From NCBI GenBank assembly GCA_036501285.1, contig DASYAO010000147.1:1545-65544 (forward strand): a stretch of DNA of 64,000 bases. Reading direction: 5' to 3'. Under the pieces are notes generated by a model. That model was not told where the DNA came from and did no database searches. It was given only the letters and a program-made list of their open reading frames with translations. Both the position numbers and the translations under genes were made by a program. Shown piece after piece: positions 1-64,000 of this stretch. Each line of letters begins with the position of its first letter. The stretch's first letter is position 1. The DNA comes from Gaiellaceae bacterium (lineage in GTDB: Bacteria; Actinomycetota; Thermoleophilia; Gaiellales; Gaiellaceae).

Positions 1-3000
1 GTCGTGCACGTCGCTGTGCCGGCCGAGATCGCCACGTTCGTGCACGAGGCGATCGGAGCGCCGCCGTCGAGGAAGCTGACACTGCCGGTGCTCGGTGCCA
101 GCGCAGCCGTGACCGGCGTGACCGTCGCCGTGTAGGTCACCTGCTGCCCCGACGCAGCGACGGCGATCGATGACGTGATGGCAGTCGTCGTCGCCACCGG
201 CTGGACGGTGACACTGCTGTCCGCGTAGTCGTAGACGACGCTGAAGCCCTTGTCGGCGAGGCCGTCGCAACCGCTGACGGGATAGCTGCCGACGTCGCTC
301 GTGCTGGTCGCCGTGGTCGTACACGTGAGCGTTCCCGTGACATTCGCGGCCTCGCTCGACGGCGAGAAGCCAAGCACCGAGCTCGACGCCGAGAGTCCCG
401 CGAGCGTCTTGGTCGGATCCATGCCGTAGACGCTCGTCGTCTTCACCGTTACGGAGAGAAGGGGCGTCGTCATGATGTCGCCGCTGCTCGCGGTTCCCAT
501 GAAGCAGCGCAGAGAGCTGCAGGCGGCGGCGTTGATCGCCGTGATGCCTGTCGGTCCGGCGTTGAGCGCCGTCGTGGGGCCACTCAGCGGATTGCCTTGC
601 TGCGTCCACGTCGCGCCGCCGTCGGTGGTCGTGACGATGGTGCCGATCGCGCCGCCGGCGAAGCAGTTGGACGCGTCGAGGCAGCTGATGCCGGTCAGAG
701 CCTGCGGGCTGTTACTCGCCTGCAGAGCCCAGGTCGAGCCGTCTGTCGTCTTGAGGATGACACCCGGGCTCCCGGCGCCGGCCGCGTAGCACGTCGTCGA
801 CGGGCAACTGACCGCGCTGAGCGCCGTGGTGACACCGCTCGTCTCGGCCGACCAGGTCGAACCGCCGTTCGCCGTTCCGAGGATCGTCCCGCCTCCGCCG
901 ACCGCGGTACACGTCGTTGCGGAAGAGCACGAGACGCCGGTAAGCGACTGCGTCGTCCCGCTGGTGCCCGTCTGCCACGTCGAGCCGTCGGTCGTGAACC
1001 GAGCGGTTCCGGCGGCGCCGACCGCGACGCAGGTCGTCGCGGACGAGCACGAGACGCCTGTGAGACTGCTCGTCGAGTTGCTCGTCTGCGGCAGCCAGGT
1101 CTGGCCGCCGTTCGTCGTCGCGAGAATCACGCCTTGCACGCCGCTCGCGGCGTTCCCGACCGCGAAGCAGGTGCCGACCGACGGGCAGGAGACGGCGTTC
1201 ATCTGCTGCGTCGTCCCACCGCCGGCCTGCTGCGTCCAGCTCGTCAGGTTCGTGGTGCCGAGTGTGACGCCCTGCTTGCCGGCGATGTAGCAGGTCGAGC
1301 CGGCAGGGCAGGCGATGCTCGCGAGGTAGACGCCGCCGCCGTTACCGGTCGTGGGCGTCCACGTCCCGCCGCTCAGGACGTCAACCGTTCCGCCTTGTCC
1401 CGTGGCGATACACGAGTTCGTGGTCTGACACTCGATCCCGCTGAGCGAGTTCGTGGTGTTGCTGACCATCTTCGACCACGTCGTGAGGTCGGTCGTCTCG
1501 ACGATGGCTCCGCCGCGGCCGACTGCGTAGCAGGTGTGCGTGCCGGCGAGGCACGACACGCCGTTCAGAAAGTCACCGCTGCCGGCGTTGCTCGTGTCGA
1601 GCGTCCACGTGGCACCGCCGTCGTTCGTGACGACGATCGGCGGGTCGGTGCCGGTCGGCGGGAAGCCGCCGACGGCAACACAGGTGTTCGCATCCACGCA
1701 CGACGCACCGAAGAGGCCGGCGAACGGATTTGGACCGCCGGAGCCTGGGACGTTGATGCCGGGCGTCGTGACCGGCGTCTTCTGCCAAGTCCAGCTGTCG
1801 CCGCTGTTCGTCGTCTTGAGGATGTGCGCGTAGACGTCGGTCGTGTAGCACGTCGACGTGTTCGGACACGTGAGGCCGTAGATCGGATTCCCGTCGGGGT
1901 TGCCGCCGGGCGAACCCAACGTTGCGCTGCTTGTGGCTCCGACGTACGACCAGGTCTGCCCGCCGTCCGCCGACTTGATCACGATGCCGCGGTCGCCGGC
2001 CGCGTAGCAAACGCTGCTACTCGGACACGTGACCTGCGTCAGCGCTTTGCTCGTCGGGCTTGCGACGGCCGACCACGTGGCGCCGCCGTCTCCTGTCGTC
2101 TTGATCACGCCACCGTCGCCGACCTCGACGCACGAGGTCGTGCTCGTGCACGCGATCGCGAGCATGTCGCTGTTCGACGGAACCCAGGTGGCGCCGCCGT
2201 CCGTCGTCTTGAAGAACGTGTTCACAGCGCCCCAGGAGCCGCCGGGAAGGAATTTCGCGGGCCACGGCGTACCGCCCGACGCCGCACCGACCGCATAGCC
2301 GACCGAGGCGGACGGGAACGAGAGGCCACGCTCAGACGAGTTGCTCGGTGTCTTGGCGCAGTTCCAGCTGTAGTTCGGCGAGAGCGAGCTCGGCGCAGTC
2401 AAGTTCGTCGCACCAAGTGCGATCGCGTAGCCGGTCGCGTAGTTGAGCCAGTCGGGCGCTCCCCAACCGGTCGCCTGGTCCCAGCCGGGCTGCGCCGCGT
2501 CACCGTCCGGCCCGGACGACGGGCTCGCCGTGTTCCCGCACAGGACGTCCCGGAAGTAGCTCGAGGAGTTCGGGCTGTTCCCGAGCTGGTACATCACCGG
2601 CGCCTCGAAGCCGATCTGCGGCCTCACGCCCGGATAGCTCTGGGCGGCGAGGAAGTTCTCGGTCACGGCTTCGAGACCATTGAGCTCCGGTGCAGCCACG
2701 CTCGTGCCGCCGACGCCGCCACTCTGGACGCTTGTCGTGCTTCTGGTCGACACGAACAACACGGATGAGTTCGTATCCGCGACCGCCGAGATGTCGGGAC
2801 CCGCGCGTCCCGGGCACGACGCGCTTGCAGCCACGCCTGCACCCGACTGCCAGGACGGCCGCGCGAAGATGTTCGAGCACCAGCTGCCGCCGGCAGCCCA
2901 GGTGTCCTCGGTGCTGAGCGCAGCCGGCGTCGGGTTGCCCGCCGTGCTGGCCGTGGTCGAGAAGAGGGTCGTGCCGCCGACCGAGACGACGTACGGACTG

Positions 3001-4409
3001 TCGGTCGGGAAGCCGGATTGGTAGGTGCCGTTGTCGCCGGTCGAGAAGTAGAACGTTGTTCCGGCGGCAGCCGCGATCTGGAGGCTGTTCTCGACCGCCA
3101 CGGCGAAGGGATCGGTTGCGCCCCACTCAGCGTCGCCACCGTAGCCCCAGCTGTTCGACACGGAATGAAGCGTCGGGTCGTTGGCCGCGTCTTCGACTGC
3201 GTCCTCGAGGCCGACGTCGCTGCCGTTGCAGCTGCTGCCGTTCGCAAGGCCGCCGCCGGGGATCGTCGTCGTCGAGCAGTCGGCGTCGTAGTACTTCATG
3301 CCGGCATGCGTTGCGATGCCATGCGCCTGCTCGATGTCGAGCGCCGTCTCGACGTTGCTGCCGAAGTTGTCGTTCGTGTTGCCGTTCTCGAGGATCGTCA
3401 TCAGCTGATCGGCGCCGACCTGCTGCTGGGTGCAAGCGCTCGGCGTCGTCGGACTGTTGTTGGTCGCGACGCAGGGCGGTATCACGGTGATCAGCTGGTC
3501 GCCGGTTGTCGCGGCGAACCGCGTCATCGCGGGCTGCGTCTCGCCGGCGCCCCACAGCGTGAAGCCGAGCGTCTGCCCGGTTCCGTCGAAGCCGTGACCG
3601 GAAACGTCGTACATCGACCGGACGTCCGTCGGGAAATAGCCGCCGGAACGCACGTCGACGCAGAGCGGGCTGATCGGGTTGTCGTCGCCCTCGTCGTCGC
3701 CGCAGTCCGCGCCCGCGGGGATCACGTGACGCGAAGTGCTTTTCAGCGTCCCCTTGTCGTTCGCCTTCGAAATCTGCGCGTCGGTGAAGAAGCGGTCGAC
3801 GTTGCTGAGACCGCTGATCGTCTGCAGGCCGAGATTGGTCGGCAGGATCGGATCGGTCGTATTCGAGTAGAAGACGAACGGCTTTACCTTGACGCCGTCG
3901 TACGTGAGCCCAGGGCTGATGTAATCGTTGATCTTGACGTGGAGGGCACGTTCGACCTGTGCGGTGGTCGCTGTCGCGGTCACCGCAAGACGGTCGAGGC
4001 CGACGTGCGTGATGCGAAATCCGCTCGACGAGAGCCAGTGCTCGAGCGCGGAGACCTGCGCGGGCGCCGGCGAGAACCGCGCGTAGAGCTCCGACCTGCT
4101 CAGGTAGACGTGGGTACGTCCCTCGAGCGCGATCAGGTTGTCGAGCGTCTTCGCGTTGGGGATCGGAAGGCCGAAGTTCAGCGACATCTTCGCGGAGGCG
4201 GGTGCGGGCCGCAGGAACGGCGCCTTGCTGCCGCCCACCTCGAGCGGGACCTCTCCCGTGAGCTCGACAGTTCCGGACGCGTGTTCGGCGGGCCACAAGG
4301 CGCGAGGCGCGGCATGCCGCGACGGCGTCGACGTCGTGACGGCGAAGGCGAACAAGCCTCCAACTCCTGTGAGCGCCACGATCAGCGCCGCGACCCGTGT
4401 CCTATTCAT
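1..4409 (-). CDS. Secreted S53 (sedolisin/kumamolisin-type) serine-carboxyl peptidase fused to a multi-blade propeller and MBG-like and Ig-like C-terminal modules. The 3' end runs off the window (at least 1469 codons).
   Basis: Missing from the ORF track because the frame leaves the left edge. Hand translation from ATG 4409 (SD AAGGGGAGGG 7 nt upstream) gives MNRTRVAALIVALTGVGGLFAFAVTTSTPSRHAAP..., a signal peptide. A pro-kumamolisin-like activation region follows. Sedolisin motifs are NVETALDIEQAH (Glu/Asp) and SGGVGGTSVAAPELNG (catalytic Ser, about nt 2660-2710, verified codon by codon). Downstream are TTDGGATW-type blades, VYGMDP...SDVGSYPVSG...VVYDYADSSVTV (MBG-like) and QQVTYTATVTP...GSVSFLDGG (Ig-like). 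The frame is open down to nt 3. Confidence 0.8.
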   Translation of the reverse strand, partial: MNRTRVAALIVALTGVGGLFAFAVTTSTPSRHAAPRALWPAEHASGTVELTGEVPLEVGGSKAPFLRPAPASAKMSLNFGLPIPNAKTLDNLIALEGRTHVYLSRSELYARFSPAPAQVSALEHWLSSSGFRITHVGLDRLAVTATATTAQVERALHVKINDYISPGLTYDGVKVKPFVFYSNTTDPILPTNLGLQTISGLSNVDRFFTDAQISKANDKGTLKSTSRHVIPAGADCGDDEGDDNPISPLCVDVRSGGYFPTDVRSMYDVSGHGFDGTGQTLGFTLWGAGETQPAMTRFAATTGDQLITVIPPCVATNNSPTTPSACTQQQVGADQLMTILENGNTNDNFGSNVETALDIEQAHGIATHAGMKYYDADCSTTTIPGGGLANGSSCNGSDVGLEDAVEDAANDPTLHSVSNSWGYGGDAEWGATDPFAVAVENSLQIAAAAGTTFYFSTGDNGTYQSGFPTDSPYVVSVGGTTLFSTTASTAGNPTPAALSTEDTWAAGGSWCSNIFARPSWQSGAGVAASASCPGRAGPDISAVADTNSSVLFVSTRSTTSVQSGGVGGTSVAAPELNGLEAVTENFLAAQSYPGVRPQIGFEAPVMYQLGNSPNSSSYFRDVLCGNTASPSSGPDGDAAQPGWDQATGWGAPDWLNYATGYAIALGATNLTAPSSLSPNYSWNCAKTPSNSSERGLSFPSASVGYAVGAASGGTPWPAKFLPGGSWGAVNTFFKTTDGGATWVPSNSDMLAIACTSTTSCVEVGDGGVIKTTGDGGATWSAVASPTSKALTQVTCPSSSVCYAAGDRGIVIKSADGGQTWSYVGATSSATLGSPGGNPDGNPIYGLTCPNTSTCYTTDVYAHILKTTNSGDSWTWQKTPVTTPGINVPGSGGPNPFAGLFGASCVDANTCVAVGGFPPTGTDPPIVVTNDGGATWTLDTSNAGSGDFLNGVSCLAGTHTCYAVGRGGAIVETTDLTTWSKMVSNTTNSLSGIECQTTNSCIATGQGGTVDVLSGGTWTPTTGNGGGVYLASIACPAGSTCYIAGKQGVTLGTTNLTSWTQQAGGGTTQQMNAVSCPSVGTCFAVGNAASGVQGVILATTNGGQTWLPQTSNSTSSLTGVSCSSATTCVAVGAAGTARFTTDGSTWQTGTSGTTQSLTGVSCSSATTCTAVGGGGTILGTANGGSTWSAETSGVTTALSAVSCPSTTCYAAGAGSPGVILKTTDGSTWALQASNSPQALTGISCLDASNCFAGGAIGTIVTTTDGGATWTQQGNPLSGPTTALNAGPTGITAINAAACSSLRCFMGTASSGDIMTTPLLSVTVKTTSVYGMDPTKTLAGLSASSSVLGFSPSSEAANVTGTLTCTTTATSTSDVGSYPVSGCDGLADKGFSVVYDYADSSVTVQPVATTTAITSSIAVAASGQQVTYTATVTPVTAALAPSTGSVSFLDGGAPIASCTNVAISAGTATCT
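500..2260 (-). repeat. 13-14 tandem propeller-blade repeats of about 40-45 aa, each with a Cys pair and a BNR/Ycf48-like T-T-D-G-G-x-T-W motif, inside the S53 gene
   Basis: Hand translation shows recurring units such as LTGVSCSSATTCVAVGAAGTARFTTDGSTWQTGTSGTTQS, LTGVSCSSATTCTAVGGGGTILGTANGGSTWSAETSGVTTA and LSAVSCPSTTCYAAGAGSPGVILKTTDGSTW. Counting TW-ending motifs gives 13 clear blades. Confidence 0.6.
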
Positions 4410-4657
4410 GCCCAGACCCTCCCCTTGTCGTGATGAATGTTCGATCGCGGACGCGGCTCCGCACGAGCCGCGATCAACCGGCTACTTCTGTTCGAGCCCT
4501 GCTTCCGTCAGCGAGGCATCGCTCCGTTCGCGGGCGAGCGAACTTGGAACAAAGAGCAGCGCAAGGAGGATGGACGCGGTGACGGCAAGCCGCATGGATG
4601 GACAGCATCGAACAAACTGCCCACCCATGTCAATGGGCCGGCCGGTCCCGAGAACGG

Positions 4658-5734
4658 CTAACCGGTCGCGATGAAGCCGAAGAGGCCGTGCGTCTCGCCG
4701 GACGGCCCAGCGAGGAAGTAGAGGCTGTTCGTCGGCCCGGAGGACGCGCCGTTGCCGAAGCCGAGCGCCCACAGCCCGTCGATCGTGATCGGCGTGCCGC
4801 CTGCGACCCGAAGCTGGCCCTTGTAGACCCACTTGCCGCTCGCGAGCTGCTGATAGGCGCTGATGCGCCCGTTGCCGAAGTTCCCGACCAGGAGGTCGCC
4901 GCTGAAGGCGCCGAAGTTCGACGGTGCGAGGGCGAGGCCCCAGGGGGTATTGAGCGGAGCGTGAGCGTTGCCCTTCGAGGCGACCCGGGTCACGAGTGCG
5001 CCGTCCGGCGTGAACTCGTCGACGTAGCCGAGCCCGCCGCCCGGGACGCTGTCCGCCTTCGCCTTGTCCTGTTCGGCGTAGGTGACGAACAGGTTGTTGC
5101 CGAGCGCCTGGATCCCGAACGGCGCCCAGCCCTTCGGGAGCTTCGGATCGCTGAAGGCGAGCGACACCGGCTTGAACCCGGCGTCGTAGGCGTCGACGCG
5201 GCCATTATGGAAATCGGCTGCGTAGAGACGGTCGTTCGTCGTCGCGAGACCGGTGTACTCGGCGTGCCCTGCCGAGTTGTCGACGGCGACGATCGCGGCC
5301 GTGCCGTTCACGGTCGGCGTCCACCCGAGGATCTGTCCCGCTTCGTTCGCGAAGAGGAACCGCGACGCCCCGCTGACGCCGTTCTGGCTGACGGCGAAGT
5401 CGGTGGTGCTCGTGTTCGCAACCATCCCTGTCGGTCCGCCCGGCACGGTGACGGTCAGCGCGGTCTTCGAGCCGACGCCGCTGTAGAGCGTCGAGCTGTT
5501 CGTCTTGTTGTCCGAGGCCCACCAGGGCGACGTCGCGCTCGCGCTGAGCCCCCAGCCGTTGACGAGCGACGCATCGCCGAGCGGCGCCGAAACGGCCGCG
5601 CTGTCGGAGACGAGTGGATAGACGTTGTACGCGACGAGAGTTCCCGATGTCGCGCCGGCCGCGGCCAGCACGAGCGAAGTGGCAGTCGCGATCACGCTGC
5701 ATGCGAGAAGCATGCGCCAAGACACCGATCCCAT
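4658..5734 (-). CDS. Secreted TIGR03118-family protein (NHL-like beta-propeller, function unknown)
   Basis: The ORF track frame is 4658..5839. I prefer ATG 5734, which has SD GGGGTGAGGAA directly upstream and starts a signal peptide, MGSVSWRMLLACSVIATATSLVLAAAG. Family-typical strings are LVSDSAAVSAPLGDASLVNGWGLSASATSPWWASDNKTNSSTLYSG and LYAADFHNGRVDAYD. Confidence 0.65.
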   Translation of the reverse strand: MGSVSWRMLLACSVIATATSLVLAAAGATSGTLVAYNVYPLVSDSAAVSAPLGDASLVNGWGLSASATSPWWASDNKTNSSTLYSGVGSKTALTVTVPGGPTGMVANTSTTDFAVSQNGVSGASRFLFANEAGQILGWTPTVNGTAAIVAVDNSAGHAEYTGLATTNDRLYAADFHNGRVDAYDAGFKPVSLAFSDPKLPKGWAPFGIQALGNNLFVTYAEQDKAKADSVPGGGLGYVDEFTPDGALVTRVASKGNAHAPLNTPWGLALAPSNFGAFSGDLLVGNFGNGRISAYQQLASGKWVYKGQLRVAGGTPITIDGLWALGFGNGASSGPTNSLYFLAGPSGETHGLFGFIATG

Positions 5735-5804
5735 TTCCTCACCCCCGAAGCTGAAGACTGTTTGTCGTGTGCCACTACGGGGCGCGACCGGCGATCGGTT
5801 TTCT

Positions 5805-7163
5805 CTAGACGATCTGCTCCCAGGCTTCGGTGAACACATCGCCGAGAATCCGGACGATTTCCTCGAACTCCGCGACTCCGGCGACGAGCGGCGGCGAGAT
5901 CTGCACGACCGGGTCGCCGCGGTCGTCGGAGCGGCAGATCAGCCCGCGCTCGAACAAGCGCCCCGACAGGAAGCCGCGAAGCAACGTTTCCGACTCCTCC
6001 TCGGTGAAGCTCTCGCGCGTCTCGCGGTTCTTGACGAGCTCGATGGCCCAGAAGTAGCCGCAACCGCGGAGGTCACCCACGATCGGCAGGTCGAGCAGCG
6101 TCGCGAGGATCTCGCGCACGCGCGACTCGTTCTCGCGCACGTTTTCGACCACGCGCTCGCGCTTCATGATCTCGAGGTTCTTCAGTGCGATCGCCGCCTG
6201 CACCGGATGGCCGCCGAAAGTGATCCCGTGCGAGTACATCGCGCTCCCGTCGAGGAACGGCTCGATCACCCGGTCGCTCGCGATCACCGCCCCGATTGCC
6301 GCGTACGCCGACGACATCCCCTTCGCGCAGGTGATCAGGTCGGGCTGGATGTCATAGCGCTCGGAGCCGAACCAGTGGCCGAGCCTGCCGAAGCCCGTGA
6401 TCACCTCGTCGGCGCAAAGCAGGATTCCGAAGCGATCGCAGATCTCGCGGACGCCCGCGAAGTACCCCTCAGGCGGCGTGTAGGCGCCACCGGCGTTCTG
6501 CACCGGCTCCATGATCACCATCGCCACCGTCTCGGGCCCCGCCTGCTCGATCGCGCTCTCGAGATCGTCGAGCAGGAACGCGACGAACTCAGCCTCGCTC
6601 TCGTCGGGGGGCCGGTGGTAGCGATTCGTGTTGCGCACGTGGATCGCGTCGGGAACGAGCGGCTCGAACGGCGCCCGCAGGGCGGCGATGCCGTTGATCG
6701 AGAGCGCGCCGAGCGTTGTTCCGTGGTACGCGACGCGCCGTCCGACCGCCTTCCAGCGGCGCTCGCCGCGCGAGGAGTGATACTGGCGCGCGAGCTTCCA
6801 GGCCGACTCGACCGCCTCGGAGCCGCCGTTGACGAAGAAGACGCGGTTGAGATCGCCGGGCGCAAGCGATGCGAGCTCGGCCGCGAGCTCGATCGCGCGC
6901 GGATGAGCGTACGACCAGTTCGTGTAGAACGGCAGCTCGCGCATCTGCTCGTGCGCCGCGCGGCCGACCTCGTCGCCGTACGAGTAGCCGATCTGCACCG
7001 CGAAGAGACCGGCGAGGCCGTCGAGGTATCGCTTGCCGTTCGAGTCCTCGAGGTAGCACCCGTCGCCGCGCACGATGATCGGCACGTCCGCGTCCTTGTA
7101 CGCGCTCATGCGCGCGAAGTGGAGCCAGAGATGGTCCTTTGCGGCTTGCTGGAGATCGATCAC
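5805..7163 (-). CDS. Class III (omega-type) pyridoxal-phosphate aminotransferase
   Basis: 452 aa. Motifs: MIDLQQAAKDHLWLHF..., FFVNGGSEAVESAWKLAR, ADEVITGFGRLGHWFG and ITCAKGMSSAYAAIGAV (PLP lysine context). The start overlaps the upstream stop by 4 nt (7160-7163). Confidence 0.85.
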   Translation of the reverse strand: MIDLQQAAKDHLWLHFARMSAYKDADVPIIVRGDGCYLEDSNGKRYLDGLAGLFAVQIGYSYGDEVGRAAHEQMRELPFYTNWSYAHPRAIELAAELASLAPGDLNRVFFVNGGSEAVESAWKLARQYHSSRGERRWKAVGRRVAYHGTTLGALSINGIAALRAPFEPLVPDAIHVRNTNRYHRPPDESEAEFVAFLLDDLESAIEQAGPETVAMVIMEPVQNAGGAYTPPEGYFAGVREICDRFGILLCADEVITGFGRLGHWFGSERYDIQPDLITCAKGMSSAYAAIGAVIASDRVIEPFLDGSAMYSHGITFGGHPVQAAIALKNLEIMKRERVVENVRENESRVREILATLLDLPIVGDLRGCGYFWAIELVKNRETRESFTEEESETLLRGFLSGRLFERGLICRSDDRGDPVVQISPPLVAGVAEFEEIVRILGDVFTEAWEQIV

Positions 7164-8014
7164 GCGAGCAGCCTACGCGCCTGGTCGTAGTAGGGCTTGT
7201 CGACGAACTCGCCGTCGACGGTGATCGCGCCCTGGCCGGCTGCGATCGCCGCCTCGTACTCGGCAACCACGCGCCGTGCCCGCTCGAGCTCCGCCTCGGT
7301 CGGCGTGAAGACCTCGTTCAGAATCGGCACCTGATTCGGGTGGATGCACGGCGAGCCGCGCAGGCCGAGCGCGCGCGACCGCACGGCCTCGCCGCGGAAT
7401 GCGTCGGGGTCGGCGAGCTGGGCAATCGTCGAGACGAGCCCAAGCGGCAACACGCCCGCCGCGACGGCGGCGTTCACGACGTGGAAGCTCGCGATCACGT
7501 TGCCGTCGTCGCCCGCAGCCATGCCGGTCTCGAGCGTGTAGTCGGACGAGCCGAGGCCGACGCCGACGATGCGCGGATGCGCGGACGCGATCTCAGCCGC
7601 GACGAGCACTCCCTTGGCGGTTTCGATGCGCGCGACGAACGCGGTGTGGCCGAGCGCGAGCCCGCGCTCGGTCTCGACGTCGGCGACGACATCGGCGATC
7701 GCGCGGACGTGCTCGGCCGAGTCGACCTTCGGCAGGAAAAGCGCGCAGACGTCCGGTCCGACCGCCTCCTCGATGTCGCGCACCGCAAGCCGCCACGGCC
7801 GGTTGATCCGCACGAGGACGTCGGCGCCGTCCTGGCCGACGACCTTCGCCGCCTCGGCAACGTGGCTGCGTGCACGCTCTTTCTCCGACGGTGCGACCGC
7901 GTCCTCGAGGTCGAGGATGATCGCGTCGGCTCCGCGCGTATGCGCCTTCTCGACGAACCGGTCGGCAGTAGCCGGGACGTAGAGCAGCGAGCGCCAGCGT
8001 GGCAGTCGGGTCAA
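7160..8014 (-). CDS. HpcH/HpaI aldolase / citrate-lyase beta (CitE)-like acyl-CoA lyase
   Basis: 284 aa. MTRLPRWRSLLYVPATADRFVEKAHTRGADAIILDLEDAV is the canonical CitE N-terminus. There is a 4-nt overlap with the CoA-transferase stop. Confidence 0.8.
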   Translation of the reverse strand: MTRLPRWRSLLYVPATADRFVEKAHTRGADAIILDLEDAVAPSEKERARSHVAEAAKVVGQDGADVLVRINRPWRLAVRDIEEAVGPDVCALFLPKVDSAEHVRAIADVVADVETERGLALGHTAFVARIETAKGVLVAAEIASAHPRIVGVGLGSSDYTLETGMAAGDDGNVIASFHVVNAAVAAGVLPLGLVSTIAQLADPDAFRGEAVRSRALGLRGSPCIHPNQVPILNEVFTPTEAELERARRVVAEYEAAIAAGQGAITVDGEFVDKPYYDQARRLLA

Positions 8015-9222
8015 ACGACGCCCTCGCGGGCGAGCTCGGCCGCGTCGAGGCCGAGCTCCGCGTAGACCTCGGCGTTGTGCTCTCCGAGCTTCGGGGCACG
8101 GAGCCGAATCGCGCCCGGCGTGCGCGACAGCCGGGGCACGACGTTCGTCAGCACCGTCCCGTCCTCCATCTGCACAACGCTCTCGCGTGCCCGGTAGTGC
8201 TCGTCTTCGAGGATGTCGACGATGTCGTAGACCGGGCCGACCGTGAGCCGGTGCTGCTCGGCGAGCTCCATCATCTCGTCGCGCGTGCGCGCGGCGAACT
8301 CCTCGGCGAGCGCCACGCCGAGCGCTGCGCGGTTCTCGTGACGCGCCGTCGCCGTCGCAAAGCGCTCGTCGTCGAGCAGGTCGAGCCGCCCGAGCGCCGT
8401 GAAGAAACGAAGAGCGGTCTCATCGGTCGCCGCCGAGACCGCAACCCAGTGACCGTCGGCCGTCTCGAAGACGCCGCGCACCGACGAGATGCCCGGCGAG
8501 TCGCCACGCGTGCGGCGCCGACCGTCGTGCGCATAGACGGTCGCATCGGCGCCCATGATCGAGAAGAGCGGCTCGAAGAGGGAGACGTCGACCACCTGAC
8601 CTTCGCCGCCGTTGACGCGAACCTCCCACAATGCCGCGAGCGCGGCCATCGCTGCGTAAGTGCCCGCGACGGTGTCGGCGAGCGAGAGCGGAGCCGGATG
8701 CGGCGGGCCGCCCTTCGGCCCGTTCAGGAACGTGAAGCCCGCGAACGCCTCGGCGAGCGTCCCGAAGCCGGGGTTCGTCGCGCGCGGCCCGGTCTGTCCC
8801 CAACCGGAGATGCGGACGACGACCAGTTTCGGGTTGCGCTCGAGGAGCGCCTCCGGTCCGCCGACGAGCCGCTCGAGCACGCGCGGCGCGAAGTTCTCGA
8901 CGAGCATGTCTGCGCCTTCGGCGAGCGAGAGCAGGATCTCGCGACCCCGCTCGTGCGCGAAGTCGAGCGTGATGCTGCGCTTGTTGCGCGCGTAGGTCCG
9001 CCAGTGCGCATCCGAGCCGCCGGAATGCCGGAACGGGTCGCCGGCACCCGGCCGCTCGACCTTGATCACATCGGCGCCGAGGTCGCCGAGTAGCACGCCG
9101 AGCTGTGCGCCCGAGACGAGCCGAGTCAGGTCGAGCACGCGAACGCCTGTGAGAGGACCTGCTTCGCCCTGCGCGTAGCGCTTCTGCGGCAGCGCCGCCG
9201 TCGGTGAGCTCGAGATCGTCAC
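8011..9222 (-). CDS. Family III (CaiB/BaiF) CoA-transferase
   Basis: Motif: GPLTGVRVLDLTRLVSGAQLGVLLGDLGADVIKVERPGAGDPFRH. The longest ORF starts at 9291. I prefer GTG 9222, which forms a GTGA overlap with the ABC ATPase stop (9219-9221) and gives about 403 aa, typical for the family. Confidence 0.75.
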   Translation of the reverse strand: MTISSSPTAALPQKRYAQGEAGPLTGVRVLDLTRLVSGAQLGVLLGDLGADVIKVERPGAGDPFRHSGGSDAHWRTYARNKRSITLDFAHERGREILLSLAEGADMLVENFAPRVLERLVGGPEALLERNPKLVVVRISGWGQTGPRATNPGFGTLAEAFAGFTFLNGPKGGPPHPAPLSLADTVAGTYAAMAALAALWEVRVNGGEGQVVDVSLFEPLFSIMGADATVYAHDGRRRTRGDSPGISSVRGVFETADGHWVAVSAATDETALRFFTALGRLDLLDDERFATATARHENRAALGVALAEEFAARTRDEMMELAEQHRLTVGPVYDIVDILEDEHYRARESVVQMEDGTVLTNVVPRLSRTPGAIRLRAPKLGEHNAEVYAELGLDAAELAREGVV

Positions 9223-10046
9223 GATCCCACAGGCACGACTGCCGGCGCCTGCTCGGCGGGTCTCGAGTGCGGCGCCGCGATCGGAATGCACATCGGAACG
9301 CCCGACGTCGGGTGCTCGAGGATGTGCGCGTCGATCCCGAAGACCTCGCGGATCAGGCTCGCACTCAGCACGTCCCTCGGGTCGCCCTGTGCGACCAGCT
9401 TGCCGTTCCGCAGCGCGAACAGCCGCTGCGAATACTCACATGCCATGTTGATGTCGTGCAGCACCATGACGATCGTCTTGCCTTCCGTCGCGTGCAGGTG
9501 TTTGAGCAGCTCGAGCACTTCGAGCTGATACGCGATGTCGAGGAACGTCGTCGGCTCGTCGAGCAGGATCAGGTCGGTTCCCTGCGCGAGCACGAGCGCG
9601 ATCCACACGCGTTGCCGCTGACCGCCGGAGAGGTGGTCGACCGGACGGTCGCGCAGATCTGACGTCGCCGTCACCTCGAGAGCCCAGTTGATCGCTTCGC
9701 GGTCCTCGGCGCGCATACCGCCGATCGACCGCCGCTGCGGGAAACGGCCGTAGGCGACGAGCTCCTCGACGGTGATCGACTCGGGAGAGATCAGCACCTG
9801 CGGCAGGATCGCGAGCCGTCGAGCGACCTCCTTCGTCGTGTACGAGCTGATCGCCTTGCCGTCGAGGACCACCTCACCGCCTTTCGGCCGCAGCAGCCGG
9901 GCGAGCGCGCGGAGGAGCGTCGACTTGCCGGAGCCGTTTGGGCCGATCAGGGCGCTGATCTGTCCGTCGGGCACGTCGATCGAGAGATCGGTGGCGACGA
10001 CGAGTTCGTCGTACTGGAGGGCGAGGTTGGAAGCGGAGAGGCGCAT
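9219..10046 (-). CDS. Iron-siderophore/cobalamin-type (FecE/FepC-like) ABC transporter ATP-binding protein
   Basis: 275 aa. Walker A GPNGSGKST, signature LSGGQRQR, Walker B LILLDEPT. SD AAGGAG is upstream of ATG 10046. Confidence 0.85.
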   Translation of the reverse strand: MRLSASNLALQYDELVVATDLSIDVPDGQISALIGPNGSGKSTLLRALARLLRPKGGEVVLDGKAISSYTTKEVARRLAILPQVLISPESITVEELVAYGRFPQRRSIGGMRAEDREAINWALEVTATSDLRDRPVDHLSGGQRQRVWIALVLAQGTDLILLDEPTTFLDIAYQLEVLELLKHLHATEGKTIVMVLHDINMACEYSQRLFALRNGKLVAQGDPRDVLSASLIREVFGIDAHILEHPTSGVPMCIPIAAPHSRPAEQAPAVVPVGS

Positions 10047-10060
10047 TCACTGCTCCTTCG

Positions 10061-11086
10061 CTAGAGCGACCGGGTGAGGAGGTAGACGAAGTATGGAGCG
10101 CCGATAACAGCGGTGACCATCCCGGCGGGAAGCTCGATCGGAGGATCCGCGCCACGTCCGATCGCGTCGGCGACGAGCAGCATCAGCGAGCCGAGGAGCG
10201 CGGCCGTCGGCAGCAGGACGGCGTGACGCGAGCCGACGAGCCGCCGCGCCATGTGAGGCGCGATCAGGCCGATGAAGAGCAGCGAGCCGGCGACGGCAAC
10301 GCAGGCGCTGGCGAGCAGGACGGCCAGAGCGAGGGCGATGCGGCGGGTGCGCTCGACCGAGAGCCCGAGGCCGCTCGCCATGTCGTCGCCGAGCCCGAGC
10401 ACGTCGAGCTTGTGGGCGTAGAAAACGAGCAGTGGCAGGATGACGGCGATCCAGGGCAGGATCTGGTAGACGGCGTTCATGTCGATCGCCGCGAGCGAGC
10501 CCGTCAACCAGACGAGCGCGTGCCCGATTCCATTCGCCTGGACGAGCAGCACGTAGCGGATGATCGACTCGCAGAGCGCGCTGACCGCGATTCCCACGAG
10601 CGCCAGGCGGACCGGCGTCGTGCCGCCGTTCTTGTAGGCAGCGAGGTAGACGATCACCATCGCGATGATGCCGCCCGCGAACGCGGCGACGGGAAGATAC
10701 GAGACCGCGGCGAGCGGATAAGCCCAGAGCAGAAAGACCGTGCCGAGGGCAGCGCCCTTGACGACGCCGATGATGTCGGGCGCCGCGAGTGGATTGCGCG
10801 TTACGCCCTGGATCACGCCGCCGGAGATCGCGAGCGCGCTGCCGACGAGGATCGCGATCAGCACGCGTGGCAGCTCGTAGGTGCGGATCGTCCGGATCTG
10901 GTCTGCTGTGCCGTGCCCGAAGAGCGCCTCGATCGCATGCGGCTCGAGCACACGGACCGCGCCGACGCCGAGCGTCAGGAACGCGGTGAGCAGGCAGAGC
11001 CCGGACAGCGTCACGATCACGACGGCGGGGCGCCGTGCGTGCACGCGGACGGCGACCCCGGGGGCGGCGACGGGAGTAGCCGTCAT
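10061..11086 (-). CDS. FecCD-family ABC permease (second of two)
   Basis: The real start is taken as ATG 11086 (MTATPVAAPG...), which forms an ATGA overlap with the upstream permease stop. The 133 Arg-rich codons upstream in the track ORF are read-through. Motifs: VTRNPLAAPDIIGV and GLIAPHMARRLVG. Confidence 0.8.
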   Translation of the reverse strand: MTATPVAAPGVAVRVHARRPAVVIVTLSGLCLLTAFLTLGVGAVRVLEPHAIEALFGHGTADQIRTIRTYELPRVLIAILVGSALAISGGVIQGVTRNPLAAPDIIGVVKGAALGTVFLLWAYPLAAVSYLPVAAFAGGIIAMVIVYLAAYKNGGTTPVRLALVGIAVSALCESIIRYVLLVQANGIGHALVWLTGSLAAIDMNAVYQILPWIAVILPLLVFYAHKLDVLGLGDDMASGLGLSVERTRRIALALAVLLASACVAVAGSLLFIGLIAPHMARRLVGSRHAVLLPTAALLGSLMLLVADAIGRGADPPIELPAGMVTAVIGAPYFVYLLTRSL

Positions 11087-12126
11087 CCGGCGATCTTCTC
11101 CCTTCGCGCCAGCAGGATGAAGAGCGTCGCGCCGATCGGCGCAACGACGACGCCGGCGGGGACCTCGGTATGCGAGGTGAGGTGCCGCGCGAGGATGTCG
11201 GCGTAGAGCAGCAGCGCAGCCCCGGCGACTGCGGATACCGGCAAAACGGCGAAATGGTTCTGGCCGACGATCCGGCGGACGATGTTCGGCACGATCAGCG
11301 CCAGGAACGCGACGGGGCCGGCGACTCCGACGGCTGCACCGGCGAGCAGCACGACACAGACGAGCGAGACGAAGCGGATGCGCCCGACGTTCTGACCGAG
11401 ACCCCGCGCGACGTCGTCTCCGAGCGCGAGGATGTTCAGCGGACGCGCAAGCAGCATCGCGAGCACGATCCCGGCGACCATCCACGGGTACGCCGTGTGG
11501 ATGTCGGCCCAGCGCGCGTACGTGACTCCGCCGACAAGCCAGAAGAAGAAGAGGTCGGCGTTCTGCGTGAACGCGATCAAGACGCCCTGCATCACCGCGT
11601 ACAACAAGAGCGAGATCGTCACTCCGGCGAGCGCGAGCCGCACCGGGGACAGGCCACCGCGTCCGTAGCGAGCGATCCCGAAGACCATCAGCGCCGCGAT
11701 GCCGCCACCGCCGAATGACAGGAACAGCTGGTTGATGCCCCCGAGGCTCGGCACGATCGTGGTGGCGAGCGCGACCGTGACGGCGGAGCCGCTCGTGACG
11801 CCGAGCACGTCGGGCGCGCCGAGCGGGTTCCGCGTCACCGACTGCATGATCGCGCCCGAGAGAGCGAGCGTCGCACCCGCGAGCACCGCGAGCAACGCCC
11901 GCGGCAAACGAATCAGGTGCACGATCAGCTGCTGCGTGTTGTGGCCCTGCGCGAAGGTGCCCCTCACGAGCGCTCCGAAGCCGATCTGCTCGGGCCCGAT
12001 CGAGACGCTCCAGATGAACCCGCCGATCGCGAGCGCGGTGAACACCACGAAGGCGATCGGGCCTCTGAGGCGCCGCGCGAGCGCGGCCGAAGCCGCGCCC
12101 GCGCCGGATGCCGGGACTGCCGTCAC
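11083..12126 (-). CDS. FecCD-family ABC permease (first of two)
   Basis: Motifs: SVTRNPLGAPDVLGV, LALIVPNIVRRIVG and EVPAGVVVAPIGATLFILL. The preferred start is GTG 12126 (VTAVPASGAG...), just after the SBP stop TAG at 12134. The track start 12213 lies inside the SBP gene. Confidence 0.75.
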   Translation of the reverse strand: MTAVPASGAGAASAALARRLRGPIAFVVFTALAIGGFIWSVSIGPEQIGFGALVRGTFAQGHNTQQLIVHLIRLPRALLAVLAGATLALSGAIMQSVTRNPLGAPDVLGVTSGSAVTVALATTIVPSLGGINQLFLSFGGGGIAALMVFGIARYGRGGLSPVRLALAGVTISLLLYAVMQGVLIAFTQNADLFFFWLVGGVTYARWADIHTAYPWMVAGIVLAMLLARPLNILALGDDVARGLGQNVGRIRFVSLVCVVLLAGAAVGVAGPVAFLALIVPNIVRRIVGQNHFAVLPVSAVAGAALLLYADILARHLTSHTEVPAGVVVAPIGATLFILLARREKIAG

Positions 12127-12133
12127 CTCACAC

Positions 12134-13165
12134 CTAGGTGCTGATGTTCGGCAACGCGATCGAGACGAACTTGTGGTAGAGCAGGTGGACGGCCTGCTGG
12201 CAGATGAGCTCACCCGCCTGGAGCCCGCGTGCCTTCGACCAGAGGTTGACGTTGACCGAATAGACCTGGTGGTTCTTCACAGCGTTCAGCGTCGGGAAGA
12301 GCTGGTCCTGCGCCCAGACGCTGTAGAGGGGCCCAGGCGGCGTGTCCGCGTGGAAGATGATGTCCGGGTTGTTGTTGAGGAGATCCTCCTCGGACATCAC
12401 GATGTACGGGTTGCCCAGGTTCGTCGAGTTCGTCGGCAGGATGTTCGCGTCCGGGATCCCGATTGCCTGAAGCAGGCTAGGCGTGTAGGCGAGGTTCGAG
12501 TGGACATTCCAGATCTTGTTCGTGTCGACCACGAACATCGCCTTGCGCGTCTCGCCTTTGCCGTTCGTCGCCTTCGTCACGGCGGCCTTCATCCGGGCGA
12601 TGATCATCTTGTCCTGCTCGACGCGGCGAACCATCGCGCCGCACTTGTTCACTGCCTGCCCGATGACGATTGCCGCGTGCAGGTTCGGCAGATACGCCTC
12701 CTTGAGGCTGTCGAGTGCGATCGTCGGCGCAATCTGCTGCAGCTGGTTGTAGATGTTCGCGTCGCGTGACGGATCGGCGATGATCAGGTCCGGGTGCAGC
12801 GATGCAATCGTTTCGAGGTTCGGTGCCGACCGAAGCCCGACCGACGTGTATTGGCCGAGCTTCGCCCGAACCGGGGCGATGATCTCGGATGAATTGTTGT
12901 CGTCGGCGACGCCGACAGGCTTGACGCCGACCTGAACAAGGTCGTCGACGAACGAGAACTCGAGCGCGACGACGCGCGTCGGCGTCCCGTGGAGCGTCAC
13001 AGACCCGAGCGTGCCGTTGACCGTGCGTGTGGCGGTGCGCGCAGCTCCACACGTCGGATCGAACTTCTTCGCCGCAGCCTGCGTGCTCGTTCCGCTTGTG
13101 GCACCCGCGGACGCGACTGCCGCGAGAGCGGCGAGCACGGCCGGGGCCACCAACCACTTCTTCAC
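12134..13165 (-). CDS. Peripla_BP_2 (FhuD/FepB-like) substrate-binding protein of the Fec-type importer
   Basis: GTG 13165 is preceded by AAGGAGGA 8 nt upstream. The signal peptide VKKWLVAPAVLAALAAVASAG has no lipobox Cys. The body contains TPTRVVALEFSFVDDLVQVGVKPVGVADD and HPDLIIAD. Confidence 0.8.
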   Translation of the reverse strand: MKKWLVAPAVLAALAAVASAGATSGTSTQAAAKKFDPTCGAARTATRTVNGTLGSVTLHGTPTRVVALEFSFVDDLVQVGVKPVGVADDNNSSEIIAPVRAKLGQYTSVGLRSAPNLETIASLHPDLIIADPSRDANIYNQLQQIAPTIALDSLKEAYLPNLHAAIVIGQAVNKCGAMVRRVEQDKMIIARMKAAVTKATNGKGETRKAMFVVDTNKIWNVHSNLAYTPSLLQAIGIPDANILPTNSTNLGNPYIVMSEEDLLNNNPDIIFHADTPPGPLYSVWAQDQLFPTLNAVKNHQVYSVNVNLWSKARGLQAGELICQQAVHLLYHKFVSIALPNIST

Positions 13166-13184
13166 GACACCATCCTCCTTGTTG

Positions 13185-13805
13185 TCATGCGGATTCCACC
13201 TCTGCCGGTCCGGTGCCAGGGAGCGCATGCAGCTGCGCTCCTTTCGCCGGCACCTCGGCATGCTCGTCGCCGCCGTGCAGCTCGAAGACCTTCGCCTCGA
13301 ACTCCTCGAGCAGCGTCTCGCAGCGCCGAAGCCAATCGCGGGCTTCCTGGGCGTTGGGGGCCCCGAACCAGTCCCGCTCCTGCGCCTGGTCGAACCAGGT
13401 GCAGATCTTTTCGAACTCCATCCGGATCTCTTCCGCCTCCTCGTAGCTGTAGTTGCGGCGGAAGTGCTCGAACTCGATTTCCTTCACGAAGTCGACCTCG
13501 CAGTTCTCGACGATCTCCGCGTAGTGCTTCGCGGTCTGGTCGACGAAGAGCTGGATCACCTTCTGCTCCTCCTCGGGCGTGAGCTCGCCGAGCGGAAGGA
13601 GGTGATACGTCCCGTTGCCCTCGTCGATGCGCGCGAGCACGCTGTCGAGCTCCGCGCGCAGCTCGTCGGTATCGGGCAGGACGCAGACGGAGTCCTGCAG
13701 GTAGACAGCGCCGGCCTTCTTCAGGCTGCGCCACACGGCGACGCGACCCGCAGTCGGTTTCGCAGGCATCCGGTAGACGAGCTGGAGGAAGCGCTGCGGT
13801 GCCAT
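13185..13805 (-). CDS. ChrB N-terminal-domain-like protein (chromate-resistance-regulator-like fold; function here unknown)
   Basis: 206 aa. FLQLVYRMPAKPTAGRVAVWRSLKKAGAVYLQDSVCVLPDT matches the ChrB_N signature as I remember it. No ChrA transporter gene is nearby. Confidence 0.55.
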   Translation of the reverse strand: MAPQRFLQLVYRMPAKPTAGRVAVWRSLKKAGAVYLQDSVCVLPDTDELRAELDSVLARIDEGNGTYHLLPLGELTPEEEQKVIQLFVDQTAKHYAEIVENCEVDFVKEIEFEHFRRNYSYEEAEEIRMEFEKICTWFDQAQERDWFGAPNAQEARDWLRRCETLLEEFEAKVFELHGGDEHAEVPAKGAQLHALPGTGPAEVESA

Positions 13806-13812
13806 CGCGTCG

Positions 13813-14037
13813 TTACCTGTGTCGCGCCGCTCCGACGGCGCCGCCGATGATGCTCATGGTGACGACGAGGAGAATCCCAAGGCCTGCGAGCAGCGAGATC
13901 GCCGTGTCGGAGAGCTTCGTCTCCGCGACGAGCACGGCGCCGGCCGCGAGTACAGCAGCGACGCCGGCCGCGATCTTCCAGTCCTCCCCGACGATGAAAT
14001 CCCACCAGAAGCGGCCGAAGCCGACGATGAATTTCAC
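13813..14037 (-). CDS. 74-aa two-helix membrane protein
   Basis: Hidden in the C-terminus of the spurious track ORF 13813..14586. GTG 14037 is preceded by GGAGGAGG 7 nt upstream and overlaps the upstream TAG by 1 nt. Hand translation: VKFIVGFGRFWWDFIVGEDWKIAAGVAAVLAAGAVLVAETKLSDTAISLLAGLGILLVVTMSIIGGAVGAARHR. Confidence 0.55.
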   Translation of the reverse strand: MKFIVGFGRFWWDFIVGEDWKIAAGVAAVLAAGAVLVAETKLSDTAISLLAGLGILLVVTMSIIGGAVGAARHR

Positions 14038-14837
14038 TACGCGACCTCCTCCGGGACGAGCGGCCGCGACACGACCTTCCCCTTGCCGTACGGGGTGAGG
14101 ATGCGGATCGCGAGCACCGAGAATGCGATCCACGCCGCGAGGACGGCGAGCAGCGTCACGTCGCCGCCGGGCCACTCGACGCTCGAGCTGCCGTGCTTGA
14201 AGACGCCGAGCCCTTCGATCGCCCAGAACGTGCCGAACGTCGAGAGCAGCAAGCCGACCGCGAACTTGATCGTGTTCTCGGGCACGCGGGAGAGCGGCTT
14301 GTGCAGCGCGAATCCGGCCACGAGCACGATCGCGCCGCCGGCCGATGCCCCCGCGATCGCGGTCGGCATCGAGTGCGCGTTGAGGCCGAAGGTGATCACG
14401 ATGAAGATCACCTCGAGCCCCTCGAGGAAGACGCCCTTGAAGCTGACGACGAAGCCGAACCAGTCGAGCCCCGCCTTCGTCTCGGCGCCGGCGCGGCGCG
14501 CGGCCTCGGTCTCCTCGCGGAACGTCTCCTCCTCGTCGTGCAGCGACTTGAGCCCGGAGGAGCGGAGGATCGCCTTGCGCAGCCACTGGAGGCCGAAGAC
14601 GAGGAGCAAGCTGCCGACGACGAACTGGAGCGCGCTCTTCGGGAACCAGTTGATCAGAGCGTAGCCGGAGAAGGCGGCGACGCCCGCCAGCAGCACGAGC
14701 GCGCTCACGGTGCCGGCGATGGTCGAGCGCCAGCCGCGGGTCAGGCCCATGGCGAGCACGATCGTGAATGCCTCGACGAACTCCACTGCCGAGGCCAGAA
14801 GGGTCGATGCGGCAAGTCCGGTAGTGCCCCAGGTCAA
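14037..14837 (-). CDS. Polytopic membrane protein with internal two-fold repeat (COG4280-like)
   Basis: TTG 14837 is preceded by GAGGGGGAA 6 nt upstream. No other in-frame ATG, GTG or TTG lies between it and the amidohydrolase stop. Repeat motifs are AVEFVEAFTIVLAMGLTRGWRS and VFLEGLEVIFIVITFG. The track ORF (to 15440) is Arg-rich read-through. Confidence 0.65.
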   Translation of the reverse strand: MTWGTTGLAASTLLASAVEFVEAFTIVLAMGLTRGWRSTIAGTVSALVLLAGVAAFSGYALINWFPKSALQFVVGSLLLVFGLQWLRKAILRSSGLKSLHDEEETFREETEAARRAGAETKAGLDWFGFVVSFKGVFLEGLEVIFIVITFGLNAHSMPTAIAGASAGGAIVLVAGFALHKPLSRVPENTIKFAVGLLLSTFGTFWAIEGLGVFKHGSSSVEWPGGDVTLLAVLAAWIAFSVLAIRILTPYGKGKVVSRPLVPEEVA

Positions 14838-14852
14838 GGTCGGTTCCCCCTC

Positions 14853-14912
14853 GATGAAACGGTGGTTACTTGTGGCGAAGGTTATAAACGAACCTTCGCC
14901 ACATGTCCAGCG
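14853..14912 (-). promoter_or_regulatory. Copy A of a conserved 60-bp promoter/leader element: -35 TGGACA (14904-14909), 17-nt spacer, -10 TATAAC (14881-14886), then conserved leader ACAAGTAACCnnCGTTTCATC
   Basis: Ungapped hand alignment with 29305..29364 gives 48/60 identical positions. Both copies end 14-15 nt before the start codon of a minus-strand gene. Copy A also carries a perfect 13-bp inverted repeat, TGTGGCGAAGGTT-N7-AACCTTCGCCACA (14871-14903), across the -10 box. Confidence 0.6.
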
Positions 14913-14932
14913 TGAATTTCTGGTGACGCGAC

Positions 14933-16354
14933 TCAGGCCGCGAACGTGACCCGGCCGCCACAGACAGTCAGGCGGACCTGACCGTCGAGCAGGCAGTCGG
15001 GGTCGGCGGCGATAGCGACTAGGTCGGCCTCGAAGCCCGCGCGGATCGCGCCGCGCCGAGTCTCGTTTCCGCCCGCGTAGGCGCCGCCGCGTGTGTAGCA
15101 GTCGACCGCCTCGGCGACCGTGATCGCCTCGGCGTCGCGCTCGACCGCTGCGCGGATCTCGGCGAGCGGGTCGAGCGGAACGAGGTTGTCGTCGCGCCAG
15201 TCCGAGCCGAGCGCGACATGGGCGCCTGCGTCGAGCAGCGAACGGAGCGGCAGGTCGACAGCCTCCGGATCGCCGGTGTTTCGCGGGTCCTCGAGCGTGT
15301 CCCACGGCTGCGCTTCGACGACGAGGCCGAGCCGGGCGACGCGGTGGATGTCGGCGCGCCGAAGCGAACGGGCGTGCACGATCCGGTGTCTCGGGCCACC
15401 CGGCGCGAGGGGCTCGAAGAGATCGAGCGTCTCCGCGCACACTGCATCGTCGAGCGAGTGCACGGATACCGGCACGCCCGCGTCGTGCGCCTCGCGGATC
15501 CAGGCAGCCGCGGTCGCACGGCCGGGGTAGCGGTACGTGACGCCGGCGAAGAGCTTCAGTCCTTCGACACGCGAGGGGCGCTCGTTGAGGAACTCGTGGC
15601 GGCGATGGAGCGACGGCCGCACCGAAACACGCGCCGGGAGGTCGGTTTCGTCGTACAGCGTCGCGTCCGTGTAGCTCCGCTCCCAGCGTACGAGCGGCGA
15701 CTCCGGCTCGCTCGGGTACGTGGCGATGTCATGCACCTCCGTGATCCCGAGGCCGGGAAGCTCTCGGAGCGCCGCCCGCAACTCGCCCCACCGCCGGTGG
15801 CGATCGACCTCGGGCACGACGTCGTGAGTCGCCATCGCCCGGGTCGCTGCATCGTGAAGCAGTCCGGCGTCGGGGTCGATCCGGCCGCCGATCGGGTCGC
15901 CGACGACATCGAGCCTCATCAGGGCCATCGCGCGCGTGTTCACGACCCCGAGCGAGCCGTCGTCGCAAACAAGGAACGCCGGTGCGTCGCCGCACGCCGC
16001 ATCGAGCTCCTGGAGGGTTGGCAGCTCCGCGTCGCGAAGGCGGCCGCGCGACCAGCCGCCGCCGAGGAGCCAGAACCCCGGATCGATCCTCGCCGCAGCC
16101 GCACGCACGGCCTCGAGGGCGGCTTCGCGGTGGTCGGCCGCCGCCCAACGGACCTGCCAGAGCGCCTCACCGGCCCAGCCGAGATGGGTGTGCGTGTCGA
16201 TGAAGCCCGGGAGGAGCATCGCCCCGCCGAGGTCGAGGTCCCGTTCGGCGGGGCCGTCTTCGAGCGCGACGATCCGGCCACCGTCGACGAGCACGGATCC
16301 TCGTCTCCCGTCCGGCCAGAGGCGGGCGTTCCGCAGGAGCAGCGATCCGGTCAT
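14933..16354 (-). CDS. Amidohydrolase-3 (YtcJ-like) metal-dependent hydrolase
   Basis: ATG 16354 (MTGSLLLRNARLWPDG...) forms an ATGA overlap with the aconitase stop. Motifs: LLPGFIDTHTHLGWAG, VHSLDD and ALGSDW. The upstream 435 codons of track ORF 14933..17659 are out-of-gene read-through. Confidence 0.8.
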   Translation of the reverse strand: MTGSLLLRNARLWPDGRRGSVLVDGGRIVALEDGPAERDLDLGGAMLLPGFIDTHTHLGWAGEALWQVRWAAADHREAALEAVRAAAARIDPGFWLLGGGWSRGRLRDAELPTLQELDAACGDAPAFLVCDDGSLGVVNTRAMALMRLDVVGDPIGGRIDPDAGLLHDAATRAMATHDVVPEVDRHRRWGELRAALRELPGLGITEVHDIATYPSEPESPLVRWERSYTDATLYDETDLPARVSVRPSLHRRHEFLNERPSRVEGLKLFAGVTYRYPGRATAAAWIREAHDAGVPVSVHSLDDAVCAETLDLFEPLAPGGPRHRIVHARSLRRADIHRVARLGLVVEAQPWDTLEDPRNTGDPEAVDLPLRSLLDAGAHVALGSDWRDDNLVPLDPLAEIRAAVERDAEAITVAEAVDCYTRGGAYAGGNETRRGAIRAGFEADLVAIAADPDCLLDGQVRLTVCGGRVTFAA

Positions 16355-18759
16355 CCGGCGAGCAACGTCCGGGCCACGAGCGGCAGCACGCCGCCGTGGC
16401 GATAGACGAGCGCCTCGCGCGCCGTGTCGAGGCGTACGCGGACGCGGAAGCTCGCAGCGCCGGCGGTCACCGTCGCCCCCCCATCGCCGATCGCGCGGAT
16501 GTCGAAGATCTCCTCGCCCGTCAGGCCGAGGTCGTCCGGCGGCAGCTCGAGTGGCAGGACGCCCATCGCGACGAGGTTCGCCCGGTGGATGCGTTCGAAG
16601 GAACGCGCGAGCACCGCTCGAACGCCGAGCAGGGCCGGCGCCTTCGCCGCCCAGTCGCGCGATGAGCCGGCGCCGTACGAATCGCCGGCGAGCACGAGCT
16701 GCGGGGTATCGGCCGCCCGGTAGCTCGCTGCCGTGGCGAAGATCGAGTCGATCTCGCCGCCGCGGGTGTAGTCGCGCGTGAGGCCGCCCTCGACGCCGTC
16801 GAGCAACTCGTTCCGCAGACGGAGGTTCGCGAAGGCGCCGCGCGTCATCACCTCGTGGTTGCCGCGTCGCGACGCGTACGTGTCGAGCGCGCGCGGCTCG
16901 ACGCCTCGTTCGAGCAGGTAGCGGCCCGCGACGCTGTCGGGCGGGATCGCGCCGGCAGGCGAGATGTGGTCGGTCGAAACGCCGTCGCCGAGCTTGACGA
17001 GCACCCTGGCCCCTGCGATGTCCGCGAGCGGCGGCGGCTCGGGCGCCAGTCCGTCGAAGTACGGCGGGCGTCGCAGGTACGTCGACGAGTCGTCCCACGC
17101 AAACGCCGCTCCCGGAGGCGGTGCGAGCGCCTGCCAGCGCGGATCGCCGGCGAACACGTCTGCGTACGCGTGCTCGAAGAGGTCCCGCCCGAGCGTCCGC
17201 TCGACGGTCGCCTCGATCTCGGCGGCCGAGGGCCAGATGTCGCGCAGGAAGACGTCGGCCTGCAGCGGTTCCTCGACAAGGTCGACGTCGATGCGACCGG
17301 CGAGGGCGTAGGCGACGACGAGGGGCGGCGAGGCGAGGTAGGCCGAGCTCACGTCCGGGTGGATGCGGCCGTCGAAGTTGCGGTTGCCCGAGAGGACCGC
17401 GACGGCGTGCGAGTCGACCGGCTGCGGCAGCGGGCCCGAAGCGCCGATGCACGTCATGCAGCCGTAGCCCGCGAGGTGGAAGCCGAGCGCGTCCAGATAC
17501 CGCGTGAGGCCGGCGCGATCGAGGTAGTCGGTGACGACGCGCGAGCCCGGCGACAGGCTCGTCTTCACCCAGGGACGAGAGGCGAGCCCGCGCTCGACGG
17601 CGTTCCGCGCGAGCAACCCCGCCGCAACCATCACCGCGGGGTTCGACGTGTTCGTGCACGACGTGATCGCGGCGATCACGACCTTGCCCTCGTCAACCGT
17701 CTCCTTCACGCGCGCAAGCGGGATTCGCTCGTGCGGGCGGCGCGGGCCCGCGATGGATGGATCGACCGATGCGAGATCGATCTCGACGACCGAGGCGTAA
17801 CGGAGCGTTCGCTCCGGGTCGTGGAAGAGACCCTGCGCCCTGGCATGCGCCTCGACCAGCTCGACATGTGCCGGCGACCTTCCCGTGAGCTTCAAGTAAC
17901 GGAGCGTCGCGTCGTCGATCGGAAAGAAGGCACACGTCGATCCGAACTCGGGGCTCATGTTCGCCATCGTCAGCCGGTCGGCGACGGGCATCCCGGCCAC
18001 CCCGGGGCCGAAGAACTCGACGAACGCGCCGACGACGCCCTCGCCGCGCAAGCGCTCCGTGATCGTCAGCGCAAGGTCGGTCGCTGTCGCGCCCTCGCGC
18101 AGCGCGCCGTCAACGCGAACTCCGACCACCCGCGGGAGCTGGATCGCGACCGGCTCCCCGAGCAGGGCCGCCTCCGCCTCGATGCCCCCGATGCCCCAGC
18201 CGAGCACACCGAGGCCGTTCACCATCGTCGTGTGCGAGTCCGTGCCGAGGCAAAGCTCGGAGTGCGTGACGCCGCCGGTCGTCACCACGACACGCGCGAG
18301 ATGCTCGACGTTGACCTGGTGCATGATCCCCTTCCCGGGCGGGACGATCGCGAGGCGCCCGAACGCCTCCTCGCCCCAGCGCAGGAAGCGGTAGCGCTCG
18401 GCGTTGAGCTCGTACTCGCGCTCGACGTTGCGCTCGAGAGCGTCCGGGCGGCCGGTGAAGACCGCGTTCACCGAGTGGTCGACCACGAGCTCGGCCGGGA
18501 GCGCAGCGTCGACGCGCCGCGGGTCGCCGCCGGCGTCGAGCACCGCGTCACGAAGCGCAGCGAGGTCGACGAGGAGCGGCACGCCATTCGTGTCGTGCAT
18601 GAAGATGCGGCTCGGCCGCAGGTCGACGACCGCGCAGGTCTCGGCGCGGGCGACCGCTTCGGCTTGGCGCGCGTCACCGCCCGCGAGCACGTTCTCGAGG
18701 ACGATCCGGAGCGTGATCGGAAGGTCGTCGGCCGCGAGGCCAAGGCACCTGGTTCGCAT
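16351..18759 (-). CDS. acnA: Aconitate hydratase A-family protein (short, 802 aa)
   Basis: Motifs: LPITLRIVLENVLAG, GTDSHTTMVNGLG, IAAITSCTNTSNP, GYGCMTCIGASGP and SGNRNFDGRIHP. All three Fe-S cysteines are present. It is about 90 aa shorter than E. coli AcnA, and the N-terminus cannot be extended because gntR starts 23 bp away. Confidence 0.85.
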   Translation of the reverse strand: MRTRCLGLAADDLPITLRIVLENVLAGGDARQAEAVARAETCAVVDLRPSRIFMHDTNGVPLLVDLAALRDAVLDAGGDPRRVDAALPAELVVDHSVNAVFTGRPDALERNVEREYELNAERYRFLRWGEEAFGRLAIVPPGKGIMHQVNVEHLARVVVTTGGVTHSELCLGTDSHTTMVNGLGVLGWGIGGIEAEAALLGEPVAIQLPRVVGVRVDGALREGATATDLALTITERLRGEGVVGAFVEFFGPGVAGMPVADRLTMANMSPEFGSTCAFFPIDDATLRYLKLTGRSPAHVELVEAHARAQGLFHDPERTLRYASVVEIDLASVDPSIAGPRRPHERIPLARVKETVDEGKVVIAAITSCTNTSNPAVMVAAGLLARNAVERGLASRPWVKTSLSPGSRVVTDYLDRAGLTRYLDALGFHLAGYGCMTCIGASGPLPQPVDSHAVAVLSGNRNFDGRIHPDVSSAYLASPPLVVAYALAGRIDVDLVEEPLQADVFLRDIWPSAAEIEATVERTLGRDLFEHAYADVFAGDPRWQALAPPPGAAFAWDDSSTYLRRPPYFDGLAPEPPPLADIAGARVLVKLGDGVSTDHISPAGAIPPDSVAGRYLLERGVEPRALDTYASRRGNHEVMTRGAFANLRLRNELLDGVEGGLTRDYTRGGEIDSIFATAASYRAADTPQLVLAGDSYGAGSSRDWAAKAPALLGVRAVLARSFERIHRANLVAMGVLPLELPPDDLGLTGEEIFDIRAIGDGGATVTAGAASFRVRVRLDTAREALVYRHGGVLPLVARTLLAG

Positions 18760-18765
18760 CGCCGT

Positions 18766-18777
18766 AGCCTATAGGCT
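18766..18777. promoter_or_regulatory. Perfect 12-bp palindrome AGCCTATAGGCT in the 23-bp acn/gntR divergent gap. It gives TAGGCT (-10-like, TAnnnT) on both strands.
   Basis: Plus strand: TAGGCT (18772-18777), then 5 nt, then ATG 18783. Minus strand: TAGGCT (complement of 18766-18771), then 6 nt, then ATG 18759. There is no SD on either side. Confidence 0.5.
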
Positions 18778-18782
18778 GTAAG

Positions 18783-19466
18783 ATGCAGGTGTCGATGTCG
18801 AGCGCCGCCGCCGTTCCGTTCCTGACCAAGGCCGAGCTCGCTTACGCGCGGGTGCGGGAGCTGGTTCTGACCGGTGCGCTGGAGCCGGGCTCGACGCTCA
18901 ACCAGGAGATGCTCGCCCGCGAGCTCGGGATCAGCACGACGCCGCTCCGCGAGGCGCTCGGGCGGCTCGAGTCGGAAGGCCTCGTCGAGCTCGGCGCCCA
19001 TCGCGACGCGCGCGTGTCGCCGCTGACGGCCGAGGAGGCGCGCGACCTGCTCGAGCTGCGGCTCTCCCTCGACCCGCTCGCCGCGCGGCTCGCCGCCGAA
19101 CGGCGAACAGATGCCGACCTCGAAGCCCTCGACTCGGCTGCCGCAGAACTGAGGCCGCTCGACCACGACCCCGACGTCGCGACCCTCGCCACGCATCGCC
19201 GCTTCCACGCCGCGATCTATCACGCGTCGCACAACGAGCTCCTGATCGAGACGCTCGACGGGCTCTGGGACCGTGCTGACCGCTATCGCCGGCTCGCGCT
19301 CGACATCACACCGAAGCCTGAGCGCCGTGTGCGCGTCGCAAAGGAGCACGCGGGTCTCGTCCTCGCGATCCGGCGAGGTCTCCCGGATGTCGCAGCCGAG
19401 CTGATGCGCAAGCACATCGATCGCGGCCTCGGCGCACGCGCACTCAGGCAGCTCGGAGACGTCTGA
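18783..19466 (+). CDS. GntR-family (FadR/FCD subfamily) transcriptional regulator
   Basis: 227 aa. The winged HTH is LNQEMLARELGISTTPLREALGRLESEGLV. The helical C-terminal FCD-like domain contains HRRFHAAIYHASHNELL. Confidence 0.85.
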   Translation: MQVSMSSAAAVPFLTKAELAYARVRELVLTGALEPGSTLNQEMLARELGISTTPLREALGRLESEGLVELGAHRDARVSPLTAEEARDLLELRLSLDPLAARLAAERRTDADLEALDSAAAELRPLDHDPDVATLATHRRFHAAIYHASHNELLIETLDGLWDRADRYRRLALDITPKPERRVRVAKEHAGLVLAIRRGLPDVAAELMRKHIDRGLGARALRQLGDV

Positions 19467-20920
19467 TGCGTGCTGTCGCAGAAGCCGTTCTCGGCCTGCT
19501 TCCGCGCGACGTCGCTTACGGCGACGTGCGCGTCGTCCGCAAGACGCACGAGCTCGTGCTCGCCGAGCGAAGTGGCCCGGGCGAGCTCGCCCACGAGGAG
19601 TCGATCGGCCTCGGCCTGCGCGTCGTCGTCGGCGGCCAGTGGGGCTTCTCCGCCACGCATCGCCTGGACGACGCAGGCATCGCCGACGCGGTCGAGCGTG
19701 CGGTTGTGCAGGCGCGAAGCGCGGCCGGCCGCGGCGAGATCCCGCTGGGTGAGCCGGTCACGACGCAGGACCGCTGGGAGACCCCGCTCGAGGTCGACCC
19801 ATTCGGAGTCCCCGTCTCCACAAAGCTCGACCTCCTCGCCGCAGTCGTAGCCGAGGCGGAATCGGCCGGCCCGCTGCTGACGCGCGTCGAGGCGTCGATG
19901 GACTTCTTCCGCGACGACAAGATCTTTGCGAACACCGAGGGAGCGCTGATCGAACAGGTGATTACCGAGAGCGGCGCGGGTCTGCTCGTGCTCGCCGGTG
20001 ACGGCAACGACGTGCAGCGGCGCTCGTTCCCGAACTCGATCCCGCGCAACATCCGGGGACAGCGCGGCGAGTTCGCAACTGCCGGTTACGAGCACATCGC
20101 GAAGCTCGGCCTCGTCGAGAACGCCGCGCGCGTCGCCGACGAAGCCGTCCAGCTCTTGACGGCGAAGCCGTGCCCGGCAGAGATGACGACGATGATCGCG
20201 ACGGGCGTGCAGCTCGCGATGGTGCTGCACGAGTCGAGCGGCCATCCGATGGAAGCCGACCGCGCCCTCGGCTGGGAGGCGAGCCTTGCCGGCGGCACGT
20301 ACGCGACGCCCGAGCGGCGCGGAAGCTTTCGCTGGGGCTCGCCGATCTGCAACGTCTACGCGGACGCGACGATCCCGGGCGCACTCGGAAGCTTCGGCTA
20401 CGACGACGAGGGCGTGCGCGCGCAGCGCGTGCAGCTCGTTCGAGACGGGATCTTCCTCGGCTACATGGCCGGCCGGGAGTCGGGCGGTCAACTCGACGTG
20501 CCGTCGACGGGCTCGGCGCGCGCGGAGAGCTGGCAACGCGTGCCGCTCGTCCGGATGACGAACCTGTGCATGGAACCGGGTGACTCCTCGCTCGAGGAGA
20601 TGATCGCCGACACGAAGGGCGGCGTGCTCCTCGACGTGAATCGCGGCTTCTCCGTCGACGACCAGCGCATGTCGTTTCGCTTCACGACGGAGATCGGCTG
20701 GGAGATCAAGAACGGCAAGCGCGGCGCGCCGCTCAAGAACTGTTCGTACTCGAGCATCACGCCCGAGTTCTGGGCGAGCTGCGATGCGCTCGGCAACGAA
20801 GACGAATTCTCCGTCTACGGCGTGCCCTCGTGCAACAAGGGCGAGCCGCTGCAGGTCGCGCACGTCGGGCACGGCACGGTGCCGGCGCGCTTCCGCAACG
20901 TGCAGGTGGGGACCAGGTGA
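19466..20920 (+). CDS. tldD: TldD-family metalloprotease
   Basis: 484 aa. It has the HESSGHPME zinc motif and GSFGYDDEGV. The ATG overlaps the gntR TGA by 1 nt. Confidence 0.8.
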   Translation: MRAVAEAVLGLLPRDVAYGDVRVVRKTHELVLAERSGPGELAHEESIGLGLRVVVGGQWGFSATHRLDDAGIADAVERAVVQARSAAGRGEIPLGEPVTTQDRWETPLEVDPFGVPVSTKLDLLAAVVAEAESAGPLLTRVEASMDFFRDDKIFANTEGALIEQVITESGAGLLVLAGDGNDVQRRSFPNSIPRNIRGQRGEFATAGYEHIAKLGLVENAARVADEAVQLLTAKPCPAEMTTMIATGVQLAMVLHESSGHPMEADRALGWEASLAGGTYATPERRGSFRWGSPICNVYADATIPGALGSFGYDDEGVRAQRVQLVRDGIFLGYMAGRESGGQLDVPSTGSARAESWQRVPLVRMTNLCMEPGDSSLEEMIADTKGGVLLDVNRGFSVDDQRMSFRFTTEIGWEIKNGKRGAPLKNCSYSSITPEFWASCDALGNEDEFSVYGVPSCNKGEPLQVAHVGHGTVPARFRNVQVGTR

Positions 20921-22233
20921 CGATCGAGCGAGCCGCCGTGGAGGCGGCGCTCGACCGGCTCGGGCGTGGCGCACGGCTCGACGTGTCGGCGGAGCGGGTC
21001 GGTCTCCTTCGATTCGCAGAGTCGCGCGTCGTCTTCCAGCACGACGAGGAGCGGCTTCGCGTGCGCGCGCGCGTCACACGCGACGGCCGCACCGCGTCCG
21101 GGATGCTCGAGACGCTCGAGCCGGCTTTCGTCGGGGCGCTCGCGGACCGGCTCGAGGACGGGCTCGCGTCGCTGCCGAAACGCGACCTCGCACCGGCGAC
21201 CGCCCAGCTCGGCGGCGTGGCCTCGCGACCGGTCGCTTCGGAGGCGACGCTGCGAGCAGGCGCACCCGACCGTTACCGCGCATTCGAGGAGATCCGCGCA
21301 GGTCTCGGCGACGGCTTTGCTCTCGGCGGCTCGATCCGCCACGACATTGCCGAGCGCGTCGTCTCCGACAGTGACGGGCTCTACCGGAACGAGGTGTTGA
21401 CGAAGGCGACGTTGCAGGCGATCGCCGACCGCGACGGCCGCACCGCGAGCGTTCGGCGCGTGCACCGTGACTCGGCGGCGATCCGCGTCGACGACGTCGC
21501 GAGCGTGCTGCGCGAAGAGTTGCGCGAGCTCCCCATAGCGGAGTCGGTCAGCGGCCCGTTTCGCGCCGTACTCCGGCCGCAGGCGGCGCTGACGCTGATC
21601 GCCACCTACGGCTACTGGTCGCTCGGCGCGGCCGGGTTCGACGAACGGCGCACAGCCGTGGCAGGCAAGCTGGACGAACGCGTCGCCGGACAGCTCGTCA
21701 CGCTCGTCGACGACGGCAACGACCCCGACGGCCTGCCGAGCGGGTTCGATCCCGAGGGGACGCCGAAGCAACGCGTGCCGCTGCTCGAGCGCGGCGTCGT
21801 GGCCGGAGTCGTCTCCAACGTCGCCTGGTCGCACGTCACGGGCGGCGTCTCGACCGGGCACGGTGTACCCGACGGCTGGCGCTTCGGCGGCGATCCGGCG
21901 CCGTCGCACCTGCTGCTCGGGGCCGGCGACGCGAGCGAGGAGCAGCTCGTGGAGGCATGCGGCGACGGGCTCGTGATCAGCCGGCTCGACTACCTGCGCG
22001 TGCTCCATCCGAAGGAGACGCTCGTCACCGGCACGACGCGGGACGCGACCTATCGGATCGAGAACGGACGCATCGTCGCCTGGTACCCGCGTGTGCGGCT
22101 CACCTTTCGGATCGACGAAGTGCTCGCCGCGATCGTCGGCGTAGGCGCCGAGCGGGAGCGTGGCGACATCGTCTTCATGGAGAGCGTCGTCGTGCCACCG
22201 CTGCTCGTCGAAGCGGGCCCATTGACACTTTGA
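20917..22233 (+). CDS. pmbA: PmbA/TldE-family protease partner
   Basis: GTG 20917 forms a GTGA overlap with the tldD stop. The protein starts VTIERAAVEAALDRLG... and is 438 aa, with a TldD/PmbA-family C-terminal region (LVISRLDYLRVLHPKETLVTGTTRDATYRIENG). Confidence 0.75.
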   Translation: MTIERAAVEAALDRLGRGARLDVSAERVGLLRFAESRVVFQHDEERLRVRARVTRDGRTASGMLETLEPAFVGALADRLEDGLASLPKRDLAPATAQLGGVASRPVASEATLRAGAPDRYRAFEEIRAGLGDGFALGGSIRHDIAERVVSDSDGLYRNEVLTKATLQAIADRDGRTASVRRVHRDSAAIRVDDVASVLREELRELPIAESVSGPFRAVLRPQAALTLIATYGYWSLGAAGFDERRTAVAGKLDERVAGQLVTLVDDGNDPDGLPSGFDPEGTPKQRVPLLERGVVAGVVSNVAWSHVTGGVSTGHGVPDGWRFGGDPAPSHLLLGAGDASEEQLVEACGDGLVISRLDYLRVLHPKETLVTGTTRDATYRIENGRIVAWYPRVRLTFRIDEVLAAIVGVGAERERGDIVFMESVVVPPLLVEAGPLTL

Positions 22234-23072
22234 GCCGCTGGCGGACCGTCGACGACATCGTCGCCGCCCGCGACCGCAGGAGCGCGGAGATCGAGGCGCT
22301 CAACGCCAATGCGCCTGCGATGGCGGCGGTGCACGACGGCGTGCGGTTGCGCGACGGTTTGACCGCGGACGTGTACGTGCCGCCCAGCAAGACGGTGGCG
22401 GTCTACGTGCACGCGCACGGCGGCGCCTGGAACCGGGGCAGCGCACGCGACTGCCGCAAGCGCGCGATGCAGGTCGCCGAAGCAGGCTTTCTCGTCGTCA
22501 ACCTCGACTACCGGCTCGCGCCTGAAAACCCGTTCCCAGCGGCGGTCGCGGACGTCGTCTTCGCGGTGGGCTGGGCGGCGCGCGAGTATGGGCTGCCGGT
22601 CGCGCTCGGCGGAGAATCCGCCGGCGCGAATCTCGCCGCGGTGGCGGCCACCGTCGTGAGTCCGGCTGCGCTCCTACTCGTCTCCGGCATCTACGACGTC
22701 GACGCACTGCTGCGCGAGGGCACATCCGACACCGAGTTGATCGTCCGCGCCTATCTCGGGCAGGCGGGACAACCTGCCGACCCGCTCGTCAGCCCGCTCC
22801 GCGCGCCGAACCTGCATGCTTTTCCGCCGGCGTACGTCGTCTGCGGCGACGCCGACCCGCTGCTGCCGCAGTCGCTCGCGTTCGCCGGCGCGCTCCGCGC
22901 GGTCGCGCTACGCGTCGTTCCCGGCGCGGGCCACGGCTTCAACCGGCTGCCGGAGTTCTTCGGCGAGGTCGAGCGCTACCGCACCTGGCTCGCGAACGCG
23001 TCGACGTCCTCCGGCAGCGTGTCCCAGGAGCACATGAACCGGCAGACGCCGCGCCCGGCGTCCCAGACGTAG
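22230..23072 (+). CDS. Alpha/beta-hydrolase fold-3 (HSL-type) esterase/lipase
   Basis: Oxyanion motif HAHGGAW, nucleophile elbow GESAGANL, catalytic His in PGAGHGF. The start is uncertain: TTG 22230 overlaps the pmbA stop, and the alternative is ATG 22320. The 3' end overlaps the convergent aldolase gene by 97 nt. Confidence 0.7.
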   Translation: MSRWRTVDDIVAARDRRSAEIEALNANAPAMAAVHDGVRLRDGLTADVYVPPSKTVAVYVHAHGGAWNRGSARDCRKRAMQVAEAGFLVVNLDYRLAPENPFPAAVADVVFAVGWAAREYGLPVALGGESAGANLAAVAATVVSPAALLLVSGIYDVDALLREGTSDTELIVRAYLGQAGQPADPLVSPLRAPNLHAFPPAYVVCGDADPLLPQSLAFAGALRAVALRVVPGAGHGFNRLPEFFGEVERYRTWLANASTSSGSVSQEHMNRQTPRPASQT

Positions 23073-23947
23073 GCCGGAGGCCCGCCGGCCCGCGCGAAGA
23101 CGGCGTTCGACTCGACCGGGTGCGCGACCTCGACTTCGAGCCGCGACCCAAACCGTTTCGCCATCTCGTTTGCGTGGCGTGCGTTCTCGAGCCATAGGTC
23201 GTCTTCGAGCAGCGCGATCAGCTGTGCCGAGATGAAGCGCTGCTTCGAGGCGAGCTGCCCGAGCCGCTTCCGCGTGTACGCGAAGCCCTCGGCGAGCTCG
23301 CCGTCGCAGAAGACGACCGCTTCACCGAAGGCGAGGCCGTTCTTCGTGCCGCCGAACGAGACGACGTCGACGCCGGCATCGGTCGTCAACGTGCGCAGCG
23401 ACTCGCCGAGCGCCGCGGCGGCGTTCGCGAGCCGGGCGCCGTCGACGTGCACGTACATCCCGAGCGCGTGCGCCGCATCAGCGATCTCGCGCGTTTGCAC
23501 ACGCGTATAGACGGTGCCGAGCTCGCTCGCCTGCGTGATCGAGACGACCCGCGGCTGGACGGCGTGCTCGTCGCCTCGCCGGTGCTCCCAGCGCGCGACG
23601 TCGTCGGCGGTAAGCTTGCCGTGCTCGGTTGCGACGGTAAGCAGCTTCACGCCCGCAAGCTGCTCGGGCGCGCCGCACTCGTCGACGTGGATGTGCGCGA
23701 CGTCGGTGCAGACCACGGCCTCGTGTCGCGTCGCGAGTGCAGCGAGAGCCGCAACGTTCGCGCCGCTGCCGTTGAAGACCGGGAACGTCCTTGCGTCGGG
23801 CCCGAAGTGGCCGCAGCAGACCTCTTCCAGCTGCTGCGTCCAGCCGTCGTCGCCGTACGCGCCGGCATGCCCGCTGTTTGCGGCAGCGATCGCGTCGAGG
23901 ACGCGCGGATGTGCGGGAGCGTGGTTGTCGGAGACGAAGTCGGTCAT
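22976..23947 (-). CDS. ltaE: Low-specificity L-threonine aldolase (beta-eliminating lyase family)
   Basis: MTDFVSDNHAPAHPRVLDAI..., then SFGGTKNG (PLP Lys) and VCRFMCSWDTLPEDVDAF. ATG 23947 is chosen because the track start 24010 lies inside the rpiR gene. Confidence 0.8.
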   Translation of the reverse strand: MTDFVSDNHAPAHPRVLDAIAAANSGHAGAYGDDGWTQQLEEVCCGHFGPDARTFPVFNGSGANVAALAALATRHEAVVCTDVAHIHVDECGAPEQLAGVKLLTVATEHGKLTADDVARWEHRRGDEHAVQPRVVSITQASELGTVYTRVQTREIADAAHALGMYVHVDGARLANAAAALGESLRTLTTDAGVDVVSFGGTKNGLAFGEAVVFCDGELAEGFAYTRKRLGQLASKQRFISAQLIALLEDDLWLENARHANEMAKRFGSRLEVEVAHPVESNAVFARAGGPPAYVWDAGRGVCRFMCSWDTLPEDVDAFASQVR

Positions 23948-23978
23948 TGCGCCGGAAGCCCGCGCAGCTGGAACGAGC

Positions 23979-24836
23979 TTACGGGAGGGCTTCGGGGATC
24001 GGCGCGACACGCAGTTGCTTGCGCAGCTCGTTCAACTCCGCGAGCGCCCCGAGCGAGCGGCTGCGGTCTCGCGCGGCGATCGCGAGCAGGAGCGCTTCGA
24101 GGATTGCGACCGTCGCAGCGCTGCTCGTGAGGGAGCCGCCGCGGCTGCGCGGCGTCGTCAGCGCGACGTCGATGCGGTCGGCGAGCCTGCCGCGGAGCGT
24201 GTCCGTCAGCAGCACGACCGGAAGCCCAAGGTCGTTAGCGCGGCGGAGTGTCACCTCGGAGGCGCGGTCGAGGCGCTCGTAGGAGATCAGGACGAGCACG
24301 TCGCCGCGGCGCACGCCGAGCAGCTCGTCTGCGAGCAGCAGTCCGCTCTCGGTGATCGCCCTTGCGGCCCGGCCGAAGCGCTCGAGACGAAGGGCGAAGT
24401 ACTCGACGAGCGGCCCGGACGGGCCGAGCCCGTAGGCGACGATGCGGTCGGCGGCGACAAGGATGTCGACAGCCTGGTCGAAGTCGGCACGCGGGATCGC
24501 GCGGGCCGCCCCGAGCAGCCCAAGCTCGAGGTCGATGACGTGGCCGAGGGGATCTTCGCCCGCGTCTTCGAGACTTTGACCGAGCCGCACCGCCGGCGTC
24601 GCGCGTGCGCGCAACCCGTCGATCAGCTCGCGACGGAGCTCGGGAATGCCCGAGTAGCCGAGCGCCTTGACCGCCCGCACGACCGTTGCGTCGCTCGTTC
24701 CGAGCCGCGCCGCGATCTCTGCAGCGGAAAGAAACGCGGCTTCTTCGAGGTGGTCTGCGTAGAACTCGGCGACGGCCCGTTCCTTCGGGCTCAGCTCGCG
24801 TGATGTAGCGCGGGCGACAATCCCTTGCGCAGACAT
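23979..24836 (-). CDS. MurR/RpiR-family regulator (HTH_6 + SIS domain)
   Basis: ATG 24836 gives MSAQGIVARATSRELSPKERAVAEFYADHLEEAAFLSAAEIAARLGTSDATVVRAVKALGYSG. The SIS-like part contains RIVAYGLGPSG. The long Arg-rich N-terminus of track ORF 23979..25910 is spurious. Confidence 0.8.
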   Translation of the reverse strand: MSAQGIVARATSRELSPKERAVAEFYADHLEEAAFLSAAEIAARLGTSDATVVRAVKALGYSGIPELRRELIDGLRARATPAVRLGQSLEDAGEDPLGHVIDLELGLLGAARAIPRADFDQAVDILVAADRIVAYGLGPSGPLVEYFALRLERFGRAARAITESGLLLADELLGVRRGDVLVLISYERLDRASEVTLRRANDLGLPVVLLTDTLRGRLADRIDVALTTPRSRGGSLTSSAATVAILEALLLAIAARDRSRSLGALAELNELRKQLRVAPIPEALP

Positions 24837-24846
24837 GTAGTAATCG

Positions 24847-24855
24847 CTACAGTAG
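24847..24855. promoter_or_regulatory. 9-bp palindrome CTACAGTAG in the 24-bp rpiR/C45 divergent gap. It gives TACAGT / TACTGT (-10-like) on the two strands.
   Basis: Plus strand: TACAGT (24848-24853), then 7 nt, then GTG 24861. Minus strand: TACTGT, then 12 nt, then ATG 24836. There is no SD on either side. The gap is unusually AT-rich for this sequence. Confidence 0.4.
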
Positions 24856-24860
24856 CAGAC

Positions 24861-25946
24861 GTGTTCCCACTCGTCGAGGTCGACGCTGCAGATCCACTCG
24901 AGCGTGGCCGCCAGTACGGCGAGCAGGCGCGCGAGCAGATCGCGGTCTCGATCGACTTCTACCGTGGTGAGTTCGAGCTCAAGTCCGGGCTTGCGTGGGA
25001 CGAGGTCAGGCGGCGCGCGCCGCAATGGGTGCCCGTGATCGAGCCGTTCCACCCGGACGCGCTCGAGGAGGTGCGCGGCGTCGCAGACAGCTCCGGCTTC
25101 GAGTTCGAGGAGATCCTCGCGCTGAACGGCCGCGGCGAGCTTCGCTCCGGCAACCCGTTCGACACCGACGGCTGCACGTCGTTCGCGCTCATGCCCGAAG
25201 CCTCGGGCGACGGCCACGTCTACTGCGGGCAGACGTGGGACTGGCGCGTCGGCACGAAAGAGTCGGTCGTGATGCTCTGCATCAAGCAGGATCCGAAGCC
25301 GAAGATCGTGATGCAGGTCGAGGCCGGCCAGATCGGCCGGCACGGCGCGAACTCCGCCGGGATCGGCCTGAACGCGAACGGGCTCGAGGCGAAGTTCGGG
25401 TTCGGGCTCGGAGTGCCGGCGCCGTACATCCGGCGCCGCATCCTCGACTCGGACACGTTGAACGGGGCGCTGCACTCGGTGATGGAGGCAAAGCAGGCGC
25501 TCTGCTCGAACCTCCTCTTCACGCATCGCGACGGCTACTGCGTCGACCTCGAGACGACGCCCGAGCGCCACGGCGTGATGGAGGCGACCGACGGGATGCT
25601 CGTGCATGCGAATGCGTTCCTCGCGTACATACCGCCGCAGATCGCCGACAGCTACCGCCCGGGCTCGTTCGACTCGCTCTTCCGTGTACCGCGCGTCGAA
25701 GGCCATCTGCGCCGCGCGCGCGACGCGGGCTCGACGAACGAGACGCGCGAGGTCATCTCCGATGCGCTGTCCGACCACTTCGCCTATCCGAACTCGGTCT
25801 GCACTCACCCCGATCCGCGCGACGGCCGCCGCTGGGAGACGGTTGCGGCCGCGTACGCCGATCTCACCTCCGGCGAATACCTCGTCTCGCCGGGCAACCC
25901 GTGCGAGCACGGCTTCGAACCGCTCCCCTGGAATCTGTATTCATGA
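24861..25946 (+). CDS. Peptidase C45 / acyl-CoA:6-aminopenicillanic-acid acyltransferase-family protein (paralogue 1)
   Basis: VFPLVEVDAADPLERGRQYGEQ... The putative autoprocessing/nucleophile site is TDG-CTSFAL. Also GQTWDW and GANSAGIGLNANGL. GTG 24861 is preferred over the track start 24825, which would overlap the rpiR start. Confidence 0.75.
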   Translation: MFPLVEVDAADPLERGRQYGEQAREQIAVSIDFYRGEFELKSGLAWDEVRRRAPQWVPVIEPFHPDALEEVRGVADSSGFEFEEILALNGRGELRSGNPFDTDGCTSFALMPEASGDGHVYCGQTWDWRVGTKESVVMLCIKQDPKPKIVMQVEAGQIGRHGANSAGIGLNANGLEAKFGFGLGVPAPYIRRRILDSDTLNGALHSVMEAKQALCSNLLFTHRDGYCVDLETTPERHGVMEATDGMLVHANAFLAYIPPQIADSYRPGSFDSLFRVPRVEGHLRRARDAGSTNETREVISDALSDHFAYPNSVCTHPDPRDGRRWETVAAAYADLTSGEYLVSPGNPCEHGFEPLPWNLYS

Positions 25947-27082
25947 GGATGCCGCTCGTCGAGATCGCGGGAGCCCCGCGCGAGCGAGGCCGCCAGTACG
26001 GCGAGCAGGCGCGCGCGCAGATCGAGCGGTCGGTCGCGTGGTACAGCGAGCAGTTCACGGCCACCGCGTCGCTCTCCTGGGACGTCGTGTGCACGAACGC
26101 GCGCCGCTGGGAGCCGTTCGTCGAGGCCTACCTCCCCGACGCGGTCGAGGAGATGCAGGGCATCGCCGAGGGATCGGGCTTCAGCTACGAGGAGATCCTC
26201 GCGCTCAACGGGCGCGGCGAGCTCTCGTCGGGCAACCCGTTCGCCGACGACGCGAACGAGGAGTGCTCGTCGTACTCGATCCTGCCGGAGGCGGCCGGCG
26301 ACGGCCACGCCTATTGCGGACAGAACTGGGACTGGCGCTCGGCGATCCTCGACACAGTCGTGATGCTGCGCATCGAGCAGCCCGGTCTGCCGACGATCGT
26401 GATGCAGGTCGAGGCGGGACAGGTCGGGAGGCAGGGTGCGAACTCCGCCGGCATCGGTCTCAACGCGAACGGTCTCGGCGCGCGCTTCGGCTCGGCCCTC
26501 GGGATGCCTCAGCCCTACATCCGGCGCCGGATCCTCAACTCCTGGGACATGAACGAGGCGCTCGAGGCGGTCTTCCGCTCGCAGCAGGCGCTCTGCACGA
26601 ACCTCTTGCTCTCGCACCGCGACGGCTTCGCGATCGACCTGGAGACGACGCCCGGCCGGCACGGCTGGGGCTATCCGGCGAACGGCGTGCTCGTACACAC
26701 GAATCACTTCCGCTACTTCGTGCCGAAGCAGATCGAGGCGACATACCGCTACGTCTCGCCCGATTCGATCTATCGCGCCGAGCGCATCGAGCGCGTCCTT
26801 TCGCACACACGCGAGGCGGAGACCGGCGAGGCGATGCGTGCGCTGATCCGTGAGGCGATGTCGGATCACTTCGGCTTTCCGAGCGCCGTATGCAACCACG
26901 CGGACCCAGACGATCCCTGGTACGACCGTAACGAGACGGTCGCCTCGTCGATCGTCGACCTGACGACCGGCGAATACCGGATCGCGCACGGCAACCCGTG
27001 CACGAACGACTACGAGCTGCTGCCGTGGAACCTCTACGACAGCGCGACGCAGCCGCAGCCGGCAGCAGCAGCCGCGGCATAG
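25943..27082 (+). CDS. Peptidase C45 / acyltransferase-family protein (paralogue 2, tandem)
   Basis: ATG 25943 forms an ATGA overlap with paralogue 1. MRMPLVEIAGAPRERGRQYGEQ..., NEE-CSSYSI, GQNWDW and GANSAGIGLNANGL. By eye it is about 55-60% identical to paralogue 1. The N-terminal 316 codons of track ORF 24995..27082 are spurious. Confidence 0.75.
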   Translation: MRMPLVEIAGAPRERGRQYGEQARAQIERSVAWYSEQFTATASLSWDVVCTNARRWEPFVEAYLPDAVEEMQGIAEGSGFSYEEILALNGRGELSSGNPFADDANEECSSYSILPEAAGDGHAYCGQNWDWRSAILDTVVMLRIEQPGLPTIVMQVEAGQVGRQGANSAGIGLNANGLGARFGSALGMPQPYIRRRILNSWDMNEALEAVFRSQQALCTNLLLSHRDGFAIDLETTPGRHGWGYPANGVLVHTNHFRYFVPKQIEATYRYVSPDSIYRAERIERVLSHTREAETGEAMRALIREAMSDHFGFPSAVCNHADPDDPWYDRNETVASSIVDLTTGEYRIAHGNPCTNDYELLPWNLYDSATQPQPAAAAAA

Positions 27083-27083
27083 C

Positions 27084-28217
27084 GTGAAGATCGTCGTCGT
27101 CGGGGCGGGCTTTGCCGGCCTCGCGGCCGCGCACGTGCTGACCGACCGCGGCGCTGAGGTCGTCGTCTTCGAGGCGCGCGATCGCGTCGGCGGACGGGTC
27201 CGCTCGCATACGCTCGCGAACGGCTGCGTCGTCGAGCTCGGCGGCGAGTTCATCCTTCCGGGGCACGACACGGTGCGCCGCCTTGCGAACGAGCTCGGCC
27301 TCCGCCTCTACGAGAAGGGCACCGCGTACGGGAACCGCGAGCCGCGCGGTGGCCTGCCGGTCACCCGCGAAGAGGTGACCGCCGCGATTGCAAGCGTCGC
27401 GGCGCACGCGAGCTCCCAGCCGCTTCCGGTCGCGCTCGGGCGGGCCGGCGTTCCCGAGGCTGCGCGCGAGGCGATCCTCGCGCGGATCGAGGTGACGACG
27501 GCGTATCCGGCCGACGACCAGCCGAGCTCCGTGCTCGCCGAAAGCGGTACTGCGTTCGGGGATTTCGTAACGCACGGCATCGAGGGCGGCAACGAGCGCC
27601 TCGCGGCCGAGCTCGCGCGAACGCTCGACGTGCGGCTTGGCCGGCGCATCGAACATGTGCGCCACTCCGAGCGCGGTGTCGAGGTTGCCGATACGCAGGC
27701 CGACGCGTGCGTGCTCGCAATTCCTGTAGACGGGTTGCCGGAGTTCGATCCGCCGCTGCCCGGGTGGAAGCAGCGCGCGCAAGCCGCCGTGCGCTACGGC
27801 AGCACCGGCAAGCTCTTTCTGCCGCTCGCGCAGGCGGCACCGCCGAGCGCGACCCTTTCCGTGCCGGGGCGCTTCTGGACGTACACCCAGCTCGCGCCGA
27901 GTGGCGACCCGCTGCCGGTCGCGTGCTCGTTCGGCAGGCCCGGCGAGGATTGGCCGGCCGAGGTGCGCGCGCTCCGTCCCGACCTCGCATACGACGACGG
28001 CGCCATACCGGTGCAGTCGCATTGGCCTGCCGCGTACTCGGCGCGGTCCCTCGGGTCACGCCTCGACGACGACGCGCTCGCGCTTCCCGTCGGCCGGCTC
28101 GCCTTCGCGGGCGAGCACACCGCGGGCAACTGGAACGCGCTGATGGAAGGCGCGCTTCGGAGCGGTGAGCGCGCCGCCGCGGACGTCTACGCAGCGGCGT
28201 CGCGGATCGCCAGGTAG
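27084..28217 (+). CDS. FAD-dependent amine oxidase (monoamine/polyamine oxidase-like)
   Basis: GTG 27084 gives MKIVVVGAGFAGLAAAHVLTDRGAEVVVFEARDRVGGR, a dinucleotide-binding fold plus the amine-oxidase motif. The C-terminal region contains LAFAGEHT. Confidence 0.8.
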   Translation: MKIVVVGAGFAGLAAAHVLTDRGAEVVVFEARDRVGGRVRSHTLANGCVVELGGEFILPGHDTVRRLANELGLRLYEKGTAYGNREPRGGLPVTREEVTAAIASVAAHASSQPLPVALGRAGVPEAAREAILARIEVTTAYPADDQPSSVLAESGTAFGDFVTHGIEGGNERLAAELARTLDVRLGRRIEHVRHSERGVEVADTQADACVLAIPVDGLPEFDPPLPGWKQRAQAAVRYGSTGKLFLPLAQAAPPSATLSVPGRFWTYTQLAPSGDPLPVACSFGRPGEDWPAEVRALRPDLAYDDGAIPVQSHWPAAYSARSLGSRLDDDALALPVGRLAFAGEHTAGNWNALMEGALRSGERAAADVYAAASRIAR

Positions 28218-29290
28218 CGCTGGTTGAAGACGTAGGGCTGCGTGTCCTTCTTCGCGTAGACGCCGTGCGTGAACGCGCGTGAACGGACACCCTTCTGCAC
28301 GCGTTCGCAGACGACGAAATCCTGCTCGTTGACGAGCTCGTTGAAGTCGACGATCTCCGACATGTCGAAGTCCGGAGCGTCGAGCACCTCGGGCCGGAAG
28401 AGATACTCGGTGACGACGGTCGTCTGCTCGGGCCCACGCGGGTGCAGACACGTCGCCACAACGCTCGTCGGGCTGATGTCGAGGAACATGTTCGGGAAGA
28501 CGGCGATCGAATAGATCGAGGTCGCCTCGTGGGGCTCGAAGCCGGGCATCACGGGGAGCGCGGATGTGCCCGAATGCGTGAAGCTCGTGCCGTTGTCGGC
28601 GATCACGACGCCGCCGTCGTCGCGCCCGTCCTCGAGTACGTCGCCACGCTTGTACGCCGGGACGATCGCGACGAGCTCGGGGTGCACCGTCGGGCAGTGG
28701 AGGCACTCGTTGTAGTTCTCGACGTTGATCTTCCAGTTTGCCCAGACGTCGACGAGGGTGCGATGGCCGACGCGTAACTCGCCGAGCGGGCCGAAGCGCT
28801 CGAGCGGCAGCGGTTCTTCAGGCTCGGCCGCGAGCGTGTCGAGCAGCGGCTCGGGATGCTCGGAGAGGTTTGCGAAGAGGAAACCAGCCCAGACGTCGAC
28901 CGTCACCGGCCAGAGACCGAGTGAGGCGCGGTCGACCTCGTCTTCCGCGACCATCGGCGTCCCGATCAGGCTGCCCTCGAGCGAGTAGGTCCAGGCGTGG
29001 TACGGGCACTTGATCGCGCCGCGCGCGTGCCCGGCGCCGAGCTCGCAGAGCCGCGAGCCGCGGTGGCGGCAGACGTTGTAGAAGCCGCGCAGGCCGCCCT
29101 CCTTGCCGCGAACGACGACGATGCTCTCGCCCGCGATGTCGTAGGCGACGTAGTCACCGGGCTCGGCGAGCTCGTCGGCGCGGCCCAGGTAGTACCAGCG
29201 GCGGAAGAAGATCCGCTCGCGTTCGAGCGCGAAGACCTCGGGACGGTGGTAGTCGCCGCCGGGCAGCGTGGCGCGGAGTTCGGTTGGCAT
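28187..29290 (-). CDS. Rieske [2Fe-2S] non-haem-iron oxygenase alpha subunit (GbcA/CntA/choline-monooxygenase-like)
   Basis: 367 aa. The Rieske motif is CRHRGSRL...CPYHAW. The mononuclear-iron region is NWKINVENYNECLHCPTVHPEL. The 3' end overlaps the convergent amine oxidase gene by 31 nt. Confidence 0.8.
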   Translation of the reverse strand: MPTELRATLPGGDYHRPEVFALERERIFFRRWYYLGRADELAEPGDYVAYDIAGESIVVVRGKEGGLRGFYNVCRHRGSRLCELGAGHARGAIKCPYHAWTYSLEGSLIGTPMVAEDEVDRASLGLWPVTVDVWAGFLFANLSEHPEPLLDTLAAEPEEPLPLERFGPLGELRVGHRTLVDVWANWKINVENYNECLHCPTVHPELVAIVPAYKRGDVLEDGRDDGGVVIADNGTSFTHSGTSALPVMPGFEPHEATSIYSIAVFPNMFLDISPTSVVATCLHPRGPEQTTVVTEYLFRPEVLDAPDFDMSEIVDFNELVNEQDFVVCERVQKGVRSRAFTHGVYAKKDTQPYVFNQRYLAIRDAAA

Positions 29291-29304
29291 CTTCGGGGGC
29301 CGGG

Positions 29305-29364
29305 GATGAAACGACGGTTACTTGTAGCACCGGTTATAAAGGAACGCACGCCGCCTGTCCAGCG
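29305..29364 (-). promoter_or_regulatory. Copy B of the conserved 60-bp promoter/leader element: -35 TGGACA (29356-29361), 17-nt spacer, -10 TATAAC (29333-29338), conserved leader
   Basis: 48/60 identity with 14853..14912 by hand alignment. It ends 14 nt upstream of the Rieske ATG at 29290. Confidence 0.6.
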
Positions 29365-29441
29365 CCAAGCCCTCTTACCCGGCGGCCTTGATCGCCGCGA
29401 CGACCGCGCTCGGGTTCGCCAGGTTCACCGTCGTGCCGACT

Positions 29442-29474
29442 GAGCTGCGCGTGGCGCGAGGCCGCGCGCAGCTC
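29442..29474 (-). terminator. GC-rich hairpin downstream of the glycan operon
   Basis: GAGCTGCGCG ... CGCGCAGCTC forms a perfect 10-bp stem, extendable to 13 bp with one G-U pair. It starts 23 nt after the stop at 29497. There is no clear U-tract. Confidence 0.55.
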
Positions 29475-29496
29475 AGCTTCGTCACTCGTGAGTTCG

Positions 29497-31122
29497 CTAG
29501 CCGAGGCTCATCTTTTCGATTCCGAGGTAGGTGCGCGCCGCCCAGGAAACGGGGTCAGCCGCGAAGTCGTGCTGGATCGCTCGGTTGTCCAGGGCGTTGT
29601 CGAGTGCGGCCATGATCATCGACTGGTCGAGTACGAGGTAGCGGTGCCCGACCGCGCCGGTCGTCGGGTTGACGGCGTCGAAGAAACCGTCGGCGCCGTA
29701 GACGCCCGGGTAGAGCGACTGGAGCTTCTCGATGTTGGCGTAGGCCGCTTGCGGCGCCACGTCGAGTGCGAGGAACGAGGCGTGTGGAGTCACGACGTCC
29801 TCGGTTGCGCAGCCGTGACATTGCGACAGTCCTTCGTTCGGATGACTCGAGTCGGCGCCGGTGCCGTAGTACGGGAACGTCAGGCCCTCAACTCCGTAGC
29901 CGCCGTAGCCGCCGGTGTCGTCGGGTGTGCTCGAGGGCGACATGCCCCACACCGGGTAGCCGAGCTGATTGGTCGCGTACTTCATCTGCGCCTCGACGGT
30001 GCGCTCGTCGGCGAGACCGAAGCTCTGAGTGCCCCATGAAGTCTCGGGGACGACGAGGTTCGGCATCAGCCCTTCGAACATCCCGCCGCTATAGGTGGGA
30101 ATGAAGCTGAGGTCAGTGCCGGGATAGACGTAGTGTCCCTCCCAAACCGGGAACTGCTGACCCGACTGCGGGTCCGTGTAGGTCACCCATGTCCCCGGCA
30201 TCGGCCACTGGCCCTGCCAGGAGAAGTCGGGATCGGTGCTCTGGCAATCGGCAAACGGCGCCGGCGGCGGCAGCTCGCGCCAACTCCGCCACCAGACGTT
30301 TCCCGGCATCTGGTGCAGTCCCATGCCGATGTACGCCGAGATCCGCGGATCGCTATAGAAGGCACCGTTGTGGTAGTAGTGCGTCCAGTTGTCGCCCTGA
30401 TCGGGCGGCGACCCGACGTAGTAGCCGCCGAACATCTGGCCTGTCGGCTGGTTGCCGGGAACAGCCGGGTTCACGTTGCAGTGCGTCTCGGGCCCGTTGT
30501 CGTAGAAGATCCCGAAGTTCATCGGGCTGATCAGGCTGTCGACGAGGTGCCGGAGCTCCGGCATCGCCTGCCGCACGACGATCAGGCCGGACGCGTACCA
30601 GCCGTTGTCGACGTTCGAGACGAAGAAGCAGTTGTCGAACGACGGCGTCGTCTCGGAGCAGTCGGGCTGTCCTGGGTTCTGCAGGACCTGGCCGTTCGTC
30701 GTGTCGTACCACTGATAGAGGAAGCCGTCGTAGCGCTTCAGATGCTGGACCTCGGTGAGCGTCGCCTCGATCTTCGCACGTGCCTGCGGACGGCTGATCA
30801 GATGAAGATCGTCGGCTGCGACGACGGCCCAGAGATAGACGCCGATGTTGGCCGCCGAGGTGTAGTGGCCGGAGCTCGTCGGCGTCGACGAGCCGCCGGC
30901 GAACGTCACATTGTCCATCGGCAGGTTGGTGGCGGGGTCGACGTCGACGTCGTAGAACTTCCAGGTGTCGCCGGCGATCGCAAGCAGCTTCGCGTGCTGG
31001 CTCGCGGTCAGCCCTTGATAGCTCGCGACCCCACTGGGCGGGTCGGCCCAGGATTGAAGCGGGGTAAACGTGAGCGCGGCAATCATCATCGCCGCAACGA
31101 GAAGGACAGCGCGTCCATTCAT
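29497..31122 (-). CDS. Secreted glucoamylase-like (alpha/alpha)6-barrel protein (GH144 / DUF3131-like, putative beta-glucan hydrolase)
   Basis: 541 aa. The signal peptide is MNGRAVLLVAAMMIAALTFTPLQSWA. YTSAANIGVYLWAVVAADDL, FFVSNVDNGWYASGL and LVLDQSMIMAALDNAL resemble the putative-glucoamylase family. SD AAGGGAGG is present, and there is an ATGA overlap with the upstream ATPase. Confidence 0.5.
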   Translation of the reverse strand: MNGRAVLLVAAMMIAALTFTPLQSWADPPSGVASYQGLTASQHAKLLAIAGDTWKFYDVDVDPATNLPMDNVTFAGGSSTPTSSGHYTSAANIGVYLWAVVAADDLHLISRPQARAKIEATLTEVQHLKRYDGFLYQWYDTTNGQVLQNPGQPDCSETTPSFDNCFFVSNVDNGWYASGLIVVRQAMPELRHLVDSLISPMNFGIFYDNGPETHCNVNPAVPGNQPTGQMFGGYYVGSPPDQGDNWTHYYHNGAFYSDPRISAYIGMGLHQMPGNVWWRSWRELPPPAPFADCQSTDPDFSWQGQWPMPGTWVTYTDPQSGQQFPVWEGHYVYPGTDLSFIPTYSGGMFEGLMPNLVVPETSWGTQSFGLADERTVEAQMKYATNQLGYPVWGMSPSSTPDDTGGYGGYGVEGLTFPYYGTGADSSHPNEGLSQCHGCATEDVVTPHASFLALDVAPQAAYANIEKLQSLYPGVYGADGFFDAVNPTTGAVGHRYLVLDQSMIMAALDNALDNRAIQHDFAADPVSWAARTYLGIEKMSLG

Positions 31123-32009
31123 CGTGGAACCTCCCTTGTGTTCGATGCGTGAGCGCGCACGTGTGGCCGCCGGCGTGTCGCCTCCACTTCGTCGGACGAC
31201 TGACGTTCGTCCGCGAACGGGTTCGGTATCGCGGCGAGCAGCTCTCTCGTATAGCTGTCACGCGGGTGCTGGAGCACCTCCTTCGTCGGTCCGTGCTCGA
31301 CGATGCGACCCCGGTTCAGCACGAGCAGCTCGTCGGTGACTACGCGAGCGCTCAAGAGATCGTGGGTGATGTACAGAAGGCTGACGCCCATCTCCTCGCG
31401 CAGCTGCGCAAGCAGGGTGAGGATGCCGGCGCGGAGCGAGACGTCAAGCATCGACACGGGCTCGTCGGCGACGATCAGCTGCGGACGACAGGCAAGCGCC
31501 CGTGCGATCACGACTCGCTGCCGCTGGCCACCGGAGAGCTGGTGCGGCAGCTTCTCCTCGAACTGCTCGACGGGCGTCAGGCCGACCGTGTCGAGGAGCT
31601 CGCGCACGCGCTTGCGGGCGTCGCTGTCGCGCAGGCCCAGGTAGTTCGCGACGGGCCGGCTGATCGTGTACGAGATGGTGTGCAGCGGATTCAGCGCCGC
31701 GTACGGATCCTGGAAGACGATCTGCACCTGCGAGCGGAGGCGACGCAATCCATTCGCCCGAAGCCGGTCGACGCGGACGTTGCCGAAGTGGATCTCACCG
31801 CGGTCCGGCTTCTCGAGGCCGGTGACGAGTTTCGCAATCGTGCTCTTGCCGCTGCCGCTCGCACCGACGAGTCCGAGCGACGAGCCCGGTTCGAGCACGA
31901 ACGAGACATGGTCGACTGCGTGCACGGGTGACTCGCCGCGACGACGCGCCGGGTAGAGCTTGTCGACGTCCTCGACGGCGAGCCTCGTGTCAGCGTGGTC
32001 AGACGGCAC
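31119..32009 (-). CDS. Opp/Dpp-type ABC transporter ATP-binding protein (OppF-like)
   Basis: Walker A GASGSGKST, signature LSGGQRQR, Walker B LIVADEPVSMLD. GTG 32009 (SD GGGAGGG 5 nt upstream) is preferred and overlaps the OppD-like stop by 11 nt. Confidence 0.8.
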   Translation of the reverse strand: MPSDHADTRLAVEDVDKLYPARRRGESPVHAVDHVSFVLEPGSSLGLVGASGSGKSTIAKLVTGLEKPDRGEIHFGNVRVDRLRANGLRRLRSQVQIVFQDPYAALNPLHTISYTISRPVANYLGLRDSDARKRVRELLDTVGLTPVEQFEEKLPHQLSGGQRQRVVIARALACRPQLIVADEPVSMLDVSLRAGILTLLAQLREEMGVSLLYITHDLLSARVVTDELLVLNRGRIVEHGPTKEVLQHPRDSYTRELLAAIPNPFADERQSSDEVEATRRRPHVRAHASNTREVPR

Positions 32010-32997
32010 TCGCGCCCTCCCGCGCCAGTCGCTGGGCGACGTGACAGGCGACGAGCGCATCATCCGCGTCCGGTAGCGGGTCGAGCGGCGGATCGACCTC
32101 GTCGCAGATTCGCTCGCGCCACGGGCACCGCGGCGCGTACGGGCAGTAGTCGATCGGACGGGTCAGATCGGGCGGCGTGCCGGGAATCCCTTCGAGGTGG
32201 ATCTCGTCGGCGCGCGGATCGTCGTAGCAGTCGAGCAACGCGCGCGTGTACGGATGCCGCGCCTCGATCCGCATCTGCTCCGCCGGCTGATCCTCGACGA
32301 TCTCGCCCGCGTACATGACGAGTACGCGATCGGTCGCGTCGAGCACGAGACCAAGGTCGTGGCTGATCAGGAGCGCGGTGAAGCCGATCTCGCGCTGCAG
32401 CTCCTGGATCGTGTCGATCACGGCGTGCTGCACGATCACGTCGAGCGCCGTCGTCGGTTCGTCGAAGACGACAAGCCGCGGGTCGAGCGCGAGTGCGAGC
32501 GCGATCGCGACGCGCTGGCGCATGCCTCCCGACAGCTCGTGCGGGAAACGGTGCAGCGTCTGTGACTCGAGATGGACGAGCTCGAGAAGCTCGGACGCGC
32601 GGCGCTCGACCACTTCGCCGGCGACGCGGGCGTGCGCGCGCATCACGTCGGCGAAGTGACCCTCGATCGTCCGCACGGGGTTGAGGGCGTTCATCCCGCT
32701 CTGGAGCACGATTGCGAAACCGGCGCGGCGCTTGCGCCGAAGCTCCTCGCCTTCGAGGCGAGTGATCTCGTCGCCGTCGAACCAGATCTCGCCGGATTCG
32801 AGCCGCGCAGGCGGTCGCAGCAGCCGCACGAGCGCGTAGCCGAGCGTGGACTTGCCGCAGCCGGATTCGCCGACGAGACCGACGAGCTCGCCCCGGTCGA
32901 GTGCGAGATTCACGTTTCGAACCGACCAGACGCGGGTGCCACCCGGCGGTTCGTAGACCACGTTGACGCCGCGGGCCTCGAGCAGCGGCACCGTCAT
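31999..32997 (-). CDS. Opp/Dpp-type ABC transporter ATP-binding protein (OppD-like)
   Basis: ATG 32997 forms an ATGA overlap. MTVPLLEARGVNVVYE..., GESGCGKST, LSGGMRQR and the C-terminal oligopeptide-type extension CPYAPRCPWRERIC. The upstream part of track ORF 31999..33864 is spurious. Confidence 0.8.
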   Translation of the reverse strand: MTVPLLEARGVNVVYEPPGGTRVWSVRNVNLALDRGELVGLVGESGCGKSTLGYALVRLLRPPARLESGEIWFDGDEITRLEGEELRRKRRAGFAIVLQSGMNALNPVRTIEGHFADVMRAHARVAGEVVERRASELLELVHLESQTLHRFPHELSGGMRQRVAIALALALDPRLVVFDEPTTALDVIVQHAVIDTIQELQREIGFTALLISHDLGLVLDATDRVLVMYAGEIVEDQPAEQMRIEARHPYTRALLDCYDDPRADEIHLEGIPGTPPDLTRPIDYCPYAPRCPWRERICDEVDPPLDPLPDADDALVACHVAQRLAREGASAV

Positions 32998-33938
32998 GCC
33001 TCCCTGAGGCGCGGGTTCGAGAGCGCGTCGACACCGAAATTGACGAGCGAGAGCGAGGTTGCGAGAAGGGCGACGCAAAGACCGGGCGCGAAGATCTCGA
33101 CCCACTGCCCCGTCAGCAGCGCGTTCCCGTTCTGGGCCCAGTAGAGCATCGTTCCCCAGCTGATCGTGTTCGGGTTGCCGAGCCCGAGGAACTCGAGTCC
33201 CGCCTCGCCGAGTACGGCCGCGGTCGCGGCGGCGAAGAAGCTCGCGGCGATCAGCGAGGTCATGTTCGGCAGGATCTCTCGGAAGACGATGCGGGGCAGC
33301 CGCTCGCCGGAGAAGAGTGCCGAGGCGACAAAGTCGCGGTTGCGAAGCGTCTGCGTCTGGCTGCGCATGACGCGTGCTCCGGTCGCCCAGCCTGTGACGA
33401 CGACGACGAGGATGATCACGCCTACGCCTTTGTTCGGCAGATAGGCGGCGAGCACGATCATCAGCGGCAGCGCCGGGATCACGAGCGCCAGGTTCGTGAC
33501 GAAGCCGAGGAACTCGTCGACGACCCCGCGGAGGTAGCCGGCGATCATCCCCACGACGATCGCGATCGCAGTTGCGGCAGCGCCGGCTGCGAGCGCGACG
33601 AGGAGCGAGACGCGAGTGCCGTAGAGGAGCTGCGAAAGGACGTCCTGGCCCGAACCCGTCGTGCCGAGCAGGTGCGCCCCGCTCGGTCCTTGCGAGGCCT
33701 GGAAGTCGGCCCGCGACGGCGAGTACGGGACGATCAGCGGTGCGATCACCGCGACGAGCGCGAACAGGCCGAGGATCGCGAGACCGATGCGCGCCTTCCC
33801 GTTTGCCGCGAGCGTGGCGAGCCCGCGCACGAAGACGCGCAGGCGACGGGCCGAGGCAAGCCACGACGGCGCCGGCCTGACAGCTGCAGCGGCGCCGGGG
33901 TCGGGCGGGGGCTCCGGTGGCTGATAGACGGAGCTCAC
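32994..33938 (-). CDS. Opp/Dpp-type ABC permease (OppC-like)
   Basis: 314 aa, multi-TM. Contains FVASALFSGERLPRIVFREILPN (EAA-loop region). There is a GTGA overlap with the upstream permease. Confidence 0.8.
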   Translation of the reverse strand: MSSVYQPPEPPPDPGAAAAVRPAPSWLASARRLRVFVRGLATLAANGKARIGLAILGLFALVAVIAPLIVPYSPSRADFQASQGPSGAHLLGTTGSGQDVLSQLLYGTRVSLLVALAAGAAATAIAIVVGMIAGYLRGVVDEFLGFVTNLALVIPALPLMIVLAAYLPNKGVGVIILVVVVTGWATGARVMRSQTQTLRNRDFVASALFSGERLPRIVFREILPNMTSLIAASFFAAATAAVLGEAGLEFLGLGNPNTISWGTMLYWAQNGNALLTGQWVEIFAPGLCVALLATSLSLVNFGVDALSNPRLREA

Positions 33939-34915
33939 CGTCGCACCCTCGGGTCGAGCCAGCCGTAGAGCATGTCGACGGCGAAGTTCGCCGCGAGCAC
34001 GCTGATCGTGATCACGAGGAAGAGCGCCTGCATCAACGGGTAGTCCTGATTCACGACCGCCGTGTAGAGCAGGTGGCCGATACCCGGGTACCCGTAAACG
34101 ACCTCCGTCAGGATCGAGCCGCTGACGACGAACCCGAGCGCGAGCCCGAATACGGTCAGGTTCGGGAGGATCGCGTTGCGGGCCGCGTAGCGCAGCGCGA
34201 TCCGCCGCTCGGGCAATCCGTTCGCCTGGGCAAAGGTGATGTAGTCCTCACCGAGGGTGTTGATCATGTTGTTTCGCATTCCCAGCACCCAGCCGCCGAG
34301 TCCTGAGACGAGGATCGTGATCGCAGGCAGCAAGCTGTGGTGGATCGCGTCGCCGAGAAAGCCGAAGCTCCAGTTCGGCGAGGCGCTGTTGCCGTAGCCG
34401 CCTGAGATCGGGAACCAGCCGAGCTTGAAGCCGAAGACGAAGAGCAGCAACAGCGCCGTCCAGAAGTACGGGAACGCCGACGTGAACGTCGAGCCGACGG
34501 TGGCGGCGGTGTCGAGCATCGTGCCGCGGCGCCACGCCGCGGCCACGCCGATCAGCGTCCCGACGACGAACGCCAGGAGAGTGACGACGCCGACGAGGAC
34601 GAGCGTCCAGGGAAGCGCCGCCCCGATCACGCTCGACACCGACTCCGGGAAATAGCTGTACGAGACGCCGAAATGGCCCCGCACGATGTCGTGCAGGTAC
34701 TGCCAGTACTGCGACCAGATGGTGCCGTGCGGCACGCCGAGTGTGACCTCGATCGCCTTCCGTTCGGCCGGGTCGACAGCGCCCACCCCTTGGAACTTGG
34801 CGAGTGCCGCGTCGGCCGGCGAGCCCGGCATCAAGCGTGGGATGCCGAAGTTGAGCGTGATCGCCGCCCAGAGCGTGACGAGCAGGATCAGAACTCGGCG
34901 CGCCGCGTACTTCAT
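33935..34915 (-). CDS. Opp/Dpp-type ABC permease (OppB-like)
   Basis: 326 aa. MKYAARRVLILLVTLWAAITLNFGIPRLMPGSP is the canonical OppB/DppB N-terminus. Confidence 0.85.
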   Translation of the reverse strand: MKYAARRVLILLVTLWAAITLNFGIPRLMPGSPADAALAKFQGVGAVDPAERKAIEVTLGVPHGTIWSQYWQYLHDIVRGHFGVSYSYFPESVSSVIGAALPWTLVLVGVVTLLAFVVGTLIGVAAAWRRGTMLDTAATVGSTFTSAFPYFWTALLLLFVFGFKLGWFPISGGYGNSASPNWSFGFLGDAIHHSLLPAITILVSGLGGWVLGMRNNMINTLGEDYITFAQANGLPERRIALRYAARNAILPNLTVFGLALGFVVSGSILTEVVYGYPGIGHLLYTAVVNQDYPLMQALFLVITISVLAANFAVDMLYGWLDPRVRR

Positions 34916-34916
34916 G

Positions 34917-36575
34917 TCAGGTCGCTGCCTTCAGGTGGGTGACGATCTCGAGCGGCGCCTCGTTGTAGGGGATCGGCGGCGCGTACGGATCGGAAGCCGA
35001 CGGCCATCCCGTGAACGACTTGGTCGAGTACTCGCCCCAGTTGGCACCGTAGAAGAGCGCGATCACGGGCACCTGCTGGTACATGATCCGCTCGAGCCCC
35101 GCCGCGTCCTGCATCTGCTTCGTCTTCGAGGTCGTCGAGCGGAACTCCGCGAGCAGCTTGTCGGTCTGCTGGTTCTTCCAGCGTTCGAAGTTCGACGCGG
35201 CCGGCTTGCCGACCGGTGCGGTCAGGCTCGACGAGAGCAGGTTGCTCAGGTCGATGTACGGGCTCCCCGTGCCGCCGAATCCACCGAGCGCGGTGTCGTA
35301 GCTGCCGTTCTGCAGCGAGCTGAAGTACTCGGCGTACTGCGGCGTCTGCAGCGACACGTTGATTCCGGCCTGGCGCAGCTGCTGCTGGATCACCTGTGCG
35401 CCCTGTAGCCAGTCGGTGAAACCGCTGACGGTCGTCAGCGAGAAGCTGACTTGCTTGCCATTCGGCCCGATCAGCTTGCTCCCATGCTTGTGATAACCGG
35501 CCTTCGCGAACATCGCCTGTGCTTTGGACGCGTTGTAGGCGACGTCGCCCTGCGAGGGCAGCGACGACGAGAGCCATTGCTTCAGGTTCGGCAACAGCAA
35601 CCCGCTCTGGCTCGCCGCCTGCACGTAGCCGTCCTCCGCCTTCGTCGCGATCTCGTTGCGGTTGAGCGCATAGGAGAGTCCCTGGCGGAACGCGAGCGAG
35701 TTGAACGGGGCCTTTGTCAGGTTCAGGTAGAGCGTGATCGTTCCGCCCGGCGGGAACCAGAACGCGTTGTGCGCCGAGTCGTTCGAGACCCAGGTCTTCC
35801 TCACGTTTGGGATGAACAAGGTCGCCCAGTCGTACGCGCCCCTCGAGAGCTGGAGCTGCGAGGTCTGGTTGCCGGTCAGCGCCGGGAACACGAGCTCGGA
35901 CGCGGCGACTTTGTTCGCCTGCCAGTAGTTCGGGTTCTTCTTCAGCGTGTACTGATTCGGGTTGAACGAGTCGAGCAGGTACGGGCCGGTCACGACCGGA
36001 TCGGGATTCGTGTCCGTCGTCGGGTTCGAGATCCCCGCCCAGATGTGCTTCGGCACGATCAGGGTCGAGGCGACCTGTTGCGCGAACGGCACATCAGCCG
36101 TCTTGAACGTGAACGTGACGGTCCGGCCCTTTGCCGAAACGGACCCGACGTGCTGCCAGATCCCGGTCGAATCGAGGCCCGCGTTCTTCTTCAGCAGGTC
36201 GAACGTGAAGACGACGTCGGCCGCCGTGAACGACTTGCCGTCACTCCACTTGACACCTCTGCGGATCGTGAACTGCAGCGTCTTCGGGTTGACGAAGCGG
36301 TGACCGGTCGCGAGGAACGGCGTGTAGGCGCCGTTCAACGGATTCACGAACTCGAGCGGCTCGTACATGTAGTAGACGCCGGTGCGCTTGCTGCCCGAAT
36401 ACGGGTTGAAGTTGCGCTGCAGCGTCGGCGAGCCGTTGTCGACTCCGATCGTCAGGGTGTTCCCGCTCACCGCGTGCTTGCTTGGCGATGAACCGGCGGC
36501 GAGCGCGCCTGCGACGATCGCGAGCGCGACAACCACCGTCACCGCAGTCACGTTGCGTATGCGACTGCGCCTCAT
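34917..36575 (-). CDS. Family-5 (peptide/oligosaccharide) extracellular substrate-binding protein
   Basis: 552 aa. The N-terminal hydrophobic segment has no Cys. Motifs: LTIGVDNGSPTLQRNFNPY, GVKWSDGKSFTAADVVFTF and GPYLLDSFNPNQYTLKKNPNYW. SD AAGGAGG is present. Confidence 0.85.
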   Translation of the reverse strand: MRRSRIRNVTAVTVVVALAIVAGALAAGSSPSKHAVSGNTLTIGVDNGSPTLQRNFNPYSGSKRTGVYYMYEPLEFVNPLNGAYTPFLATGHRFVNPKTLQFTIRRGVKWSDGKSFTAADVVFTFDLLKKNAGLDSTGIWQHVGSVSAKGRTVTFTFKTADVPFAQQVASTLIVPKHIWAGISNPTTDTNPDPVVTGPYLLDSFNPNQYTLKKNPNYWQANKVAASELVFPALTGNQTSQLQLSRGAYDWATLFIPNVRKTWVSNDSAHNAFWFPPGGTITLYLNLTKAPFNSLAFRQGLSYALNRNEIATKAEDGYVQAASQSGLLLPNLKQWLSSSLPSQGDVAYNASKAQAMFAKAGYHKHGSKLIGPNGKQVSFSLTTVSGFTDWLQGAQVIQQQLRQAGINVSLQTPQYAEYFSSLQNGSYDTALGGFGGTGSPYIDLSNLLSSSLTAPVGKPAASNFERWKNQQTDKLLAEFRSTTSKTKQMQDAAGLERIMYQQVPVIALFYGANWGEYSTKSFTGWPSASDPYAPPIPYNEAPLEIVTHLKAAT

Positions 36576-38425
36576 CAGTTACCTCCTTTTCCGTTGTCTC
36601 CGATCCCGATGCGAGGCTCCAGCCGCACCCGGGCAACACCGGGCATCGGAAGTTCGAATTCGAGCTCGACCACGCCCTGATCGAGCTCGATCACTCCAAG
36701 CTCTTGCTCATCGAGACGGTCGGCGCGCCGCAGCGCCTGCCACTGCTCCGGCGACGGCCAGTCGATGTCCGCGGGGACGTGGCGGACGATGTTCGAGTGC
36801 CGGCTGTCGATTCGTGCGAGCCGGCCGTCGTACGCGAGTGCGTCGAGCCCCGCGACGCGAAGTTGCACCTTTCGGTCGAGGGCTCGCTTACCCGATACGT
36901 CCCGCCCGTTGAGCGCTCCGTTCCAGACGAGTACGTCGACACGCCCGTTCTCGCGCGCGGCCCACGACTCGACAAGCGCGTCGGCGCCGTCGCCGCCGAC
37001 GTGTGTCGTGAGCAACTCGTCGCCGAGTTCGGCCGCGAGTCGAATCGCCCAGTAGCGCGGCTTTCGCAGATTGCCGACCGTCAGCAGCCCGAAGCCGCCG
37101 TGGAGCAGTCGGCGCGGACGGCCGAGTTCCTCGAAGTGGTCGCTGATCACCCAGTAGGCGAGCGCGTCGAGCCGTCCCTGCGCCGCCTTCAGGCCACGCA
37201 GCACGAACGGCGCCCCGTACGGGGTGTCGTGGAGCGGCGCGAAGTGGGTCGCGCCGTCGCCCCACTCCGTCCACCAGATCTCGATCTGCTCGAGCCCGTG
37301 GCGGCGCAGCGCGGCCCGCAGGTCGAGCGGGACGTTGCCGTACGTGTGCGTCGAGAGGAAGTCGAGCGGCGTGCCGGTCTCGGCGACGAACGCGACGAAA
37401 TCCTCGACCCACTCCGTCGCCGCCGTCGCCGGGCCTCCGACGAGAAGCCGTTCGTCGACCGCCTTGATCGCGCGCGCCGTCTCTTCGTAGAGCCGGAAGT
37501 ACTCCGCTTGCGTACCCGTCCAGAAGACGCGCAGGTTCGGCTCGTTCCAGACCTCGAAGCCGAACCGCGCAACCTCGTCGATTCCGTAGCGCTCGACGAG
37601 ATGGGATGCGAGCCGGCTGCAGAGCTCGGCCCAGACAGACCAGTCGCGCGGCGGCGAGATGATGCCGCGGTAGTCGAAGACGGTCGCGGTCGGATCGCCG
37701 GCAAGCGCCCGCGGCATGAATGAGAGCTCGACGACAGGCCGCAGCCCGAGTCCGAGCAGCTCGTCGTAGACGACGTCGACGCGGCTGAAGTCGTAGTCGG
37801 GGCTCCCGTCTTTCCAGGAGAAGACGGCGAGGTCGTCATGCAGGATCGCGTGCGCGCGAACGCGCTCGACGCCGAGCTCGCTCCGAGCCTGCCCAAGCGC
37901 GTCGCGAAACTCGGCGCCCACCCGATTGCCGAATCCGTCCTCTTTCTCGCCGAGCTGCGAGAGACGCTCAGAGCCGATGAGCCGCCAGACGCGCTCGAGC
38001 GAGCCGGCGGGCTCACCCGCGTCGACGGCCACCGTGACGGGCTCCGACGGACCGGAAAGCGCCGCCGATTCGACGATCGCCGAGCGCGGGCCCGGCTCGA
38101 GACTCGCGTCAACGACGGCGGCGAGCGCGTAGCGGTAAGTCGTGCCGATGGCGACGTCGGTGTCGGCGTACGGAGGCGCGGGTACCGCGGGCACGTCGCT
38201 GCCGCCGTGGTCGAGCGCCGCGAAACCGTCGCCGGCGTCGCGGTAGATGATGTATCCGGCCGCGCCGTCGACCGGAGACCAGCGGAGGGTCACCTGGCCC
38301 GCGCCTGCTTCGGCCGTCAGCGACTGCGGCGGGTCGAGGACTAGATTCGCGTGCCCATGGTCGGAGCGCAGGCCCGCCTTCTGCTCCCACTCGGAGCGCG
38401 CTCCGCCAACGCTCGTGCTACTCAT
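36575..38425 (-). CDS. GH39-like glycoside hydrolase (beta-xylosidase-like) with N-terminal FN3-like domain
   Basis: FEVWNEPNL is the acid/base Glu context and IWWTEWG is the nucleophile Glu context. The N-terminal LTAEAGAGQVTLRWSPVDGAAGYIIYRD is FN3-like. ATG 38425 overlaps the lacI-family stop by 8 nt. No signal peptide. Confidence 0.7.
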   Translation of the reverse strand: MSSTSVGGARSEWEQKAGLRSDHGHANLVLDPPQSLTAEAGAGQVTLRWSPVDGAAGYIIYRDAGDGFAALDHGGSDVPAVPAPPYADTDVAIGTTYRYALAAVVDASLEPGPRSAIVESAALSGPSEPVTVAVDAGEPAGSLERVWRLIGSERLSQLGEKEDGFGNRVGAEFRDALGQARSELGVERVRAHAILHDDLAVFSWKDGSPDYDFSRVDVVYDELLGLGLRPVVELSFMPRALAGDPTATVFDYRGIISPPRDWSVWAELCSRLASHLVERYGIDEVARFGFEVWNEPNLRVFWTGTQAEYFRLYEETARAIKAVDERLLVGGPATAATEWVEDFVAFVAETGTPLDFLSTHTYGNVPLDLRAALRRHGLEQIEIWWTEWGDGATHFAPLHDTPYGAPFVLRGLKAAQGRLDALAYWVISDHFEELGRPRRLLHGGFGLLTVGNLRKPRYWAIRLAAELGDELLTTHVGGDGADALVESWAARENGRVDVLVWNGALNGRDVSGKRALDRKVQLRVAGLDALAYDGRLARIDSRHSNIVRHVPADIDWPSPEQWQALRRADRLDEQELGVIELDQGVVELEFELPMPGVARVRLEPRIGIGDNGKGGN

Positions 38426-39458
38426 CGCCGTTCTCCGTGCAGCCGCAGCTCTTGCGAACAATGAGGCCGGCCGGCAGCGCGAGCATCACGGGCTCGACAT
38501 CCGGCTGCTCGATCCGGCGCGACAGGAGCTGGGCACACTTCTCGCCGATCGCGCGCATCGGCTGGCGCGCAGTGGTCAGCGCGGGCGTGACATGACGGGC
38601 GAGCGGGATGTCGTCGAAACCGGCGAGCGCGACGTCACCCGGTACGTCGAGTCCCGCATGGGCTAGCGCGCGCATCGCCCCGACCGCCATCTGGTCGTTG
38701 CCGACGACGAGCGCCCGCGGCGGACGATGCCGTTTGCTGAGGAGCTGCTCGACGGCGTTCTCGCCTCCGCTCTCCGTGAAGTCGCCGCCGACCTCGGGTT
38801 GCTTGGGAGCGTCGAGGCCGGCATCGCCGAGTGCGCGCCGGTAACCGTTGAAACGAGCGCGAGCCTCCGCCGAGCGCTTCGGTCCCGCGACGAACGCGAC
38901 GTCGCCGAAGCCGTGCTCGAGCAAGTGCTCGGTCACCGCGCGCGCCCCGCCGAAGTTGTCGACGCAGATCGAGTCGACGTCAACCGATCCGCGACCGGCC
39001 GCGAAACAAGCGACCGGAACCCGAGCCGCCAACCGGCGCAGATCGGTCGCCGACAAGCTTCCCGCCATCACCGCAAGCCCGTCGACCTTCGTCGCCAACT
39101 CGAACACTTGCCCATGGCCCGAGACCGAATGCGTCGACGCCAGCAGAATCGCATCCCCTGCACGGCGCGCAGCGCGCTCGGCGCCGCGCACGATCTCATG
39201 CGAGTAAAACGGCGTCACTCCGTCCGACGTAGCGGACTCCTCCAGGTCGCAGAAGACGAATCCGAGGACTCCGAGCCGCTTCCGCGCCAGCCCGCGAGCC
39301 GCACCGTTCGCGACGTAACCGAGCCGCTCGATCACTGCACCGACGCGCTCTCGCGTCAGCTCGGAAACGCCGTTCTGACCGTGCAGGACTCGAGACACGG
39401 AGGCGATCGAAACACCCGCCTCGCGCGCAACCTCGTAGATCGTCACGCGACCACCCAT
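38418..39458 (-). CDS. LacI-family transcriptional regulator
   Basis: The HTH is VTIYEVAREAGVSIASVSRVLHG, followed by a periplasmic-binding-protein-like sugar-binding core. ATG 39458 places the HTH at the usual position. The longest ORF starts at GTG 39488. Confidence 0.8.
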   Translation of the reverse strand: MGGRVTIYEVAREAGVSIASVSRVLHGQNGVSELTRERVGAVIERLGYVANGAARGLARKRLGVLGFVFCDLEESATSDGVTPFYSHEIVRGAERAARRAGDAILLASTHSVSGHGQVFELATKVDGLAVMAGSLSATDLRRLAARVPVACFAAGRGSVDVDSICVDNFGGARAVTEHLLEHGFGDVAFVAGPKRSAEARARFNGYRRALGDAGLDAPKQPEVGGDFTESGGENAVEQLLSKRHRPPRALVVGNDQMAVGAMRALAHAGLDVPGDVALAGFDDIPLARHVTPALTTARQPMRAIGEKCAQLLSRRIEQPDVEPVMLALPAGLIVRKSCGCTENGDE

Positions 39459-39600
39459 CAACGTAAGCGCTTTCTCGACGGGTGTCACCGATCACTCAGC
39501 ACGCGAAACACAGGTCCCGCCTGGTCTCCTTTTGGGCCTACCTACCCAGAGGCAGAGCCGATCCACGGCGACGTCGGTGGCGAGCTCTGACCAGATCTCG

Positions 39601-39638
39601 GAACGGATTGACCGTTCTAGCCAGCCCCGAGGGGCTGG
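39601..39638 (-). terminator. Two adjacent hairpins 11 nt downstream of the giant ORF stop
   Basis: The first is CCAGCCC-CUCG-GGGCUGG (39621-39638). The second is GAACGG-UCAAU-CCGUUC (39601-39617). Neither has a U-tract. The second could instead be an operator for the downstream LacI operon. Confidence 0.4.
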
Positions 39639-39649
39639 CGGAGGCGGCG

Positions 39650-42600
39650 CTAGATCGAGACGGTGACGCTCTTCGACTGGTTGCTCGTGAGGCCGAGCAG
39701 CGGCTCGGTCTGCGCCGCCGTGAGCGCGTGCTTGCCCGACGTGAGCGTCGTCACCGTCTCCGTCCAGGCCCCACCGACGCAACCCACGGCGCTGCCCACA
39801 GTCGCGGCGCCCTGGTACAGCTGCACCTTGTCACCGGCCGCGCAGGTTCCGTTCAACGTGACCTTCCCGCCGCTCGGCGTTCCGGCGACGATCGTCGGCG
39901 CACCCGGCACCGCGACGCCGTTGACGGTGATGCTCGAGCTCGCGACGCTGACGAGCGTCGAGACCGGGTCGACCTCGGTCGCGTAGAAGACGTGCGTCCC
40001 TGACGAGAGGTTGACCGCAAACGACCAGGTGCCGCTGGCGAGCGTGATCTTGACCTTGCCGATCAGCGAGCCGTCCTCGTAGATGGAAACGGTGTCTCCG
40101 ACGGTGCCCGTGCCGTTAAGGGTGAATGACAGCGGCGTGTTCGCGGGCGCTGTGACGGTCGGCTGAGGCGTCGGCTTGAAGACGTTGACGACGAAGCTCC
40201 TCGAGGGCCTGCTCGCAATGCCGGTGATGCGATCGGTGTCGACGGCGGTCAGCGTGTGCGCGCCGAGCCCGTTCAGCGTCACCTGCAGCGTCCAGTTGCC
40301 GAGGGCGCTCACGATCGCCGTTCCGATCTTCGTCGCGCCGTCGTAGACGGTGATGACCTCGCCGGCCGTGCCGGTCCCCGTCAGCGTCGTCATCGACAGG
40401 GTGTTGACGGGCCCGTTGATCGTCGGCGCCGGCGGCGGGGTCGGCTGGACGTAGAAGGGCGTCATCACGAAGAACTCGTCGCGATCGCCACCCGGCCCGA
40501 AGTCCGGGTCGAGATCGAGGCTGTACGACGCGATCCACGGGCTCGGCGAGACGAGACCCTGCGCCGAGCCGAAGACCGAGAACTGCCGCGCCCACTGGGT
40601 CATCAGCTGCGCGACGAGATCGCCCTCGTGCTCGACGTTGCCGATTCCGTGGATGAGCTGGCCGCCGGCAAGGAGGCACTTGTTGTCGTTGCCGGGGCCG
40701 TCGCAGCTGACCAGGTTGTCGCCGGTGCCGACGGTGACCGTGTCGTCGCCGCTCTGGGCGAAGACGACGTTGCTGCCGTTGCCGGCCGTGATCGTGTCGT
40801 TGCCGCCGGAGATGTCGGTGTTGTGCTGATTGTCGAGCGCGCCGGGCAGGTCGCCCCACCAGCCGCGGTCGTCGACGTCGTGCGGATGCGAGGCCATGTC
40901 GACGACGGCGTTGAGGATGTCGTCGGCATCGGGCTTCGCGTGGGCCCACGGCGGCGTCGGCGGACCGTTCGGAGGCAGCACCTCGTTGGTCGCGACGTCC
41001 GCGAGGTTGTCGCCCCAGACGAGGTTGTTCCCGTCGCCGAGCGTGATCGTGTCGCTACCGAGCGTGACGTTGTCGCCGGGCGCATGGTCGGGTCCGAACG
41101 GCGGGCCGAACGGCGGACCAAAGGCAGGCCAGAGCCAATTGCCGGACCCAGGCGGGCCGCAGCAGGGCCACGGCCACGGACCGGGCCACGGGCCATGCGG
41201 CCCGCACGGGCAGAGCCACGGCCCCGGCCAGACGAGCGGTGCGGGGCTGCCGTCCGGGTTCTGGAACAGCGGCTTGCCGCCGAGCGAGATCGTGACCGAC
41301 GGCGTCTCGACGAGGTAGTCGTCGCCGACGACCAGGTTGTTGCCGCTCGCAGTGTGGCGGAAGAAGTAGGAAATCGTGTCGTCGCCGACGTTCAGATTGT
41401 CGACGTGGTACGTGAGCTCGGTCGCCGGCTTGCCGTTCTTCTGCACGACCGTCGAGATCTGGTCGAGCAGATGGTGCTGGTCGGTCACGAGCTCGCGTCC
41501 GACGAGCAGCAGACCGTCACTGGCGGTGTCGAGCGCGTCGACGATCGCGTCGGACTCGTCGGCGAGCCCGACGTTCGTGAGGATGTTCGGCGCCAGGATG
41601 CTCAGGTCGTCGCCGACGATCGTATTGGACCCGTCTCCGAATGAGATCGAGTCGTCCCCGATGTTGAGGGTCGCATCGACGACCGTGTTCGTCAGGGGCG
41701 GCGCCGGCGTGCCGTCGGTGGCGACCTCGGCCACTTCGATACCGGCAGTGAGCACTGCGAATTCCGCCGTCGCCGTCAGCAGCGTCGCCGCCATCTGCAG
41801 CCCGGTGAGAACGGTCGCGGGGTTCGTCAGGTCGACCGTCTGCGAGAACTCGGTCAGATCGTCGCCGACGATCAGGTTCGTCCCGTTGCCGGCGGCGATC
41901 GTGTCGTTGCCGTCGAGCTGGCCGAGATGGTTCGCGATGTCGGGGACGAAGCTCGCGACCGGCGCCCACTGCGTGCCGCCGGCGCCCGGGATGTAGTTGG
42001 CGGACGGCAGCCCGGCCTCGTCACCTGTCAGCTGCGGGAGGATCGCGTTGAAGGCGTCGACGTCGTCATTCGGCACGACGGACGTCCACGGGAACACGAC
42101 ATTCCCGCTCAGGCCGTCGGCGGCGCCGAACGGACCGCCCGGGCTCTGCAGGAGCAGGCCGTTGGCGACGTTCGGTGCGTTGCCGTCGGAGGTGTCGATC
42201 GTCGCGTTGTCGCCGACGACGGTGTTGTTGCCGTCGCCGACCGTGAGGACATCGTCGCCGGTGCCACCGGACAGGAAGCTGTTGCCGCTGCCGTCGACGA
42301 GGAGGTCGTTGCCGCCCTCACCGAAGAGTTGGTCGTTGCCCTCGCCGCCGTAGAGCTGGTCGTTCCCGTCGGCAGCGAGCTGGATGGTGAGCAGATCGAG
42401 GTTCCACGAGCCGTCGGGGTTGAGGACCGGCATGCCGTTCGCGTACTGGACGGCGAGGAGGAGCAGGCTGGCAGCATCGAGCTGCTGCTCGAGCGCGACG
42501 GTCGGAATCGGATTCGTCCAGCTCGGCGGCGGGCCGGTGAAGGTCAGCGGGATCGTCGCGGTGACCGTGCCGACTTCGAGCAGCTGGATGTTGTTCTGCG

Positions 42601-45600
42601 GCGCCGCGATCGTGCCGGTCGGCAGCGGCTCCGGGCCGCCGCGCGGGGTGACGACGCCGAGGTCGCCGATCAGGATGTCGTTGCCGGCCTCGCCGTAGAG
42701 CGTGTCGTTGCCGAGGTCGCCGTGGAGTTCGTCGTCGGCCGGCCCGCCCCAGATCGTGTCGTTGTCGTTGCCGCCGTAGATCAGGTCGTTGCCGGCTCCG
42801 GTCGGATCGGTGGACGAGGTGATCGTCGGGACGCCGGCGGCCGAGAAGTCGACCTCGCCGTTGTCGCCGACGAGCAGGTCGTCGCCGTCGTCGCCGTAGA
42901 TCGTGTCGCCGGCCGTGCCGCCGAAGACGATGTCGTTCCCGTTGTTGCCATGGATGATGTCGCCGCCACCGTCCGCGGGGTTGGTCGTGAACGCGCGGGT
43001 CACCGACTGGTTCAGGACGCCGTAGCCGGACGCCACCGCTGAGCCGAAGTCGACCTCACCGTTGTCGCCGAAGATCAGGTCGTTGCCGTCGGCGCCGTTG
43101 ATCACGTCATTGGCGTAGCCGCCCAGGATCACATCGTTGCCCGCGCCGCCGTCGATCACGTCGTTGCCGCCGTCGGTCGAGTTCGTCGTCAGGGTGGAGA
43201 CGAGGGTTCCGAGCAGGTTCCCGGCATCCGACCGGTGGACGATGCCGTCGTCGCCGAGGATGACGTCGTTGCCCGGGCCGCCCTGGATCGTGTCGCCAAG
43301 CGGGCCGCCGAGGATGATGTTGTTGCCCGTGCCTCCGGTGATCTTGTCCGCGCCGCCGATGCCCGGGTTCAGCGTGAAGATGTCGAAGTCGCCGGACTTG
43401 CCGCCCTCGTCGACTTGGCCGTTGTCGCCGAGGATGATGTTCGTGCCGGCCGGCGTGAGGATGGTGTCGCCGCCGGTGCCGCCGAGGATGATGTTCGAGC
43501 CGCCGAGCGCGGTGATCGAGTCGCCCGCGCCGGTCGTGCCGTCGGCGTCGGCCGTCTGCACCTCGAAGACGTTCTCGGCCGCTGTGCCGTCGCGGAAGAC
43601 CGTGCCGTTGTCGCCGAGGACGATCGAGAAGCCCGAGCCGAGCGTGATCTGATCTGAGCCGAACCCGCCGAGGATGACGTTGTGCGTGCCGTTCAGGTTG
43701 TCGAGACCGGCCGTGATCACGTCGTTCCCGCCGAGTCCCGGCTGCGTCGTGAGGATGTCGTTCTCGGTCGTGCTGTTCAGCGTCACCATGCCGTTGTCGC
43801 CGAGGATGATGTTGTTGCTGCCGCCGTTGGCCGAGATGTTGTCGGCCCCGACGCCGCCGAGGATCACGTTCGTGCCACCGTTGGAGATGACCGTGTCGTT
43901 GTCGCCGGTGGGCGACGTCGTGTCGGTCGTGGCGACCTGGGTGATCTGCGCCAGCGTGCCGAACCCGATGCTGCCGCCGACGCGGCGGACGATGCCGTTG
44001 TCGCCGAGCACGACGTTCGTGCCTGAGCCGATCGTGATCCGGTCGGCGCCGACTCCACCGATGATGATGTTGCTCGTCAGGTTGGTGTTGCTGTCGGTGC
44101 CGGCCGTGATCAGGTCGTTGCCGCCGAGCGGGCCGGTACACGTCACGTCGTTCGGGTCGTCGGCACACGGCGTCGAGAAGATGTCGTTGTTGCTGGCGTT
44201 GTTCAGGTTCACGACGCCGTTGTCGCCCAGGATGATGTTCTGGCTGCCACCCAGCGCCTGGATCGAATCGGCGCCGACACCGCCCAGAATCACGTTCGTG
44301 CCGCCGTTCGAGACGATCGTGTCGTTGCCGCCGGTCGCGCTTGTCGTGTCGAGCGTGTAGAGCTGGACGACATCGGTGATCTGCCCGAAGCCGATGTTGC
44401 CGGCCTTCCGATGGATGAACCCGTTGTCGCCGAGCACGATGTTGTCGCCGGAGCCGATCGTGATCTGATCGGCGCCGAAGCCGCCGACGATGATGTTCGT
44501 CGTCGCGTTCTTGTTGTCGGTGCCGGCCGTGATCACGTCGTTGCCGCCGAGGGACAGTTCGGTCGAGGAGATGTCGTTCGCGACGGCGTTGTTCAGGTTC
44601 ACGATGCCGTTGTCGCCGAGGATGATGTTCTGGCTGCCACCCAGCGCCTGGATCGAGTCGGCGCCGACACCGCCGAGGATCACATTCGTGCCGCCGTTCG
44701 AGATGATCGTGTCGTTCGCCCGCGCCAGGTCGACGACGTCGAGCGTGTAGATCTGGACGACGTCCGCGATCGTGCCGAAGCCGATGTTCCCGGCGTTGCG
44801 GTGGACGAAGCCGTTGTCGCCGAGCACGATGTTGTCGCCGGACCCGATCGTGACCTTGTCCGCGCCGAAGCCCCCGATGATGATGTTCGTGGTCGCGTTC
44901 TGGTTGTCGGTGCCGGCCGTGATCACGTCGTCGTCGCCGAGCGACAGATCTGTCGAGTAGATGTCGTTCGAACCGGTGTTGTTGAGGTTCACGACGCCGT
45001 TGTCGCCCAGGATGATGTTCTGGCTGCCGCCCAGCGCCTGGATCGAATCGGCGCCGACGCCGCCCAGGATCACGTTGGTGCCGCCGTTCGAGACGATCGT
45101 GTCGTTGCCGCCCGTGAAGCTCGTCGGGTCGGTCGTGTTGATCTCGATCACGTCGGCGATCGTGCCGAAGCCGATGTTCCCGGCGTTGCGGTGGACAAGA
45201 CCGTTGTCGCCGAGCACGATGTTGTCGCCCGACCCGATCGTGATCTGGTCGCTGCCGACACCACCGATGATGATGTTGACCGTCGCCTTGGCGTTGTCGG
45301 TGCCCGCCGTGATCACGTCGTTACCGCCGAGCGGGCTCGAACAGGTGAACGTCCCGTCGCCGCACGGGCTGGAGAAGATGTCGTTCGACCCGGCGTTGTT
45401 CAGGTTCACGACGCCGTTGTCGCCCAGGATGATGTTCTCGCTGCCGCCCAGCGCCTGGATCCCGTCGGCGCCGACGCCGCCCAGGATCACGTTCGTGCCG
45501 CCGTTCGAGACGATCGTGTCGCCGTCGCCCGTCGAGCCCAGAACGTCGGTCGTGAACACCTCGACGATCTGGGCGATCGTGCCGAAGCCGATTTCGCCGC

Positions 45601-48600
45601 CGACCCGCTCGACGCGTCCGTTGTCGCCGAGCATGACGTTGTCGCCGGAGCCGAGGGTGATCGAGTCCATTCCGACGCCGCCGATGATCACGTTGCTGCT
45701 CGCGTTCGCATTGTCGACACCGGCCGCGATCACATCGTTGCCGCCAAGCGGAGTCGTGCAGGTGAACGTCCCGTCGGCGCACGGCACCGAGTAGATGTCG
45801 TTGTTGCCGGCGTTGTTCAGGTTCACGACGCCGTTGTCGCCCAGGATGATGTTCTGGCTGCCGCCCAGCGCCTGGATCCCGTCGGCGCCGACGCCGCCCA
45901 GGATCACGTTCGTGCCGCCGTTCGAGACGATCGTGTCGTCGCCGCCTGTCGCGCTCGTCGTATCGAGAGTCGTCACGGAGACGATGTCTGCGAGGCTGCC
46001 GAAGCCGATCTTGCCGCCGGTACGGCTGATGTAGCCGTTGTCGCCGAGCACGACATTGTCGCCGGAGCCGATCGTGATCTTGTCGTTGCCGAAGCCGCCC
46101 ACGATCACATTGCTCGTCGCGTCTTCATTGTCGATGCCGGCCGTGATCGTGTCGTCGCCGCCGAGTGAAAGCTCGGTCGAGAAGATGTCGTTCGAGCCGG
46201 CGTTGTTCAGGTTCACGACGCCGTTGTCGCCCAGGATGATGTTCTGGCTACCGCCGTTGGCGGAGATGAAGTCGCCCGCGACCCCGCCCAGGATCACGTT
46301 GTCGCCGGCGGCGCTCGTGATGCAGTCGACGGCGCCCGTCGCCGATGTCGTGTCGGTCGTGAAGACGCTGAGGATCGTCTCGCTCGGCGCCGGGCCGCGG
46401 TCGACCTCGCCGTTGTCGCCGAGGATCACGGCGTCGCCGGTGCCGGCCGTCAGCGTGTCGGAGCCGAAGCCGCCGATGACGATCGAGACGCCGTCGCCGG
46501 CGGTGATCGTGTCGTTGCCGCCCTGGTCGATCGCGATCGACTTGATGTCGTTCGGGCCGCTGACGTTGTTGAGCGCGACGCTGCCGTTGTCGCCGAGCAG
46601 CACGTCATAGCCGGAGCTGCCGACGATCGTGTCGCCCGCGGCGCCGCCGATGATCACGTCGTTCCCCGTGCCGCCATCGACGGTGTCGGGGGCGCCGAGG
46701 CTCGGGAAGGTCGATGTGACGAAGATCGGGATCCCCGCGGCTGCGAGTACCGCGCCGCTGTCACCGAGCTCGACGTTGTTGCCGGGGGTCCCGGCGAGCG
46801 TGACGCCCGGCTGCTGGTCGCCGTAGACGGAGTCGCTCGCGCCTTCGCCGATCAGGATGTCGCTGCCGCCGTTGCCGACGATCGTGTCGGTGCCGTCGAT
46901 CCCTTGCGAGACGCTCAGGACGACGAAGTTGTTCGACACGGGGATGTTCGAGTCGTCGCCAAGGCCGCCGCCGCCGCGGATCGCCTCGACGCCGGCCGTC
47001 GAGCCGATCGTGACGTTGCCCTGGTCGTCGAAGGTGACCGCCGACGGGTTGTCGACGAAGTCGATCCGGCCGCGGTCGCCGACCAGGATGTCGTTCCCCT
47101 TGCCGCCGGTGAGCGTGTCGTTGCCCGCGCCGCCGAAGACAACGAGCGGCAGCGACGACCCGGAGCCGTCGAAGACGTCGTCGTCGGCCGGAGCGGTCTG
47201 CGGGAACGTGAAGGTCTGGCTGTAGATGTGGGTGATCTGCACGAGCACGAGGGCCTGGAGCGTGGGCGCCGCGCCGCTGAAGACGATCGTCCCGTCGTTC
47301 GCGATCGTGGCCGCGACCGGCGAGCCGTTGACCGTCACCAGGAGCCCGTCGCCCGCCGAGTACGGGTTCGTAAGCTTGTGGCTCGTGCCGTCGTAGACGA
47401 ACTCCTGCGTCGTCTTGTGCTTGTCGTTCACCGTGACGTAGTCGCCGGCAGCCGGGCTGATCGTCAGCGCGACCGCGTTCAGCGACGGGATCAGGGTGTA
47501 CTCGTCGGACGAGAGCAGCGTGCCGTCGAGCGACGCCGTGACGACGTCGGCCGTCGTGTTGTAGTTGCCATAGAAGACCGGCTGGGTAAGCGCCTGGTAG
47601 CTCTCGTACGCGCCCTGGAGGTCGGCGACGAAGAAGCCACCCTTGGTCGAGTCGAGGTTCGCCGTGACCTTGTCGTCGCCGAGACCGGTGTTGAGCGTGG
47701 TGATCTCGGTCACGCCCGGCGTCGAGTGGACGCCGTTGACGGTGACCGTGTCGGCGCCGAAGCCGGTCCAGAAGGTGATGCCGCCGCCGAGATCGCCGCC
47801 ATGGCTTGCACCGAAGGTGATCGCCGCGGGAGCGAGGCCGGTGACGCCGCCGGTTTCGAGATCGATCGTCGGGCAGGTCGTCCCCACGTGTGCCTCGACC
47901 GTCGCGCAGGTTGCCGCGCCCTCGTCGCTGACCATCAGCGACTGGCCCGTACCGGCGCCCTCGTCGATCGCGAGCGTGCCGAGGATGCCGTCGGTGACGC
48001 CCGTCAGGTGGTCGGGCAGGTCGCCGACGCTCGCGTTCGCCTGCGATGAGACGTAGACGTGATCGTTGCCGCCGCCGGTGTTGAGGTTCGTCGTCGTGCC
48101 CGCGGTCGTGCTCTGGACGTTGAAGACGTCGTTGCCGTTGCCGAGATCGACGTCGAGGGTGTTGGCGCCGTAGTACTGGATTCCGCTCTCCTGGTTCGAG
48201 ACCGTGGCGGTGCCCTTCGTGAGACCGGATGTGTCGATGTAGGCGATCGAGGCCTTCGCGAACGCTCCCCGGAAGACGATCTGGTACGAGCTGCCGTGCT
48301 GCTCGACGGCGACGTTGTCGGTGAAGGGCAGCGCCGGGTTCGTGTTGTTCGGGTTGAGGATCGCGCTCACCGAGGCCAGCAAGGCCGACGCGGAGATGCC
48401 AACCGGGAGCGGGCCGGTGATGTAGTCCTGGAGCACGCCCTGCGAGTTGGGCAGGACGAAGTGGAGCTCGAAGCTGCCGGCGAGGTTGCCGGTCGCATCC
48501 GGCGTCAGGTCGATCGTCTGGACGTTGTCGAGACTCGGCGAGCGCGTGCCGTCGTCGACGAGAGCCGTCTGCACGCTCGCGGTCGCGCCGACCGCCGCCT

Positions 48601-51600
48601 TGAGCGTGCTGCCTGCGATCGCCGTGCCGACGCCTTGCAGCTTGCTGAGGTCGAGGGAGTACCCGACGCCGCCGACGACGACCTCGAACGCGTTGTTCGT
48701 ACCGCTGACCGTGATCCCCGAGATCCCGAAGACCTTCTGGAGCGCTGCCTGCACGTCCGGGGCCGTCGGGTTCGGCGAGAGCGTCGCGTCGCCGAAGCCC
48801 GGCGCGGTGATCACGAACGGCTGGGTCTGGCCCGCCGGCAGCGTGAGTGTCCACGTGCGCACCCACTGGAGCTGGTCGAAGTGCTTGCCCGCGCCGTCGC
48901 CTGCGAACACGATGGTGTAGGTCACCTGGTTACTCGCCGAAGTCGCGGTGACCGAAATGCCCGTGAGGCCGTAGAGCGTGTCGAGCGCCTGCGCCATGGC
49001 GGCGGCCGACGCCGCGAGGGCGGCCGGCGTGAGCGACGTGGGATACGTGAGCGTGACCGTGCTGGTGCTGCCGAGGTCGGGCGCCAGCAGCTCGAAGTTG
49101 CCGCTCGCGGCAGTGATGGTGACCGTCTGCTCCTCGGCCACCGTCGGCATCCCGAGACCGGTCAGCGTCGTGTCGGTCAACGTGCCGGTGGTCGAGCTCG
49201 GATCCTTCGAATCGTCGACGACGAGCGTGTCGTTTCCGGTGCCGGTGTCGATCGTGAGGAGGCCGGCGATCCGGTCGACGTTGCCGCCGTCACCGACAGT
49301 CACGGTGTCGCTGCCCGAGCCGGTGTCGACCGTCGTGTGGCCGGAGACGGTCTCGACGTTGATCGAGTTGTTGCCGTTGCCGGAGACGACCGACGTCGTC
49401 GCCTGACTCGTGCCGTCGATCGTGAAGGTGTTGTTGCCCTTCCCGAGATAGATGTTGACCGATTCGAGCGCCGAGTAGCTGATCCCGCCGGGGATGCTGA
49501 GGCCGCCGATTACGGTGTCGCCGCCCATGCCGAGTCCGGTGATCGTGCTCTCCGTCAGCGTCCCGTTGAGGTTGTTCGGATCGGCGGTGTCGTAGACGTT
49601 CAGCGTGTCGACCTGTTGCGTCTCGTTCACCGTGGTGTTCGGGTTGAGGGGAGCGACGTGGTACGGGTCGCCGGCGCTCGGGGTCTCGGGCTGGCCGTTC
49701 TGGTCGACGTCCCAGCCGGTCGTGAACGTGACCTGGGTCCCGGAGACGAGCGGCAGGTAAGTCGAGGTGACGCCCGCGGCGAGCCCATTCGTCAGGTCGC
49801 CGATCGTGCCGCCGCCGTTCCCCGTCGTCGAGAACGAGTCGGTGCCGGTGCCGCCCGTGAGAGCCCACTGGTCGGTCGAGCCGCCCGCGGTCGTGAAGCG
49901 GTACGACGCGAGCGTCCAGTCGAGGCCGCATTCGGTCGTCTCCGTCGGCGCCATCACGCAGGCGGGCGTGCCGCTGACGATGCCCTGGCCACCGCCGACC
50001 TCGGTGTTCGTCTTCGGGACGATCGTGAAGCTCACGTCGAAGGGGTTGCCGGGCCGCGAGAGCAGCAGGTCGCTGTCGCCGAGGAGGCCGGAGCGGAGCT
50101 GCGCGTTGAACGCGCCGGGAATCTGCTCGAGCAGCGCCTCGGCGAGGAGCGAGGCGATGTCGTTCGCCGTCGTGACCTCGACTGAGTAGGTGTGGCCGTC
50201 GACCGTCAGCTCCCACGTGTCGCCGAGGTTCGGCACACCTGAGAAGGCGACGTCGGCGGAGACCCACTTGAGCGCCGAGGCCGCGGCCGACACGACCGGC
50301 GTGCCGTAGAAGATCGCCTGACCGCTCAGCTGCTTCCCGTCGAACGTGAGGTTCACCGGGATGCCGGTCGCGCTCTCGAGCGACAGGATGTCCTGCGAGA
50401 CCGAGCCGACGTTGAGTGTCTCGCCGGCGGCCGAGCCGTCGAGGAACTCGACGGTGTACGAGTAGCTGTTCATCCGCGGGTCGAAGCCGGGGCGCTCGCC
50501 GTCCGTCGCGCTCACGTTCGTCGCGTTGAGGTCGGTGATCGTCGCGTCGCCCGCGTCGTTCGTGCCCGGGCCGTTCGTGCCCGCGCATGGCGTCCCGCCG
50601 ACGGCGCAGGTGAGCGTCCCGTCCGCGAGCGGAAGGTTCGTCTCACCCGGAAGCATCAGCGGGCTCGTCAGGAGCGACTGCGTCTGCGCCGAGTTGCCAC
50701 CGACGATCGTCACCGGGCCGCGGATCTGGTCGGTGGTGTTCGGGAGCGGCGGGAAGGAGAGCGCGTCGCCGCCGTCGACCGTGAAGTCGGGAACGCCGAC
50801 CACCGTGACCGACTGGAACTCGTCCCAGTCGGTCGAGTCGAACACGAGCTGCGGCGTGACGGTGGCGCCGCCCTGGCTGTCGGTCGTGATCGAGAACCTG
50901 GCGGCGACCTGGCCGCCGCCGACGCGGCTGATCGTGATCACGCGACCGGAGCTGCCGACGTTGTAGGTCTTGACGTCGATCTTCGACGCGATCGCCTGAG
51001 CGATCGAGGCCAGGGTGTCGCCGTAGATCGCGGTGTACGAGTAGACGTGGCTCGAGTCGAGGGTGAGCGTCCAGGTCTCGTTCATCGCCGGGAGACCGCC
51101 GAGTCCGACCGAGATCGAGGACGCATCGACCGATGCCGTCGCCGCGCCCTCGGTCGAGACCGTCAGGTACACCGAGGTCGGCTTGCCGTCCCGGCGCGAA
51201 ACCGAGATCACCGGTGCGGTCGAAGTGCCGCCGACGCCGGCGTTGTAGACGCCGGGTGCCGGCATCCCCTCGAGCTCGTTCGCGACGTCCTGCAGGCTGT
51301 CGCCGCTCTGGACGGTGTACGAGTACGCCGTCCCGTCGACGTTGAGCGTCCAGACCTCGTTCAGCGCCGGCGTCCCGCTGAGTGTCACGGACGAGCTCGT
51401 GTCGGTCCCGGTCACTGTCGCCGTGCCCTGGGTGTCGCCCGTGATCTGGAAGCCCGCCCGGAAGCTGCCGCTCTTCGCGTGGACGACGAGCGTCTCGGTC
51501 GTCGTGTTGACCGTGATCGTGTAGTCCGCGGTCGGAATCTTCGCCGCGAGCGCGTTCAGGATCGTCGTCAGCGTATCGCCGTCCTGGACGGTGTAGGAGT

Positions 51601-54600
51601 AGGAGGCGGAGCCGAGCGTGATCGTCCAGACCTCGCCGGTCTTCGGCGTTCCGGCGAGCTCGAACACCGCTTGCGGCGTGCTGACGCCCACCTGGATGAA
51701 GTCGTTCTGGCCGAAGTTCGAGTTCGGGTCGAAGGCCTCGGCCGAGTCGTAGGTCGGGGTCGCCTGCGGGACGACGTCGATCGTCACGGTCTGACTTCCC
51801 GTCAGCGGCGCGGTGAGCACGACCTGGTAGGTGCCGCTGTCCGGCGCCTTCGTGAGCTGCGTCTGGTACGCCGGGTCGTCGCTCAGGTTGTTCGCGATCT
51901 CGAACCGGCTCGTGATATCCGGCGCCGTCGACCAGCCCGGGCCGGCGATCGTGAAGAGCTGCCGCTCCGGGTCGTAGCCCGAGATCGTCGCCTGCTCGCC
52001 GACGCCGGTGCCGCTGACGATCGTCACCTCGGAGCCGACGAAGCTGAACTGGTTCGGATTCGTCGGATGGCCCTGGAGCGAGACGAACAGCTGGTAGTTC
52101 ATCCCGGTCGGGACCTGCTGGATGCCGTTGGTCTTGAACGTGTTGCGGACGCCGGCGGTGCAGAAGAACCCGAAGATCAGCTGGCCGCCGTCGGTGCACT
52201 GATCCCACGTGACGTTCGCCGCGACCTCGAGCTTGTAGGTGCCGGGCTGCGTGAAGACGTAGTCGATCAGCGGATCGGTGAGCGGATCAAGAGCGTTGCT
52301 CGGCTTGCCGACGTTGATGTTCGCGCCGAAGCTCGACCAGGTATCGGTGCACGTGCGTGAGCCGCCGGAGAGGTTGCAGGTGCTCGTCGCAAGCAGGTTG
52401 TTGTTCGCGTCGAAGAGCTCCAGCACCGGCAGCGCCGTGAAGCCGAGCGACTGGTTCTGCGAGAAGATCGGCGCGAGGAACGGGAAAAGCGAGACGAGCC
52501 AGGCGAACGCCGGATTGACGGCCGCAACATTGATGGCGCCCGTGACGTCGCTCGCGTCCGCGAGGTGGAACGAGCCCTCAGCGGAGCCGTTGCGCTCGGC
52601 GAGCGTGAAGACGAACGGGTCGACCTTCGACTCGTCGGTGAGCGTGAGCGTTCCGTCGGTCGTCCCGACGGCGTCGACGGCCGACTTGCCGGTGAGGAAC
52701 GCCGTGTGCACGAGGCTCGCGATTCCCTGCGCGATCGTGCCGAGCGTGCGGAGAGCCTCCTCGCTCGTCGGCAGCGGCAGCACCTGGTACGTGTACGTCG
52801 CGCCGTCGATCGTGAGCACCCAATTCTCGTTGTCGACGTAGGAGCCGGTCAGGTCTACGGTCGCTGTCTGGTAGTGGCCGCGAGTGTCCTCCGTCGCGCC
52901 CGAGTCGAGGCTCGAGGCGATGCGGAGCTCGGTCACCGAGATCAGGGCCGGGGCGGCCGGCGTCTTGAAGACGAGGTCGTCTCCGCCCGTGCCGGCCGAG
53001 ACCATGAAGTCCGAGTGGAGCTTCGCGAGCAGCGCCGCGATCGGGTTCGGTGCGGCTTCGGTCGTCGTGACGGTGTACGGCGTGCCGCCGACGGTCACCG
53101 TCCAGGTCTGGCCGGAAACGAATCCGGGCAGGCCCGGCTGGAGCTGCACGTCCTGCGTCCAGACGATGCTCGGCGTTCCGCTGACCGTGGCATTCGGCGC
53201 GTTCGGGTTGCGGGTGACCGCAAAGCTCGTGTTCAGCGTGCCGCCGGCGACCTTCGTCACATAAAGCGTCGAGCCGCTCGAGAAGGCGGTGTAGCCGGAG
53301 GCCGCGTCGATGGCGAGCGCGAGCGCGTGCGCGATCGTCGCGGTGGTGTCGCCCGCCACCGGGTAGTGGTACGGCGTTCCGTCGACCGTGACCGTCCAGA
53401 TGTCATCTGCATTGATGGCGGCAGCGCTGAGGGCCAGCGTGGTCGTCGCCGCGTTCGAGACGCTTGCGGTACCACCGGAGACGGCTCCCGCGCTCGTCGT
53501 GAAGCTCGCGCCTCCCACTGCGGTGATCGTGATCACGGCGTTGGCGCCGACCTGGCTGACGATCGTCGACGACTTGAGCTGTGACTGGAGCGCGGCCGCG
53601 ATTGTGTCGAGCGTGTCGCCGGTGCTGCCGTCGTCGACGGTATAGGTCGCTGACCCGGTGACCCCGCCGGTGACCGACACCGACCACGTGTCACCGGCGA
53701 CGGCATTGCCGGAGAGCGTCTCGACCAGAGCGGCCTGGTTCGCCGGCAGCTGCTCGACGACCTCGAGCGCGACCGTGATGCTGCCCGTGCCCTTGGTGCC
53801 GGTGATCGTCAGCGTGCCGTTGCTGTTCGTGACCGTGAAGTCCCCTGTGAAGTCAGCCGCGAGCGCGGATGCCGTTGTCGCGGTTTCTGTCTCGGTCGTC
53901 GCGCCGCTCTGGCTCAGCGTCAGCGTCAGCTGGTCGCCCGAGGCCACCGACGGCAACGCGTACGTGCCGCCCGAGGAGATCGAACCGTTATGGGCAGTCA
54001 CGGTGAGCGAGGCGCTGATTGCACTCCCACCGAGCTTGACGATCACGAGCGTCGGCATGCCCGGCGCGAGCGCGACTGTGTAAGCGGAGCCGATCGCGTT
54101 CGCGATCGTCGTGGCGTCGGCGCCCGCATTCGCGCCCGTCGCCGTGTACGGCGTCCCGTCGAGGGTCAGCGTGACGCTGTCGCCCACATACTGCTCGAGC
54201 GATACGACCTGCGCGGTCGCGGGACCGGGCGTGGCCGTGCCGCCGGCCGTAGGCGAGATGACGATCGTAAAGTCCGGCCCACTCGCGCGAGTGACCGTAA
54301 CGGAGTCACCGTCGACCTTCGCCGTGAACCCGCTCACGCCGTTGATCGCGCTCGCGAGGTTCTGAGTGACAGCGCCCGCATCGGCGGCGCCCGCGATGTT
54401 GTTCAGGGTCGCAATCGGTCCGTTCGTATCGGAGAGCGTCGCCGTCCACGTGTCGGCCGAGCCCGAGGTGACCGTGATCGTGTGCGAGAACGCGGTGCCG
54501 GTGCTCGCCGCGCCGGACGCCTTGACCGCGATCGTGCCGGTGAACGGCGTCTGGCTCGAGACCGTCAGCGCCGCGCCGACCGAGTTGACCGTGTAGCCCG

Positions 54601-57600
54601 TGCCGTGGAACGCGGCCTTGAGCGCGGTCGCGAGATCGGTCCCGCTCGTATCCGCGGCGGGTGCGGAGAAGGTCAGCGCAGTGCCGCCCGCGGCCGGCGT
54701 CAGCGAGACCGTCCACTGCTCGCCGACGAGCGGGCTTCCGGGCAGCGCGAAGGTCTCGCTCGTCCACGGGACAGTGGGCACCTCGCCTGCGACGGGCGTG
54801 CCGGTGATCGTCGCGTAGCCCTGCGGCGCCGAGCCTGCGACCGAGAACGAAACCGGCGTACCGCCGAGGTTCGTCAGCACGATCGAGGTGCCGGAGGGCG
54901 TACCCCCGGCCGCAGCCGCGAGGCACATGGCAAGTCCGGTCAGCGATTCCCCGCCCGGGCCGACCAGGCACTGATGGGCGGTCGAGCCGACGGTGAGCGT
55001 CCAGACCTCACCCGGGTTGGCCGAGCCGGCCAGATCGACCTCGGCGCTCGTGAAGTCAACGGGCGTCGTGTTGTCGGACTGGAGCGGCTCGGTCGAGGTC
55101 GTGATCGTGTCGGCCGCGTGCGCGAGCTGGACGGCGCCCGAGACGGTCTGACCGATCAGGTTGAAGCCGAGCGTCGTGTTCGAGATGTTCAGGTCGGCTC
55201 CGGCGGGGCCCGCGTTCTGGACGGTGACGGTGTACCCCGACACCGGGCCGGTCTGGATCAGGTTCGCGAGCGCCTGGGCGACCGTGGCGAGCGTGTCGTT
55301 CGCGCCGGCCATGTACTGGTAATCGTGGTCGCGGAGACCGAGCGTCCAGATGTCGCCCGCGTGCACGGTGCCTGTGAGGTGCAGGCCGACCTGGGTATAG
55401 AACGGGCCGGTCGCGCCGGTCGAAGAGGAGACGCTCTCGCTCGTCGGGGTCAGCATGTCCTGCGTCACCTGGAACGAGAAGACGTCGAAGCTGCCGTCGC
55501 CGGAGCCCTGGATCTCGGCGTACGGCGTCTGCCAGTCGATCGTGCCGCCGAACTGCGCGTCGCCGGCGCTCGTGTTGAAGAAGTTGTAGAAGTCGGCGCC
55601 GTTCGGCTGGCCGTCCTGGCCGAGCGGCTCGATGCTCTGCGCCGTCCCGAGCGTGTTGTTCGTCGAGTTCGACTGCACCGGGGCAGGAGCGAAGACGAAT
55701 CCGGCGATCAGGTGTCCGGGCGCGGAGACCTGCAGCTGGTAGGTGACGCCGTTCGGGATCGCGTTGGCGTAGAGCCAGCCGGAAACCTCGATGTAGTACT
55801 CGCCCGGCGTCGAGAACGCGTACTGCAGGAAGTCGTCGAGCTCGCTGGCGCTGCCGCCCGCGCCCTGGGAGGTCAGCGAATGGCCGGCCCCCGAGGCGAT
55901 CAGCGTGCCGGTCGAGTCGTAGAGCAGCAGGCGGCTCGCCCAGATCGGCGTGCCGTTCAGGAAGTACTGGCCGTTGTCGACGTCGAAGGTCGCCGGCGTA
56001 CCCGTCGCCTTGATCGCCGCGACCATCGCCGGCGTGACGTCGAACTTGTAGTAGTCGTTCGCGCCCGTTCCGGTCGCGTCGACGGTGATGTGCTGGACGT
56101 CGGTCGCGCCGAGGATGTTCGGATCGGGGTTCAGGCCCCACGTGCCGAGGTCGAGATCCTGGGCGGTCGAGATCGAGTCGTGGAAGTTGATCGAGTTGAT
56201 CTGCGACGTGCCGATCGTGCCGTTGAAGCAGTTGACCGGCGTCGTCGACACGGTGCAACCGGAGTTCGCCAGCTCTTCGACGAAGCCGTCGCCGACGACG
56301 ACGAACCCGGTCGGCTCGATCACGTTGGTCGAACCTGTCGGCTGGACGACGAGCACGTCGCCGGTCGTGTCGTCGGTGACCTCGACGTCCTCGGGAGAGA
56401 CGAGGGTCGAGCTGTTCGCGCCCGCGACCCACGAGTACAGAACCGCGGTTGCCGGGTTGAAGACGCTGCCCTTGTCGAGCGTGATCGTCCAGGTCTCGCC
56501 GATCGGCACGTTCTGATTCGCGTTCAGAGAGACGGCCAGGGTCAGCTTCGACCACGAGCTGCCGAGCGTCCCGAACACCGGCGCGCCGGCCGCTGTGCCG
56601 CCGTTCGGCTGGTAGGCGAGGGTCACCATCAGCTCGGTGTTGTCGCGCCGCTGGACGAGGATGTTGCTGCCAGAGGCTCTCGCGACATAGACGCCGCTCT
56701 GGGAGACGAGCTTGGCGAGGGCGGTCGCGATATCCGAGTTCATCAGCGTCGTCGTCTGCGACGGGCAGCTCTGCGTCGAGTCGAGGCACGGCGGGACGAC
56801 ATAGACGAACGGGGAGCCGTCGAGGTTGAGCGTCCAGGTGTCGCCCGTCGTCGGCGTGCCGGTGATCGGCGCCGTGACGGTGCCCTGATACGCGTGCGTC
56901 GACGCGTTCGAGTCGACCGTGAGCATCCCCGAGTCGCCGGCCGTCCAGGTGGCGTTGAACGCCGGTCCGGTCACGGTGACCTCGTTGCCCGAGACGCTCG
57001 TCTGGAACTGCCCGGTCGGGTCGCCCGCAACCGCGTTGGCGAGGCCGGATGCGACGTCGCCCGGCGTGACGCCGAGGAACGCGCCGCTGTCGGCCGGGTC
57101 GATCGCGTTCGAGATCCGCGAGAAGTGGATGCCCTTCACCGTCGAGCCCGGCGTCGCCCGGACGTAGACGAGCTGGATCATGTTCCAGGGGTGCGTGTCG
57201 TCGAAGGTGAGATCGACCACGGTGCCCCAGGTGAGGCCGTCGGCGGAGATCTGCGTGTCGCCGTCGCTCGTCGCCTCGAAGGTGACCGGCCCGACGGGCT
57301 GCTTCGTGAGGACGACGGCGTAGCTGTCGGATGCCGGCAGGAAACCGGGTTGGTTGGTCGAGACGCCTTCGGAAACGAGCAGCTGGTCTTCGACGCCGCC
57401 CTTGCCGGCGTTCGCGGTCGGGTCATACGGTGCGACGACGACGCTTGCCGTGTCGGCGTCGATCACGTCGACCGCGACGGTCTGCACAGGGATGCCGTCG
57501 TAGGGATCGCCGTCGACGGCGGTCGACCCTTCGACGACCGTGTGCTGGATCGTGACGCTGCGGTCGCCGGTGGCGACGCCGTCGGGTTTCGCCGCGACCG

Positions 57601-60600
57601 TCACGGTCACCGTCTGCGGCATGAACCAGTCGTCCGGCGTGAAGACCAGGGGCGTGCCGCCGAGCTGGCCGTTCAGGAAGATGTTCTGTACGCCTTCGAG
57701 CAGCTGGGACTGGCTCGGCGGCGTCGCGGACGCGGTCACGATCACGTTCTTCGTCGGCGCTTGCGTGAGCACGACCGTGTAGGTGTTGACGACGAGGCTC
57801 TGCAGGGTCGGAGAACCGTTCTCGAAGACCTGCAGCGGCGCGATCTGCGTGATGACGACGCCCGGCGCGTTCGCGTCTCCGACGTTCGCCGAGATGCCGG
57901 ACACCGTCGCGTTCGCGTATGCCGCAGCGTCCGCCGCCGACACGAGCTGTGTAATCAGGCCGCTGTGGCCGTTCAGGCTGTTGCTGACGACCGTGATCGG
58001 CTGGTCGGTGCCGGTGCCGCCGATATCGAAGGTGTCGCTGCCCTGGCCGCCGACGAGCTCGAGGTCGACCGTCGCGCTCGTGCTCTGGACGTAGAAGGTG
58101 TCGTTGCCGGCGCCGCCGTCGACGATCACCTTCTCGACGTTCGTGAAGCTCACGTTGAGGCCGGCGCCGAAGATGCCCTGGTCGGTGATGACGAACGTGT
58201 CGCCGAAGTCGGTGCCGATGACGACGATCGTGTCGAAGCCGCCGCCGCCGTCGATGTGCACGGGGGCGTCGACCGTGTAGCTGATGAAGTCGTTGCCGGT
58301 GCCGCCGTTGATGTTCGTGAACGGCGCGTCCGGATCGTTCGGGTTGACCTTGACGAACGCCTGAACCGTGAACGTGTCGTCGCCGTCCTGGCCGTAGAGG
58401 AAGACGTTCGCGAGGTTGTGGTAGACGGTGAACGTGTCGTCGCCGTTGCCGCCGTAGATCGTCGTGGCGAAGCTGACTCCGTTCGACAGGAAGCCGTCGG
58501 TGGTCTGCGTCGTGGCGAAGTAGTCGGCAGGCAGAAGGCCGTTCTCCGGGTTCGTCCCGTCACGTGCCGAGGCGTAGAGCTGGGCGACCTGGAAGTTGTC
58601 GTTGCCGTCGCCACCGAAGACCGTCGTCGGCACGAGGTTGTCGTCGAGCAGGAAGTTGTCGGTCGCGATGCCACCGAAGACTGTCAGGCCGCCGTTCAGC
58701 GAGCCGTCGTAGTTCACGCGCTCGACGACGCCGGTCAGGATCGGCTGGCCGTTCGCGTCCGTCCCGAACGCCGCGACCATGCCCGTGCCGGCAGCCTGGT
58801 TCGCACGGAAGAGGTAGTACGTCGGCGCGTTCGTCCCGAAGATCTCGAGCTGGTTCACGTCGCTCGTCGTGATCACGTCGGAGACGTTGATCACGGTCTG
58901 CGCGACTCCCGTCGAACCGGCCTCGCCGGTCAACCCGATCTCGTACAGGTCGCTGCCGGTGCCGCCCTGCAAGTTGAGCGTGCCGCCGATGCCGTTGACG
59001 AACGTCTCGTTGCCCGACTGGTCGTAGTTGACCGCGATCAGGTCGTTGCCGTTCCCGCCCTGGATCGTCGCAGTGCCGCCCGTCGAGCGGATGTAGATCG
59101 TGTCGTCGTAGTTGTTCAGCACCGGCGTCTGATCGCCGCCGTAGACGTTGAGGACGCTGCCGACGGGCGTCGAGTCGACGTAGAAGTTGTTCTCGCCGTC
59201 ACTCAGGCGCACGGTCAGGTTCTTGAAGTTCGAGTAGGAGATGCCGGCGGCATCCATGCCGAGCCCGAAGACGCTGCTCTCGTACAGCTGGCCCGCGCGC
59301 GTGCCCGTCTGCGGCGTCAAGTCGTTGCGGTCGTAGAGCTCGAGCGTGTTGTTGCCGCCGGGGCCGCCGTTCAGGCTCAGCAGGCCGCCGCCCTGGATGC
59401 CGTTGAGGGTGCTTCCCACCTTCGGGTCGGAGCCGGCGAGGAACGCCGTCGTCGAGCCGATGCGCACGTCGTTCGTGCCGCCCTGCGCGTTGACGTTGGT
59501 GGTGAACCCGATCGACTGGACCTCGACGTCGTCGTCGCCGCCGCCGGTGTTCACCGTCGTCGTCGTCCCGCTCGCGGTGCTCTCGACGATGAAGGTGTTG
59601 CCGGCGTTGCCGAGGTTCACCGTCAGCGTCTGGAGGCCGCTGTAGTCGAGCATCGAGGTGGGCGAGCCGAAGATGCCGCCGAGCTGGGAGCTCGAGAGGG
59701 CGCCGAAGTTCGACGCCGGATCGGTCGTGTCGTCGACCAGCACGGTCTCGGCGTCGTTTGCGTTGCCGTTGACCGTCAGCGTCGAGTTGATCAGGTTCGC
59801 GTTGCCCTTGACGTTGCTGAACCCGAGCGGCGCCGGCCAGAAGCCCGCCTCGCTGCCGACGTAGACGGTGTCGGGGCCGGCGGTCGAGTCAATCGTCGTC
59901 GGGCCCTGGATCGACCGCACCGCTACCTCGTTGTCGCCGGTGCCCGTGACGACGGTGGTCGAGCCGGTGTGGGCGACGGTGTCGTCGATCGTCGTCTGAT
60001 CGGCGCCGTTGCCGAGGTTGAGCGTGACTGAGCCGAGACCCCAGTAGACGATGTCGCCGGTCACGCCGCCTGCGCCGCTCGTCGACAGGCCGGTGATGGT
60101 CAGCTGGTCGACGGCCTGCGTCTGCTGCACCGGATCGGCGTTCGTGTAGTCGACCTGCTGGCCGCCCGTGTAGAGGATCGGCTCGCTCCCGAGGGTCAGG
60201 TCCGGCGCCCCGGCTGCGTACGTGACCTCGGTGCAGGTGTTGCCCGTGCACGTGTAGTCGGGCTCACCGCGAGCGTGGAGGACCGGGCCGGTGTAGGTGA
60301 CGGTGATGCTCTCGCCGAAGCTCGCGCTGTTCTTGAGTGCTGACTGCGTCGGGTTGAGCACGAGCGTCGTGCCGTTCGCGCCGCCGATCGTGAAATCGGT
60401 GCCCAGCGTCAGCTTCGTCGTGCCGATGAAGACCTGCAGCGTGCCGGCCGCAGGCTTCTCGTTCAGCGTGATCGTCTGCGTGACCGGCTGCGTGGTGCCC
60501 TTCGGCGGGTTCCAGTAGAAGCTCTCGCGCACGGTCTGCGTCGTCTGCGCCGGCGTGTAGACGATCACGTTGCCCTTCGTGTCGAACTGAAGCGCGGAGC

Positions 60601-63600
60601 CGGCGCCGAGGATCGGCTGGCCGGCGACGACCGCCTCGCTGCCGCCGTAGAGCACGATGTCGCCCGCCGCATGCGTCGCCGCGCGCTCGATCTCGAGCTT
60701 CACGGTGACCGTGTTGCACGTCTTGTCGGCGATGCAGGCCGCCGTGACGCCGGCGCCGAGCGTGACCGTGCCGGCGCTCGCGTCGAACGAGTAGTCGTTC
60801 GGGTCATTCGGCAGGAGGTAGATGTTCGTGCCGTCGTAGACGAGCACGAAGACCTGGTCGTCGGCCTCGAGCGTCTGGTTGCCGGTCAGCGTCAGGACTG
60901 CGCCCGCGAGGCTCGTCAGCGTGAAGGACGGTGCGGTGAACGACGAGGCGCCGATCGCGACGAACGAGCCGTCCGCCTGCTCGAGGTCGTAGACCTGCTG
61001 GCCACGGTCTGCGATCTCGGCCTGGCCGGGCTGGAACGTGAACGGCGTGTTGCCCGTGTAGACCGGGTTGCCGTTCTCGTCGACGACCGGCTCGCCGCCG
61101 AGCTCCTCGACGTTCGCTCCGCGCTGCTCGACGACCGTGTCGCAGGCCGTGTGCAGCATCGGAGCCGTCGTCGTGTACGTGATGATGTTGCCGTTCGGGT
61201 CGAGCAGCGGCCGGCACGTGAACAGGTCGACCTCGGGATCGCCGATCGTGTGGAGCATCGGCTGACCGGTGAGCGGGTCGAGCACGGGCTCGCCGCCGAA
61301 GTAGTGCTCGGCCGTCATCGTCTCGCTGCCGCCCGGCAGGCCGTCGGAGTTCAGCACGGGCCGGCCGTTCTGAAGCGTGTCGACCGGAATCGTGTAGCTC
61401 GTCAGGTTCGCCGAGATGTCGTCCGCCGAGCCCGTGTCGTCGATGATCAGCTTGTCCTGGCCCGAGGTCACGCTCGAGATCGAGTCCGCGGTCTGCAGGA
61501 ACGGCTTCAGCTGCGACTCGAAGATCGGCACGAGCGAGACCGAGTTGGTCGGGAAGATCCGGTTCAGCGGATCCGGGGTCGAGGGGTCCGCGGTCTCGCG
61601 GCCGGACGGGTCGATGAAGAGCTTGCTCGGGTTGTCGGCCGGGGTGAAGTCGGTCGTGTAGGCCTTCGTGTTGATCGCGCGCACCTGCACCTCGTCGATC
61701 CCCCACGTCACGTCGTCGTTGTTCAGCTGGCCGACGAAGCCGAGTGTCTCGCTCGACGTCTGCGCCATGAACTGGAAGCTGTACGAATGCCAGCTCGTGT
61801 CGTTCACCGGCTTGTTGAAGCCGTGGACGAGGTCGGTCGAGTTGAAGGTCGGCGTTGCCGAGGCGCTCAGGTAGACGCCGAGCGTGACGTTGTTCGCATC
61901 GCCGTACTGCGACAGGAGGTTCGCGTACGAGAAGTCGACCTGGTAGATCGCGCCCGGCACGAGCCCGGTGATCGTCTGGCTCATCGTCGGCGTCGCGCCC
62001 GGGAAGTTGTCGAGGAGGTAATAAGCGCTCCCGCTCACGCCGCCTGTCGACTGCCAGCCGCCGGCAGCGGCGATGACCGATGTCGTCCAGCCGCCGCCGT
62101 TCGTGCCGCCGCCGGTGCCGTTGGCCGGCACCTGAGTCGCGAAGTTGCCGTCGGCGAGCAGGTTTGCGCCCATCGACTGGAAGACCTGGTCGAACGCCGG
62201 GTCGACGTACACCTGCTGAGCGCCCGTCGCGCCCTTTGTCGACGGCAGGATCACCGGCAGGTTTGCGACGTGCGTCGTCGGGTCGGTCGCGAGCGTCGTC
62301 TCGTTGCCCTTGGTGTCCATGTAGATGTTGACCGCGCCCGTCGCGCCGAACGCCAGCAGCCTGATGTCCTGGACACCGGTCGACGGGTCGGTCGTGACGT
62401 TCCCGAGCGTGTCGATGTAGAGCGGCGTCGACCCGTTCGTCGTCGAGATGTCTTCGATCGCGATCGGCGGCTTGGTCGTCGTCGGATTGCCGTTCGCGTC
62501 GAGGTAGAGCGGCACGGCCCCGGTCGGCGGGTTGGACGTGAACACCTGGATGTCCTGGATCCCGGTCGCGTTGCTCGTCGTCGGCTTGCCGCCAGCGTCG
62601 AGGTAGAGCAGAACGGCGCCCGTCGTGCCCGCGGGCTCGACCAGGATGTCCTGGGTGCCGGTGTTCAGGATCGTCGGATTGCCGGCGCCGTCGAGGAAGA
62701 GCGGCACCGCATTCGGAGTGCCGGAGGACACGATCGTGATCGTTCCGTCGCCCGCCTGAATCCCGTACTGCTGGATGCCCGACAGCTGGATGCCGAGGAG
62801 CTGCTCGCCGACGACCTGCTGGCCCTGCTGCTGCACGCCGTACTCCGGCACGCCCTCCTGCTGGACGTTGACCTGGACGAGATTGCCGCTGCCGACGGCG
62901 AATGTGATCGTGCGCGTCGTGTCCTTGCCGCCGTTGGTGGCGTCGGTCGCGGTGCTCGAGAAGGTGAGCGTGCTCAGCACTTGCTCGTAGGCGGCAAGCG
63001 ACGCGATGCCGGAGAGCTCGAGCGAGCCGCCGTTGTAGGTCTTCCCGATCGGAACGCCGGGCGCGATCGTCACGTCGAGGACGTCGCCGGCGAGGAAGCC
63101 GTCGGTGATGCTGACGTTGGCGCCGCCGATCGTGCCGCTGACCGGATCGGCGATCGTGACACCGGCTCCGATGGTGATCGTCCCCGGCGTCGCGGTGATC
63201 CCGGTGAGCTTCGTCGAGTTGCCGCCGGCGGCGACGGCGATCGACGCCTCGTCGACGACGCCGGCCTCGACGTCGATCGTGCCGTTGGGCTCGTTCGGGT
63301 CGGTGCAGGTCGTGCCGACGATGCAGAGGATCGGAACGAAGTTGCCCTGGTAGTACGGCTGCCCGTCCGGTGACGTTCCGAGCTGCTGGCCCTGGACGAC
63401 GAGGATCGCGTTGCTCGGGTTCAGGAAGAAGTTGACGAGCGTCTTCTGCGGGTCGGGTAGAGCCGCGATGCCCTGCTGGGTGAGCGCCGGCGAGTTGGTC
63501 GTGAGCGCGTCGGCGCCGTCGATCGTGAGACGGCTCAGGATCCCGCTCAGGTCGGCCGCGCTCGACGAGACGGTCGTCGTGTCGGTACCGGCGCCGCCGA

Positions 63601-63991
63601 GGATCGTCGTCGGCGCGCCGATGCCCTTGATCGTGAAGTTGTCGTCGCCCGTGCCGCCGTCGAGCTCGACGGTCGGCGCTGCGAGCGTGCCGGTGGCGTC
63701 CTCGGTGCAGACCTGGTTCGAGATCGTGGTTCCCTTGCAGAGCGCCGTGTCGTCGACCGTGAAGTTGGCGGCCTGGTTCGAGAAGCGCAGGTCGACGTGC
63801 TCGATCCCCTGCAGCTCGACCCCGAAGTACGGGTTCCCCTCGACGTCGGTCTGGCCGGCGGGGTTGATCCCGAGGCCCGTGCTCTCGAGGCTCAGGTAGG
63901 TGTCGGTGAGGTTCCCGTCGGGGACGAAGATCGGCGTGCCGTCGGGCTGCTCCTGGCCGCTGTCGGTCATGCGCGGCACCTGGCGCTCCAC
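39650..63991 (-). CDS. Giant (at least 8,113 aa) mosaic repeat protein, probably a surface or extracellular beta-helix/beta-roll adhesin-like protein. The 5' end may lie beyond the window.
   Basis: The frame is uninterrupted from TAG 39650 to the window edge. Codons at 63992-64000 are also open, so 63991 is only the first in-window start (GTG). Coding-like composition, in-frame repeats and recognisable modules (Ig-like, PPC-like, jelly-roll, GGxGxD turns) run throughout. Confidence 0.85.
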   Translation of the reverse strand: MERQVPRMTDSGQEQPDGTPIFVPDGNLTDTYLSLESTGLGINPAGQTDVEGNPYFGVELQGIEHVDLRFSNQAANFTVDDTALCKGTTISNQVCTEDATGTLAAPTVELDGGTGDDNFTIKGIGAPTTILGGAGTDTTTVSSSAADLSGILSRLTIDGADALTTNSPALTQQGIAALPDPQKTLVNFFLNPSNAILVVQGQQLGTSPDGQPYYQGNFVPILCIVGTTCTDPNEPNGTIDVEAGVVDEASIAVAAGGNSTKLTGITATPGTITIGAGVTIADPVSGTIGGANVSITDGFLAGDVLDVTIAPGVPIGKTYNGGSLELSGIASLAAYEQVLSTLTFSSTATDATNGGKDTTRTITFAVGSGNLVQVNVQQEGVPEYGVQQQGQQVVGEQLLGIQLSGIQQYGIQAGDGTITIVSSGTPNAVPLFLDGAGNPTILNTGTQDILVEPAGTTGAVLLYLDAGGKPTTSNATGIQDIQVFTSNPPTGAVPLYLDANGNPTTTKPPIAIEDISTTNGSTPLYIDTLGNVTTDPSTGVQDIRLLAFGATGAVNIYMDTKGNETTLATDPTTHVANLPVILPSTKGATGAQQVYVDPAFDQVFQSMGANLLADGNFATQVPANGTGGGTNGGGWTTSVIAAAGGWQSTGGVSGSAYYLLDNFPGATPTMSQTITGLVPGAIYQVDFSYANLLSQYGDANNVTLGVYLSASATPTFNSTDLVHGFNKPVNDTSWHSYSFQFMAQTSSETLGFVGQLNNDDVTWGIDEVQVRAINTKAYTTDFTPADNPSKLFIDPSGRETADPSTPDPLNRIFPTNSVSLVPIFESQLKPFLQTADSISSVTSGQDKLIIDDTGSADDISANLTSYTIPVDTLQNGRPVLNSDGLPGGSETMTAEHYFGGEPVLDPLTGQPMLHTIGDPEVDLFTCRPLLDPNGNIITYTTTAPMLHTACDTVVEQRGANVEELGGEPVVDENGNPVYTGNTPFTFQPGQAEIADRGQQVYDLEQADGSFVAIGASSFTAPSFTLTSLAGAVLTLTGNQTLEADDQVFVLVYDGTNIYLLPNDPNDYSFDASAGTVTLGAGVTAACIADKTCNTVTVKLEIERAATHAAGDIVLYGGSEAVVAGQPILGAGSALQFDTKGNVIVYTPAQTTQTVRESFYWNPPKGTTQPVTQTITLNEKPAAGTLQVFIGTTKLTLGTDFTIGGANGTTLVLNPTQSALKNSASFGESITVTYTGPVLHARGEPDYTCTGNTCTEVTYAAGAPDLTLGSEPILYTGGQQVDYTNADPVQQTQAVDQLTITGLSTSGAGGVTGDIVYWGLGSVTLNLGNGADQTTIDDTVAHTGSTTVVTGTGDNEVAVRSIQGPTTIDSTAGPDTVYVGSEAGFWPAPLGFSNVKGNANLINSTLTVNGNANDAETVLVDDTTDPASNFGALSSSQLGGIFGSPTSMLDYSGLQTLTVNLGNAGNTFIVESTASGTTTTVNTGGGDDDVEVQSIGFTTNVNAQGGTNDVRIGSTTAFLAGSDPKVGSTLNGIQGGGLLSLNGGPGGNNTLELYDRNDLTPQTGTRAGQLYESSVFGLGMDAAGISYSNFKNLTVRLSDGENNFYVDSTPVGSVLNVYGGDQTPVLNNYDDTIYIRSTGGTATIQGGNGNDLIAVNYDQSGNETFVNGIGGTLNLQGGTGSDLYEIGLTGEAGSTGVAQTVINVSDVITTSDVNQLEIFGTNAPTYYLFRANQAAGTGMVAAFGTDANGQPILTGVVERVNYDGSLNGGLTVFGGIATDNFLLDDNLVPTTVFGGDGNDNFQVAQLYASARDGTNPENGLLPADYFATTQTTDGFLSNGVSFATTIYGGNGDDTFTVYHNLANVFLYGQDGDDTFTVQAFVKVNPNDPDAPFTNINGGTGNDFISYTVDAPVHIDGGGGFDTIVVIGTDFGDTFVITDQGIFGAGLNVSFTNVEKVIVDGGAGNDTFYVQSTSATVDLELVGGQGSDTFDIGGTGTDQPITVVSNSLNGHSGLITQLVSAADAAAYANATVSGISANVGDANAPGVVITQIAPLQVFENGSPTLQSLVVNTYTVVLTQAPTKNVIVTASATPPSQSQLLEGVQNIFLNGQLGGTPLVFTPDDWFMPQTVTVTVAAKPDGVATGDRSVTIQHTVVEGSTAVDGDPYDGIPVQTVAVDVIDADTASVVVAPYDPTANAGKGGVEDQLLVSEGVSTNQPGFLPASDSYAVVLTKQPVGPVTFEATSDGDTQISADGLTWGTVVDLTFDDTHPWNMIQLVYVRATPGSTVKGIHFSRISNAIDPADSGAFLGVTPGDVASGLANAVAGDPTGQFQTSVSGNEVTVTGPAFNATWTAGDSGMLTVDSNASTHAYQGTVTAPITGTPTTGDTWTLNLDGSPFVYVVPPCLDSTQSCPSQTTTLMNSDIATALAKLVSQSGVYVARASGSNILVQRRDNTELMVTLAYQPNGGTAAGAPVFGTLGSSWSKLTLAVSLNANQNVPIGETWTITLDKGSVFNPATAVLYSWVAGANSSTLVSPEDVEVTDDTTGDVLVVQPTGSTNVIEPTGFVVVGDGFVEELANSGCTVSTTPVNCFNGTIGTSQINSINFHDSISTAQDLDLGTWGLNPDPNILGATDVQHITVDATGTGANDYYKFDVTPAMVAAIKATGTPATFDVDNGQYFLNGTPIWASRLLLYDSTGTLIASGAGHSLTSQGAGGSASELDDFLQYAFSTPGEYYIEVSGWLYANAIPNGVTYQLQVSAPGHLIAGFVFAPAPVQSNSTNNTLGTAQSIEPLGQDGQPNGADFYNFFNTSAGDAQFGGTIDWQTPYAEIQGSGDGSFDVFSFQVTQDMLTPTSESVSSSTGATGPFYTQVGLHLTGTVHAGDIWTLGLRDHDYQYMAGANDTLATVAQALANLIQTGPVSGYTVTVQNAGPAGADLNISNTTLGFNLIGQTVSGAVQLAHAADTITTSTEPLQSDNTTPVDFTSAEVDLAGSANPGEVWTLTVGSTAHQCLVGPGGESLTGLAMCLAAAAGGTPSGTSIVLTNLGGTPVSFSVAGSAPQGYATITGTPVAGEVPTVPWTSETFALPGSPLVGEQWTVSLTPAAGGTALTFSAPAADTSGTDLATALKAAFHGTGYTVNSVGAALTVSSQTPFTGTIAVKASGAASTGTAFSHTITVTSGSADTWTATLSDTNGPIATLNNIAGAADAGAVTQNLASAINGVSGFTAKVDGDSVTVTRASGPDFTIVISPTAGGTATPGPATAQVVSLEQYVGDSVTLTLDGTPYTATGANAGADATTIANAIGSAYTVALAPGMPTLVIVKLGGSAISASLTVTAHNGSISSGGTYALPSVASGDQLTLTLSQSGATTETETATTASALAADFTGDFTVTNSNGTLTITGTKGTGSITVALEVVEQLPANQAALVETLSGNAVAGDTWSVSVTGGVTGSATYTVDDGSTGDTLDTIAAALQSQLKSSTIVSQVGANAVITITAVGGASFTTSAGAVSGGTASVSNAATTTLALSAAAINADDIWTVTVDGTPYHYPVAGDTTATIAHALALAIDAASGYTAFSSGSTLYVTKVAGGTLNTSFAVTRNPNAPNATVSGTPSIVWTQDVQLQPGLPGFVSGQTWTVTVGGTPYTVTTTEAAPNPIAALLAKLHSDFMVSAGTGGDDLVFKTPAAPALISVTELRIASSLDSGATEDTRGHYQTATVDLTGSYVDNENWVLTIDGATYTYQVLPLPTSEEALRTLGTIAQGIASLVHTAFLTGKSAVDAVGTTDGTLTLTDESKVDPFVFTLAERNGSAEGSFHLADASDVTGAINVAAVNPAFAWLVSLFPFLAPIFSQNQSLGFTALPVLELFDANNNLLATSTCNLSGGSRTCTDTWSSFGANINVGKPSNALDPLTDPLIDYVFTQPGTYKLEVAANVTWDQCTDGGQLIFGFFCTAGVRNTFKTNGIQQVPTGMNYQLFVSLQGHPTNPNQFSFVGSEVTIVSGTGVGEQATISGYDPERQLFTIAGPGWSTAPDITSRFEIANNLSDDPAYQTQLTKAPDSGTYQVVLTAPLTGSQTVTIDVVPQATPTYDSAEAFDPNSNFGQNDFIQVGVSTPQAVFELAGTPKTGEVWTITLGSASYSYTVQDGDTLTTILNALAAKIPTADYTITVNTTTETLVVHAKSGSFRAGFQITGDTQGTATVTGTDTSSSVTLSGTPALNEVWTLNVDGTAYSYTVQSGDSLQDVANELEGMPAPGVYNAGVGGTSTAPVISVSRRDGKPTSVYLTVSTEGAATASVDASSISVGLGGLPAMNETWTLTLDSSHVYSYTAIYGDTLASIAQAIASKIDVKTYNVGSSGRVITISRVGGGQVAARFSITTDSQGGATVTPQLVFDSTDWDEFQSVTVVGVPDFTVDGGDALSFPPLPNTTDQIRGPVTIVGGNSAQTQSLLTSPLMLPGETNLPLADGTLTCAVGGTPCAGTNGPGTNDAGDATITDLNATNVSATDGERPGFDPRMNSYSYTVEFLDGSAAGETLNVGSVSQDILSLESATGIPVNLTFDGKQLSGQAIFYGTPVVSAAASALKWVSADVAFSGVPNLGDTWELTVDGHTYSVEVTTANDIASLLAEALLEQIPGAFNAQLRSGLLGDSDLLLSRPGNPFDVSFTIVPKTNTEVGGGQGIVSGTPACVMAPTETTECGLDWTLASYRFTTAGGSTDQWALTGGTGTDSFSTTGNGGGTIGDLTNGLAAGVTSTYLPLVSGTQVTFTTGWDVDQNGQPETPSAGDPYHVAPLNPNTTVNETQQVDTLNVYDTADPNNLNGTLTESTITGLGMGGDTVIGGLSIPGGISYSALESVNIYLGKGNNTFTIDGTSQATTSVVSGNGNNSINVETVSGHTTVDTGSGSDTVTVGDGGNVDRIAGLLTIDTGTGNDTLVVDDSKDPSSTTGTLTDTTLTGLGMPTVAEEQTVTITAASGNFELLAPDLGSTSTVTLTYPTSLTPAALAASAAAMAQALDTLYGLTGISVTATSASNQVTYTIVFAGDGAGKHFDQLQWVRTWTLTLPAGQTQPFVITAPGFGDATLSPNPTAPDVQAALQKVFGISGITVSGTNNAFEVVVGGVGYSLDLSKLQGVGTAIAGSTLKAAVGATASVQTALVDDGTRSPSLDNVQTIDLTPDATGNLAGSFELHFVLPNSQGVLQDYITGPLPVGISASALLASVSAILNPNNTNPALPFTDNVAVEQHGSSYQIVFRGAFAKASIAYIDTSGLTKGTATVSNQESGIQYYGANTLDVDLGNGNDVFNVQSTTAGTTTNLNTGGGNDHVYVSSQANASVGDLPDHLTGVTDGILGTLAIDEGAGTGQSLMVSDEGAATCATVEAHVGTTCPTIDLETGGVTGLAPAAITFGASHGGDLGGGITFWTGFGADTVTVNGVHSTPGVTEITTLNTGLGDDKVTANLDSTKGGFFVADLQGAYESYQALTQPVFYGNYNTTADVVTASLDGTLLSSDEYTLIPSLNAVALTISPAAGDYVTVNDKHKTTQEFVYDGTSHKLTNPYSAGDGLLVTVNGSPVAATIANDGTIVFSGAAPTLQALVLVQITHIYSQTFTFPQTAPADDDVFDGSGSSLPLVVFGGAGNDTLTGGKGNDILVGDRGRIDFVDNPSAVTFDDQGNVTIGSTAGVEAIRGGGGLGDDSNIPVSNNFVVLSVSQGIDGTDTIVGNGGSDILIGEGASDSVYGDQQPGVTLAGTPGNNVELGDSGAVLAAAGIPIFVTSTFPSLGAPDTVDGGTGNDVIIGGAAGDTIVGSSGYDVLLGDNGSVALNNVSGPNDIKSIAIDQGGNDTITAGDGVSIVIGGFGSDTLTAGTGDAVILGDNGEVDRGPAPSETILSVFTTDTTSATGAVDCITSAAGDNVILGGVAGDFISANGGSQNIILGDNGVVNLNNAGSNDIFSTELSLGGDDTITAGIDNEDATSNVIVGGFGNDKITIGSGDNVVLGDNGYISRTGGKIGFGSLADIVSVTTLDTTSATGGDDTIVSNGGTNVILGGVGADGIQALGGSQNIILGDNGVVNLNNAGNNDIYSVPCADGTFTCTTPLGGNDVIAAGVDNANASSNVIIGGVGMDSITLGSGDNVMLGDNGRVERVGGEIGFGTIAQIVEVFTTDVLGSTGDGDTIVSNGGTNVILGGVGADGIQALGGSENIILGDNGVVNLNNAGSNDIFSSPCGDGTFTCSSPLGGNDVITAGTDNAKATVNIIIGGVGSDQITIGSGDNIVLGDNGLVHRNAGNIGFGTIADVIEINTTDPTSFTGGNDTIVSNGGTNVILGGVGADSIQALGGSQNIILGDNGVVNLNNTGSNDIYSTDLSLGDDDVITAGTDNQNATTNIIIGGFGADKVTIGSGDNIVLGDNGFVHRNAGNIGFGTIADVVQIYTLDVVDLARANDTIISNGGTNVILGGVGADSIQALGGSQNIILGDNGIVNLNNAVANDISSTELSLGGNDVITAGTDNKNATTNIIVGGFGADQITIGSGDNIVLGDNGFIHRKAGNIGFGQITDVVQLYTLDTTSATGGNDTIVSNGGTNVILGGVGADSIQALGGSQNIILGDNGVVNLNNASNNDIFSTPCADDPNDVTCTGPLGGNDLITAGTDSNTNLTSNIIIGGVGADRITIGSGTNVVLGDNGIVRRVGGSIGFGTLAQITQVATTDTTSPTGDNDTVISNGGTNVILGGVGADNISANGGSNNIILGDNGMVTLNSTTENDILTTQPGLGGNDVITAGLDNLNGTHNVILGGFGSDQITLGSGFSIVLGDNGTVFRDGTAAENVFEVQTADADGTTGAGDSITALGGSNIILGGTGGDTILTPAGTNIILGDNGQVDEGGKSGDFDIFTLNPGIGGADKITGGTGNNIILGGPLGDTIQGGPGNDVILGDDGIVHRSDAGNLLGTLVSTLTTNSTDGGNDVIDGGAGNDVILGGYANDVINGADGNDLIFGDNGEVDFGSAVASGYGVLNQSVTRAFTTNPADGGGDIIHGNNGNDIVFGGTAGDTIYGDDGDDLLVGDNGEVDFSAAGVPTITSSTDPTGAGNDLIYGGNDNDTIWGGPADDELHGDLGNDTLYGEAGNDILIGDLGVVTPRGGPEPLPTGTIAAPQNNIQLLEVGTVTATIPLTFTGPPPSWTNPIPTVALEQQLDAASLLLLAVQYANGMPVLNPDGSWNLDLLTIQLAADGNDQLYGGEGNDQLFGEGGNDLLVDGSGNSFLSGGTGDDVLTVGDGNNTVVGDNATIDTSDGNAPNVANGLLLQSPGGPFGAADGLSGNVVFPWTSVVPNDDVDAFNAILPQLTGDEAGLPSANYIPGAGGTQWAPVASFVPDIANHLGQLDGNDTIAAGNGTNLIVGDDLTEFSQTVDLTNPATVLTGLQMAATLLTATAEFAVLTAGIEVAEVATDGTPAPPLTNTVVDATLNIGDDSISFGDGSNTIVGDDLSILAPNILTNVGLADESDAIVDALDTASDGLLLVGRELVTDQHHLLDQISTVVQKNGKPATELTYHVDNLNVGDDTISYFFRHTASGNNLVVGDDYLVETPSVTISLGGKPLFQNPDGSPAPLVWPGPWLCPCGPHGPWPGPWPWPCCGPPGSGNWLWPAFGPPFGPPFGPDHAPGDNVTLGSDTITLGDGNNLVWGDNLADVATNEVLPPNGPPTPPWAHAKPDADDILNAVVDMASHPHDVDDRGWWGDLPGALDNQHNTDISGGNDTITAGNGSNVVFAQSGDDTVTVGTGDNLVSCDGPGNDNKCLLAGGQLIHGIGNVEHEGDLVAQLMTQWARQFSVFGSAQGLVSPSPWIASYSLDLDPDFGPGGDRDEFFVMTPFYVQPTPPPAPTINGPVNTLSMTTLTGTGTAGEVITVYDGATKIGTAIVSALGNWTLQVTLNGLGAHTLTAVDTDRITGIASRPSRSFVVNVFKPTPQPTVTAPANTPLSFTLNGTGTVGDTVSIYEDGSLIGKVKITLASGTWSFAVNLSSGTHVFYATEVDPVSTLVSVASSSITVNGVAVPGAPTIVAGTPSGGKVTLNGTCAAGDKVQLYQGAATVGSAVGCVGGAWTETVTTLTSGKHALTAAQTEPLLGLTSNQSKSVTVSI
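39653..40440 (-). repeat. Three C-terminal Ig-like (Big-type) domains of about 85-90 aa
   Basis: The three domains are LTGTGTAGEVITVYDGATKIGTAIVSALGNWTLQVTLNGLGAHTLTAVD, LNGTGTVGDTVSIYEDGSLIGKVKITLASGTWSFAVNLSSGTHVFYATE and LNGTCAAGDKVQLYQGAATVGSAVGCVGGAWTETVTTLTSGKHALTAAQ. The protein ends ...SKSVTVSI. Confidence 0.65.
43450..46700 (-). repeat. Eight tandem coding units of 363-426 bp (121-142 aa) built from degenerate RTX-like nonapeptides
   Basis: The landmark gttcaggttcac (or a close variant) recurs at 43775, 44201, 44591, 44981, 45398, 45815, 46205 and 46568. The encoded core is GGNDTIVSN GGTNVILGG VGADSIQAL GGSQNIILG DNGVVNLNN. Confidence 0.8.
50180..56850 (-). repeat. Sixteen copies of a module of about 93 aa (G-[DE]-x-W-T-[LIV]-T-[LV]-D-G ... 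Y-x-Y-T-V-x-x-G-D-T-L-x-x-I-A)
   Basis: The Trp codon of the motif lies at 56836, 56491, 55348, 55003, 54715, 54448, 53686, 53398, 53104, 52822, 51628, 51352, 51073 and 50214. Two W-less copies lie near 54175 and 53935. Spacing in the core array is 240-345 bp. Confidence 0.75.
62170..62720 (-). repeat. Six tandem repeats of about 30 aa (G-A-V-P-L-Y-L-D-A-x-G-N-P-T-T) near the N-terminus of the giant ORF
   Basis: The six copies are AVPLFLDGAGNPT, AVLLYLDAGGKPTT, AVPLYLDANGNPTT, TPLYIDTLGNVTT, AVNIYMDTKGNETT and QQVYVDPAFDQV, read from the track translation. Confidence 0.6.
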
Positions 63992-64000
63992 CAGCTGGCC

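Follow-up and report, generated by a model that had tools for sequence, protein, structure and literature searches.

A sixteen-copy α/β module of a giant acidic RTX protein, probably distantly related to the external domain of phage tail sheaths

In the 64,000-nucleotide stretch of Gaiellaceae DNA analysed here (the window), a giant acidic RTX protein carries sixteen diverged copies of one module. Judged from structure models, the module is an autonomously folding α/β domain of ~80 residues, followed by a Gly/Thr-rich linker of ~12-15 residues. Probably, though this is not proven, it is distantly related to the domain of phage tail sheaths that faces outward and is non-contractile. The reading that we favour, and regard as fairly likely, is that such a sheath-domain relative was multiplied to 16 copies that act as a beads-on-a-string scaffold.

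Copies of the module in the giant protein

The giant open reading frame lies on the minus strand at nt 39650..64000 (stop codon 39650-39652) and encodes at least 8116 residues; because it is open at the window end, its N-terminus is missing from the window. Its GC3 is 0.94, and the product is strongly acidic (D+E 805 versus K+R 182). Searched by regular expression, the G-[DE]-x-W-T core turns up 14 times between nt 56845 and nt 50224. An HMM built from the window copies delimits 16 units, 14 with i-Evalues of about 1e-16 to 2e-31 and two that are weaker (residues 3273-3344, 9e-6; residues 3350-3407, 1e-3). In a non-circular test, an independent HMM of 70 modules, all from proteins of other organisms, recovered copies of ~90 residues at the same 16 places, 13 of them at i-E 9.5e-8 or better; residues 3618-3711 (6e-7), 3346-3423 (4e-4) and 2489-2575 (4e-3, partial) scored more weakly. 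With this HMM, 20 shuffles of the giant protein gave nothing better than E = 6.5. The original prediction of sixteen copies, laid out as a ten-copy array, a trio and three singles, is borne out by these coordinates, and its six example peptides are all found in frame 1 of the minus strand. Its orientation was corrected, the modules being encoded on the minus strand, and the start of the unit was moved back to ~12 residues before G-[DE]-x-W, so that the unit opens with a first β-strand of the pattern x-V-x-L-x-G. The phase of the unit is set by two isolated copies, at 49958-50260 and 56561-56881, in which this strand likewise precedes the W motif.

The copies are described below with the E-value of the window-copy HMM first and that of the independent HMM second. 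The single copies are module 1 (residues 2374-2480, nt 56561..56881; 3.8e-25, 4.4e-17), which has a Cys-containing insertion ahead of the helix; module 2 (residues 2489-2575, nt 56276..56536; 8.3e-16, 4e-3 for a partial match only), which is divergent and poorly conserved in the helix region; and the isolated module 16 (residues 4581-4681, nt 49958..50260; 1.5e-25, 3e-14). Ten contiguous copies occupy nt 52562-55393: module 3 (residues 2870-2960, nt 55121..55393; 1.2e-26, 9e-17), module 4 (residues 2985-3072, nt 54785..55048; 6.2e-24, 2.7e-11), module 5 (residues 3081-3173, nt 54482..54760; 1e-20, 2.8e-11), module 6 (residues 3170-3264, nt 54209..54493; 4.2e-19, 2.7e-12), module 7 (residues 3269-3349, nt 53954..54196; 9.3e-6, 9.5e-8), module 8 (residues 3346-3423, nt 53732..53965; 1e-3, 4.4e-4), module 9 (residues 3424-3518, nt 53447..53731; 1.1e-17, 2.5e-14), module 10 (residues 3519-3613, nt 53162..53446; 7.1e-27, 6e-24), module 11 (residues 3618-3711, nt 52868..53149; 5.9e-23, 6.1e-7) and module 12 (residues 3712-3813, nt 52562..52867; 5.4e-21, 3.8e-12). 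Modules 7 (GDSVTLTLDG) and 8 (GDQLTLTLS) lack the Trp, and module 8 is the weakest among the full copies. The group of three at nt 50837-51673 comprises module 13 (residues 4110-4203, nt 51392..51673; 8.9e-29, 1.7e-23), module 14 (residues 4202-4295, nt 51116..51397; 8.9e-27, 7.7e-20) and module 15 (residues 4295-4388, nt 50837..51118; 1.8e-31, 8.4e-23). In addition, a possible C-terminal half-module (residues 2308-2369, nt 56894..57079) adjoins module 1 on its upstream side and matches positions 34-92 of the independent HMM at i-E 1.8e-6. Residues 4698-4777 (nt 49670..49909), weakly matched at i-E 1.5e-3, may be a degenerate 17th module; both are on the minus strand.

Protein identity between the copies is only 18-38%, and no DNA-level tandem repeat was found in the module region; the copies are therefore old.

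Predicted fold of the module

The AlphaFold2 model of module 15 alone (94 residues) reaches a pLDDT of 91.5 and a pTM of 0.84. Its topology is β1-β2-β3-α-β4-β5-β6 plus a weakly predicted tail, with one helix and 6-7 strands. In the predicted order, β1 would be followed by the β2-β3 hairpin, which bears G-[DE]-x-W-T-[LIV]-T-[LV]-x-G, then by one amphipathic helix starting at D-T-L, and finally by β4-β6. When modules 13-15 were modelled together, on a shallow and untidy 12-row alignment, three separate units with the topology of the single-module model were obtained. With low-confidence linkers (residues 80-91, 174-185 and 265-279) and a pTM of 0.41, this model predicts no fixed packing of the units against one another.

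The question of whether the module folds autonomously is thus answered in its favour by both models. Since a single unit folds alone and the three-module model shows separate units joined by low-confidence linkers, a continuous β-helix is excluded. A broader form of this reading holds that no autonomous domain exists, only turns of one continuous β-solenoid or low-complexity Thr/Gly/Ala-rich sequence. The region is indeed rich in Thr/Ser/Gly/Ala, and the RTX part of the same protein is a solenoid; however, a 94-residue unit alone attains the above pLDDT and contains a helix, isolated copies sit between unrelated sequence, hundreds of other proteins contain the unit, with 2-29 copies each, and shuffled sequence yields no match. 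The reading is refuted, and practically no likelihood is left to it.

Nothing in Pfam-A or NCBIfam covers the module, whether in the window protein, in 17 homologous proteins or in 86 modules scanned singly, in agreement with the original failure to assign a named domain. On the other hand, the suggestion that the fold might be distinct did not hold, because the fold is already known: structure and sequence profile both give matches in the external domain of phage tail sheaths as well as in peripheral parts of T7-like nozzle and baseplate wedge proteins. The module is an unnamed domain family of known fold.

The resemblance to LysM

A literal resemblance to the first half of LysM, as originally described, does exist. 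In homologues as in the window protein, the Pfam LysM profile (PF01476) can be aligned with the Y-T-V-x-x-G-D-T-L-x-x-I-A stretch, and the shared part is a local β-strand, a G-D-T-L turn and an amphipathic helix. It could be argued from this that a LysM was strongly remodelled into the present module, which would bind peptidoglycan or chitin-type glycans, the alternative raised at the outset. Summed scores lie above the Pfam sequence cut-off (23.5-24.4 bits here, up to 48.8 in the homologue P0006), weak LysM matches occur in 6 of the 86 single modules, and comparing the profile with the PDB brings up the LysM chains of Ecp6 (E = 0.016) and YkuD (E = 1.8). However, only positions 1-15/16/21 of the 43 in the LysM profile are ever aligned, and taken one by one the stretches all fail to pass; the deep profile overlaps LysM chains at module positions 23-46 only, with E-values no better than 0.016. 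Compared with the βααβ LysM fold, the module lacks the second helix and strand as well as the N-x-L / G-Q-x-L-x-I-P half, and the element is instead embedded in a larger 6-7-stranded α/β domain with one helix. No LysM structure is found among the top 50 Foldseek matches of either model, and the whole-module matches go to phage sheath domains. A remodelled LysM is therefore very unlikely and largely refuted; the likeness is a shared β-turn-α element, not homology.

Relationship to phage tail proteins

The relationship to phage proteins was assessed along four independent lines: Foldseek against the PDB, Foldseek against BFVD, a profile against PDB sequences, and hhalign together with PHROG. The Foldseek ranking of PDB structures is headed by tail sheath proteins (Milano, 7-7-1, φTE and A-1(L)) and nozzle proteins (P-SCSP1u, Kp7 and T7), all with prob 1.0 and query TM-scores of 0.53-0.75; the same kinds of protein are retrieved from BFVD, with a TM of 0.80 to the 7-7-1 sheath. 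The 86-sequence profile matches gp76 of 9zdk (1e-5), the 7-7-1 sheath (2.2e-4), in which sheath residues 98-186 correspond to module positions 3-86 and thus to nearly the whole module, the P-SCSP1u nozzle (4.4e-4, nozzle residues 162-236) and the Milano sheath (9.7e-4). In hhalign, phage proteins reach probabilities of 84% (tail sheath) and 90%, and PHROG 165 "tail sheath" matches 19 of the 86 modules, at best with 2e-6. These E-values are modest (about 1e-3 to 1e-2 for structures, 1e-5 at best for sequences), which is why homology is called probable and not proven. The profile search also picks up de novo Top7-like designs, so part of the signal reflects a generic β-α-β sequence character.

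The Milano residues matched by the module fall within the external sheath extension domain, which comprises residues 91-203 of gp20 of this Agrobacterium phage (PMC10811340); the equivalent external domain of the φTE tail sheath is named D3 (PMC11972413). Like the module, the sheath domain is solvent-exposed, has ~90 residues and combines a β-hairpin with one helix and additional β-strands. It is, however, one insertion in the sheath body, whereas the module is free-standing and present in 16 copies in a cellular protein, and the aligned stretches of Milano and gp76 do not show the G-[DE]-x-W signature. No sheath core is matched by Pfam or NCBIfam in the giant protein, and no phage genes are found near its reading frame. 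T7-like nozzle proteins (tail tubular protein B) and Mu gp47-like baseplate wedge proteins probably carry related parts, although this too is not proven; they match with prob 1.0 and TM 0.65-0.74, but there the part is a single copy within a multi-domain tail protein. A more distant kinship to the variable outer domains of flagellin and FliD is possible only: Flagellin_IN ("Flagellin hook IN motif", PF07196) is found in 2 of the 86 modules (best 0.0025), FliD 6iwy has E = 0.018 in the profile search, and flagellin/FliD structures appear at low Foldseek probability, the scores being far under the family thresholds.

Conservation and possible roles

Positions conserved in at least 45% of the 86 modules are L6, G8, G13, E/D14, W16, L20, G22, V30, D34-T35-L36, A40, L43, A44, I47, Y/F52, A54, G58, L61, G68, F71 and G83. 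The alternating W16/L18/L20 in β2 probably point to the core. In the proposed picture, conservation would be confined to core-facing hydrophobic, glycine-turn and helix-cap positions, and the surfaces would vary freely among copies. In many homologous modules the helix ends with A-x-x-I-N, followed by a β-strand, a feature shared with the flagellin/FliD domains.

A role as scaffold or extender in a giant extracellular protein is most likely, judging from the architecture and by analogy with the Ig-like extender repeats of giant RTX adhesins. The sheath-like domain would have been multiplied within a protein of >8100 residues, and the copies, as beads on a string, would most likely make up a stalk or scaffold, long, stable and exposed to solvent, that keeps other portions of the protein at a distance from one another. 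The adhesins likewise combine tandem autonomous domains of ~100 residues, a giant acidic protein and RTX repeats, and the proposed job of their extenders is to hold other domains off the cell; region II of the Marinomonas primoryensis ice-binding adhesin contains about 120 Ig-like repeats of 104 residues each (PMC4083281). Their repeats, however, are near-identical Ig-like β-sandwiches rigidified by calcium, whereas the modules are α/β domains that are 18-38% identical and have no shown calcium site. Also unlike in these adhesins, neither genes for type I secretion nor a secretion signal at the C-terminus can be recognised: no such genes occur in the 39 kb downstream of the giant reading frame, and ~500 residues, Ig-like domains among them, lie C-terminal to the RTX region, an unusual layout for a type I substrate.

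The modules might instead be adhesion or docking units, each copy binding a glycan, cell-surface polymer or partner protein through its own surface. The related phage domains sit on the tail exterior, where they face outward and dock fibres or spikes: the T7-like nozzle has four named domains, the platform, fibre dock, β-propeller and tip (PMC10575957), and the Milano tailspike directly touches the sheath protein and is disulfide-linked to it (PMC10811340). A survey of phage sheaths described added non-core domains away from the tail tube that are not required for contraction, with stability or adhesion as proposed roles (PMC9230969). In addition, the copy surfaces differ strongly at 18-38% identity, flagellin outer domains and FliD are among the weaker fold matches, and the acidic E/D14 ahead of the Trp is kept in 78 of the 86 modules; this residue could mark a functional site, for example a metal site, for which a pure spacer would have no use. 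On the other hand, no patch on the surface stands out as conserved, all conserved positions but E/D14 look structural, and the phage domain is likewise without a known ligand. Sixteen diverged copies with no common polar motif fit a scaffold better than a shared binding site, and adhesion or docking is accordingly the less likely role, although a serious contender.

Lateral self-association of the modules, by which the giant protein would form a surface lattice or fibre, seems improbable. The related external domain of phage sheaths touches adjacent subunits, in Milano through an inter-subunit disulfide between Cys182 of the extension domain and Cys47 of the body domain (PMC10811340), and added domains were proposed to cement the assembled tail (PMC9230969); the giant protein is also very acidic and calcium-binding, like many surface-layer proteins. 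Against this, cysteine is nearly absent from the modules (none in 13 of the 16), the models suggest no interface, and units do not pack together in the three-module model.

Homologues and other parts of the giant protein

The family is large, with 1020 cluster representatives in at least 8 phyla, annotated as "hypothetical", "calcium-binding" or "RTX toxin-like", and its members carry 2-29 module copies each. In a collinear homologue of 33-45% identity, the modules, RTX repeats and Ig-like domains follow in the same order. The region of RTX-type calcium-binding repeats in the window protein spans approximately nt 41321..47323 on the minus strand (Pfam HemolysinCabind, 1.1e-32, 8 stretches; NCBIfam RTX_toxin, 8.6e-23) and includes six super-repeats of ~130 aa each at 43744-46255 (TRF period 390-417). 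The C-terminal Ig-like domains Big_3_5 (6.7e-9), Big_6 (6.3e-8) and Big_13 (2.4e-7) are encoded on the minus strand at nt 39653..40426. Two non-module inserts are encoded on the same strand, the first between module blocks (residues 2575-2870, nt 55391..56278), with no match in Pfam or among PDB sequences, and the second at residues 3813-4110 (nt 51671..52564). The inserts are weakly similar to each other (E = 0.002), and the second is kept in the metagenomic homologue P0001.

Sixteen diverged modules in a giant protein

The repeated modules lie in the product of a single minus-strand ORF (GC3 of 0.94), which runs from position 39650 of the window past its end at 64000, where the frame is still open. 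The window therefore covers 8116 residues of a protein that is longer than this, without the N-terminus, and residues are numbered here from window position 64000. On the plus strand, long ORFs of up to 2013 aa (53990-60031 and others) overlie the giant gene. The shorter plus-strand ORFs among them have a GC3 of more than 0.9, which mirrors the codon bias of the sense strand; the antisense ORFs are by-products of this bias and were rejected as genes.

The core pattern G-[DE]-x-W-T occurs at 14 sites in the giant protein, and an HMM made from these sites finds 16 units. Since an HMM built from the copies in the window is a circular test, the search was repeated with modules from elsewhere. Homologues came from scanning 1.84 billion representative proteins with a profile; 218 full modules were excised from 68 of them, and the independent HMM was built from 70 non-window modules only. 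This HMM recovers the same 16 places, in agreement with the number of copies given in the original prediction, whose six quoted peptides are all present. Thirteen of the 16 copies have i-Evalues of 9.5e-8 to 6e-24, and the other three have values of 6e-7 (residues 3618-3711), 4e-4 (residues 3346-3423) and 4e-3 (residues 2489-2575, a partial match); on 20 shuffles of the giant protein, no match was better than E = 6.5. The tryptophan is lost in the copies at residues 3269-3349 and 3346-3423. In addition, the independent HMM points to a candidate half-unit (residues 2308-2369) and a degenerate unit (residues 4698-4777). The layout first described also holds: a contiguous block of ten copies lies at 52562-55393 and a group of three at 50837-51673, and single copies occur at 56561-56881, 56276-56536 and 49958-50260. 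Identity between copies is 18-38%, and Tandem Repeats Finder detects no DNA-level tandem repeat in the module region, its repeats being limited to the RTX part of the gene. This implies that the module array is old, and a recent DNA-level duplication of the modules was rejected.

Predicted fold of the module

By modelling module 15 (numbered from the N-terminal side) with AlphaFold2, using the 16 copies as the alignment, a model with a pLDDT of 91.5 and a pTM of 0.84 was obtained. It contains strands at residues 2-7, 15-20, 24-29, 52-57, 60-65 and 73-78, a helix at residues 36-46, and a lower-confidence final strand at residues 86-91. The motif originally reported is real, but the unit begins approximately 12 residues before it, at the first strand in the model; the isolated copies also have this strand, which fixes the phase of the unit. 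When modules 13-15 were modelled together, three units of identical topology were obtained (pTM 0.41, from a shallow alignment), with low-confidence segments at residues 80-91, 174-185 and 265-279. In this model, the three modules are beads on a string, without predicted fixed packing. The reading that there is no autonomous domain, and that the repeats are part of a continuous β-helix, is at odds with both the single and the triple models, and we consider it scarcely credible. The models instead show the module as an autonomous, repeated and diverged α/β domain.

Such an array would form a long exposed stalk or scaffold in the giant protein, a role in which it may be likened to the Ig-like extender repeats of giant RTX adhesins (PMC4083281). 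That the modules drive lateral self-assembly was also considered and, beside the bead-like arrangement of the model, seems improbable. The conserved positions of the module (L6, G8, G13, W16, L20, G22, V30, D-T-L 34-36, A40, L43, A44, I47, Y/F52, A54, G58, L61, G68, F71 and G83) look like core, turn and helix-cap residues, with surfaces that are free to vary. The modules might instead be diversified adhesion or docking units, which is possible but doubtful. One acidic residue, E/D14, is conserved in 78 of 86 modules, and it may have a binding or metal-site role.

Partial resemblance to LysM

The original prediction had found the module unassignable to a named domain and had proposed either a LysM-like unit or a distinct fold. 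Scans against Pfam-A 2025 and NCBIfam 20.0 agree with the first statement, since no whole-module model lies above the cut-off: no model of either collection covers the module in the giant protein or in 17 homologous proteins, and nothing exceeded the threshold when 86 modules were scanned singly. The sole recurrent Pfam signal on the module is that of LysM (PF01476), over profile positions 1-15, 1-16 or 1-21 of 43. In the giant protein, the homologues and the single modules, the second half of LysM (N-x-L ... G-Q-x-L-x-I-P) never aligned, and no single LysM stretch passes the cut-off. The flagellin hook IN motif (PF07196) matches two of the 86 modules, with a best E of 0.0025, and does not pass its cut-off either.

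Compared with the Pfam cut-off of 20.9, the summed LysM scores are 23.5-24.4 bits in the giant protein and up to 48.8 bits in the homologous protein P0006. Tandem partial matches (positions 1-16 of 43) that sum above the cut-off were seen in the giant protein and in the homologues P0006, P0049, P0013, P0061 and P0090. Because such partial matches add up past the sequence cut-off, they are a likely source of false LysM annotation in this family, and proteins with these modules can be mislabelled as peptidoglycan-binding, though no single LysM domain is present.

The βααβ fold of LysM, in which two helices lie on a two-stranded sheet, is absent; the AlphaFold2 module has one helix and six to seven strands. 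No LysM structure occurs in the top 50 Foldseek matches of either the single-module or the three-module model. When the profile of 86 modules was compared with the PDB, LysM chains were matched only at module positions 23-46 (Ecp6, 0.016; YkuD, 1.8). The LysM resemblance is a common strand-turn-helix element, and a remodelled LysM, the reading to which the partial Pfam signal would point, is very improbable. What stands of the original alternatives is an unnamed autonomous module; the LysM relation does not stand, and nor does the new fold, as phage tail sheaths match.

Probable relation to phage tail proteins

With the module model as the query, Foldseek searches of the PDB returned the tail sheaths of the phages Milano, 7-7-1, φTE and A-1(L) and the nozzle proteins of P-SCSP1u, Kp7 and T7, all with a probability of 1.0 and query TM-scores of 0.53-0.75, where the comparison is that of a predicted module model, not an experimental structure, and the structural E-values of the phage matches are modest (1e-3 to 1e-2). 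In BFVD, the matches were sheaths, tail tubular protein B and a Mu gp47-like wedge protein, with a TM-score of 0.80 to the 7-7-1 sheath, and the three-module model returned the same phage proteins as the single module.

Sequence profiles point in the same direction. Among PDB sequences, the best match to the 16-copy profile was the Milano tail sheath, from an Agrobacterium phage (E = 0.049, residues 99-183). The profile of 86 modules is deeper, which improved the search: it matched gp76 of 9zdk (E = 1e-5), the 7-7-1 sheath (E = 2.2e-4, module positions 3-86 with sheath residues 98-186), the P-SCSP1u nozzle (E = 4.4e-4), Phi92 gp130 (E = 9e-4), the Milano sheath (E = 9.7e-4) and the φTE sheath (E = 4e-3), part of this signal being generic β-α-β character, because Top7-like designed proteins also score with this profile. 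The sheath matches (7-7-1, Milano and φTE) span module positions 2-86, and hhalign gave 84% against the Milano stretch and 90% against the gp76 stretch. In PHROGs, the "tail sheath" family 165 is matched by 19 of the 86 modules, at best with 2e-6, and the unannotated family 13532 by 20. Judged by sequence profile, the resemblance of the module to the external domain of phage tail sheaths is remote but consistent, and in the predicted model the two have the same three-dimensional fold. The matched range of sheath residues presumably recalls domain I of T4 gp18.

In the Milano sheath, the matched residues fall in the external sheath extension domain, residues 91-203 (PMC10811340), and the equivalent part of the φTE sheath is the external domain D3 (PMC11972413). 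According to a survey of phage tail sheaths, added (non-core) domains lie away from the tail tube and are dispensable for contraction, and stability or adhesion has been proposed as their function (PMC9230969). As for a whole contractile sheath protein, with its conserved core of handshake and body domains, no sheath family of Pfam or NCBIfam matches the giant protein, and no tail genes lie among its downstream neighbours. These are metabolic and transport genes, on which ground it was rejected that the locus derives from a prophage or from tail genes.

It is conceivable, if rather unlikely, that the module is a mobile surface-decoration domain common to phage tails (in the sheath exterior, nozzle and wedge) and giant bacterial surface proteins, with a shared binding job. 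In either setting it might, for instance, attach weakly to flagella or to polymers of the cell surface. Ig-like domains are shared in a similar way, and Milano, 7-7-1 and φTE, which provide three of the best-matching solved sheaths, are flagellum-dependent phages. If this were true, the more than 1000 uncharacterised bacterial proteins that contain it would be adhesins that attach by a phage-type module, and those phages would use the exterior of their sheath actively in host contact. Through the match, surface proteins of cells are linked to the little-understood external sheath domain of phage tails, which offers an experimental handle for both.

Spread of the module family

The profile (HMM) scan retrieved 1020 representatives at E <= 1e-3, 406 at E <= 1e-10 and 103 at E <= 1e-30, and the 150 best homologues of the scan have 2-29 matched stretches each. 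The taxonomic spread was read from the names of cluster members, and the named matches fall in eight phyla: Gemmatimonadota, Thermodesulfobacteriota, Planctomycetota, Proteobacteria, Actinomycetota, Methylomirabilota, Chloroflexota and Verrucomicrobiota. In the databases, the labels of the named carriers are "hypothetical", "beta strand repeat-containing", "calcium-binding" or "RTX toxin-like"; these proteins come from Gemmatimonas, Thermodesulfobacteriota, Planctomycetota, Methylophilaceae, Gaiellaceae, Methylomirabilota, Limnocylindria and Prosthecobacter. The Prosthecobacter protein WP_300199519.1 is an example of a cultured homologue. A word-indexed protein search found just four relatives with a three-module query and two with a profile, and an 869-aa piece of the giant protein found no relative among the GTDB species genomes.

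A collinear homologue with 33-45% identity lies on a metagenomic contig, L081 (ENA ERZ25039458 contig_30164), where modules are followed by RTX repeats and then by Ig-like domains. The homologous giant gene is called there as many short ORFs, collinear with the giant protein. The splitting is likely due to frameshift errors of that assembly; giant genes of this family are therefore probably under-counted in gene catalogues. Contig L082, which carries the homologue P0153, was rejected as an orthologous locus, as only one 27%-identical stretch was found.

A literature search found no earlier description of the module repeat in giant proteins and, to judge from Pfam, NCBIfam and the literature that was searched, the family is undescribed, a known fold in a new setting. 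The module is thus a sizeable unnamed domain family, of which much of the sequence consists in giant proteins that otherwise lack annotation. With a model based on the 86-module alignment, thousands of residues that are now "hypothetical" would be annotated; the module lends itself well to such a new family model and to experiments, from which the phage sheath exterior would also become better understood.

Other parts of the giant protein

The giant protein is strongly acidic (D+E 805 versus K+R 182) and contains RTX nonapeptide calcium-binding repeats (Pfam HemolysinCabind, 1.1e-32, 8 stretches; NCBIfam RTX_toxin, 8.6e-23), which mark it as a calcium-binding protein. Six RTX super-repeats of approximately 130 residues each (GGTNVILGGVGADSIQALGGSQNIILGDNGVVNLNN...) at 43744-46255 on the minus strand form DNA tandem repeats with a period of 390-417 nt and 74-79% DNA matches (Tandem Repeats Finder). 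They are far more alike than the 16 modules, which suggests that the RTX part of the gene expanded later. A Pro/Trp/Cys-rich stretch, PGPWLCPCGPHGPWPGPWPWPCCGPPGSGNWLWPAFGPPFGPPFGPDH, at 41084-41227 follows the RTX region and has no family match; after it, three to four Ig-like domains (Big_3_5, Big_6 and Big_13) make up the extreme C-terminus (39653-40426). Approximately 500 residues, including the Ig-like domains, come after the RTX region, an unusual layout for a substrate of type I secretion. Neither by eye nor with NCBIfam is a sortase, PEP-CTERM or T9SS signal visible at the C-terminus. RTX repeats are common to the giant protein and the giant RTX adhesins that are secreted by type I systems. 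Genes for such a system (ABC exporter, membrane fusion protein and outer-membrane factor) were not found in the 39 kb downstream.

Three inserts of approximately 200-300 residues separate the module blocks (55391-56278, 51671-52564 and 50258-50839). They carry the motifs DYYKF, GEYYIEV/GTYKLEV and YQLQVS/YQLFVS, from which a resemblance to pre-peptidase C-terminal (PPC) β-sandwich domains is suspected; no match was found in Pfam (E <= 0.5) or PDB sequences, and inserts 1 and 2 are weakly alike (E = 0.002). In the N-terminal part, a DUF642-like stretch at 61682-61987 remains below the threshold (23.5 bits versus a cut-off of 27); DUF642 has a carbohydrate-binding-like fold. Repeats of approximately 30 residues of the form G-A-V-P-L-Y-L-D-A-x-G-N-P-T-T, recognized by eye at 62186-62707, are a second repeat family of the giant protein, distinct from the modules.

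Neighbouring genes

Downstream of the giant gene, on the minus strand at 28187-39488, lies a cluster for the uptake of sugars or oligosaccharides that has no evident link to the giant protein. It encodes a regulator of the LacI family, a GH39 glycosidase, the binding protein, two permeases and ATPase of an Opp-type ABC importer, a glucoamylase-like protein and, in addition, a Rieske oxygenase. An exact look-up of one neighbouring transporter protein gave no recorded entry. No phage or secretion genes occur among the downstream neighbours, and the others are metabolic. One of these, an aconitase (16351-18759, minus strand), is 100% identical to a protein on the JGI metagenome 3300036780 contig Ga0376652_0001125 (49.5 kb). 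Its best named relatives are from Actinomycetota, at approximately 62% identity, so that the source is probably an uncultured, deep-branching lineage that resembles actinobacteria and has no close species genome in GTDB. Another relative, at 78%, lies on a JGI contig of 124 kb, where the order of the genes is conserved.
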